Shown here: positions 1 through 64,000 of the stretch, piece by piece
How the letters are laid out: every line of letters begins with the position of its first letter
Numbering within the stretch: the stretch's first letter is position 1
NCBI RefSeq assembly: GCF_022045235.1
Contig: NW_027266308.1
Span: forward strand, 69,006,001-69,070,000
Length of the DNA stretch: 64,000 nucleotides
Direction of reading: 5' to 3'
Origin: Haliotis cracherodii
Lineage: Eukaryota
Notes under the pieces: model-generated
The model's database searches: none
The model's input: the letters and a program-made list of their open reading frames with translations, nothing else
Told to the model about the DNA's origin: nothing
Program-made: the position numbers and the translations under genes

Positions 1-512
1 CTCTGGTTTATTTGTATCATGTACCACTGTACAAAAGAAATTTATGTAACATGAGGCAGTCTATTACTGAACAGTGCATATACATTGAGCTGTAGGCCTT
101 TGGAGAGGATGAGACTAGACAATACTCACGTAGCTGTAAAACTCTGGCAGCAGTAACCATGGCAATACTGTAAATAAGGATATCGATCAAACAATAATGA
201 TTCTGATGATGAGTGATGAAAGAAAGAAAACTGAATATTTTTACCATGAAACAATACAATGTGAATTAATTTGCAAATTATAATCTGATATTATAATGAA
301 AATATTTTACTGATACAAAGTGTTTGTGGTAAGTGACGAGGAACAAAAATCTATTTGTATGAACGTGTCCAGGAGTCTCAATATCGTAAATGTGAATACT
401 AGTACCCGAGTTACCCGTCCCAGCCCTAATGAATACGACTTTATGCTGTTTCGTAGTGTGGTCGTCATCTAAGTAAGAGTTGGGAAGAGTTACCTCCCTT
501 TGAGTTTTCAAC

Positions 513-3500
513 ATGGGTAGCCTGACAGAAGTTCTTGAGTGTTTGTCTGTGTTTTTGAAGACAGTGCTGCAGGTTTGAAAGTGAATTGTTGAAAGTTATG
601 TGAATGAGGCAGTTTAGTTTGTAAATTGTCATTGATACAGTGATCGTTTTAATGACAGATGTAAGAAATCTATCCGTATACTGTAAACATCAGCTACAAT
701 TTACCTCTTTGCCCCAACAGTAACACTAGCTGAGTAGCTCTCGTAAAACACCTTTCATCATACTGTTACGAATAGATATCAACAGTGATTTTACTCTCTT
801 TTGTGGTATATTGCCTTCATATATCGTGAACATTGGGCCACTATTTACAGCTGGTAGTATCTCTCTAAGACCATGCGATATAACAGAGTCCCTGCTATTT
901 ACCACAAGTGGTTGACAGAACGTTACCCTTTCTGCTTCCAGCCTGACGTCAGTGATGACTTGGACTTGAAGAGTTTGTTGAAAGTGTCCCGAGACCCCCG
1001 CTTGTCCGTGGAGGATGTGCTGCAGTCTGTGGGCAAGCTCGTGGGCCAGTTGCAGGTATTGCTTACATGTTCGACAAGGTCATGATCATCAAAGGCTCTG
1101 TACACAAACTCTGCGGGACAGGGTCGAGTTGTTGGGCTGGTTGAAGTTGAGTGTGTGTGCGCGCGCGTGTGCTTGCTTTAGTACGGACTAATAATGAGAT
1201 ACCATGCTGTAGTTTAATTTGAATACCCCATTCAGACACAGTATACTGACTCCGAGCCAACCAGTCCTTGCTTTAGCCCCTTAAATTTGAGCGCCAGGGA
1301 GGGTAACAAGTACCATCTTTTAACATCTTTTGGTATGACGTGCCCAGGGATCAAACCTCCGACCTTCCACTCTCCTGGCAGACTCTCTACCACCAGACCA
1401 CGGAGGCAGTCCATGACATGACTACCTGAGACGGAGTCACTTGTATGAGTGACTGTCGATTGACCACAGATTGAAATAAAACAATATCCCATGATTCTGC
1501 CTCCAGGTTTTTCTGTTTCATGGTTTTTGGCACCGTGCTCATGGGTTTACCAAAGAAGTAGATGTCAAAGACCAGCATCCCTTCAGGTTTTGCTCTTACG
1601 TCAACCTGACATGTTTGGATGTTCAAAACAGTAATAAACCCTACTCACTTATGTAGGATCTTTGCATATAATGTTCCATCACTGAAAGGACTGACTCGAC
1701 TTAAACAAAAGTTACTTAATATACATGCTTGAGTGAAACCAATGGCCTGAGGACACTATGCAATGTCCAGGTAAATGATGATCATTCAAAGTGGTCATTT
1801 ATTGGCTCCTATCAATATTTACCATATGGTGCACCTCTCACATTGTTGCACAAGGTTTTACAAAGCATGAAATGATACCTCTTTAAGTTTGACTTCATTA
1901 TTTTCAGACAATCCATGTACAACTTGCAAACAAGATAAAGCAGGATAAAGAAGATAGAACAGAGGAGGCAAACAAAGACATGGAAATAGAAGTCTCACGA
2001 GGAACAGCAACCTTGGAAAGTCCAGTTCTAGTGTCGGATCCTGCTGCAGGAACTACACTTACAGATCCACCTGTTGTTTCCATAGTTACAGGCACTGGCT
2101 CGGATATGTCAGAATCAGTCCCTCCGTCAAAGAGTGAATGTAGAAAGACTGACGTACTGTCTGTAAATGTAACAACGATCAGCCCCCTTAATGTGCAGAT
2201 CAAGGCATCCAGGGCAGAGGTTTGTGTGCTGCACTTGAATATTGTCGTCATCTGTTTCATGTGGTTTCACTCTGTAATCACTTAATATGACTGACTTTTT
2301 TATTTAAAAATAATACTGATTATTCCCAAGGACAGATGTCTTATAAATAGATGCAAATGTTTTTAGCAAACACATTTTATATGAATACATGACACTTTTT
2401 TATGGATAGCAACTTCTTTAATTCTCTGTGCGACGTTCAGAGATACTTCTTGCCCCTTCATCAGGTGAACATGATGAATACATTTTATATCTAACACAGC
2501 ATTTGTGTCTACTTCTTAAGAAGTTGATGAGCAGTTGTTAAAAAGCTGAGTGTGTCCTTCTGTTGAGCCCAGGTTGAGAGGAGGATGTGTGCGTTCATCG
2601 AGAAGAAGCAGAGCGAGGTGAACCAGCAGAATAACCGGGAGTTCTGTAGTGTCATCCGCCCCGAGACAGGTCAGCCATTCAAAGTTGTCCTTTCATGCAA
2701 CATCCGACTCTCAGAAAACATGCTAACGAATCCATTACAAAATGTTATGATGTGTTATTGTGTTCAACAATCAACAGTGGTGAGATTCGCTTGTCTCCCC
2801 TGATCTGTTCAGGATAGTGTGTCATGTTAGGTATTGTGCCCTTCATATATTGTTCCTCTACACACCAGTTGTTCATGTGCATTATACACCTTCATGCTAT
2901 GTAAAATAATTCTTCACAGAGTGATGTAAGATGGACTAAATATTCTCAATGGCATCCTGTGAACCCGTGAAAATTCCGGCTACAATTGGTAATCAGCAAC
3001 CCATGCTTGTTGTAAGAGACGACTTATGGAAGAGGGTAGTTGACTCACTGACTTGGTTGATGCATTTCATGGTATCCCAATTGCGAAGATCGATGCTCAT
3101 GATTTCAGTTACCAGATTGTCTTGAGCCAGACTCAATTATTTACAAATTGCTCTCATGTAAAGTGAATATTTCCGAGTGCATCATTAAGCAACAAACAAA
3201 CAATGGCATCTATCATCAGTTTTTTCCTTGTCTTGTAGAGGTCGAGTCTTCTTGTGCCAGGACAGATGCTGTGTTCGTGCCACGTGCAGGGTGCAAAAGT
3301 CACATCAAGATATCTCGAGTTGTCAATCCATATGGACCACAGACAAGACTAAGTCCAGAAGGACTCAGACACAGACTGGATGTGAACCTGAAGTCCCAGT
3401 CATGTGGCCTTGATGAAAGGATAAAGAATGTTGAAGCTCACTTGAATTTACCATCAACAGGTAGTAATAATTAATTAGAGTTAATTTATTATTGCATGCA

Positions 3501-5185
3501 GTTTTATCTGTTATCACTGATAACTGCACTACTTGTTTTATTTGGGATTACACCTCAAGGCGTTGAATATTCATAATAATTGTACAGTTATACAATTGAG
3601 TAGTAAGTTATTTCTCCTTGCTTCTGGTAGCAGTTTATATGATGATCCTATAATTAATTTGTTATTTCGATGGAATGTTATACTGTATATCTCTTTCACT
3701 ATATTTTAATTATTTAGATGGATCCAAGTTGGATGTTTACAACAGACTGAAAGCACTGGAAGACAGAATATTATTCCTTGAAGGATTGTCTCCAGAATAT
3801 TTTCAAAATGTTGTAAGTCTCTTTTAACCTATCCACTAATGACCCAAGTTCTTTATACAGTGTTATGAGGATGCTTTACATATTATTCCTGAACTGGCAG
3901 GAACAGTTCTGTGTTAACAGATAGGTTATGGACCGTAGAGAGATCTAGGGTCACTCTGGATGGTGAGTCAGTGTCACTGTGTTAGCAACGTTAGAATAAT
4001 CAGTAACTGATAGATTTATATACATCATAAGTTTGAGTAACCAAGTAGACAAAGTGAGATTTTATTTGAATGTCATGATTCATACTTATTGTAGTATACA
4101 TGTGCTGTGATGCCTAGCTAACCCATTGGATGTTTTGGATCTGAAAATTCCACTTACAGCCCACTACAATTATATAAACCCACATAGCTGGTATATGATT
4201 AATCCCAGGTGTTTATCACACACAGCCAGGGCCAAAGAGACAGAAAGTAGAAGCCCCTGCTATGGAGAAAGACCCGCTTCAGGTAGGCCTTGTTGCACAT
4301 GTTCATGACAAGTTAAACAACTACTGATGGCTTCTACACCCTTTCAATGGAGTCAGTGCAATTTGTGTACCTAATGAATAGTTCAAATTTGACTTAAAGC
4401 TTTGTTATTAATCAGACCATTTTGGAGGTAAAAGATAAATGGTAGTAAGACTTAGACAGGATTAGGATTGACTTCTCGATTGACTTATGTTTTCTTCAAT
4501 GCAGCGTTTGGTTAGATACTAGTTCCTTCATGAGGCAAGCAATACCACATTTTGATACGAACACTAGTACTTTGATCAATCAAGCTACAAGTATCTGTAC
4601 CAAAACCATTTGAAATAAAATTTAATATAATACAAATATGCTGAACTCCAGAACCAATGATAGGGAAGCCTGACTGCATTGCTTCGGAATGCCACTGATA
4701 TTGCAGTAAACCTCCAATGTGGTTCATAGTGCTTCATTTTTAACAACACATACTCTCAAGTTTTCTTGTCTTCTGTATACACACAGTCTTGTTTACCTGT
4801 GTAGTTCTGGCTGAGTGTTATGATTACAATAGTCACTACAATCACAGATCATAGAAATAATAAACTCCACCTCATTAACATCAGTTGTCTTAATCCGTTA
4901 TGATACCTGTGTGACAATCTGAGGACACCCACTGGAGGTCACGTCACCCTCACTGAACTGTGACTGCCCTAACTAGTTGAAGGGTGCATAGGATCTGACC
5001 TTGCAGATATTCACACAGAGGTGTCATATCGGAGTAGTAGATCTAATTTTAATGAGATTATAATCAAATATGGTGATCTGTTTGGATATTTGCAGGATAT
5101 GAGTTTGCAAGATATAGATGATAGAATACAAGCCCTCCAGTCGTCCCTGAAGATGAAGAGAGCTGGTACGGGATGGCTGCATTAA
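513..5185 (+). CDS. MBIP: MAP3K12-binding inhibitory protein 1 (ATAC complex subunit), 8 coding exons
   Basis: Phase-consistent GT-AG exons 513-572, 942-1055, 1908-2219, 2573-2669, 3239-3460, 3718-3812, 4226-4282, 5096-5185. The translation contains VQIKASRAEVERRMCAFIEKKQSEVNQQNNREFC, SSCARTDAVF..KSHIKISRVVNPYGPQTR and RLKALEDRILFLEGLSPEYFQ, matching recalled MBIP blocks. The first two exons are less certain. Confidence 0.92.
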
Positions 5186-6727
5186 CACAGCAGCAGCATC
5201 ACCACCACCACAACATCGTGGCCAACACTCATGTACCTCCTTGTTTTGTTATTGATGGATAAACATTCACACAAACTGACTGTTCTGTTTTCTGTCATGC
5301 ACATTGTCATCAGATAGAAAACCATTTCGTTTTGGAGATATTTGAGTAATTGTCACTTACATACATGCCTACTGAGGGGTTGAGCCAGGGATTCATATTT
5401 AAACAACCAATTGTTCCAGGCAATGCTGAAAAATAACATTTTAAAATAATAAGTTTGGGGGCGTTGTGTCAAACTCACAGCTTGGTCTCAGTACCCCTTT
5501 ACCATATCTGTCACTATTTTGACCAGATGTGTCAAATTCCTGGTTGTCTCAAACTCAATTTAAAGCCCCGAGAGTAAACATAAGGTACAACTTTCACTCA
5601 TAAGTCAAACTCAGAATGCAACTTAGCACGACTTTGAGATTGTATCAAGTATAATGACCAAAACATAATATGATGTGAAACATCAAAGACAGGAAACTGC
5701 TGACTTGCTCCCATAAGTAGGTGACTTGACTGGGCAATGCAACCAGGAAGCACTGATGACCATGTGTACATTTGCTTACTGTTGTCTGATGGATAGATCA
5801 GACCTTAATAAGGTTGAGTTGGGTGTGGTGAACTATTTTTCTCATCCCTCAAGAGTTCGAGGCATGGGAGTTCAACTGTGTATTTGAAACTTGTCATGAC
5901 TAACAGAGTTATCTCCCTTGCTTTTCCCGAAAGTACTTTCAGATTGCCGTATATTTGATTTGTTAGCAGGGTAAAGGCGGAATTGTAAAGACTTTGTGAG
6001 TGGTATTTTGTTGTATTTTTGTCACATCAACACTGATCAGATCTGATTGTACCCCTACTATATGAACTCAGTCATGATAAAACAATATTGTCGAAGGTTA
6101 TTTTGCGAGGTATACTTCTGCTAGGAAATGTGTGACAGGTTTGTTTTGTGGAGTCATGAGATGATATTTTATTAATGAATATTTTATTTATTGCAGTCAT
6201 GCAATGCAATTCACTGTGCACAGTTCCAGGTTTCGCCTCGGCTATGATTCTAGGTGAGCAGTGTTCGTAGGGTTCCATACCAGTGTAAATATATTTCAGC
6301 AAAGAGGTAACTATGTTGAAGCCTGCATGTCGTTTCCTCCCACATTTCTTTGGCAACCTGTGACAACAATGAACTGTTGTTCAAAGCGGGATCAACCTAA
6401 CTGATTCACTCGCCAGTGTGGGAGGAGGTGAAGCCAGTGGAAGGAAGGAAGGAAGTGTGAGGCGCATCGATCCACGCCACACACACTACATCAGACAGAA
6501 CGGAGCTCAACAGGGGTAACCCCAACAGCCATTTCACGTGGCCGAACAAGGCAGGAAAATAACTCACATTTTATTTCAACTTGAAAATGATAAACCATCA
6601 CTATACCATTATATCAATGTCATTGATATAAGTACATATAAGTAAAACTTAACCACAGATATTTTGCCAGCAAACCAAACTGTACTGTCTTACATTACAA
6701 CATACAATTTCAGTGTATCTGATTTAG

Positions 6728-9700
6728 TCAGAGCCAGTCTGCAACATCCAGCATTACTTCATTCAACCAGTCATCTACCTGGAACAAAGTAAACTGTATT
6801 CTCATATACAATATCCTTATTTTTGTCATCATTTGTCTTTTGTTTTGTCTTCAGGATTAAAGTGAATGTTCTGTTATGACACAGTCAAGAATATCCTTGC
6901 TATAGCAGGCTGCCTGTATAAACCAGGCAAGACAGACCAATACCTGATGGCATGAACAACATTTACAGGGTACAATGACACAGCATCAGTACAGCACATT
7001 GTTACCACCCAGTCCTTCATGAGACATGGGGTGCGTGGGACCTACGCGGATCTTACGTAGACTGTTGTCTTCAGATTTGCTCATCACCAGTTTTCTGATA
7101 ATCCATTAAAGATTAATGTGACAATGTTTCTTGAATATAAGAAACGTCAGTTACCTTGCACTTTACACCCAACAGAAAATGTATTCTTACACTGCCAGGG
7201 CGGTAGGATAGCATGGTGGTAAAGCGTTCGCTCGTCACACGGAAGACCAGGGTATGATTCCCCAACATGGCTACAATGTGTGAAACATTTCTGGTGAACC
7301 TCCCCACCACACCCAACCCCACCCCACCCGTGATATTGCTGGAATATTGCTAAAAGCGGCGTAAAAAAACAATACTCACACACTCACTCTCTCAAGGATG
7401 TTAGTTACGTTTGAAATCATGCTTTCTCTTACTGATTGCTGCTGATGGTGTGGTCTGCCAGCGTCTGAGAGCGTGGTCGGCGGAACAACCAGATCATCAT
7501 CTTCCCTTTGGTTCACTAAAGCAGAGATACATTTTTTTATATATCTCTTACATATTCAAATGAAATATCAAGGTCATTTATTTGGAGTTTTGGTTTACAT
7601 TTAAATGTGTTCACCTGGGTTTATCTTACCGGGGTAAAAAATGGGTTCTTGCACCGAGACCTGATTGGTATCCAGAGTTCTGCTTGGGAGAGACCTTGAT
7701 CCAGTGTCTTCTTCAAAGTTATCAATATCCTGAATATTCAAACTCATCTCCGAATCTGAGTCCACACTTATCACACCAGGTGATCCCTGCCTTGCCCTTT
7801 CACTTGAGGACAAATCTTGCTGAGTCTCTGTTTGTGAACTGTTGCCATGTAAACGATATGACCTCGAATGAATGTCTTCATCAAAGTCATCTGGTTCCTG
7901 CGGCATATTTGTGGCAAGGTTTACTTACTGTCTTGAAAACACATTCCACAGAACCTGGAATAAGCTTTTTCAACTTCAGGTCTCACAAGTACACATTTGC
8001 AGATTATAGAAGACCGGGTGTACATTAGAAAAGGCTAAGTTAAAAAGCAAGGAAAAGACGCTTCCGTGGTCTAGTGGATAAAGTGACTGCCCCGAGAGCG
8101 AAAAATCGGTGGTCCGATCCCAGACGTTAAAATGTGGTACTTGTTGTTACCCTGCCTGGTGTTCAGTATTCAGGGTATAAAACAAGGACCTAGGCTGTAT
8201 AATGTGTCTGAGTGGAGTACCCATCTTAAACTGGGACATGGTAGCTCTATAAAAGCAGCATTAGTCCAAACTAGTACAATCAGACACACACATGCATGTA
8301 TGTCGCTACATTAGTACAATACTCTTTAACGGAACCTTAAGACCCATTTCACCTCACCTTCAAATCAAGGGATGAGTTTATCAAAGCTTAGGTAGGCCCA
8401 ATGGTCAGTCTTGCTTGACGTCTATAGCCACGCCCATGCAGGACTATAGTGTCGGGCATGATGCTTGTGGTCGATTCATAACACACTTCTTGCTTAAAGT
8501 TAATTGCTGGTGAGAAAATCTAAATAGTGTGAGATCTGATACCATGTGATCAGACTGACATGATACCTGTGAGGTTGCTATGGAGTGTGCAGTGTCCTCG
8601 TTGTCCCCTGTAGCACCTGCAGTGTGGGCACGCCTGGGATGCGTGGCGTCTCCCCACTCATCTATGTCTGTGTCTGCATCACCAGTCTCGGTCTACACAA
8701 GAACCAAGAATTCTTAAAGCACTTGGTATTGTAAAAGACAACACTGTGTTGCTTTTAGTACATTTGCATCAACTTGAAATTCATGTTTTACTGGCTCTAA
8801 ATAATGAGTATCTGTTTTCTGAAAAATAGACTCCACATGCCTGTAAGAGGCGACTAAAGTAGTCAGGCTCAGTGAAATGGTTGATTGGGTGTCATGCAAT
8901 GCACTGGTGCACTTGTTGTAGCCATGGTTGCAATGCATGTCTGTGGCTTTCAACTCCCGTATGCACCAGATTTGTCACCATCAGATTCCCACCTCTTCCC
9001 CAACTTGAAGAAAGATCTGTCTGGCAAGCATTATTTTTAATTTATGCAACTGATAATGACCTCATTTCATGAAAGGGGTTCTACACGAGAGGGATCCAGG
9101 CACTCTGGCATCACTGGCAGAAGGGTGTGGATCGTGTAGGGGGTGATGGTGAAAATAATTAGCAACCAACTCCATCAACACAGCCTATCATAATTAGGCT
9201 CAAAACTTTTCAGCCACCCCCTGAGACCCGTGAAGATCCGGCTAGAGAATAGGTCTTCAGCATTCCACGCTTGCTGTAAGAGGCGACTATGCTTGTCGTA
9301 AGAGGAGACTAGCAGGATCGGGTGGTCAGGTTCGCTGTCTTGGTTGATGCATGTCATCGTATCGTAACTGCCTAGATCGATGCTCATGATGTCAGACACT
9401 GGATTGTCTGGTCCAGACTCGATTATTCACAGGCCGCCGTCATATAGATGCAATATTGCTGTGTGCAGCGTTTAACAACAAACAAACAAACAAACAAACA
9501 ACAGCCACCTCTCAAATACTGGTCAGAACTGCCCTCATATAGCTGGAATATTGCTGACTATTTAACTAACTTCTCTCACTCACATCATGACCACATTACA
9601 CAACCAACCAGATGAATAACACCTACGGCCAACATAACACCAACATGATAATTTCTAAACATCTGCACATGTCACTTCATATACTTTTCAGCGTATTCTG

Positions 9701-12135
9701 AATGTACCACGTGAGCAACAGTGCCTATTTCTAACTGATTCAAGGAATCGAACAACTGTGAGGTTGTATCTTACCTCCAGGATCTCAGCATCAGACACAT
9801 GGGCTATTTCCAGTAGTCGCGCCTTGAGAGCATTTTCCAGTGTCTGCCTCGTGTCAACCTGATATTGGAAATAAAATCAATAATTTTCATGTGTTATGTC
9901 TTCTATCAGTCGAGTGCTGAACAACAGGTAGCTTATGTAAAGGTGTGATACGGCTGATATTGCCGTGGCACAGCCGAGCTATAGTTGAAGTTATAGTCCG
10001 TGAAATAGTCGTGGTCTAGCTATTTTATAGCCAAGGTAAAGGTGTGGTACTCGGCTATATATGTTCGCCGAAATATACATCTGAAAAACACTGCTTGCTG
10101 TATATTTTTATCTCATGAAATCTTATCCTGAATATATATTTTGACGAAACAAATTTAATTTGGTTTACGTAGTGGACTACCCTTATATAAAAACATAAAC
10201 TTCGATCATGTGAGGACATTGCTTGTAGTTGTTCCATGGGCGACTACCCTTCCAGTTGCTTCCCGAGCGCCTTTGAATGACATGCTATGAATAAGTACTT
10301 GCGGCCATCTGGAGAAACGTGTTATATTGTTGAACACTCAGTTACTGTACATATAGTTCTGTTATTGGTTGAAGCAGCTTCCCACACGCACCTGTAATAA
10401 ATGGCTCATGTCATTTCTGAAGCTGACATTGGTGCTGTGATTGAAGACATCACAGACGGCAGATGTTATCATTTGGATTGACTGGACGTACGTCTTCCCA
10501 TGCTGAAATATACATGAGGAGTTCATGTAGGTAATACGATACATCTTCCCGAGGCAAAAGCGTTAACTGACTATGAAAGTCCAGTCTTATAGTCCGTTAA
10601 CGTCCTTGCCTCGGGAAGATGGGTCGGATACTAACCCTATTTGCACGATGGGCCTTTCCGTCCAAAAGGCAAAAGATAGAATAGGACACCAAATGAAATA
10701 TTTCTGGTACTCACACGAACACCTAACTCTTGTATGGCAGATATTGCAAAATGATGAAACCATCAATTTTGAATATCATTTAGAATAATTCTCAAAGAAG
10801 CATTAGGGGTATCCATGTTAAAGGTTTTGGGAAGATTTAGAAATACCCTGTAAGTTTCATCTAGACACCTACTCCAGGTCTTGGGAAGATTTAGAAATAT
10901 CCTGTAAGTTTCATCTAGACACCTACTCCAGATTTGATGTTTACAACCAAAGTGATCCTCCTGTTACATGTTTCCTCTACCTGGTCAATATCGGTGAAAT
11001 TGTTACGCCTTCTGACTTTACTGACGTAGAAATATATCAATATAGAACATAAACTGCCATCCAAAGGAAAGTATGCACTTGAACATTCTATATGCAAACT
11101 TAAGGTCCACAGCCCAGCTATGATACCTGTATGAAATACATCAACATCGAAAAAAAGTAATTTCTAGTTTGTGTCATTTTTATTCACTATGAAACATGAG
11201 TGTATACTTTCTTTTCTTCGTTAGTTTATGTTAGGTTCCTTCTTTGCAAATACGATCGCTGAACAGAGTTGCGTCCCTTTGGGTACCAGAAACCCATGAT
11301 CGTTGGTTCGAATCCAGGTTGGCCAAAAAATTACGTTTCAAGGTTTGTCAGCACCATACTCGTTGGATTCACCCAGTGGTAAACGTCTAAGACCTGCATC
11401 ACTTTGGGCTTTCCTCCCACATCAAGCTGACACGCCGTGATGTAACTGGGACACTGTTCAAAGCCACGTTAAATTCATCTCACTCACTTATAATTGTCTT
11501 ATACCATCCATCTTTACCCATCACAAGAAGTAAACACAAATAACCTATTACCATCTTCTCATATTCAGTAGCTCTGTTAGCAAAGATGTGTTGTAAGGAC
11601 GAGTGCAGGCTCTCCCCTATGGCCGGATACAACTGGGGAAGGACGTTTGGGTCACCTTGAAGATGCTTGATGATCTCTGCAGAATATACCGTTATGCATC
11701 ATAAATCAACTGTTCCAGTGGAACACTAATCTTTGTCAGACCAGGTAACTCGTTCTTGTTTAACAGACGACTCTAGGTTATGAGCTGAACATTGTATTAC
11801 AAGGGAACATATAATAATTGATTTGCATGACTTTCAATTCAGACAAACCATTTGATTTTTCAACTCTACACTTCTATCCCACGTGACAAACTAAAGAAAA
11901 AACTTCATTCCTTGATCCATTGACCGCCTCCGTGCTCTACTGGTGGAGCCGGTCGCGTCATACCAAAAGACGTTAAAATATACTACTTACCCTGCCTGGT
12001 GCTCAGCATTAATGGGCTTAAACATGGAGTGGTCGGCTCGGAGTCAGTATTCTGTGTCTGAGTGGGGTATTCATCGGCATTAGTACAAGCAGCCACGCAC
12101 ATACACGCACGCATGCACACACGCGCGCATGCATG

Positions 12136-12177
<42 letters not shown>

Positions 12178-15100
12178 TTCATAGCGCTTTTGTTACAAAA
12201 CGTGGTGACCATAGGTATAGTTACATATCTATCTTCAGAGGTTCAATGTGAAATGCTGGACTTCCTGATTGATAACATCTATGTGAAATTTGGGGGTAAG
12301 ACATTTAGGCAAGCAGTAGGCATCCACATGGGCACCAACTGCGCTCCTCTTCTTGCTGATATGTTTCTTTATGCAAATGAATCAGAATTTCTGCTCGTAT
12401 TCGCAAAGTCAACACAATTTGGCCAAGAAGTTTAACTTAAGCTTCAGGTATATCTATAATCAGATATCGTTTAATAACCGCTCAATAGCCAATTCCCGTC
12501 CGCAGATTTGCCCACCTGAACTAGAAATTTAGAAGACCAGCGATCCTTCTTCATCTGTTTCATATTTAGATCTGTGCATAAAATTCAGAGTGACAAAGGA
12601 CTCTCCACAAGATTATGACAAGAGGGATGACTTCATTTCCGATAGTCAACTTTCCCTTTATGTCGCGCACTATTCTAGCAGCTCCAGCCATTAGGAGTTT
12701 ACATTTCACAACCTTTGAGGTCAAATCGAGCATGCTCTTTCTACCAAGAGTTCGGAGAACGTCAACTCCTGCTCAGAAATTGTTTGATCAAGGTAGCCTC
12801 AGCAAACCTTTCGAAAGTTTTAGGGTAGACATGCGGAGGACATATTCAAATTTGACGCATTAGTGACAAAATTATGTCCGATGCAATTCCCTATTTTGAT
12901 CTGTACCAGATGATCCCGTGGTTGTTTTGTTTTTTCAGTTGAACAATTGACTTGCCTTTGCATGTGTTTGTAATGGGTGCCACCAGTTGGGTAGGTTACG
13001 CCCACCTTTTCGAGAACACCTGGCATCATAACTATTGGACAGTGATTCATAAACCATGTTCATGATATAGTCGGAATCGTACAACGGACTGCCTTTGGCA
13101 GAAATTTCTTATGAATACGGAAAGGGTTTGTCGTTTTTATTTTGTAGAAACATGTGGTTTCAAAGTAATCTTAAATATCGTTGTATTTGTTCCTGTGTGC
13201 ATTTGAAGTTGTTTAGAAGATCTGTTTTCACGACGATATTTTGGAGTTTCACATTATATTTCTTATTCTAATAAGCTCTGGGACTTAATATGACAACTAT
13301 TGAATGTACTGTACATTAGGAAATGGTATACAATGCTACAGGGAGATCCACATTCAAAGCACCCCATTACATTGATCAATTAGTGCCTCGAGCGTATTCC
13401 AAGTGTGTAGAGTGACGAAGAACCTCAAGTTAGTGAGTGTGCATCATCCCAAGGCAAGTGAGTTAACCGACTATAACAGTCCGGAGCTGAACTTGTTGGA
13501 AATAGAATAAATACACAGAAAAAACAATTGAGTACATAAAAACTTTCTAGATGATATAGAGTGGATGGTTATCTAGGACAGATCAGTGTGGTGAAGGGTA
13601 CGGGCTGTTACTCGTTTGTCTGTGCTTATACAATAACAGTGCTGAATACAACACATACATGTATCCTATCAGAGAACAATCCTATGCACAGTGTTTTACA
13701 CATCGATCACCGCATGATGAGCTGTAACAGCTGGCTCGTCATGTCTCTGACAACAGCTGGCTGCGGTTTCTAGAATGTAAAGAATTATGCACAGAATGCA
13801 ATTGCATCCTAAAGAGTCAGAATATATCAATAATATTCCTGGTTTGAAAGTTATCTGGTACAGCACAAAAGGATTGGCTACAATTCCCACTTTGTGATTA
13901 TCCAGGATTCTCTACTGTTTTGTAGGAGTCCTCATCACAACCTGTTCTACACCGCCTCACTCACATATTCTACTTCAGAACCAGGAGGTGGCACTCTTAA
14001 GCCAAGTGTGTAAGAGTGTTTTCACTCGGCTATGGCATTACTGTTGTTACGGAAATGGTCTTGGGGTGAGATTTCACACAGGTAGATCTGGCTGTTCCGA
14101 CTGTCACTGATCAATGCGATTAACACCTGGGCCGGGTGATTGCAAACATTGCCAATCACATCAGAGGGATCGATACTTATCTCAATATACAGTGGTACAG
14201 AAAAAAATAGCCACATTCTTCTCAGACTTGCAGTTTTTGTTTACAAGATATTTGAAAGAAGGACGATACATTGAATATTAATAAAACTGTGTACATCTAT
14301 TCAGCTACAACCTTATCAGTATACAAGTGGTGCGCACCACGAATTTTCCACAACAAAATGTCATTGTACTAATGACCTCATGGCCACACATACGAAATAA
14401 ATCTGTCTGTCGGTCAATATACAGCGTATATGTTCGTTTGTATCCAATGTGTATGTCCGCTTGTACACAATGTATATGTTCGTTTGTATACATTGTATAT
14501 GCTCGTTGTATCAGTGTATATGCCCGTTTGTATACAGTGTACTTGCTCCTTTCTTGCATGTATGTCCATGATTGCTGAGGATGTTAGTAAAGTCAATGCA
14601 CACACCAGCCCTTAAAACAGTATATCTAAATCCGTCTGTTATGAAATGTCTAAAATCCAAGTTTATATCTCATCATTGAAGTTGACGTGGTGTTTACATT
14701 CGCTCGGAGACAATCTCAAAATCTTCACTTTTCGAGAACAATTGATGACATCATCACATTACTGATAACATCTTCCTGGCCTACCTCGATTTCTGCTGGT
14801 GTGGTCCTCTGCACGAGGGTCGGAGACAATCACAGCCAGGCACAGAAGGAACGAGGTGGCCCCAGAGGCCCAGGGTGGTAGATAACGCTGATTGGTCAGA
14901 GTGGCTGCAGCTGTCATGTCACCTATGAAGAAACAGACTTGTGCCGATCTACAATTAGGCCAGGCTATTACTTTAATTTTGGTTTATGGATATACAAGAA
15001 TTCAGGTCGGTAGGTTAAAAAACCCACATATACAAATTCCAATTTCAAATATATATATTGTCTTATTTCTTTTTTAAAAAATAAGTTAAAACATGGGGTT

Positions 15101-18100
15101 ATTATAGTATTTTAAGTAATGTTCACATTTCAATATTTTGGCGTCGCTGGAGTCCTAAACCAAGTTTTAAAAATGGTCTAGCCTTAGCCTTTCTCTACAG
15201 AGAACGGAGATTGTTGATGTCATAGGTCTTGACAATCTACTGTAAAGGTATATTTGGTTTCCTATTCATTTCTTTGAAATAACTATGGTTACGCCCAGAA
15301 ACAAGGTTTCCATACTGCATGCCGACTACAGAGCTCCCGATAAGCTTTTGGTGTTGTGGGTATTTTACCCATGCATTTTAAAATAATTGGGTATCAGTAA
15401 TTCTATCTGCGTATTCAAATTTCTGTTACCCACTAGTTTTTACACATGTGGGTATTTAAGTTAAATATTTAAAAACACTACTCATCTAGTCCCTGCAAAC
15501 TGGTGTCGTGTGGGTTTGACAGCTTTATAGGACTTAAAAATACCACGATACTTCCGCACGAAAGTGTGATGGCAAATGATCATGATGTGACTGTGATCGT
15601 GGAGTTTGGCAAGGTTGACGGAATGCCCGTTTATAATTTCAAAATAAGTTTTGCTAATCGAATACGCAGGGTTACTTCACAATATTTTGATGATACGCAC
15701 AAATATTATTTTTGTAGCGTATCTGTAATGTTCGTTGCGTATTTGATACGCTTGGATTATATTTTACTGCGTATTTCTGCATTTCTGATGCGTATTTCAC
15801 GCAGATACGCAGCTTATCTGGAGCTCTGCGACTAAACAGAAGTCCAGATTCTAAAATATCATGCTAGAATAACAATTTAAAGACAGACAAAAGGAATATT
15901 TATACCAGACGATGATCCAGTTTTACACACAGGATGAAATGTGTCCTTGAGTGCTGGTATGTTTAGAGTTGGTGACGTGCATATAGGTTATACACCACAG
16001 TCACGCCGCTCAGCCTACTGGCATTTCCAGGACTACTAAAGGTTTCTTGTCAATATCTCTTTGTTTCAGTAATTCACATTCAGCATCAAACCATTTCTTT
16101 CTTTCTTTTCATGTAGAAAGCAACCCAACATAGAGCTTCTGCGATATTATCAAAACTCAACGTTCGAAATTACTGAGACGACAGGTTTGTTCAGTAATTT
16201 CAAAGTCAAAGAAAGATCTCTCATTAGAATATCCCCAGTCGGTTTGGTCTTATTTTTCTGACATATATGATAGAATAATTCCAACTTTCAAACTTGATAG
16301 TGTATTGCAATAGATTACAAAACAGTAGGTTTGGTTTTACTCTCCCAATATATGATGTAATAAAATTTAAATTTTCAAACTGGGTGTGAATTTTATACCA
16401 TAAGGCGCCCTATGAAATCAGAACAATGTTTACAATATTTCACTTTAAGGGACGACAGGACAGAGTCGAACCTTGATGCAGGTTGAGATAATCTGTGACA
16501 GCATAAACGTTTTCTAGTTTGTTTTTATCAGATTGACGTCATGAGTCTTCCGAGCAGGTTTAGTTGGGATTTCCCGATGAAACATATTTTGGCGAATGTA
16601 CAGCTTACTTTGCATCTTCTGTTCCGCGTCTGTCAACCACAGTGACACTGTGTTCCAATCTGTCAGTTTGTGTATGTCCAGCATCGCCAAATGCCCCCTG
16701 CTCATCAGCAAAGGGGTCAGTTGTGGACCATAAAAATTTATCTGGATCAATTAAGGATGGACAAGGTCTGAGAAACACATTTCTATCACGGGTCATGGGT
16801 GGCTCCTGTCGTCTAGGGCGACGGACCTCAATGTGCGGAGTTGCGTCCCTTGGCTACGCCAGAAACCTATGATTGTTGGTTCGAATAATGGTTCGCCTCG
16901 TTTGTTTCTAGGTTTGTCAGCACCAAACCCGTACACGTGGGTTCCACTAAAGTGGTAAACGTTTGAGGTCTGCATCACTTTGTCTGAGACCTGCATCACT
17001 TCCTACAGTAAGTTGAGGCACTGTGATATAACTGAAATACTGCTCCAAGTGGCTATACTGCTCACACTGCTATCAACTGTAATGCAAATCCACTGGTATC
17101 CCATTTCAGCAACACACATGTGGCAAGGGGGGCCCTCTTGTAATGCAGGGGTAGAAACTAACAGATTCAGTCCACTAGTCCTTATAATGATAACATATAG
17201 CAAAACCCCTAAAAATGGCTAATTTCTACTAGCCCTTGATACCTTTACTATTGGGCAGATTGGCAAGGACTACAGGACTAGTGCCAATTTCTAACGCCGT
17301 AATGCAATACAATGATTGAAGGCCAAATTCAATGCACCAAGTCTTATCAGTTCTTGTACCAGAGGATACGAGGACATGGCCTGTGATTCCCCCGGAGCCT
17401 GTATGCTGTGGGTAACGCTCTGTGACTGGGTAGAGACATGCCAGGGTTGACACGGAGAGGGGGGAGGGGGAGAGAGGACCCCCAGAGCTCACTCCAACTG
17501 CCATGCTTCTTCCCTTGAACCCTTTCACAGTCCCACAACACATAGTCTTCAGACAACCCTTCCTTGAACACAACCGGAAACAGGATGTTTTGTCAGATAC
17601 CTTTAGAACAAATACTAACACAAAATAGTCAACTGACTAATTAGGTTTGGTTTGCTTTATTTGTTGTTTAACGCTGCAGATAGTTGTACATAATCGAGTC
17701 TGAACCAGACAATCCAGTGACTGACATCATGAGCATCGATCTATGCAATTGGGAAAGGATTAGATGCGTAATGGGACAATCAAGGGTTGCTACAAACCAA
17801 TTATAACCCGGATCACCAATTATGCGACTGACACCATCAGAATGTCATCACCACAATGGGAACGTTTTATCCAGTCACACAACAATAAGCACATGAAATG
17901 AAAAAACTTACCCAAAGAAGAATCTTAAGTCATCAACTAACGACACACCCTTGACTTCAACGAAATTCCTCACACTATAAACATGAAAAGAAATGTCTTA
18001 TTTTGCGCTTTTGGGTTTATTTCATACATTAAATTCAGGACTAAAACGTGAATTTGTAAATCTGACGATTGGTCATGGGATAAAATTGAAACATTTTAGT

Positions 18101-20398
18101 TCCTGGTCTAATTCACGAATGGAAACCTGTCCTTCATATATCATATAGGCTAAAATTAACGGCATGTGAAAAATAAAAAAGCAAATTAATATGAAACACT
18201 GGTCGACTTTAATGTGCCCTAAATAGTTTTGATACTTTAAACACAACCTATAACAAGCTTCCAACTCACCTAAAGTCTGTCTGACATACAGCTCCACACA
18301 CTTTCATGGAAAATGTCGTCTCCAACTAAGACACATATTACTGAAGTTACAAACTGAACCAGCATACTAAATAGCATATTATTTGTTATAGTATTAGCAT
18401 GTAATGCAAATCTGAATCCTTTCATGGTAGGACTATTTATAGTCCAAGTGTGACAATTGTCTAGCCATGATACGTATACTTGTAGGGTACGGTTTGGGAT
18501 CTAGTTCTAGATCTAGAGAACAGACACATTTATCTTTATGACACATCTGTTGTAGGGCATTACAGATATTTCCAACACGCCCATCATCAGAGGGCCTTTA
18601 CTGTTTTCAGATACTGTTTAAAACTCTCCACTGCTAAAATATACAAGACGTTGTCGGAATGTTCAACTAAAGCAAACCTTTCCATGTAGGAATTTCAGCT
18701 TGTGTAAGAATCGGTGTATAAGCTGTCCCTCTGACACGATGTGGCTCTCACTCTGGACAATCTGAAATAGGTGTCTATGAATCAGAAACTGATAGGGAAC
18801 TAATGTTCATAATCTATGTGAGGCAATGTGAAGTGCCCATGCAATAAACTACAGAGACGAGTCACAGTAGGACAAGTGACTGTAATGAGGCAGATATAAT
18901 CCCATCTGTTTTATTCTAACTCTGGATGCTATAAACATATTTTGTTTGTTTCTTTGTTGTTAAACGCCTCACTCAGCAATATTCCAGCTATATGACAGTG
19001 GTCTGTAAACAATCGAATCTAGACCAGACAATCCAGTTGAGCACCTTGAGCATTGCTCTACACAATTTGGAATACCATGAAATATATCAACCAGTTAGCA
19101 TCCTGACCACCCGATCCGTTAGTGGCCTCTTACCACAAGCACAGGTTGCTGAAAAACAAACCGGATCTTCATGGGCAACACATTTTGACGTCCCATATAG
19201 GTTATGATATACTTGACACACATACCCTGAAATGTATCACAAAAGGGGGCGGAGTCTCGTTGAAGTCTGTATTTGGAGCCTCTGTTGAATGCTGACATTT
19301 GAGGGTTATGTCCCCCAGATCTGTCTGTTCCAACCAGAAGACCTCCTGCACACTGCCACGCGTGTGGTCCTGACAGGGCCGCTGTACTGACAAGTGACCC
19401 TCCTCCTCGCCACATTGCATGTACAGCAGTACCTCCGTAAATCGTGTCAGGGCCTTTTCTGTCAGCAAAGATTCATAGCAGTGTATGTGAGACTGTGTTT
19501 TCTTGTGTCGAATATGGACATAGACGATAGGCACATGTTAAAACCTTAATGTAACATTATTCATCCTATGGAAAAAGTACGTATTTGCATGATAAATATC
19601 TGAATGTGTTCCCATCCTTGGGAGTAAATGTAATTGTTTTACCAATTCAAATGGAAATAACGGGGGTTCAGGAAAGTGTAGTATTCAAAGATACTGGGAA
19701 AACTGTCCATAATTATACCAGGGCTCGTATTTGAAATAGATTTATGTAATTTCTAACTCAGTGAAACCGTGATTTGAATACCTTTGAACAGATTTTGTAA
19801 ATCCAAGTCTTGACTACTGGAAACTGAAAGTGGAATATATAACTGATCAGTTTTGTTTTGTCAATACATATTTCCACATTAGTATAGTCACACAACATGA
19901 ATTTGTATTGATATTAATGGAGGACTTGGGCGTCAATTTCCTGTTGTGAAAAATCAGACCAAATAGGTTTTTATTGCACTTAATAACACGTGACGTGACG
20001 GACGCTGACTTACCCCGAACATAGAACACTTGTCTGTCATAGTCATGATGAACTTTTTTCTTTGCTTTGATGTCAACAGCTATGCTGCAGCTAGACACAT
20101 CGAACTCAGCAAGAGGAAACGACAACACTAACGCTTGTATAACCTAGTGCAAACAATGTAATATATTAAAACAAAGGGCTATTGAAACATCAGTATTCAT
20201 TGCTTTAATTTAGTTAAAATCACACTTCTATATTGACTGAAGTCCTTTATATTTGTTGAACATATATTTACAAGCTAAAGACAGCGGTATAATAATAACA
20301 GACGCTTCTAGATACAACCTCAACAACTGATTCATAAATTGGAAGGTGTTGCATGCCAGCATGCCTGTTGACCAGCTTCAAGTGGAGACACTTGATTC
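6728..20398 (-). CDS. TOP6BL: Type 2 DNA topoisomerase 6 subunit B-like (TOPOVIBL, SPO11 partner), ~16 exons, 5' end uncertain
   Basis: Minus-strand exons ~20398-20319(?), ~20104-20014, 19458-19226, 18761-18678, 18325-18270, 17974-17912, 17562-17370, 16741-16609, 14922-14785, 11676-11552, 10502-10392, 9858-9775, 8692-8567, ~7897-7615, 7515-7433, 6778-6728 join in consistent phases. Collinear motifs resemble recalled vertebrate TOPOVIBL: IHRFLHKLKFLHGKLETTFSMKVCG, INFYGPQLTPL..LTDW, HSTNVSFRNDMSHLLQVDTRQTLENALKARLLEI, and terminal DDWLNEVMLDVADWL*. Confidence 0.82.
12230..13030 (+). mobile_element. Decayed Penelope-like retroelement (RT fragment plus 3' end) in a TOP6BL intron
   Basis: MLDFLIDNIYVKFGGKTFRQAVGIHMGTNCAPLLADMFLY matches the PLE RT motif GIPMGTNCAPLLADLFLY. 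Downstream YLDL and FPIVNFPF blocks are broken by frameshifts and stops. Confidence 0.85.
15329..15828. mobile_element. 500-bp non-autonomous DNA transposon (hAT-like MITE)
   Basis: TIRs CAGAGCTCCCGATAAGCT / AGCTTATCTGGAGCTCTG (1 mismatch), flanked by direct repeat CGACTA. Confidence 0.8.
16742..17369 (-). other. U12-type (minor spliceosome) GT-AG intron in TOP6BL
   Basis: 5' site GTATCCTCT at 17369-17361. Branch site TCCTTAAT at 16757-16750 lies about 10 nt before the AG, with no polypyrimidine tract. Joins the flanking exons in frame. Confidence 0.75.
17146..17298. mobile_element. ~150-bp MITE; related copies at ~62790-62944 and ~63090-63257
   Basis: Imperfect CAGGG(G/T)TAGAAA termini and flanking TAATG duplication. 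The body (GTCCACTAGTCCT...TTGGCAAGGACTA) is shared with two oppositely oriented copies near 63 kb. Confidence 0.65.
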
Positions 20399-21764
20399 CT
20401 GCAAAATAAGAGTAATTGCCTTGGTGTCGTGGATAATAAAGTTACTAGAAATATATTATTAATTGCCAGGCTTAGATTCAGTCCATTAGAACAGTGAACG
20501 AAAGATGATTAGATATTATTATACATTTTCTTTTGTTTGATGCCTTATTGAAAGCTATCACTTTCAAGGGATTACCTAGTCACCGAAAATGACCCTGATA
20601 TAGAAAGAATACTGAAGCTAAAAAGTATGAAACAAACGGGGTATGTAAATTATATTAATGAGACATGACAAATCTGAAGGGAGGGAAACAAATTCGTATC
20701 TAGATACCAAATGATGTGCTCCATTTCAACTTCTCGTTTGTTTCAATGTTCTGATTGCTACATGGTCCTTTAAATAGTCAGTTATTCAAGATGACCATAA
20801 TAAACAAAAACATTTTGCGGAATGTTGTGCAAACCTTTTCATATATTAACAATGTAATATATTGATAAGAAATTGACCAATGCTAATTTCAAGTTAATAA
20901 CTTAATATTTTCTCTCCAATTTGTCTCCATTCTCTTTACGTCGCTGGCAATATTCCAGCTATCGCGACGGCCAGTTATTAATCGAGTCTGATCAAGTGAC
21001 TGAAAACATGAGCGGCGACCCACACCACCAGGGTACACAGCTTGTCAGTGTTCTGGCCCCGAATTACCAATGCCTCTCCCATGTAGAGGGTTTCATAAGA
21101 ATGAAGGGATACTGGAAACAATGTGACAGAACAGACCTAAATCTCGGCCAAAAGTGGCCCTTGACATAGGCCTGTACGCATGACATTTTGCACGAAATGT
21201 ATGAATTTTCAGTGATATTGCTTGTGACATGTAACATTTTCAAGATATCTTCAGCACATTTTGGATATCAGTTAGTCAGTGTCCTAGAAAGTGAACCGAT
21301 CTGAATCCCTGATATCTTTCATTAATAATATTATTGTAAACACACTGTAGTCGCTATAGTTGCTCGAGTGTGGTCCTATCACATATGTTTCTGTGTCTCA
21401 ATACTGGGAATAGACGATGACGTGAACTTTCAAACCGTACATGATTGTATGTCTAAAGTTAGCAGAAGTAAACTGGACATTAAACTTACAGTTTGTTTGA
21501 CTTGCACTGTTCCACTTCGAAATTGTCTAGAACGAACGGCACTCATAAGCTCAATGAAAACAGTAAACGTCTGATCGAAATAAGGGGGATAACTCCCAAA
21601 CTTCGCTCAAGGGAGGTAATCAACCAGTTGCGTGATCACAAGTAAAAAATAATTATAGCTTTGATGCATGTATCTCAAAAACACAAATATAACGTATTTG
21701 GTAAGCAGATTCAAAATTCAAAATGGTAAACAAAATTGTGCATGTAAAAAAAAAATACTGAAGC

Positions 21765-21902
21765 NNNNNNNNNNNNNNNNNNNNNNNNNNNNNNNNNNNN
21801 NNNNNNNNNNNNNNNNNNNNNNNNNNNNNNNNNNNNNNNNNNNNNNNNNNNNNNNNNNNNNNNNNNNNNNNNNNNNNNNNNNNNNNNNNNNNNNNNNNNN
21901 NN
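21765..21902. other. Assembly gap (N run)
   Basis: Run of N characters. Confidence 1.
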
Positions 21903-22381
21903 GTTCACTCGGTGTACATGTAATATATAATAAGATAAAAAAGTCCACGTTAGTCCATCATCTTCTTTATATCAGTTTCAAACATAGTACTTTCGCTGTC
22001 TCATGACAGCTCTTCAGTGTAACATTCAGTTTAGTTTTTCGCACCCTTGTATAACATTGGATTGGTTTCGTCTTTGAGCGATATTCAGCCTTTGTAGCGT
22101 GAATTCTGACATGTGCTTTTGCGATTTTTGTTAATTAGGATTCGGGATTCAGGGGAAGCCGAGTTGACACCTTCATTACTTCCACGAACATTAACGACAA
22201 ATTCATTGATGCTTCTAACGGCGATAAGATCCGTGGAGTTATGTCCCTTTCATCGTATTGATCACATGATCTCATTATGACGAGGAACCGTGATTCGGCT
22301 TGTGTTTACAGCGACACGCACGACCTGACGAGAAATGCAGTGTACGTGCAGTGACAACGAATCTACTATTTGTCTGTCAAC

Positions 22382-25300
22382 ATGAGGTGAGTATCCACAC
22401 CACCCGCCATGCACGAAACTTTGCAACATCAGCTAGTAAATGATATTTTCATAGTCTTCGGCAATGGCCGAGCCAAGATCTGGGCCTGGGTCACTGTTGT
22501 TTACTCCAGACGATATGCTATTTATATCACCCTGTTTACCATCTCAGCTCCCACCGACTTCTACTCAGGAATGTGCAAGCGTAAATTTGGCAACTAGATA
22601 TTTGAGTCGCGTCATTTTGATAACATTCTGATAAATATTGATATATAAACCTCGTATCCTGTCATTAGAGCATCTTAATATCCACAAGCACTGGATGGCG
22701 GGGAATATTTCGCGGCCTGAATAATGCATCGCGCTAGACGTGTTTACATCAATGTTACACCGGGGATAGATGAGGGCCGTTGACTCCAGTCTGCGCCACT
22801 CTGCAGTTTACACCACATAGTCCCACGTACCCATCCTAGCGAACCATTATTCCAAGAATATGAGGTCGCGTGCTGCAAGCATTGCGTGATGCGACATCAT
22901 GTTTTAGTAGGAGATTGATTCCTTCGATAGGTTTACCAACAATATGAGGTAAGACGTATTTACTGTATACATTTCGTGTTGAATGTAAGTACGTATGTTG
23001 AAAGTTATCAGCGCGGCGTTTGTTTTTAAGACGTCTGTCACGGCTACATCTTTCCGACGAAGGAAACAAGGAGGTAGATCTTAATCTGAGGAACAAGTAG
23101 TGCGCCTGATTCTTAAAACGAACTAGCATACTTAAACGAATATATTTATTCCATGTGTTCGGAATTCGGTTTTTTGTTTGTACCCATGAATTTTCCATCA
23201 TCTAACGGAAGGTGTGTGTTCAGCTTCTGGAATCACAGCATGCAAAGCACCTGTGTTTTGAGGATGATATTGATGTATTTGAAATATGCTATTTATCAGG
23301 TGTAGCATTTGATTCCTGATATGTTTTTTATCACTTTTAAAGTTTTCGTAAAATTGTTTGGGCGTTTTTCACTAATCTATGTAAAAATACATCCTTTCTA
23401 CACATCCATCTTCAGTGTAGTGACAGACTGTGTTGAAGGAAGACCCTATTAGTACATAATTATACAGCACAGCTGGTCAATTAAGGGAGGTAACACAACA
23501 ATAATGCCAGAAAGGAATGGTAAAGTTTTTAGTTAAAACAGTGCATGACAAGGAAATAGTCCAATATGACGGGGTTAGGTGGAAGTAATAACACGGCATA
23601 TGGTGTATTATAGATCAGTTATGACAGCCAAGACATGTGTCTGTCTTATTTCCTCATTGATCCTGTTAGAGTGTTTTAGGTTGGCTTTGATCCATGTTAG
23701 GACTAACAGGTAACCCACATTTACGATTACAAGATACAAGTGTGTGTGATAACCGAAAGCGGTGTGGTAGTAAGATGCTATTGGTAAGTAGCATGGTCCT
23801 TTGTGTTTTGGAGTTATTTCCCTTTGTATTGTACAGGATGAGTATGTACAGTGGACAGTATATTCTCACCTTTCATTAACGTCAGACAGTGTATGACAGT
23901 AATATTGTCATGGCATGTATAGTAGAAACATCAGGTGTTTCTTGGACATGAGCTCCATGCAGATATGGAGCCTAAATGTATTTTTAAATGTTCATCAAAT
24001 TGTCATCTAAGGAGCATTGTGACATTAACCACAAGCAGCATGCATACTGTGCTGTGTGATATCATTGCACATTATTTCATCTGGCCCAGCAACCAATCGA
24101 TGGGTCAACTGCAACTGATACAGCCAGGATACCTACCAGGCACAATAAGATTAATAGTCAGCATTACATTAACTTAATGTTTGCTTTCATGTTTTCCCCC
24201 GTAGACGCCTCCCACATGGGGATACGTATGCAGAGTAGTTCCCCTGTGAGTATCACCGTAAATCCCATCCATGTTGGGATTCCAGGTTGAATTGTTCCCA
24301 AAGGCTACACCGATAGAACCCATTCTCGTGGGTATTCCGAATAGTTCCCCTGCTGGAACCCCACAGACACCACCGTGCGGGTATTCCAGGCAGAATAGTT
24401 GCCCCGTGGTTACCCTGCAGATGCTGCTGATGTGGTATTCTAGGCAGAATAGTTGACCCGTGGTTACCCTGCAGATGCTGCTGATGTGGTATTCTAGGCA
24501 GAATAGTTGCCCCGTGGTTACCCTGCAGATGCTGATGATGTGGTATTCTAGGCAGAATAGTTGCCCCGTGGTTACCCTGCAGATGCTGATGATGTGGTAT
24601 TCTAGGCAAAATAGTTTCCCCTTGGTTACCCTGTAAATGACGCTGATAGGTATTCTAGGCAGGAAAGTGCATCTGTGGGTTTCCCGTATATAAGCCCATG
24701 GGTTCAATTCCCGGTTCGCCCTGATAATGTTTCGAGGTTTGTCAACACCATACCCATGGGTTTCACCAAAGTGGTGAATGTAAACCTGGATCACTCAATT
24801 CAGGTTACATATAATTGAAATATTCATTCACTCCCAAATATTATGCTTTCAAAACTTGTCCCCCCAAGGTAGTTCCCGGTTAGAATTAACATTCCATGCT
24901 GGTTGTAAGAGGCGACTGGATTGGGTAGACATGCTCGGTGACCTGTTGTGTGTGTCTCATAATATCTGTATTTTTTTATTGTCCTGACCTACTGACCTAG
25001 AATGGTTTATTTACAGACTGTCATATAACTGATTGTTGAAATGCAAACAAACAAATACGAATCAATAGTTTTCTAGAAATAGACCTAACATGTCTGACCT
25101 TTTACTTCTCTTGCAGTGTCTTCAGTGATGTGGAACAACATGACTGTCGAGTGGTTGCCTCCGTAGTCAACAGTGACATCAGCGAAGAGGGGTTGCATCA
25201 GGGGCTCTTTGGCGTCATCAACCAGGAGTGTCCAAGATGCGTGGCTGCCATCTTAAAGTTTGGGGTTCCAACTGAGGTTCGTGATTCTGACCACTTCACG

Positions 25301-26914
25301 CCTCTAGCCGTCGCAGCCAAGGTGGGCTCAGCCCCGATCGTGGAGCTCCTGCTGCAATGGCACTGCAGTGCCTCATCCCCGAGTGGGCCCTTGGGAAACA
25401 CACCGCTACACAACGCATCAGCAGACGGCCATGTTGATTGTGTGCAATGTCTTATCAACGCCAATGCAGATATTAATGCCAGGAATACCCAAGAGGACAC
25501 TCCACTCATACTTGCCGCTATGCATGGCCACTTGCCAGTCGTGAAGCGATTGCTAGCCTTCCACGCCTCCGTCAGACGGAGGGGTTACCACGAGAGAACT
25601 GCCCTACACTGTGCAACAGAAAATGGACATTTGAGTGTCTGCAGGTTTCTAGTGAGTGCCAAAGCTGATTTAGAGGAAGAAGATACATTTGGCAATACTC
25701 CCTTGATATGTGCTGCCGAGAAGGGCTATGTGGAGCTGTTGAAGTTGTTTCTGTCCAACAAGTGTGATGTGAACCGCATGAGCCATAGTGCCGCCACTGC
25801 TCTCCACTACGCGGCTCAACATGGTGACAGCGTCTGCTGTGGGATACTTCTGCAGAACGGAGCCGAGATAGATGCCCAGGACATCCGCCGCTTCACACCG
25901 CTCATGATGGCCGCCATGAACGGCCATGATGACGTAGTGGGTATGCTCATAGATTGGAAATGCAATGTTAATATGGTGGCTTACAACAAGCGTATTGCCC
26001 TCCATCTGGCTGCTGAACGAGGCAAACTCAAGTGTTGTAGTCTTCTTTTGAACGCAGGCGCAAGCATCGATAGTCAAGACTCTCTGGGATGTACGCCAGT
26101 TCACATTGCAGCTCTCAAGGGGCATGTGCAGGTCATGAAGTATCTCATAACCAGCGGTGCTGATCTCCACAAAAGACCAAACAATGGCCACAGTCTCTTG
26201 CACTATGCAGCAGCCGGCGGCAACGAGGATTGCTGTCAAGAACTGATCTCCAGAGGCTTTGATATCAACGCCCAAAACAATGATGGAATCACGCCTCTCA
26301 TCAGCTCAGTACACACCAAGCAAGTGACGACCGCACAGCTACTGCTGCAGGCGGGATGCAAGACCACCTATCGTGGCCTTCATGGCATGACGGCGCTCAA
26401 CGAAGCAGTCTTCTACAACCACCCACTTCTGCTGTCAATGTTGTTAGATTACGGAGCCGACCCAGACATTGAGGACGATGCAGGAACTTTGCCGCTGTGG
26501 TTCGCCGTCGACCAGTCTTCCATGGAGAACCTGAAGCTGTTGCTGAGGTCAAACTGCGGGTTCAACATGAAATCCACACTGAGCAATTCCTGTGGGCCAT
26601 GCAACGCAATAGAGCACGCTCTGCACAAACAAAAAATTCAAGTCATCATTTGGCTAATTAGCACTTATTGTGAGGAGGCTGCCAATGTTCTTCGATCTCA
26701 CCTGTCCGAGTCAGACAAGTTATCTTCCATGAGCAAGACCTTCCTCGCCAATGTCCACGAGCAGCTTCAGGCACCACAGTCCCTGCTTTGTCTTTGTCGG
26801 AAGCAGATCAGAGCTGAGTTGGGTCAGGGGAAGATCATCACCAACAAGATCCGGCAGCTGAAACTGCCTAATGTTCTCAAGAACTTCCTGGACTTCAGCG
26901 ATCTCACGGAGTAG
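22382..26914 (+). CDS. Ankyrin repeat and C-terminal SOCS box protein (ASB-like E3 ligase substrate adaptor), ~600 aa
   Basis: ATGAG|GTGAGT at 22382-22386 splices in frame to TTGCAG|T at 25117 (MSVFSDVEQH...). One long exon runs to the stop at 26914 with many ankyrin repeats (GNTPLHNAS, TPLILAA, TALHCA...) and SOCS box PQSLLCLCRKQIR...IRQLKLPNVLKNFL. Confidence 0.9.
24381..24662. repeat. 54-bp tandem repeat, ~5 copies
   Basis: Unit GTATTCTAGGCAGAATAGTTGCCCCGTGGTTACCCTGCAGATGCTGATGATGTG. Confidence 0.9.
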
Positions 26915-29900
26915 CAGGTTGCTTCCGGGGTGTGGGCCAGCTTCCAGGTAGCTGTCATGTAAATACCTATCCAAGAACGATGGACACCAATCATGGCAAT
27001 TGGACATGTGCTTAAGTCACAAGTAAATGGTAGTATATAATTACAATTTTGAAAAATGTTAGATGGAAGTTTTGATCGTAAAGGAATCCTAGTTGTATCT
27101 GTCACTAAACCAGAGGAAGGTCGTAAGAGTATGGTTGGAGTGTTGTGGTGTCAATATTGTTTGTCATGTTGAGGAACGGCCATTTTGTCTTTTCTGGTTG
27201 GACATATTGGGGTAAGACAATAAATTGTAACACAAGGGAGAGAATACCGGGTTCAGCTTCTGGACAGTGAAACGTAATTTGAGAGCTTGGGAAAATGGTC
27301 GATCCCTTCACTATTCTGTATTATTTACGATAGAATAAAAATAATCAAAGTGTTTAAATTAATAGAAGCAAGGGTGCTGTAACATGTTGGCATCTTGGTT
27401 TGAATAGCTGGGTCACATGTGACATGTTAAACCGGAAGAACACGCATTCAAACTGGACTTAAGCACAGTCCAACAGAAACCTTCCCTGAGAGAGGCATGG
27501 CTATATCGTTCGGGAAGGTCAGGTTCCAGATATTGTGCAATACTTTGAGTGAAGTTAATTGTATTAGTCAGAAGCGACAGTATACCTGTGTCAAGGAAGT
27601 GATCCTAACACAACTCTGATATTGAGTGCCAGTATAGACGTGTTAATTGGAGCTTCATTATTGATAACAGATAATGCAATCGAAGTATAACTAGTCATAA
27701 TTGTCAGTATTATGATTACATATGCACCTAACATGTTGACTAGAATAGGCGTGGATAAGTGTTGTGTGTAGTCAGGCTTCATGGACCATTTTGTTTCCAG
27801 GAGATTCATGCTTTCGGGAGTCTGTTTTACTACTTTTATACACATGGACGTATGGCAATGCCAGGCCTTTATTGTGGTAAAGTCAAGTTCTTTTGGGCTT
27901 CGAAAAAATCACCAAACGATGTCTTTCTACAGTATACATTCTCAACTGTCCTTAAAACAGTCATTTAATCTTTCATCAAGTTTCACATGCGATGGTCGCG
28001 CCACATGAATCACGTGTTCAATGTATATGTTCAGAGGCCCTTGGGGAGCTGCTACAGGTGTACCAATGAGTGACTTCATAAAACGCTTACAATTTCGTAA
28101 TTCGTCGTGGGGGAACGGTTGGCCCAGTCGTCTAAGGCACCGCGATTCGCTGTGCAGAGTTGCGTCCCTTGAGCACGCCAGAAACCTATGATTGGTTCAA
28201 ATCCCGGTTCGTCCCTAATTATGTTTCTAGGTTTGCCAGCACCATACCCGTGCTGGTGGGTTTCACCAAAATAGTAAATGTCTGAGACCTTATATCCCTA
28301 TCTAAAGTTGGTGGTATATGTTTCTTCTGCACTCTATGGATGCAACTGAAGACGACAGCATTGGTTTGTTGTGAAATGACTTGGTAGACCTGTACCATGA
28401 CCCCCATCGTAGATAGAGACTTGTAATGTGCTACTCAACCCTTGGAAGGGAGAGACAGGGTGGGTCGGTGGGGCTGAATGTGCGCCATTGGTTTCAAATG
28501 TCGCCGTATCTCATATTGCAATGGAAACGACTCATTTTCAACTTCGTCAAAGTCCTAGTCTGTCATACAGACGCTGAAACAAATATATCTAATGAAGCCC
28601 ATGCAAGTCTATATTAGTGGGCAAATCTAGATTACTGCAGTATCTGAAAATGAAGAGTCTCCGGGCTCCCTTTTATCATATTTTTATTAAGATAATTTAA
28701 TAACTGTTTTTTGTCTGTAAGATATGTTCATGTCAGAGATTAGATGTTTGCCTACCCAGGTCCCGTTATCCCTGCTAAGATGAGTAGTAGTATTACTACA
28801 GGAAGAGTTCATTTGTCAGCAAGTTAGTATTCAATCCAGTTGCACATTTCCTCTTATTACACCAACAGTATTGTCGTATGACACATAGAGAAAAACACTT
28901 CGCCACGATAGACTCTTGATACGACAAACAAATGTAATGTTAATCGAATCAATGTTGAATGTACTGTTGGTTGTCAGACATTAATTATTATTTTGTGTTT
29001 ATATGTTGGTATAATTGTGCTATGGATCTACAAGCATTACGACGAACAGTTGATTATAGTGCAGGTTGTGGTTGGGTGGGTTGGCGGGTGTAGATGATTA
29101 AGAGACGGTAAGGTAATGGGAACAGGTCAGCAGCACTTTGATGTGAATTCTATCGCGTATTTGCAATTTTTTATTTATTTGGTTTACGGACCGAAACGAA
29201 GTCAGGAATGTACTAAATAGATCCACGTTTAAAGCTTGTATAAGTCACACACATTAGGAGAAAAATAAATTACAAATTAAGTCCCTGCCTTAACTGAGAC
29301 AAAAGAAGACCGCTCAGTGGCCCCCGATTTTCTGTGAAAGTTCTGAGCCACCGCGAATACTATTTATTGATACAGCAGTACCCAACCAGTGTCTGGCTTT
29401 GCAAATGTTATAAAACGTACATTCCTGTAACATTTCATTTTTTATATTCCCCGTAAATATCATATTTGTTTAACAAAACAAAACAAATGACGAGTTTTTT
29501 TCGACCGCCTATACCCAAGCTTTTTACCAAGTAAATCCGTAAACCAACTAATGAAAAAAAGGCCATAATTATCCGTGCCCTTTAGAATGAACACCTGGGT
29601 ATTGTGTCGGGAGTTTGCGGCGCCATGTCGTATAGGTTGTTAGACTGTTATGCTATTATCGTTTAAGTTTATTTTGTTGAATGTCATAGAGATTATTTTG
29701 TGAATCTAGTGCTTCAGTCAGTTGTTGCTAAGATGTAAATTATACGCATATATTATATATTTACATATATACCATTATTAGAATAAACAAGCAGTTTATT
29801 AAAATATGTTCTGTTATTCTAAGATTTCTGAATCGGGCGGCACTGCGTCCACATTGTAATAGCTGACATGTTTCGTTTAGACATCGGAGTTAGTGAGTGG

Positions 29901-32900
29901 ATTGCTGAATGGTGTTTTGTGGCTATATTAGATCTTATGTTTTAATGCAGTATGGGGCCAGTCGGGTAGCCTCGTTGTTATAGCGTTCGCTCGTCTCTCC
30001 GAAGACCCGGGTTCGATTCCCGACATGGGTACAATTTGTGAAGCCTATTTCTGGTTCCCCCGCCGTGATGTTGCTGGAATATTGCTAAAAGCAACTCACC
30101 CACTAATGCAGTATGATAAACGGTTCTGCCATGGAGTTAACGCAGTGAGTGAGTTGCTGGTGGTATTTTGTGGCTATATTAGGTCCTATGTTTTAATGCA
30201 GTATGATAAACGGAGTTAACGCAGTGTGTGATTGAGGGTGAATGTTTTATACGGTCAGGCCGAAGTCTAGTCCAGGCGTAACAGTGGTTGATAACGGGGC
30301 CCTGTACCACAAAGCGATCGTAGCGCAACGACAGTCTTAAGTCTCTGTAAAGTATGGGAGTTCACCTTTGCCCTACGATAGCTTTGAGGAATGGATCCCT
30401 GGCTGTCAAAGAACGTTTGGACACAGTCGGTCGGGACCCACATTGTCAATGCATGGTCCCTATGACAGGTACCTGTTGTGACCATGCACCCGACGATACA
30501 GCCAGGGACGATACAACTGTGACTTGAGACGCAGATTTCCAGCGTACGTGTGCCTTAACTCCAAGGAACCTTCTCTCCCAGAGACTTCCTCGAGTTGACA
30601 AGCACTGCGTATTGTGGACATAATATATACAGGGAGAAAAGCCTGAGGTACTGGTGACCTATTTGTCCCGGGGCCTCAACAGGGAGAAAAGCATGAGGCA
30701 CTGGGGACCAACTGTGCCTCAGAATACCAACACAGAAACTGGGAACCTATTCTCCACAGGGAGACAAGCATGGTGTAAACAAACAGAATATGTGAATTTT
30801 GTGAATTAGAACGTGTACGACGGTAGCAACAGCAATATTTTCATTGAACTACCCGGAGAGTTACCACTTAAAGTCGTATTGTGGCCTCTCGAGACCACTT
30901 TATTGTTTGGTTTATCAATGCTGATGTGCTGAAGTGGTTATGTGTGAATCAACATTATATGCAGTTATTTGACGGCTATAAACGCTTTGATCACGAAAAC
31001 CCTGAAGAGACCAGTGTGTGTGGATCACTGAGAATGACTCTCTCTATTTGGAAATATAACGTCACTACATGTAAGTATTTCATATTGACCGAGAAGGAGC
31101 GTTCAACCGTATTAAGATTAAAGGGTTACATACTGTTCCAAGACATATATTAATTATATACATAATAAGTTCCACAAACCTTATTAAACCGTTCAGGGTT
31201 GTGCACTAACTACAAACGTCTTTGAATGGCGATTCTCTCACTGTGTTTCTGGGTTCCACCTTGGCAATGGTCCGCCCGTACACTGTTACCTACAACGATG
31301 GAGCTTTGACATTATGACGAGAAAGACGAAACATTTTGCGTTATATTGGAAAAAGTTAATATGGAAATTGTTTTCGAATTCCAGTTAAGCAGAGAATGCG
31401 AACAAATGCGTAATGGTTATATAGGTGCGGTTTGATTGAAAAATGGGTTTGTGGCATTTTTTGTCGACAAGTTAATGAGTATTCAAAATATTTTACTTTA
31501 TTTTATTTTTCTGAAAAATGAAAACAACATCAAGTTAATGTGGAAGTGTGAACTATTATGATTAACAATTTCGCTTTTCCGGATGTTTTTTGTGTGCAGT
31601 AAACAATACAAACTAATACAGTTGGAAAGCACGCGATTTTTCTTACCTGTATCCACTATTGAAACACTTTCAATATTTACAAAACATATACTTAACACAA
31701 CCTTTATAAAACTAGAATGTATGCCTTCTTTATCCCAGTTCATGAATAGGTATAATTAGTCATGCGCGGCGACACATAGTTCTCCGAGTTCTTACCGCGT
31801 GTTACAAAGACCGTGATCACTTTCAAATGGTGGCCCCCAACTGAATTATGCTATTACAATGTTGTTGATTGTTGTGTAAATATTGGGATCCCATAACCCC
31901 GATGTTTACCGATAACCCACGAACTTCCCTCAGGGGGGATCCCTTGATCCGAAAATCGTCGCGTGTTGAGCCACCCGACACTGAAACAAGTTATCTGGGA
32001 ATGCGCGAACAAAGGGCGCCCCCAACCGTGACTGCATTTAAACAACCACTTTCTCTCTGGGAGCAGACCCGTATGTGCCTCCACCCTAGTCTGCGATGAC
32101 AATCGGACAAAAAACTGAATTCACCCACCCACCTTGTGTCCGACGCACACGAATCCTGGGCGCGTGGATCCATCAAACGGAGCGACCCCATTCCCGCCAC
32201 TGGACGCATGGCAGACGACTCCGTAGATGAAAGTACTTGTTTCTAAGGTAAGCGTACAATTCCTTGTCCTAGTTAAAGTAAATGTTTTGGCAAAAACCAT
32301 TTCAGTGTTTAGTCCCTGTAATCTCATCCTAAAGCTGTTGTTGTTGTTTGTTGTTTAACGCCGCACTCAGCAAAAGTCCAGATATATGACGACTGTCTGT
32401 AAATAATCGAGTCTGGACCAGACAATCCAGTGAATGACATCATGACCATCGGTCTAGGCAATTGGATACGATGGTATGCATCAACCAGGTCAGTGAACCT
32501 GACCACCCGGCGTTAGTCCCTCTTACGACGAACATAGACGCCTTTTCGGCAAGCATGGGTTGCTGAAGACCTATTCCATCTCGGATCGTCACGGGTTCTC
32601 ATCCTAAAGCTGCATCCCGCGTGCTAACAGGGTGTGGTCGTGAGTTCCAATCACAGATTCGCCCTGATAACGACCATTGGTCTGTAAGAACCATAACCGC
32701 GATCGTTAGTTTCACCAAGTGGGGAACATGACTGTTCAGAACGTCGTTAACACAACTCATCACTCTGTCGTCAAGTCGAGTGAGTTAATGACGTGTGGTG
32801 TTGTCTGCCGCCTGTCCGGTAGTCCGTCTGTCGTCAACGTTTGCCTTATTGACATCTCTGAAACTAAAAGACCCATACGATGTAAGCTGCTGGGGCACGA

Positions 32901-35534
32901 GTGGCCCAGTGGTGGACAGTAACCTGTGATCCTTGGGTTCGATTCCTAGATTAGCACTGATTATGTTTCTGGGGTTGTCAGCAGCCTACCCGAACTCGTG
33001 GGTGTCTAAGTCTTGCATAACCTCGGACTTTTCTCCCACATCAAGCTGACACGCCGTGATATAACTGGAATACTGTTAAAAAGCGGCGTTAAACCCAACT
33101 CACTCACTCGGACTTTTCTCCCACATCATGCTGATTTGACGTGACAACTGAAATACAGTTCATAGGGACGTTAAACCATATTCGCCTATACTGATTCAAT
33201 ATTAACAGTTGAAGTCAACCCCCTGTAGTCTGTCATACAGACCCTAAAACAAATATATCCAATACAGCCTATGCAAGTCTACAATATATGGCAAGTCCAA
33301 ATTACTGCAGTATCCGGATGAAAATGAAGAGTGTCTCTGCGCTCCTTCTTATTATATTTTTAGAACCATAATTTAACAACCTTTTATCTGTAAAATATGT
33401 TCATTTCAGAGACTAGATGTTAGTCTAAACCTGTAGAGACCTGGCAGAAGAACTAATTTAAACTCTGGAATATATAATCATTGTTAGTTTAAAGATGGCC
33501 AGCTGTCCGGGACCTGTCCGAATCCAGCCCTCAAGAGTTCTTTCTGATACATATTACCATGTATCCTCACCTATAGGGGAGACTTTATAACATTTTGTTA
33601 CGGCCTGTAAGGGTCTCCTTGCATAAAATATCAGACATTTCCGCACCCATGGAGTCGAAGTATTCTAGGCATGCATCATATAAAGCGATGTCCCAGGTTT
33701 CCGACAGGCGCGTTATCCTCTGCCAATATAACACACGGTACTCTGAGTGAGAAGTATGACACGTGATGTAAATATGCATGGAAATCTTGGGTACGTTCAA
33801 GAGCATACAGCTGACCACAGTCAATGAACATTGGCTGGTGTCAGCATGTCGGCCAAGGACGCATCAACACTAGTATGGGCAGAGTTGCGTCCCTTTGACT
33901 TTTGATCGTGGTTTGAAGCCGATTCCTGTTCGCCATCATTGTTTTAATTTTAAGCACCACTGTTTACTGCAATACTGTTGAAAGCAGCGTTAACGAAACT
34001 TCACTCACTCACTCACGGTGTATGCTTCTTGGTCTTGTCGACGCCAAAACACGTGTAAACGTCACATCAAGCCGTGACACAACCGATGTACTGTCGACAA
34101 CATTCACAGACAGTACTTTATTGGTTCATAGACAGTTACTTGTATACCGTGTGACGAGCGTTACCTTCTGGTATCTGTATTCCTGGGACCCATTCTGACC
34201 CCGAATTACCGCACTAAAGCCTGACTAGAGACAGTGGACCAGGTCACTCACTGACACCACTGCGTCGTTATGTCACGTTATGGCTCCGCGAGCAAGGAGC
34301 ATTACCTTCTCCGTCACGATATTCGTTAACGTGGGCAAGGGTTTGAGTCAGTCCGAGGAACGCTGAATGTAACTCACGGCAAAATGAGGACTTGCACACT
34401 GACTAGAACTTGGTTCTGTAAATAACGAATTTAGTGTGTGGTGAAATTGTAAATACACCGTGTCTGGCTGACAGTGGCAGTCTACGGCAATCTTTCAATT
34501 TACCTTAGGGTCTATTTGACACATCTTTTTTTAATCACCTTTCAATTGACTTTCACTTTGTGGGAGTTCATTGCATTATGCCAGCTCCACGTCCATACAG
34601 TTTGGCCCTTACTCTATGAAGGTTCATACTTCAATGAACACACTGACGTCAATTCTTACATGTCACGTACCACGATATGCCCAACACGTAGTATCAAGGA
34701 ACTGATGAAAATAAGCTTGTTATTTGTTTCCTGGTGGAACTTTCCTCCTATTGTGACTTCCTTGTCTGTACGAGTGCAGCTGTACATGTATGCACTGACG
34801 TGTTAATCCATATGCGGACTGCTGCAAACACTTGCACATCGTCACTCCGGTACACTGTTACTGAGCAGCTTTGTGTACAACGACTTCCTGAAACCTCAGC
34901 CGACGTCATAAGTAATTTGGTTGGCGCCGCTTTGAACAGAAATTTAGTTGTAGGTTACACAAAAACAAATGTTGTTTTTTTCCATAGTTGGTTGGTTGGT
35001 TGGTTTGTTGTTTTACGCCGCACTCCGCAATATTCCAGCTATATGACGGCGGTCTGTAAATAATCTAGTCTGGACCAGACAATCCAGTGATTGATATCAT
35101 GAGCATCGATCCACGCAATTGGGATCCATGACATTCATCAACCAAGTCAGCGAGCCTGACCCCCCGATCCCGTTAGTCGCCTTTTACCACAAGCATAGTC
35201 ACCTTTTTACGGCACTTTTTTCCATAGAGTTCTATCGTAACGTTATATATATTTTTATATAACTACAGTTAACTACGGTTATAACGAACTCAAATGTACC
35301 ACTTATTTTAGTTCACTTTAATGGCAGTTTGTTATAAGCGTATATTCAACATATTTACAAAGCAAATGACCGGGACAAAAAAAACGTTATATCAGTCAGT
35401 CCGTTATAAGTGCGTTCATTATAAACGTTGTTTACTGTATTCATTCAACAGCCATTACCTGTACTTGTATGCACAGTCTGAAGCAGCAATAAAAACAAAC
35501 AAATTGGCTTACTGAGCCAGTTCTTCTCCCAGTG

Positions 35535-35672
35535 CTGTGTGGTGTATATTAAACCTGAAGTCGCCCTGTGGTGTATATTAAACCTGAAGTCGCCGTGTGG
35601 TGTATATTAAACCTGAAGTCGCCGTGTGGTGTATATTAAACCTGAAGTCGCCGTGTGGTGTATATTTAACCT
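35535..35672. repeat. 29-30-bp tandem repeat, ~4.5 copies
   Basis: Unit GTGTGGTGTATATTAAACCTGAAGTCGCC. Confidence 0.9.
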
Positions 35673-37019
35673 TAAATATATACGCACGTGTACTGTTACA
35701 GAGTGTCAAGACGCAAGGTTGAATCCAGGCGTTGGGAAGACCCGTGGACAGTTTGACAATAGGTATTCCCAACTGGTATCATTTACCAAGTCTGTTATAA
35801 ATGATGTTAAAACAACAATACAACTGACATATTCATTCTGAGGCGTTCCGCGTATTGAGTTACCGGCAGGTGAAACAGACAACCCCGTCCCTGCCGCAAT
35901 GTTACACTGCCAGATCAGTAGTCGAGTCACGCTCCGTGTCTCCAGTACCGTAGTGCGCCGTTACAAGCGCCTAAGGGTATTATTCCGGCTTAAATATTAC
36001 CATCAAAGGCTAAAAGATCAGTTATGAAGTCGTTATTAGTCGGCTGATGAGAACTGAAAATTATGAAAATAGCAATCTGATTTTTCACCATGACATTGTG
36101 ACAAGCGTTCAAGGGAAGATAATTAGTGATGTCTCCCAGCAAGGCGAGTGTGCATGTAGTTTTATAGCTGCTTATATGGTCATGTTGGGAGGAAGTCAAG
36201 ATGTGACCATAGCTCCGGTATGTTTCTGCCAAACCAAGCATCATTAGAAGCGAATTTGGGATTCTAACCCAGGACCTGCGGATTCTAACATGAAAACTTT
36301 GCACAGCGAATTAGGGCGACTTAGATCATGGTGCAACCAACTACACATTTAACATGTAAGCATTTTTTTTAAATGAACTTTCAGTCTACTAGGCAATGTA
36401 CACGGTCTTACTTTAAAACTGCTAATCTTTCTTCCGTGTTTAAACACTGTAACATCAAGTCAGAAGACTGGTAAACAGGGATCCTCAACTAAAGTTTTTA
36501 ATAAAGCAATGGCGCGCCCCTGTCGGATCGGCCTGTGATACTGTACTCCACAGCTACTCCCTTGCCAATAAATATGGTAACAGGTAGATGTCCCGCAGTG
36601 ATTTGCTGAAGCTATGACTTGCGAGGACAGCTATGCGCCGTCAGAATAACACAATTGTGGCAATAAGATCTAAGATTACGAACGTTGTATGGATCACTTA
36701 ATTCGTGAGTTAATACGTTCCAACGCCTGTTGTTGAAGCACCTGATCGTGTGCAGTTGTGGAGGCCGATGTCGTCAGTGTGTTGGTGAGCGCGTAGTTCC
36801 TGTAGCGGATAGTTGCCACACTGCTGGTCTCGTGGTATTTTACAAAATGGAGGTCTCTTCACAGTAAGTTCAAATAATACATTTTGATTTACTTCCACAG
36901 TTATGTCCTCAAACGAACCCACAGCCCTGAATAGTTGGAGATATAGGGTAGTAAAACATACGTTTGATATAGGGTTGGTTCGTATAACACAATAGAAATG
37001 TACCATTGTTAGTTAAACG

Positions 37020-37612
37020 CTGTGTGGCCAGGCGTCAGTAGAACGTTGTGTGGCCTATAGACCGAGCGTCAGTAGAACGTTGTGTGGCCTATAGACCGAG
37101 TGTCAGTAGAACTATGTGTGACTTGTAAACCGAGCGTCAGTAGAACGATGTGTGGCCTATAGACCGAGCGTCAGTAGAACGATGTGTGGCCTATAGACCG
37201 AGCGTCAGTAGAACGATGTATGACCTATAGACCGAGCGTCAGTAGAACAATGTGTGGCCTATAGACCGAGCGTCAGTAGAACGATGTGTGGCCTATAGAC
37301 CGAGCGTCAGTAGAACTATGTGTGACCTATAGACCCAGCGTCAGTAGAACGATGTGTGGCCTATAGACCGAGCGTCAGTAGAACGTTGTGTGGCTTTGAC
37401 CGAGTGTCAGTAGAACGATGTGTGGCCTATAGACCGAGCGTCAGTAGAACGATGTGTGGCCTATAGACCGAGCGTCAGTAGAACGATGTGTGGCCTATAG
37501 ACCGAGCGTCAGTAGAACGTTGTGGGGCTTTGACCGAGTGTCAGTAGAACGATGTGTGGCCTACAGACCGAGCGTCAGTAGAACGTTGTGTGGCCTATAG
37601 ACCCAGCGCCAG
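37020..37612. repeat. 34-bp minisatellite, ~17 copies
   Basis: Unit ACCGAGCGTCAGTAGAACGATGTGTGGCCTATAG. Confidence 0.95.
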
Positions 37613-37912
37613 TCTTCAGCAACCCATGCTTGTCGTAAGGGGCAACTCACTTACTTGGTTGATGCAGTTATCATATCACAATTGCGTAGTCGATGCTCAT
37701 GATGTCAATCACTTGACTGTCTGGTCCAAATTCTATTATTTATAGAAGGCCGTTATATGGTTGGACTATTGGAGTGCGTTAAACAACCAATCATCAATCA
37801 ATCAATCAATCAGTAGACCAATTCATCAATCCGGGTTCGTTTCCCAACTTGAGTTCTCTGAGCCTATTCTTATCCCTCTGAGAACTATACCCCACGCATT
37901 CACTACTTTCAG

Positions 37913-38690
37913 GGTACAGCTTCTGAAACAGCAACTGCAGGACAAGAACCCCAACAAGATGGAGAACCTGAGCCAGATACCCACCCTGGGGGACCAGCGT
38001 CTGTGTCACATCCACCGCAAGGTGTCCCGCGCTAGGAAGAACATCATCGTCCACAACGAGAAGATAAAGATGAGGAGTGACATCTTCGCCAAGAGCATCG
38101 ATCGACATAAGCAGACGGAGGACTTCCTTGGCTGGCAACGGAGCCTGCCCGTCAAGAGGTCCTTGATGGAGAAGAGAGGTCTTCAGAAGTGCTTGAGGAG
38201 GAAGCGCGAGGCAGCGTCCCTCACGAACCACCAAAAGCTGCTGTTCGGCATGTACGAGGGGGAGGACCTGACCTCCTTCAGACCTGAGATTCAGTCAATC
38301 ATCGATCGAATGCATCCCCGTGAACGACGGCTGAGGAAGGTGGAGCAGATGAAGGTGGAGGGGAAGGCGACAGGACGTCTTGTTGACTATAATCAATCAC
38401 TGGACAAGTTCCACACACTAATGGAAGATCACGACACGTTTTTGAGGTCAAGTTTTGAGAAACTCCGAGAAAAAGATCGAACCTCCACACCAGCCTATCT
38501 CACGAGAAGGCGGAGCACATTTCGCCTGCCGCCTATAGGAAACAGTAGGGTACATAGGTTTAACTCCAGACAGCAGACGACTAAAGCTGTGGACCATCTA
38601 CCCATTGTGTCCACACACAGACGGGACATTGTTCAGGGAAGGAGCGACCTTGAGCCGGTGGTCCCGAGGGCCAACACAATTATGACCTAG
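37913..38690 (+). CDS. Uncharacterised basic, helical protein (~243 aa from ATG 37959)
   Basis: Long GC-richer ORF preceded by a TACTTTCAG acceptor at 37912. Lys/Arg-rich with LPPI/LPIV motifs near the C-terminus. No domain recognised. Confidence 0.7.
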
Positions 38691-39112
38691 GTGGGTCCAG
38701 TATTGTGACGATGTTATGAAACCACACAAAGTTATCTTGCTAGGGCTGCTGTGTCACTTGCTGCCACTGTTGTCACAAGAGTTACATACACCCCTCAGTC
38801 GGACTGGTGCATGTTTATAGACTTGGTCAAATCTGTTTGCAAATTTATATTTGACAGTCTCCACGAATGTTATTTTTTCATGAGATAACTGCTCATACAT
38901 TATCCTATCAAACTGGCTGCCCCACGTCAGGCTTGAAATGTAACACAACCACCACCTTCTATCGAAATCACATGAATAGTAATAAAATCCTCCACACCTT
39001 GTCTCAGTATGGTGAGAAGGTTCCAGGGTCGGGGAACCAGTGGACGAGTCTGGGTACACTGATGTGTTGATATAATAGGCCAAACATAGTTGAGCAAGTC
39101 TTGTTCAATGGC

Positions 39113-39455
39113 ACATGTTTGTAACCGAGTGATCCACCTCGCTTTGCTGTTCCACCTCAGTACTGGTGTTCTGTGTGTGCATGTTTGTATCCGAGTGATC
39201 CACCTCGCTTGGCTGTTCCACCTCAGTACTGATGTTCTGTGTGTGCATGTTTGTATCCGAGTGATCCACCTCGCTTGGCTGTTCCACCTCAGTACTGGTG
39301 TTCTGTGTGTGCATGTTTGTATCCGAGTGATCCACCTCGCTTGGCTGTTCCACCTCAGTACTGATGTTCTGTGTGTGCATGTTTGTATCCGAGTGATCCA
39401 CCTCGCTTGGCTGTTCCACCTCAGTACTGATGTTCTGTGTGTACATGTTTGTATT
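39113..39455. repeat. 63-bp tandem repeat, ~5 copies
   Basis: Unit CATGTTTGTATCCGAGTGATCCACCTCGCTTGGCTGTTCCACCTCAGTACTGRTGTTCTGTGTGTG-like; the 21-aa periodicity is visible in the overlapping ORFs. Confidence 0.9.
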
Positions 39456-39619
39456 GTGTCTGGGGTATATGTTGATAATGATAATAAGGGCCAAAGGTGT
39501 GTCTACTTTGGGCATCGTTTTTATATACACTATAACACAATCACATTACCATGTTTGTTGTCTGTATATATCAACAGGAGTTGCAGTGCATAATCAAAAA
39601 ATGAACCCCATACCTCGTC

Positions 39620-40842
39620 ATCTGTAGTCAACAATATAACAGCTGTAACAAATGGAACCAACAATATAACAGCTGTATGACGTCACCTGTAGTCAACAAT
39701 GTAATATGAATTCACAATGCCATTTAGAAAGTGGTCAATGTAACAAATATTATATTTCGGATAACACTTTCTTAGTAATATTAAACAATTTAATATTTGT
39801 ATCATCTGTTGCCAACAATATAACAGCTGTATGACGCAATCTATAGTAAACATTATGACAGCTGTATGACGTCACCTGTAGTCAACAGAATAATAGTTGT
39901 ATCACTTCCACCTGTAGCCAACAATATAACAGTTGTATCACTTTCACCTGTAGCCAACAATAAGACAGCTGTATGAAGCCACCTGTAGCCAACAATATGA
40001 CAGCTGTATGACGCCACCTGTAGCCAACAATATGACGGCTGTTTGACGCCACCTGTAGCCAACAATATAACAGCTGTACGAAGCCACCTGTAGCCAACAA
40101 TATAACAGCTGTACGAAGCCACCTGTAGCCAACAATATGACAGCTGTATGACGTCACCTGTAGCCAACAATATAATAGTTGTATCACTTTCACCTGTAGA
40201 CAACAATAAGACAGCTGTATGACGCCATCTGTAGCCAACAATATAACAGCTGTACGAAGCCACCTGTAGCCAACAATATGACAGCTGTATGAAGCCACCT
40301 GTAGCCAACAATGTGACAGCTGTATGAAGCCACCTGTAGCCAACAATATGACAGCTGTATGACGCCACCTGTAGTCAACAATATGACAGCTGTATCACTT
40401 CCACCTGTAGCCAACAATATGACAGCCAACAATAAGACAGCTGTATGACGTCACCGGTAGTCAGCAAAATAACAGCTGTATCACCTGTAACCAACAATAT
40501 AACAGCTGTATGACGCCACCTGTAGTCAACAATATGACAACTGTATGACGCCACCTGTAGTCAACAATATAATAGTTGTATCACTTCCACCTGTAGCCAA
40601 CAATAAGACAGCTGTATGACGTCACCTGTAGTCAACAATATAATAGTTGTATCACCTGTAGCCAACAATATAACAGCTGTATGAAGCCACCTGTAATCTT
40701 CATTCAATTGGAGGAAATAAAGAATATCTATCTATCTATCTGTAGCCAACAATATGACAACTGTATCACCTGTAGCCAACAATATGACAGCTGTATCGCA
40801 TGTAGCCAACAATATGACAGCTGTATATCGCGTCGACCTGTA
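39620..40842. repeat. Degenerate ~35-bp minisatellite
   Basis: Unit CACCTGTAGCCAACAATATGACAGCTGTATGACGC with variants. Confidence 0.92.
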
Positions 40843-54042: not shown

Positions 54043-54310
54043 ACCCGTTAAGATTACGGGGTAGAATAGGTCTTCAGCAACCCGTGCTTGCCGTAAAAGG
54101 AGACTATGCTTGTCGTAAAAGGCGACTAACGGGATCGGGTGGTCAGACTCGCTGACTTGGTTGATACATGTCGTCGATGCCAATTGCGTGGACCGATGCT
54201 CATGATATCAATCACTGGATTGTCTGGTCCGGACTCGATTATTTACAGACCGCCGTCATATAGCTGGAATATTGCTGAGTGCGGCGTTAAACAACAAACC
54301 AACCAACCAA
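54043..54310 (+). mobile_element. ~270-bp short retroposon without tRNA head (about 14 copies in the window)
   Basis: Starts ACCCGTKAAGAT, contains GCTTGTCGTAAGAGGCGACTAAC, ends GGAATATTGCTGAGTGCGGCGTTAAACAACAAAC(CAAC/AAAC)n. Copies at ~2963, 9227, 17655, 18942, 24870, 32335, 34988, 37611, 41665, 43857, 48087, 56503 and 59576. Confidence 0.8.
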
Positions 54311-55561
54311 TCATCGTACTGTAAACAGGAGATGCACAACATATACGCGTGTAGCATCTAATATCAGACATACACAATGCACTGACAGCTGCCACTGGGT
54401 CAATTACATATAGTGTCCTATGGTAGAAAGACAGTATTCAATTGATTTATGTTTGACCTCATAAAGGTACCAGCTGTTTCCTGTTTGGACCTTCCTATCC
54501 ATATTTCTTTAATAACAAAAAAACGCATTGGTGATGCATTGGTATACTAAATTGAAACACTTTAGCTTTGTTTCTTTGTTTGTTGTTTAACGCTTCTTAC
54601 AACAAGCATACCACCCCCAGGGGAGCATATTCATTGGGATTCGCAGTCTTGTCCTAGACGCGCCATGTGTGAAACACATTTTGTCAGTGTGCTGAAAGGG
54701 TAATCATGCTGGGATGGTTAACAGAACAAAATATGAATAAGTAGACAAAGAGTATATGGAGTGATTTCAATCGTTATAAACTGTCGGACAAAAGAAAGTA
54801 TACACTTGAAAATTGGATCTGGCCCCCAAATTACAAATTTAACAAAATGTTTCTAGGCTGAAAACAGACGCCGGAACACTGCAATATTTAAGGTCCAAAT
54901 GCGCCCCTCGTGGTTTATTCTCCCTGCAGTGTTTTATTGCATGATAAACAACGTCCACGAGTCGTTTATTCCTTAAACATACACATTAAGAAATGTATAC
55001 AATGTTTCGTCTAAAAAAGCATGTGATTATTGGATTGATCCTATGGTAACTGTAGTTGTAGACTCATTCCTGTTTAGTGTGATCTGCCATAAAGTTCCGA
55101 TATTTACATTATCAATACAGTAGACTGTGTAATCCAACATCTGTCTAATCAGACAAAAGGTTTTGGTCCTACACCCTACGCCCAGCTATCATGTCAGAGT
55201 TCCTCCAGAACTGAACTGTTTGTTCATCATGTGCTCATTAATGAATGTATGATACAGTGTATTTGATGAATAAAGTCCGGATAGATTTATAAAATGTTGT
55301 GTTTTTTCTGCATAGTTTGTGTGCAGTGTACATAGTATTATTTAATGAACCGAGGGTGCATTCACCGATGAAACTGTCTAATCAGATATTTCCCCGTCCG
55401 AGAGTGTTGGGAGTCTGCTGCAGAAGTAACAATCTCATTAAAATCAGATCTTAGTTCTCCCTGCCGCTAGACAACGATCTTTGTTTAGCGATAGCGAGAA
55501 GTAAGATCTGATTTTAATGAGATTGCAGAAGTAAGGCAAGGTCACAGCATGGTTTGAGGAA

Positions 55562-55873
55562 TTGATCTAGGGGTAGAGCGTCCGCCCGGAGAGCGGAAGG
55601 TCCGGGGTTCGATCCCCGGCCGTGTCATACTAAAAGACGTCAAAAGATGGTTCTTCTCGTTACCCTGCCTGGCGATCGGCATTAAGGAGCTAAAACACAG
55701 ACTAGTTGGCTCAGAGTCAGTATTCTGTGTCTGAGTGGGGTATCCATGTCAAACTGCACATCTCAGTGGGCGGGAACTATAAAATCGACATTAGTCCAGA
55801 CGGCTGCATGCCGGTTGTTGTTATAAGTGCAATAATCTTGAACGCAACCTTCAACCCCATTTCTCCTCGCCTC
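55562..55873 (+). mobile_element. tRNA-derived SINE with Meta/MESC-like central domain; copies at ~1135-1410 (-), 8057-8360, 11925-12120, 48335-48522 (-)
   Basis: tRNA head with GGTTCGATCCC followed by GTCATACYAAAAGACGTYAAAAGATGGT...CCCTGCCTGGCG...GCATTAAGG...TTGGCTCRGAGTCAGTAT, resembling the mollusc Meta/MESC SINE body as recalled. Confidence 0.7.
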
Positions 55874-57211
55874 ACTAATAGGATCCAGTGTGATAGGTTA
55901 GGATTATCAAGGAAATATTATTTTCATTCACTATTTTGAAACAATATCCATGATATCTAGTATCTTAGGTGGTACAGTGTATGTCGTATCCATTTCCTTA
56001 TTCTGGATCGAAATATTTCCTGGTATCAGGTATCAATTTCAATCCTGCGTGTCAGTCATATTTTCTTGCCAAACAAAAGAAATCTAATTCAAATTTCCTG
56101 CGTTATGTGAAGCATACAATGTCAGTCATAAAATAAATGCTTGACAACTGACATTGTATTAAATAGCCAAGTTCATTGTGTTGCTGAGTTAGTTGCCATT
56201 CTTGGTGGTGGGGAAAATAAAAGTGTTCCTCTTTTCTTTCAAACATAAAATATAATTCAACCCCACCACCCTCATCACTTGAGATAAGTGTGACCAAGAA
56301 ACATTTAATGTTTATGACTGTTACAAATGAGTGCACAGTTGGTGATGTTAACCTCCCTTTCCCTGTATGAAAATACTGATGATCCCGTGAAGACGTGGGT
56401 TAGAATGTAGCTGGAATACAAGCAAGTGTGAAGTCCACACAAGACAATGGTACTTCATGTTACATCCTGCATGGGGAGATTATTAAGCTATTTCTCAAGT
56501 GTTGTTTGTTTGTTTGTTGTTTAATGCCACACTCAGCAATATTCCAGCTAAATGACAGCGGTCTGTAAATAATCGGTGGTCTGTAAATAATCGAGTCGAC
56601 AATCCAGTGATTGACAACATGTGCATCGATTCACTCAATTAGGATAAAAAACATGCATCAACCACATCAGTGAGTCTGACCACCCAATCCTGTTAGTCGC
56701 CTCTTACGACAAGCACAGTCACCTTTTATGGCAAACAGGTGTAAAACATTAAAACATGACAGAAACATATACACATATGCACCAGTTGAAAGTAGAACTG
56801 CAAAGCGCAATGTGAAAAGTAGCAATGTACAGGTCAGGATTCATTCAAACGGAAAATACAATAGAAATCTTCCTCCCTAAAACATTACCAGGATAACAGC
56901 CTCTAGTCATGTGAATGGACTTTAGTAATGGTATTACAGCACATACAGACAGTGGTATGATCTTTTAGTACTTAATGATATTACTGCCATGTGTACATAC
57001 AAGCTACATGTGCCATGGTACAGAAATATTGAAAATTCAAGCACAAAACTGGTCCACTAGACCACCAAACAATTCATGATATTCATTTTGAGATATGAAG
57101 CACAGTAGACACAAGGTCATTTCAGAGTGATGATAATTGCATAATTAGTTATGTTTTGGATTATGTGATTAAACCCCGTCCACATTTTGTTACAATCCTC
57201 TTGAAATGACC

Positions 57212-58982
57212 TTAATGTGTTACCATGGTTACAAGTGGTGGCTGGAGGTTACTCAGTGCAGCACATACATAGAAAATCTTGGAAACTTGTTCACTTCTTG
57301 TGAGGGGAATGACACCTTGTAAGATCCGAAAATGTTTAATTCGCTCTATTGCCTTTTCAACATGAATACGCAAGTTTGCAATTTTTCTCATACTCTCAAC
57401 CTCTCTTTCAGTTAATTTACAGTTCTTTTCCTTCTTTGGTGGAATTATCAAATGGACATTCTTTGAACACAGTAGATCTGCAATCTGAAATCCTTCATCA
57501 GCAATTACTCCATCGCCACTGTCCAATCCATTAAGAAATCCACTCTCTTCAGTAATCTGTTTGTCAGAAATACTTCCTGCCCAAAGGTCACTGACATATG
57601 TGACGACTCCCGATGGACTAGTTCCCACTAAAACCTTCCATGTCACGAGCCGTCTGTAATCCGAGTATATCGGAGTTCTGTTTCCCAGTGAGTCCGGAGT
57701 TTCAGTATACACCTCAGTACAAGCTATGACAACTCGCGTGGTTGGGTACGTTGACTGACAGGACTCTGGCATGTTAAGTCTCACAGTTTCTTGTGATGGC
57801 CAGTATATTTGGAAACTAAGGCCAAAATACATTTTGTCAATCCAAGAATTGAAAATTGAACTGACAGCTGAAGCAGATACCCGAAACCGCTTTGCCAAGT
57901 CCAACACCAAAAGGCCAAGACGTAGTCTCATGAGCACCATAAAAAATTGATCCTTTAGAGTAAGTTCATGGGGCTTTAATTCATGTTTGTTTGTATCAGA
58001 ATCTTCAGTAAGTTCATCAAACAGCACAGTGAAGCTGTTCTTGTCTGGCAGACCAGTATAAAACAGCATCTCTGCATCCGTAAGGTCATCCACAGTGAGC
58101 CAAGGCCTGTGACTGTTGCTGTTGTCGGTTAAATGCGAATTGTCGGTCATGCTTACAGGAAAGTTTGTCTGTGTGCATGCATCTTGTGCACATGGTGTAA
58201 CGGTTACTTCCTGATGTCGGAAGTCTGCAACTGTTCTGATGTCCTCTGTGTCCAGCCTGTCCACGTAGTCATGCATCAGTACCGATACGTCAAGGCTGGA
58301 TAGGGAGGAATGGGACTTCAGTCGGGGAGGGCACCTGCGTCGGGGGGCCTCGCTTTCACTATCAGTTGCTGAATTCTCCCGTTCTTCATGTGCAGCGTCA
58401 GGTGTGACAACATACAGGTCCTGTAACTGAAAACAACAATCAGGACAATGGTGCTTTATTTTATTTCAATGACAACATCAACACTGATTGATTTCGATTG
58501 TGAATATTCTTCCACATCATGAAAGAAATTGCCAATGTCAGTATAACTTTGATCATAATCATAACATAGTTGGAACTAGTTGTAAATGATAAATCAGTAT
58601 TTTTTATAGAATTTATGAAATTATTTCAAATAATTTAGCCCTAGATAAGATAACGTTCGGACTACGAATAGCATTTATCAATCGTGTCAGCTGATGTAGT
58701 ATTTACCTTGGTACTTTTGAAGACTTTGTGGTGGAATATGGACGGCAGATTCACCTCGGAGGTAGGTCCTCGTCTTCCCTCGAAGTGTTCCGAGCACAAC
58801 CGGGTCCAGGATCTCACTGTGAAGTTTTTCCTACCGAGTCTACATGACCATATACTCTTTAACTTACGATTCCTTGAAGAGTTTCCGGAAGGAAAACGAT
58901 GTAAGCTTACGGTCCTGCCATGCACTACCTTGCCGCTATAGTTGGAGCAGCCCACAACACAACAGTACGTCCTTCCAGACAT
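57212..58982 (-). CDS. THAP zinc finger + HTH + DDE_Tnp_4 (Harbinger/ISL2EU-type) transposase-derived protein, ~496 aa, 2 exons
   Basis: Exon 58982-58707 encodes a THAP domain (CCVVGCSN..LHRFP..W..RLCSEHF..LPSIF) and ends AAG|GTAAAT. The acceptor at 58426 (or 58420) is in frame with ORF 57212..58276, which carries an HTH (DQFFMVLMRLRLGL..DLAKRFRVS) and a DDE core (VIACTE, ADEGF, RIHVEKAIERIK). Confidence 0.88.
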
Positions 58983-59029
58983 TGTGTCTTCTTTCACTCA
59001 TCAAGTTCTAAACGTAAAACCGCCAAGCG

Positions 59030-59041
59030 CTCCGGAAGTGG
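59030..59041. promoter_or_regulatory. ETS/GABP-type site upstream of the THAP-transposase gene
   Basis: CCGGAAGTG ~50 bp upstream of the ATG at 58982 in a CpG-containing stretch. Motif match only. Confidence 0.35.
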
Positions 59042-61102
59042 CTTAGGCTGTGACGATAAGAGTGAACTGCCACTAAACTGCCTGTCTGCACAAAGTCTTG
59101 TGTAGCGTGCGCAACAGAGACAGGGGACCAGTCCAGGGCGGAGAACGGTGCGTTTGTGTTTTCCATTGACAGAAGAGTTCTGTCTTATCGCGACATTCTG
59201 GAAGAATATATAGATCATAAAGTGATTTGCATGAAAAAAATTACATAGGAACCTTTTCAATTGCAGTGAATCCTGATATATTTACAGCCCCGAAATATGC
59301 ATTTCTTCAAAATTAGAATGAAGTCGTTATTGAAGAACAGAACATCGATTTTTTTTCTGTATTTTAAAAAGTAATTTACAATGAGAAGCAATCATATATA
59401 GGTGCCCTTTATCTTATAATCTGTCAGTCCAAGTCGTTTGTTTGGGTTCTTATCATGAAAATTTGCAACAAACACACACAGGTGGCCGAACTTGGGATGG
59501 CTAGTTTCCTTCTGTCGTCTTTCCCACTTGTGTTTATACCTGATACAAACATGCAAGGCGGTAGATAACTGGACGTTGGTTTGTTGTTTAACGCCGCACT
59601 CAGCAATATTCCAACTATATGACGGCGGTCTGTAAATAATCGAATCAGGACCAGACAATCCAGTGATCTACATCATGAGCATCGATCTACACAATTGGCA
59701 GAGATGACATGCATCAACCAAGTCAGCGAGTCTGACCACCCGATCCCGTTAGTCGCCTTTTATGACAAGCATAGTCGCCTTTCACGGCAAGCACGGGTTG
59801 GTGAAGACCTATTCTACCCCGGATCTTCACGGGTTGATCCAATTGGAAAGATTACTATTTCTAAAACTGTTTGTATTACCAGAATCTAGGCTGTAAATAG
59901 TAGGGATGATATATACAGAATTCTGGTTTTATATATATAATTAATTCCCTCACATAGTAATATCTTTGGTGAAGAGTAGAATACTCATATATTTTCTAAG
60001 TCAACTCCCCGGCATGTAGTTATATAAATAGCTCATGCTTCACTGTCTATAGGTTTGAAACATCACAAACGGATGTTCACCAGAAATCACCATCGATAGC
60101 CGCCAATATTGCCTCACTCGTTACATAACGCAGTATATTGTCACGTGTTTCAGGTAATGAAGGCGGACGTGCAGGCTACAATATGTTTCAAACTGTTTAA
60201 AATATTCGATCTAAAATCAAATGATTCCAGTGAAATTAAATTAAATTTTAATGAATTTAGAACAAGGATTTTCATCAACAACAAATGTACTATCGATTTT
60301 ACACACTTTGCACAACGTTGCTAGCCGGATCAGAATATATAGCAAACTAAGGCCACACCAGACTGATTACTTGATCGGCGGTTTCGTTTCCCATAACAAA
60401 AATACATCAAACATGCTGCATGGAACATTGCCTCACATATCGCTGATATGGTTTTAAAAAATCAGATGTCGAATTATACCTATTAACGTATAATATCTAC
60501 ATATAGCTATAGTCATGGCTAGTGCATTGATAGAAAGTGTATCTTGATCAGTAATGATTCAACTGACACTTGTACCGTTTACATTTCATACCTATTTATT
60601 GAAGGATTTGTAGTTTAAAAGAAAGATTAAAAAGTTTCCAGCTCATTACTTTTGACCAAACCTCCGACAAACAACTAATTAGTTTAGTGTGGCCTCAGCA
60701 AATCATGGCGCGGGACTATGTGCGCGGTTGACAAGGTGTGGCGACAGATGTCGTCTCGCCAGATGCCGGCATATTGTAATGCGGTTATCGTGTGGGACAT
60801 GCGTAGACAAGACGGTGGCTGGCCCAGAAGGTTGGGCAGTAATACTAACAGTTCAGTATGTTCATGTAAAAAGGACTTGTTTTTTCGTTCGGTTAAGTCA
60901 CAAGATTGCTCCAAAATGATATCTTTGTTTGTTAATCCGATTTACCGCATTTTCTGTGCAAGTAGTCTAAAGCACAGGCCCCTGAGGTCAAAAGGGGGGA
61001 TTTGGTATTAGTGATCTCCGTGACCTTGATGAATAGTCAGTCAACCAAACGTTATTTAACAAAATAAGGATAATAGTAAATCTCCCCCCCCCCTCCCCTT
61101 TA

Positions 61103-61103
61103 T

Positions 61104-61163
<60 letters not shown>
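61103..61163. repeat. (CA)n(TA)n compound microsatellite
   Basis: Directly visible. Another (CA)n lies at 12139-12173. Confidence 0.95.
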
Positions 61164-61167
<4 letters not shown>

Positions 61168-62143
61168 AAGCGACGTTATCTTTGATGCCCACGCAGTTTT
61201 TCTCAAGTTATGTAACAGCTCCGACCTAGGTCCCGAATCCCCCGCACTGTCCGCGGTTGCCAAGGATGCGACAACACCCGTGCATATAATGTCAGGGAGT
61301 TTCGTGTCCTGATCCGTGTCCGGTTCGAGGAAAGTCAAACATACATACAGGATATACACAGCTAGTACATGTACATTTGTTTTTGCCTTCTCGTGATCGG
61401 ATGTTATTCATCAGGACTTTGAGCTGTTCTTTATGTGCCGACATTTTACATCGTACGACCACGTGTATTAGCTGTGAAAGAAACTACCCCTTCATAAACA
61501 CACTCACTAACAGCTGAAGTAGACCTACTTATTGTAACAGCCCAAATTGTCCACGAGTATATTCCATATCAATGGCCTATAGTTTATGTAATTTACGGTA
61601 ATACACACGAATGTAAAGCTTCACATTGTTTCTAACATTTTAATATAATCTTTTCCCATCAACGGAACGATTTTAATATCAATGCATTAGAACGTGCAAA
61701 TGTTGCATCATAAGTCCGTGGCAAATCCGGTATCTACCAGTCAGGTTGCCGGTGAAGGACACAAAACAGTCCTCGCAAAGTACATGTACCTATTTCAAAG
61801 AGGGGTGAAGGTAATACCCAGTTCGTAAATATTTACCTTATTATGCATATCATAACATTTAATAGTGTAATTAGTTATACAACACATTCCAAAATATAAC
61901 AATAACAGCAACCACACAAAAAAGAGAAGGTTTGTCATCGTTATAACATCGTAATAATTGGTTTGAAACCTATACCCCCTACGAGATAATGGCATGGTCC
62001 ATTCTAAAGACCCGGATATTCACCCTTGTAACAAGTGTTACATTTCGTCAGACACAGTCTAGAGACGCGTGGAGCGGAAACTGCTGTTATCAGAACGCTT
62101 CAGAGAACTACAGTTTTGTATTTGATAGATAGATACTGCCAAA

Positions 62144-62564
62144 ATGTCGGACGAGAATACAAATCACGATGAAAAGGTACCGATTAAAGAAGCTGATGCT
62201 GTAAATGCCGAGATCGACCTTGATGACTCGAAAGCCAAATTTCTGAATGGCGGTAAAGGCATGGACGAGTCCCATGTCGAAATTGAAGTTCCCTCTGAAT
62301 CCAACGAATCGTTCTCTGGCCTAGGAAAAGATGAATTGATGCAGTATGTGAACGATCCATTTTGGAAACGACTCCGAATCATCTTGTTCGTACTCTTTTG
62401 GGTCGGCTGGGTAGCGATGTTGGCGGCAGCCATTGTCATCATCGTCCTGGCTCCTCGCTGCCCTTACCGCCCCGATCTGAAATGGTACAACAAGGAGGCC
62501 GTCTACAACGCATATCCGAAGAGCTTCAAGGACTCTGATGGAAACGGAAAGGGAGATCTCAGTG
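62144..62564 (+). CDS. SLC3A family amino acid transporter heavy chain (4F2hc/rBAT-like), first coding exon; gene continues beyond the window
   Basis: FSGLGKDELMQYVNDPFWKRLRIILFVLFWVGWVAMLAAAIVIIVLAPRC is the SLC3A N-terminal/TM signature with the bridging Cys. It is followed by the alpha-amylase-like start YPKSFKDSDGNGKGDL. Donor G|GTAGGT at 62564/62565. Confidence 0.9.
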
Positions 62565-63701
62565 GTAGGTTTTGAAATCCCCTTTTATCTATAGATCAGA
62601 GCTTCATCGAATTACTTTCATCGAAATGTAATTTTGGGTGCTTTCTGGGCCTTGTGATAACCGGTTGATAACCATAATTTGCTATGACCATAGAGTGTTG
62701 CCCTGTTATAGACATAGACAGCTAGACTACTAGATCTATGTAAATTCTTAGCGGATATACATTACATTCATGCAGGATACCCCAATTTGCAGGGTTAGAA
62801 ATAGGCACTAGTCCTATAGTCCTTGCCAAACTGTCCAATGGTAAAGGTATCATAAGGACTAGTAGAAAATTGCCATTTTTAAGAGTTTTGCTCAATGTTA
62901 TCATTATAAGGACTAGTGGACGAAAACTGAAGATTCTAACGCTGATTTGAGCTTTTACTCAGTAAGTTGTATAAGGGTATTGCGATTCTCTACATCCTTT
63001 GGCCTTACAGGTGCTAGGATACAATAATTTCATTGATAACGGTCCTTTGCAGTGGGTTTTCAGCACTATGTATACACTTTACCATGCTCTGTAGCGATGG
63101 AAACTGTTATAGTCCACTAGTCCTAACATATACATGATATACTATAGCAAAACCCTTTAACCCTCAATAATAGCAAAATGTGACTGGCCCTTAAGTTATG
63201 ATACCTAGCTAGTGGGCAATTTGGCAAGGACTATAGAACTAGGCTAATTTCTGATGTTGCTCTGGTTTACTTAAACTATGTTCGAAACTTAGTACTTAGT
63301 AGGGTCCTTGAGGGTTGCTCCCATGGTGTTGGAATCTAGGACTCTAGTCTGTCTCAAAGTCCCTGAACCATATTTTTTCCCTTCCACCTGTCCTATCTGT
63401 AACCTAAAGCTCTTAATGAACGTGATGAAGCAACTCATTTTCCTCAGGTTCTGAATCTCCCATCTCAACATGCTGAATGGGGCTCCTTTCGATTTTAGTG
63501 GAGTTATATATTTCTATCAAAATTTTATGTTTTCAGAGACTAAGCATTAGTCAACTTGGACCCATAAATCTCAAATATTCAAACATTTGGCTTATGACAA
63601 GGACCCATTGACATACAGCCTTAATTTCAAACACCGTTAAGTGAAAATAAATCTGTAACATGCTTCACTTCAGACATTTATTAATACGACTAAGGGGACA
63701 T

Positions 63702-64000
63702 CAGTGTTCCCGTTTACCGGCAATTACCAGTTTTTTGCACGGTAAAATTAGGCTTAGACCGGTAATTCATGTTACTGCCAGTCCCTGTGGACAGGCAAAT
63801 AAAGTACCTTATAAATCTTTGTTGCTGAACATTGCTGAACAAAACATTGTCGATATTCATATTAGTATATTTTTCGAACAAAGTCAGCTTGTCAGTTGCC
63901 ATCTGGGTTTCCCCTTGTCTATTTTTAGTGCTATTAAATAAGATTTCGCTTTGCTTCAAGGTTAAATATATATTTGCAGCGATTTATTCTCGAAATATTC
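63702..64000. mobile_element. Non-autonomous DNA transposon, same family as 48784-49240, cut by the window end
   Basis: Starts CAGTGTTCCCGTTTACCGG and aligns in reverse with 49000-49238. Confidence 0.65.

What the first reader, a model, noticed from the sequence alone, without database searches (positions are those of the whole stretch)
6728..20398. Hidden, highly divergent meiotic TOPOVIBL (TOP6BL) gene spread over ~16 small exons
Seen: a chain of minus-strand exons whose splice phases agree from 20014 down to the stop at 6728; most are absent from or mis-framed in the ORF track. Established: TOPOVIBL is the fast-evolving SPO11 partner for meiotic double-strand breaks and is often missed in invertebrate annotation. 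Inference: collinear matches to recalled vertebrate TOPOVIBL (PPFVIHFRI~TPFQMIFEV; IHRFLHKLKFLHGKLETTFSMKVCG~IKHFLRKIIMVHPKVRFHFSVKVNG; INFYGPQLTPL~IFLYGPLGLPL; STNVSFR~STRSSFR) identify it as the ortholog, with a GHKL-like and transducer region followed by an acidic disordered linker.
Basis: partly seen in the sequence, partly recalled or inferred. Interest (0 to 1): 0.82.

Follow-up and report, generated by a model that had tools for sequence, protein, structure and literature searches.

The report
Abalone TOP6BL (SPO11 partner) gene
The exon chain is a real, transcribed 17-exon abalone gene that is very probably the ortholog of TOP6BL/TOPOVIBL, the partner SPO11 needs to cut DNA in meiosis. 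It is an ordinary member of a known family, but this assembly has an unexplained in-frame stop codon in exon 15 of 17.

Summary
The exon chain is real. Spliced contigs from four public runs (four studies) join ten minus-strand exons at exact GT-AG borders between 20319 and 14785. The other seven exons follow collinearly from three annotated Haliotis proteins. The model has 17 coding exons, 2013 nt, with ATG at 20354 and TGA at 6728-6730. It is single-copy in the 1.18 Gb genome.

The TOP6BL reading is supported but not proven by structure:
- Orthologs from H. rubra, H. asinina and H. rufescens (76, 71.5 and 95.6% identical) are all named "uncharacterized protein".
- Their best Pfam family is PF15091/DUF4554, at E = 7e-6 to 5e-4, just under the curated cut-off.
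- Their nearest ESM-Atlas clusters are six chordate "type 2 DNA topoisomerase 6 subunit B-like" clusters (0.95-0.96).
- The extreme C-terminus matches the spacing of the mouse REC114-contact residues.
- SPO11 and REC114-like loci exist in the genome.

Corrections: the ATG at 20046 is out of frame, exon e3 starts at 19458, and the gene is annotated in congeners. Exon e14 carries an in-frame TAA (7925-7927) where congeners have Gln; this is unresolved. AlphaFold failed (pLDDT 33).

The parts
20319..20394 (-). Exon e0: 5' UTR plus the first 12 codons (ATG at 20354-20352). The transcribed part reaches at least 20394 and probably to about 20520.
   Evidence: Joint 20140->20316 (cut +3) in 4 runs, with 78 nt on the far side. 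The X3 contig has 209 nt before its piece that begins at 20140 in e1. The N-terminus is identical to P0004.
20014..20143 (-). Exon e1 (130 nt, phase 0->1). It holds the out-of-frame ATGs at 20046, 20040 and 20022.
   Evidence: Both joints seen; 41 of 43 residues match P0004.
19782..19823 (-). Exon e2 (42 nt)
   Evidence: Joints 19823-20014 and 19458-19782.
19226..19458 (-). Exon e3 (233 nt), ending in PPFVIHFR.
   Evidence: Joints in 4 runs. phmmer hit to P0001 residues 71-147, E = 4.9e-34.
18678..18761 (-). Exon e4 (84 nt). The helix with IHRFLHKLKF; the Pfam PF15091 match starts here.
   Evidence: Joints; Pfam match from residue 156 of P0001.
18270..18325 (-). Exon e5 (56 nt)
   Evidence: Joints; 18 of 18 residues match P0004.
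17912..17974 (-). Exon e6 (63 nt)
   Evidence: Joints.
17370..17562 (-). Exon e7 (193 nt), a Cys/Gly/Ser-rich linker.
   Evidence: Joints in 4 runs.
16742..17369 (-). U12-type (minor spliceosome) GT-AG intron. The 5' splice site reads GTATCCTCT. TCCTTAAT ends 9 nt before the 3' AG, and there is no polypyrimidine tract.
   Evidence: Sequence read. The exact joint 16741-17370 appears in all 4 runs.
16609..16741 (-). Exon e8 (133 nt), starting with INFYGPQLTPL.
   Evidence: Joints. It lies inside the Pfam match.
14785..14922 (-). Exon e9 (138 nt), with the genus-invariant RY.PPWA.GAT segment.
   Evidence: Joint 14922-16610 in 2 runs, and contig pieces ending at 14785. 45 of 45 residues match P0004.
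11552..11676 (-). Exon e10 (125 nt), helical region.
   Evidence: Collinear tblastn; AG/GT sites and phase fit. No reads were laid here.
10392..10502 (-). Exon e11 (111 nt), with STNVSFR.
9775..9858 (-). Exon e12 (84 nt)
8567..8692 (-). Exon e13 (126 nt), where the acidic tail starts.
7630..7954 (-). Exon e14 (325 nt), acidic and Ser-rich, probably disordered.
   Evidence: 100 of 108 residues match P0004.
7925..7927 (-). In-frame TAA in e14. All three congeners have Gln at this position. On the + strand, base 7927 is A here; G would give CAA.
7433..7515 (-). Exon e15 (83 nt)
6728..6778 (-). Exon e16: the last 16 codons (VDDWLNEVMLDVADWL) plus TGA. Candidate REC114-binding helix.
   Evidence: 16 of 16 residues identical to H. 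rubra and H. rufescens. The residue pattern was compared with the mouse contact residues in PMC9671922.

Best explanation
This is the abalone (Haliotis) ortholog of TOP6BL/TOPOVIBL, the B-like subunit of the meiotic TopoVI-like complex. The gene is single-copy, has 17 coding exons on the minus strand (20354 to 6728) and is spliced and transcribed.

The inferred protein of about 670 residues has these parts:
- an N-terminal alpha/beta domain that has lost the ATP-binding (Bergerat) motifs, i.e. GHKL-like;
- a Cys/Gly/Ser-rich linker;
- a helical transducer-like region;
- an acidic, Ser/Thr-rich tail of about 180 residues;
- a terminal amphipathic helix with two Trp residues.

The mechanism is inferred by homology to mouse and is not shown here. 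The helical region would clamp the N-terminal helices of SPO11 to form the DNA-cutting complex. The terminal helix would dock on the PH domain of REC114, tying cleavage to the axis-bound pre-DSB machinery.

Shown here: the exons, the splicing, the orthologs, the family-level similarity, and the presence of SPO11 and REC114-like loci.

Unresolved: whether the TAA in exon e14 is a heterozygous or erroneous base, is bypassed by an in-frame 3' splice site at 7897, or really truncates the protein before its REC114-binding end.
For: Spliced contigs from 4 studies show 10 exact GT-AG joints. The window is collinear with P0004, P0001 and P0003 at 95.6, 76 and 71.5% identity, with all phases agreeing. 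Pfam PF15091 is the top family for all three orthologs (E = 7e-6, 3.2e-5, 4.6e-4). ESM-Atlas gives six 'type 2 DNA topoisomerase 6 subunit B-like'/PF15091 clusters at 0.95-0.96 with 189-191 shared features. The N-terminal 215 residues alone score 0.93 with 180 features. No N-box, G1 or G2 motif is conserved, and the tail has 34-36 D+E against 11-12 K+R in 180 residues. Anchored on the last Trp, the C-terminus WL...M..V.DWL places hydrophobic or acidic residues at every mouse contact position (L561, W562, V566, L569, E571, W572, L573 in PMC9671922). The gene is single-copy. A SPO11 TP6A_N locus (39.5 bits) and a REC114-like locus (42.5 bits) score over their cut-offs in the same genome.
Against: The Pfam scores (25.8, 23.6, 19.8 bits) are below the curated 27 bits, and the three orthologs are not independent of one another. 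phmmer and a 3-sequence profile found nothing in PDB sequences. AlphaFold2 on the 3-sequence alignment gave pLDDT 33, so no fold comparison was possible. The WKxY motif is not intact. The TAA at 7925-7927 would remove the last ~145 residues. Tissue specificity of expression is unknown because the run records are coded.
Confidence: 0.85

Rival explanations
1. It is a TOP6BL ortholog, but the copy in this assembly is a null or truncated allele, or an early pseudogene. The TAA in exon e14 would end translation about 145 residues early and remove the acidic tail and the REC114-binding helix.
For: An in-frame TAA at 7925-7927 sits where all three congeners have Gln. No second copy exists in the genome. 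No protein from this species appeared in two word searches that found the three congeners.
Against: It is the only defect. All 16 introns keep GT-AG and the phases agree. The transcript is abundant in contigs from 4 studies. Divergence from H. rufescens after the stop is no higher than before it: e14 100/108, e15 25/27, e16 16/16. An in-frame acceptor at 7897 could skip the stop. The base may be heterozygous.
Confidence: 0.25
2. It is a real gene, but a lineage-specific protein unrelated to TOP6BL. The sub-threshold Pfam match and the embedding neighbours would then be chance or compositional.
For: The Pfam score is below the gathering cut-off. No hit outside Haliotis came from phmmer of exon e3 against 1.84 billion proteins or from the word searches. 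There is no structural confirmation.
Against: The E-value of 7e-6 is already corrected for 24,736 models. The same family, the same profile start and the same region recur in all three orthologs. Two kinds of method agree (HMM and language-model features), and the tool states that 0.95 or more occurs about once in 100 shuffled proteins. The terminal Trp helix and the domain order match what is published for metazoan TOPOVIBL (PMC9665070, PMC9671922).
Confidence: 0.08
3. It is a chance chain of short open frames, not a gene.
For: Single exons have no Pfam or PDB hit.
Against: Spliced transcripts exist in four studies, and the chain is 95.6% identical to an annotated congeneric protein.
Confidence: 0.01

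Closest known systems
Mouse/human TOP6BL (TOPOVIBL, C11orf80; Pfam PF15091 DUF4554)
   Same: It is the best profile family and supplies the nearest embedding clusters. The N-terminus is GHKL-like without ATP-binding motifs. A helical region is followed by a long non-conserved C-terminal domain that ends in a short Trp-containing helix. The spacing of hydrophobic and acidic residues matches the REC114-contact residues when anchored on the last Trp-Leu.
   Different: Sequence similarity is very low (sub-threshold Pfam, no phmmer hit). The first contact pair is Trp-Leu instead of Leu-Trp. The protein ends exactly at the Trp-Leu, whereas mouse has six more residues. The protein is longer (about 670 aa against 579 in mouse), with a more acidic tail. 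Binding to SPO11 and REC114 is untested.
Metazoan TOPOVIBL classes of Brinkmeier et al. 2022 (PMC9665070)
   Same: It fits the 'GHKL-like' class: no N-strap or Bergerat motifs, a linker instead of H2TH, a helical C-terminal transducer part, and a CTD with a REC114-type helix.
   Different: The three-helix SPO11-binding module is only suggested by low-confidence secondary structure. The WKxY motif survives at most as one invariant Trp.
Archaeal and plant TopoVIB / Arabidopsis MTOPVIB
   Same: It is the presumed distant ancestor fold, a GHKL domain plus a transducer. MutL/Mlh1-type GHKL clusters appear as weak Atlas neighbours (0.79-0.81; leads only).
   Different: There are no ATP-binding motifs and no H2TH. 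There is no Pfam HATPase_c or Topo-VIb hit. It is not a member of the true TopoVIB family.
Yeast Rec102/Rec104 and Drosophila MTOPVIB
   Same: They have the same role as the SPO11 partner.
   Different: Those proteins are split or lack the GHKL-like domain. The abalone protein keeps a single chain with an N-terminal domain.

Membership tests
TOP6BL/TOPOVIBL (Pfam PF15091 DUF4554) | Profile match at or above Pfam's gathering score (27 bits) | tested here: inconclusive
   The orthologs P0001, P0003 and P0004 score 25.8, 23.6 and 19.8 bits, with E = 7e-6, 3.2e-5 and 4.6e-4. PF15091 is the top family each time, over residues 156-311 = profile 1-167. The database's precomputed Pfam column lists PF15091.12 for P0001. 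Single exons of the window give nothing. The joined window model was not searched.
TOP6BL/TOPOVIBL | Similarity to named TOP6BL proteins by an independent method | tested here: met
   ESM-Atlas features: six chordate 'type 2 DNA topoisomerase 6 subunit B-like' clusters at 0.95-0.96 with 189-191 of 256 features. Residues 1-215 alone score 0.93 with 180 features.
TOP6BL/TOPOVIBL, GHKL-like class | N-terminal GHKL-like fold that lacks the Bergerat N, G1 and G2 boxes | tested here: inconclusive
   Absence of the motifs was shown by a pattern scan. The fold was not established because the AlphaFold2 model has pLDDT 33. Its alternating strands and helices over residues 1-200 are only suggestive.
TOP6BL/TOPOVIBL | Transducer with three C-terminal helices that bind SPO11 | tested here: inconclusive
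   Helices are predicted at about 317-472, just before the acidic tail, but at low confidence. No complex was modelled.
TOP6BL/TOPOVIBL (Metazoa) | C-terminal helix with a conserved Trp that binds the REC114 PH domain | tested here: met
   The last 16 residues are identical in the window, H. rubra and H. rufescens. Anchored on the final Trp-Leu, residues at -1, -3, -6, -10 and -11 from that Trp are Asp, Val, Met, Leu and Trp. The mouse residues are E571, L569, V566, W562 and L561. Only the pattern was compared; binding is untested.
TOP6BL/TOPOVIBL | Partners SPO11 and REC114 encoded in the same genome | tested here: met
   PF04406 gives 39.5 bits at C34:69312182-69312289. PF15165 gives 42.5 bits at C1:67878328-67878492.
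TOP6BL/TOPOVIBL | Meiosis-specific expression and a requirement for DSB formation | not testable with these tools
   Transcripts are present in 4 runs, but the tissue and organism records are coded.
True TopoVIB (archaeal/plant) | Intact ATP-binding GHKL motifs, H2TH and WKxY | tested here: not met
   There is no conserved N-box, G1, G2 or WKxY motif. There is no HATPase_c or Topo-VIb Pfam hit.
U12-type intron (16742-17369) | A /GTATCCTT-like 5' splice site, a TCCTTAAY branch site 10-15 nt from the 3' end, and no polypyrimidine tract | tested here: met
   GTATCCTCT at 17369-17361. TCCTTAAT at 16757-16750, with the branch A about 10-11 nt from the AG. The exact joint appears in 4 runs. Use of the minor spliceosome itself was not tested.

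The most novel reading that the evidence does not exclude
The reference genome of this abalone species really carries, possibly fixed, a nonsense codon that cuts TOP6BL off before its acidic tail and REC114-docking helix, while the gene stays spliced and well transcribed. That would mean one of two things. Either the animal tolerates a TOP6BL without the REC114 link, so that DSB control is rewired as proposed for C. elegans. Or it rescues the protein through an alternative in-frame 3' splice site at 7897.
Probability: 0.15. Interest if true: 0.55.

Novelty: new member of a known kind. Interest (0 to 1): 0.35.

Why it matters
The gene is labelled "uncharacterized protein" in three abalone genomes. 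Naming it as TOP6BL gives the missing name to the SPO11 partner in an aquaculture and conservation genus where triploidy, sterility and hybrid fertility matter. It also adds a gastropod sequence with a retained GHKL-like domain to a family whose divergence makes it hard to trace. The in-frame stop in the reference should be checked, because it could be a deleterious allele in the sequenced animal. The U12-type intron is a possible orthology marker if vertebrate TOP6BL has one at the same position.

Tried and rejected
- Pfam on ten single stop-free segments gave nothing relevant.
- phmmer of exons e3 and e8, of P0001, and of a 3-sequence profile against PDB sequences gave nothing.
- The word search with exon e3 alone was blank, as expected from its length window.
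- The word search with P0001 and with the alignment found only the three Haliotis proteins.
- AlphaFold2 on the 3-sequence alignment gave mean pLDDT 33, so the model was not sent to fold search.
- A search of the whole genome with PF15091, which matches one exon at a time, produced no candidates, and the controls were silent too, so it is uninformative.
- Complex prediction was not run. Abalone SPO11 and REC114 are available only as separate exons, and neighbouring or co-occurring genes alone are not reason enough.
- My first splice guesses were wrong and were corrected by the contigs: a start at ATG 20046, an e3 acceptor at 19501, and an e6 end at 17911.
- Papers: no mention of molluscs in the main text of PMC9665070, whose supplements are not held. 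Nothing links C11orf80 with U12.
- A gapless repeat search of the introns was blank; blastn showed the interspersed copies.
Congeneric proteins served as proxies.
Full report
**Observation.** I laid Logan contigs of four public runs from four studies (X1, X3, X4, X6) on window 14450-20449. The tool labels these runs RNA only as a guess. The contigs skip nine to ten intervals whose ends all read GT..AG on the minus strand. They define these exons:
- e0, ending at 20319
- e1, 20014-20143
- e2, 19782-19823
- e3, 19226-19458
- e4, 18678-18761
- e5, 18270-18325
- e6, 17912-17974
- e7, 17370-17562
- e8, 16609-16741
- e9, 14785-14922

One contig of 2301 nt (depth 155) and one of 1811 nt carry these exons in series. 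Removal of ten introns at exact canonical borders shows that the contigs derive from spliced RNA.

**Frame.** The contigs correct the 5' end.
- Exon e3 starts at 19458, so the ATGs at 20046, 20040 and 20022 in e1 are out of frame. Read through the splices, they stop after 28 codons.
- The frame that reaches PPFVIHFR is open through all of e1. It enters from e0, where ATG 20354 gives MQHLPIYESVVE. This is the same N-terminus as in the congeneric proteins.

**Getting the protein.**
- Single exons gave nothing in Pfam or in PDB sequences.
- The word search is limited by protein length and was blank.
- phmmer of exon e3 (77 aa) against 1.84 billion representatives found P0001, a 673-aa protein, at residues 71-147 with E = 4.9e-34.
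- P0001 is XP_046571146, "uncharacterized protein LOC124279375" of Haliotis rubra.
- The word search added H. asinina (P0003, 669 aa) and H. rufescens LOC124140652 isoform X2 (P0004, 673 aa), both also "uncharacterized". So the window is from an abalone.

**Full model.** tblastn of P0001 on the window gives a collinear series down to the last codon. After fixing the borders at canonical sites, the downstream exons are:
- e10, 11552-11676
- e11, 10392-10502
- e12, 9775-9858
- e13, 8567-8692
- e14, 7630-7954
- e15, 7433-7515
- e16, 6728-6778

In total there are 17 coding exons and 2013 nt. Every intron is GT-AG and all phases agree. Whole-codon identity is 95.6% to H. rufescens, 76.0% to H. rubra and 71.5% to H. 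asinina. Exons e10 to e16 rest on this collinearity only; no reads were laid there. The gene is single-copy in the 1.18 Gb, 80-contig assembly. The congeneric proteins served as proxies.

**Identity.** Four lines of evidence support TOP6BL.
1. Pfam. PF15091 (DUF4554) is the best family for all three orthologs. E-values are 7e-6, 3.2e-5 and 4.6e-4, and scores are 25.8, 23.6 and 19.8 bits against a cut-off of 27. The match covers residues 156-311, equal to profile positions 1-167. The three orthologs are 75-82% identical, so they count as one line of evidence.
2. ESM-Atlas. For residues 1-480 of P0001, the six nearest clusters in the feature search are all chordate "type 2 DNA topoisomerase 6 subunit B-like" clusters, 96-100% of whose members carry PF15091. 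Scores are 0.95-0.96, with 189-191 of 256 features shared. Residues 1-215 of P0004 alone give the same family at 0.93 with 180 features. MutL/Mlh1-type clusters follow at about 0.8 and are leads only. The cluster names also show that DUF4554 is the TOP6BL family.
3. Architecture. The N-terminal domain has no conserved N-box, G1, G2 or WKxY motif. The tail (residues 478-657) has 34-36 Asp+Glu against 11-12 Lys+Arg. This fits the "GHKL-like" metazoan class of PMC9665070.
4. C-terminus. The last 16 residues are VDDWLNEVMLDVADWL, identical in the window, H. rubra and H. rufescens. In the mouse crystal structure, TOPOVIBL contacts the REC114 PH domain through L561, W562, V566, L569, E571, W572 and L573, and W562A abolishes binding (PMC9671922). 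Anchored on the final Trp-Leu, the abalone residues at the same offsets are W, L, M, V, D, W and L. The pattern matches except that the first pair is swapped.

SPO11 (PF04406, 39.5 bits) and REC114-like (PF15165, 42.5 bits) loci are present in the same genome.

**What is missing.**
- AlphaFold2 on the three-sequence alignment failed (mean pLDDT 33), so no fold comparison was made.
- PDB sequence searches were blank.
- The tissue of the RNA runs is coded.

**The stop codon.** Exon e14 reads ...SRQ-TAA-VNL... at 7925-7927, where all three congeners have Gln. It is the only defect in the gene. Divergence from H. rufescens is no higher after the stop than before it. An in-frame acceptor at 7897 could skip 19 codons that include the stop. 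I therefore cannot say whether the base is heterozygous, erroneous, bypassed or truly truncating.

**The U12-type intron.** The intron at 16742-17369 begins with GTATCCTCT. It has TCCTTAAT ending 9 nt before the AG and no pyrimidine tract. Its joint is exact in all four runs. By my own rough estimate, both motifs arising by chance in any of 16 introns has odds of about 1e-5.

**Verdict.** The TOP6BL reading is well supported at family level (about 0.85), but not by structure or binding. The gene is a new, so far unnamed member of a known family. Models of it already exist in congeners, so it is not hidden there. The scan had already noted the last exon and the U12-type intron on this same window.

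Noticed in passing
window 16742-17369 (-): U12-type GT-AG intron inside the gene: 5' splice site GTATCCTCT and branch site TCCTTAAT ending 9 nt before the AG. The exact joint is seen in all four runs.
   Followed up: partly
window 20014-20143 and 20354-20365 (-): Upstream, out-of-frame ATGs in the mRNA leader. The ATG at 20362 overlaps the start codon region. The ATGs at 20046, 20040 and 20022 in e1 open a 28-codon frame that ends early in e3. These are possible uORF-like elements.
   Followed up: no
window 17685-17770, 18940-19060, 9349-9494, 32344-32465, 34992-35124, 44247-44376, 48190-48316, 54180-54310, 56502-56644, 59580-59712: A short interspersed repeat with at least 10 copies in the window, two of them in introns of this gene. 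Summed contig depth there is 1e5 or more in all four runs, and many contigs jump between copies.
   Followed up: partly
window 16780-17060, 11266-11406, 28117-28286, 43971-44160: A second interspersed repeat family, inside the U12-type intron and elsewhere, also at very high contig depth. Window 15250-15850 is deep as well but has no second copy in the window.
   Followed up: partly
P0002 (4047 aa): phmmer of exon e3 also hit a 4047-aa protein in 18 separate stretches, with residues 11-36 of the exon at 38% identity (E = 1e-20). This points to a repeat protein sharing a short motif. It is unexplained.
   Followed up: no
window 25130-26914 (+): A single-exon 594-aa ankyrin-repeat protein with a C-terminal SOCS box (ASB-like), 5 kb upstream of the gene on the other strand.
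   Followed up: partly
window 50623-51030 (+), 57212-58276 (-), 62144-62575 (+): A terminal exon of a 2OG-Fe(II) oxygenase (AlkB-like), a Harbinger-type DDE_Tnp_4 transposase ORF with an HTH domain, and an SLC3A2 N-terminal exon.
   Followed up: partly
window 21765-21902: A run of 138 N about 1.3 kb upstream of the transcript's 5' end.
   Followed up: no

Follow-up and report, generated by a model that had tools for sequence, protein, structure and literature searches.

The window, a 64,000-nucleotide stretch of the Haliotis cracherodii genome, contains a two-exon gene on the minus strand that encodes 496 amino acids and ends in one terminal stop. Its product is the annotated 496-aa H. cracherodii protein XP_071079603, with complete identity over exon 2. 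The original prediction, made from the sequence of the window, described an intact two-exon reading frame of ~496 aa with THAP, HTH and DDE domains. It read the gene as a probable domesticated transposase of the ISL2EU type and proposed copy number, expression, synteny, fixation of a catalytic D-to-A change and dN/dS as checks. The exon map and the Pfam matches (THAP, E=5e-11; HTH_Tnp_4, 1e-15; DDE_Tnp_4, 5e-39) confirm the architecture. The features of the locus are as follows:

58983..59351, minus strand: 5' untranslated region, covered by spliced contigs of runs X7 (to 59062) and X17 (to 59351), whose ends on this side are not transcription starts
58707..58982, minus strand: exon 1, codons 1-92 (92 codons), with the THAP C2CH zinc module (C7, C12, C63, H66)
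58427..58706, minus strand: intron of 280 nt, GT-AG, absent from the X7 and X17 contigs and retained in DNA runs X2 and X10
57212..58426, minus strand: exon 2, codons 93-496 plus stop, with acidic linker, HDY motif, HTH and DDE core
58376..58378, minus strand: codon 109 (Glu), a stop only in the X7 spliced contig
58265..58276, minus strand: MHDY, codons 143-146, an ancestral family motif and not an HCF-1 consensus site
57824..57970, minus strand: HTH_Tnp_4, residues 245-293, carrying part of the predicted homodimer interface
57248..57724, minus strand: DDE_Tnp_4 core (residues 327-485), whose net charge is 0 where the family median is +9
57722..57724, minus strand: A327 replacing the first catalytic Asp, at position 1 of the PHIS motif
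57494..57499, minus strand: D402, the kept second catalytic Asp, and E403 (K/R in the family)
57356..57358, minus strand: E449, the kept catalytic Glu, followed by K450 (R in the family)
56760..57211, minus strand: 3' untranslated region in the X7 spliced contig, extending beyond 56760

The catalytic core departs from the family at its first position. The codon at 57724-57722 reads GCT, which places A327 within IACTE and bears out the predicted change from the family's IDCTE. Asp occupies this column in all 119 other matches listed at the 90% cluster level; at 50%, 143 of 149 representatives have it. The predicted DEGF is likewise real; however, its D402 is the retained catalytic Asp, and the altered residue is the next one, K403E (Lys in 114 of the 119 listed relatives). 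Against the PHIS motif D..K(29)D..D..P..R(3)E (PMC4122938), the triad positions thus read A327, D402 and E449 in place of an intact DDE. PMC4671723 states that mutating a single triad residue severely impairs transposition of Ping, a PIF/Harbinger element of rice, and from D327A and known DDE chemistry it follows that no transposition catalysis is expected from the abalone protein. The THAP domain retains all 16 columns conserved at ≥60% in the family and has a net charge of +11; the GRPR arm that precedes the HTH in the family reads LKPH. A contrast between a kept THAP and a changed core was not significant (Fisher p 0.11-0.52), and a DDE-core charge as low as 0 also occurs in 12 of 102 intact relatives.

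Outside the coding region, the absence of transposon hallmarks that had been predicted held up. Inverted-match searches of the flanks revealed no pair of terminal inverted repeats (TIRs). Strong inverted matches were limited to a dispersed repeat of ~250 nt, with copies at 54057-54303 and 59575-59821; this pair was rejected as TIRs and has no AT target duplication. A third copy of this repeat lies near 56500-56742. The other inverted matches lay within shuffle counts. GG..CC pairs with ≤3 mismatches per 14 nt numbered 30, compared with 9-27 in shuffles; a single dispersed repeat accounted for 16 of the 30, and none carried an AT target duplication. No YqaJ or Myb/SANT partner was present among 77 flanking ORFs, and tblastn with two YqaJ-bearing regions gave a best E of 0.49; no remnant of YqaJ or Myb was found. 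Copy number was judged from the contigs of the two DNA runs, X2 and X10, in which we found no second close or full-length copy at 80% likeness; one X10 contig covers 56792-59560. The predicted upstream ETS site exists, as an ETS-like CACTTCCGG at 59040-59032 within the spliced contigs, but its occurrence is at chance level (20 of 100 shuffles also yield one). The segment 59040-59170 folds no better than its shuffles (z=0.77).

Expression, as proposed, was evident from spliced contigs of two organisms (X7 and X17), from which the 280-nt intron was removed exactly. These runs are presumed to be RNA, judged by their splice joints alone. Splicing by itself proves nothing, because transcription is also a property of active ISL2EU elements (PMC9179366). 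In the species of the window, the X7 spliced contig carries a premature stop at codon 109 (E109*, depth 14); neither the window nor DNA run X2 has it. With s=0.01, a recessive null would be sampled in ~5 haplotypes with a probability of about 0.05, rising to 0.4 with s=1e-4; E109* therefore points to weak selection or to a contig error. It tempers the claim that the gene is important at present.

A counterpart in H. rufescens, XP_046364297, is 96% identical and shares D327A and K403E. It lies with the SLC3A neighbour XP_046364288 on a 3,194,372-bp scaffold under a near-adjacent accession, and in H. cracherodii the gene's protein and SLC3A are both on a 70,628,833-bp scaffold. The proposed synteny is thus indirectly borne out at scaffold level, by equal scaffold length and near-adjacent accessions with one neighbour, SLC3A. 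The compared species separated 4.3 Ma ago, and the domestication is therefore at least that old. It is probably younger than 36 Ma, because H. rubra and H. asinina yielded no ortholog. Three protein searches, including shorter forms and 50% representatives, returned no ortholog of 60-90% identity; the shorter-form search gave 59 matches with a best identity of 59%. An H. rubra protein (P0020) was rejected as the ortholog, since it has an intact DDE and lies on another scaffold than SLC3A does in that species. In a tree of database relatives, an abalone family of ISL2EU type with intact DDE (the P0021 cluster; 12 members on several scaffolds, mostly from H. rufescens) forms a separate branch and is 44-52% identical to the gene. 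Two relatives are fused to YqaJ.

We then compared the window with X10, taking one individual per lineage. Over codons 189-496 there were 10 non-synonymous and 12 synonymous changes among the rows listed (22 rows among the 40 of 109 listed), giving an omega of 0.23-0.27 (Fisher p 0.0009-0.003), or 0.30 (p 0.006) with the boundary codon removed. The proposed dN/dS check thus yields about 0.25 between two lineages, below 1. The intron and upstream DNA differ by about 2.6% or less in X10, and against that lower non-coding baseline the whole-protein non-synonymous deficit reaches only p=0.03. Changes found only in X10 number 5 non-synonymous and 3 synonymous, and the invariant K350 is altered in the lineage of the window. 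In X10, 1491 coding nt are free of indels, whereas about 1278 non-coding nt contain 8 (p 0.002); X17 has a single coding indel, of 18 nt and in frame. From H. rufescens, this protein differs at 18 of 496 residues and the product of the host gene SLC3A at 15 of 635. Before the split, 13 of 82 near-invariant family columns had been altered (family median 2) without a stop or frameshift; under our assumptions, neutral decay predicts such survival with a probability of 1e-9 to 7e-4. On the path between the window and X10 alone, an intact frame has a probability of 2e-6 to 3e-4 under neutrality in a rough model. The omega below 1 and the coding-indel deficit support purifying selection since immobilisation in at least two abalone lineages.

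The AlphaFold2 model of the protein has a mean pLDDT of 84.7, and the folds it most resembles are those of DDE integrases and transposases. Foldseek matches to the DDE fold were weak (one at E≤0.001), and a sequence search gave no match to a solved Harbinger-type core. A homodimer model of residues 200-492 scored 0.58, versus 0.02 for the best of three controls, with contact agreement between runs of at least 62% and a pLDDT of 83. Of microbial proteins, 21 of 30 homodimers and none of 23 monomers passed the same mark; of eukaryotic ones, 17 of 29 homodimers (7 of 16 among animals; 1 of 7 among those without an older relative) and none of 30 monomers did. The pass may reflect likeness to solved complexes. 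At the modelled interface, 12 of 16 residues are the family's commonest, and H. rufescens has the same residue at each of the 16.

Domestication of an ISL2EU-type transposase, as originally proposed, is supported because the gene is spliced, shares D327A and synteny with H. rufescens, shows the dN/dS and indel deficits, and has no TIR, YqaJ ORF or second copy within the searches described above. We consider domestication probable and, given domestication, a role as a regulator of host genes a reasonable expectation. Our preferred reading, to which we assign a probability of roughly 0.5, is an ISL2EU-derived spliced gene with its first catalytic Asp replaced, under purifying selection in at least two abalone lineages, whose product is likely a homodimeric DNA-binding regulator and not a nuclease. 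According to the model, the HTH-DDE core would still self-pair. The intact, basic THAP may select DNA sites, perhaps old ISL2EU end sequences dispersed in the genome. The charge-neutralised dead core may join two THAP domains and present a docking face to chromatin cofactors, much as ALP1 serves PRC2, by a route other than the canonical HCF-1 motif.

Four other explanations were weighed against this reading. That the gene belongs to a current multi-copy transposon family and is moved in trans is scarcely credible: the full transposase architecture is retained, but there is no full-length second copy in X2 or X10 at 80% likeness (the X10 contig spans the gene), no TIR and no YqaJ ORF, and the gene is on the scaffold of SLC3A in H. 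rufescens too. Recruitment of HCF-1 through MHDY, which had been suggested, did not survive comparison with the consensus Asp/Glu-His-X-Tyr (PMC13631171). MHDY is present at codons 143-146 but does not fit [D/E]HxY, as the acidic first residue is missing, and no [D/E]HxY occurs in the abalone protein or its H. rufescens counterpart. The motif is ancestral in intact transposases, with HDY at that position in 64 of the 119 listed relatives whose catalytic residues are intact, and in none of 67 of those relatives is HxY preceded by D/E. A true [D/E]HxY is found somewhere in 39 of 149 distant family representatives, so HDY may be its degenerate relative, and THAP8 binds HCF-1 without a canonical motif (PMC13631171); even so, we hold an HCF-1-recruiting THAP factor to be very unlikely.

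The remaining two explanations bear on what the gene does now. P-element repressor-type neogenes provide the model for a domesticated transposon repressor, which would sit on ISL2EU ends via its THAP or poison active transposases by forming mixed dimers. The intact-DDE abalone family and the family-like predicted interface are consistent with it, and a THAP-only E109* allele could retain such a role; against it, that family is only 44-52% identical and on another branch, and no close cognate element was found at 80% DNA likeness. We judge a repressor rather unlikely. The rival to be taken most seriously, if still an improbable one, is a relic: an immobilised copy, or a formerly useful gene on which selection is now weak or relaxed, its transcription being due to its position head-to-head with SLC3A and close to an active promoter region. 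The E109* stop in one of two runs from the species of the window, the 5:3 ratio of X10-only changes, the altered K350, the mere 4.3 Ma between the compared species and the lack of a 60-90% identity ortholog in three protein searches all favour decay. The significant non-synonymous and coding-indel deficits since the split, and the low neutral probability of the intact window-X10 frame in the rough model, argue against a relic.

As ISL2EU transposases bring their own THAP, one lost Asp could make a self-contained transcription factor. We tentatively suggest, while regarding it as doubtful, that new THAP transcription factors have arisen from them repeatedly, by a route so far undescribed: separate lineages, namely East Pacific abalone (D-to-A), in parallel Biomphalaria (D-to-S) and possibly a fish (D-to-S), would each have lost the first catalytic Asp and the YqaJ partner and kept the THAP and dimer core. 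The abalone case would be young (4-36 Ma), and a THAP-only allele may still segregate. Literature searches brought up no report of a host gene derived from ISL2EU, nor any of the abalone gene itself. The gene is one more candidate in a well-known evolutionary process; being young and confined to one lineage, with close relatives and population genomes at hand, it could make the birth of a THAP factor datable and testable.

Domesticated Harbinger-like nucleases are already known (HARBI1, ALP1 and insect PIF genes). The abalone gene shares with ISL2EU elements (PHIS/Harbinger-like; PMC4482050, PMC4122938, PMC9179366) the THAP, HTH and DDE architecture, the PHIS spacing D(22)K(29)D(21)D(18)P(23)R(3)E and about 48% identity to intact mollusc transposases. 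It differs in that its first Asp is Ala, no TIR, AT target duplication or YqaJ ORF was found with it, no second copy was seen, and it is fixed beside SLC3A in two species. Arabidopsis ALP1, a domesticated PIF/Harbinger nuclease in PRC2 (PMC4671723), also combines a Harbinger-like origin, a broken triad and a retained fold; however, ALP1 is an ancient gene whose triad reads DGA, with changes at the second and third residues, and it lacks a fused DNA-binding domain, whereas the abalone gene lost the first Asp, has a fused THAP, is young and is not known to act in a complex. For the insect PIF-derived genes APLG, LPLG and BPLG (PMC9710019), the criteria of domestication were the ones applied here (synteny, single copy and lack of TIRs), and the dN/dS of APLG1, APLG2 and BPLG2 (0.25-0.33) matches the abalone value; they are of PIF/Harbinger origin, have MADF partners and are much older, whereas the abalone gene is ISL2EU-derived and its partner ORF is gone. 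THAP9 and host THAP factors (PMC13631171, PMC5753468) share the N-terminal C2CH THAP on a transposase-derived or host protein, but THAP9 is of P-element origin and has kept its activity. Most host THAP factors carry [D/E]HxY and a coiled coil, whereas the abalone protein lacks the motif and would pair via its dead core.

The focal gene on the minus strand has the two-exon frame of about 496 codons originally predicted, and it lies in the following surroundings.

58982-58707, minus strand: exon 1 of the focal gene
58706-58427, minus strand: its GT-AG intron, 280 nt
58426-57212, minus strand: exon 2; the product is 496 aa
ending near 51030: neighbouring AlkB-family 2OG-Fe(II) oxygenase gene, presumably ALKBH1
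starting at 62144: SLC3A-like gene, head-to-head with the focal gene
54057-54303, 56500-56742 and 59575-59821: dispersed repeat of ~250 nt, presumably SINE-like, in three copies that are 81-93% alike; two of them flank the gene in inverted orientation
52079-53002: 26-nt unit repeated in tandem ~35 times
25040-26914, plus strand: single-exon frame of 624 codons that encodes many ankyrin repeats followed by a C-terminal SOCS box, a putative ASB-like gene from its sequence
37746-38690, plus strand: 314-codon open frame with no Pfam match at E ≤ 0.01

The focal protein carries THAP, HTH_Tnp_4, and DDE_Tnp_4 domains (Pfam), and the uncharacterised H. cracherodii protein XP_071079603 (496 aa) is 100% identical to the exon-2 protein. 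Spliced contigs of X7 (organism A, treated as the species of the window) and X17 (organism C), both presumed RNA runs, skip 58427-58706 exactly, and the DNA runs retain it; these contigs carry no level, tissue, or start-site information. Splicing alone is no proof of domestication, because fish ISL2EU transposons are themselves reported to be transcribed (PMC9179366).

The PHIS motif, given as D(19-29)K(29)D(18-40)D(11-19)P(18-28)R(3)E (PMC4122938), falls at residues 327, 350, 380, 402, 421, 445, and 449. The predicted replacement of the first catalytic Asp was confirmed: residue 327 is Ala, and Asp stands there in 119/119 other matches listed (best 120 of 156) and in 143/149 of the 50% representatives. 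D402 and E449 are retained, flanked by K403E and R450K. Given DDE chemistry and the drastic fall in transposition reported for the rice element Ping on mutation of its triad (PMC4671723), catalysis is predicted to be lost. Across family-conserved columns (≥90%), the protein departs at 14/82, 13 of them common to H. rufescens, as against a median of 2 for 111 relatives. Against 102 intact relatives, departures at the 90% level were 4/39 in the core and 0/15 in THAP plus HTH, a contrast that was not significant in this broader set. The net charge of the DDE core is 0 (family median +9), and that of the THAP domain is +11.

ISL2EU elements are described as having a THAP-HTH-DDE transposase, a YqaJ ORF, TIRs starting with GG, and AT duplications (PMC4482050). 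None of 77 flanking ORFs matched YqaJ or Myb, the YqaJ-bearing regions of two fused relatives, used as tblastn queries, gave a best E of 0.49, and no GG..CC pair around the gene had an AT duplication, in agreement with the original prediction. The inverted ~250-nt copies, part of a dispersed repeat with a third copy, were rejected as TIRs. On the contigs of DNA runs X2 (organism A) and X10 (organism B), no second long copy was found at 80% likeness; a single 2799-nt X10 contig covers 56792-59560, and only 58394-58477 and 59082-59133 match other contigs. The former (intron end and exon 2 start) is 82-87% alike over 73-84 nt to a few contigs in both DNA runs, possibly what is left of related elements, or else a separate small repeat. 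The latter (upstream/5' UTR) is a ~50-nt match to other contigs in three runs, some with a complementary GGACTGGTCCC-like arm directly beside it, which suggests one remaining arm of a short palindromic dispersed repeat. That the gene is a mobile copy, lacking as it does TIRs with AT duplication, a YqaJ ORF, and a second long copy in X2 and X10, is scarcely credible.

Three proteins make up the 90% cluster: that of H. cracherodii, XP_046364297 of H. rufescens (18/496 differences), and an unnamed 353-aa record, all with A327, E403, and K450. XP_046364297 and the H. rufescens SLC3A (XP_046364288) have the same scaffold length (3,194,372 bp) and accessions nine apart, indirect evidence from one neighbour for synteny with SLC3A. 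In a tree of 42 rows chosen from our own matches, the three form a clade (100/100) with a stem of 0.86 changes per site and tips of ~0.02, and therefore no donor family was identified. East Pacific abalones are reported to share an ancestor 4.3 Ma ago and to have split from West Pacific species 36.4 Ma ago (bioRxiv 10.1101/2024.09.16.613283). Because an H. rufescens ortholog exists, while SLC3A of H. rubra and H. asinina is in the database (81-82% identity) and protein searches, including 50% representatives and shorter forms, returned no 60-90% relative of the focal gene, the gene dates back at least 4.3 Ma, and its origin is probably more recent than 36 Ma, barring loss or missing annotation in those two species.

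Between the window and X10, codons 189-496 hold 10 non-synonymous and 12 synonymous changes, giving an omega of 0.23-0.27 (Fisher p 0.0009-0.003), or 0.30 (p 0.006) without the boundary codon, all below 1. These were counted from 22 differences at 57215-58136, among 40 of 109 listed; the stretch was assumed complete, and there a single X10 contig covers it with the differences in order. At synonymous sites the divergence is 5-6%, the same as in the 3' flank (19/371), and the SLC3A proteins of H. cracherodii and H. rufescens differ at 15/635 positions. X10 has 0 indels in 1491 coding nt versus 8 in ~1278 non-coding nt (p 0.002), and in X17 the sole coding indel, 18 nt within the linker, keeps the frame. 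Domesticated PIF genes of insects are reported to have comparable omega (PMC9710019). The selection is not on transposition, because the common D327A is older than the species split.

Several results run against constraint. The spliced contig of X7, the one run compared out of three of its kind, differs at 58378 and has a stop at codon 109, absent from the window and from X2. A segregating null, an allele that encodes THAP alone, or an error in the contig could each explain it. X10-only changes are 5 non-synonymous and 3 synonymous (5 versus 9 for those common to X10 and X17). Intron and upstream DNA differ by at most ~2.6% in X10, and with this as the neutral rate the whole-protein non-synonymous deficit reaches only p=0.03. 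A single individual stands for each lineage, which mixes polymorphism into divergence. A relic under weak selection is unlikely, and slightly less likely still is a repressor of ISL2EU elements, in the manner of P-element neogenes: a 12-member intact ISL2EU-type family exists in abalone, but it is just 44-52% identical to the focal protein. Recruitment of HCF-1 through MHDY, part of the original prediction, is very improbable. The HCF-1 motif is Asp/Glu-His-X-Tyr (PMC13631171), and MHDY lacks the acidic first residue; D or E precedes HxY in 0/67 rows. HDY occupies the same columns in 64 of the 119 listed relatives that have Asp at 327, with 32 others gapped at those columns, and is inherited from the transposase. 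Elsewhere, a canonical [D/E]HxY occurs at any position in 39/149 distant family proteins (50% representatives), and some ISL2EU transposases may carry an HCF-1-type motif themselves. An upstream 9-mer, which we take to be ETS-like, is present as claimed, but 20/100 shuffles also match, so it does not stand as a signal. A young domesticated ISL2EU transposase with a predicted function is the probable reading: synteny, selection, and immobility speak for the original claim of domestication, the HCF-1 link falls away, and the codon-109 stop in X7 tempers that claim.

The AlphaFold2 model is confident, with a mean pLDDT of 84.7 and a pTM of 0.65, except in the linker, where confidence is low; its best fold matches, none of them strong, are to DDE integrases and transposases, and a sequence search of solved structures returned THAP structures only. 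Modelled as two copies, residues 200-492 scored 0.58 (best control 0.02; pLDDT 83), with at least 62% of contacts agreeing between runs. The dimer mark was reached by 21/30 microbial and 17/29 eukaryotic homodimers (animals 7/16; 1/7 for those without an older solved relative) and by 0/23 and 0/30 monomers; resemblance to complexes already solved may account for the pass. The predicted interface (FY 214-215, helix 262-272, and 462-464) has the commonest family residue at 12/16 positions. On this model, the protein would dimerise through its dead core, the THAP domains of the dimer would read DNA, and the charge-neutral core could serve as a scaffold.

Candidate parallels exist elsewhere. In Biomphalaria, a protein of this three-domain architecture (P0167/P0440-P0445; B. 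glabrata LOC106050787 and B. pfeifferi, 485/490 identical) carries Ser in place of the first Asp, has additional changes beside the triad residues, and sits on another tree branch than the abalone gene; the THAP-HTH-DDE protein P0273 of Pampus argenteus also has Ser there. Judged by sequence, both are candidate independent ISL2EU domestications. In Elysia P0166 triad residues two and three are missing, and P0186 and P0215 join a DDE_Tnp_4 transposase and a YqaJ exonuclease in one predicted protein, either a fused form of ISL2EU or two genes merged by gene calling. HARBI1 and THAP9 are named as domesticated (PMC5753468). Searches of the main texts of mostly open literature turned up no report of a host gene derived from ISL2EU; gene lists in supplements could hold cases. 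A young ISL2EU-derived domestication would be a fresh instance of a known process.
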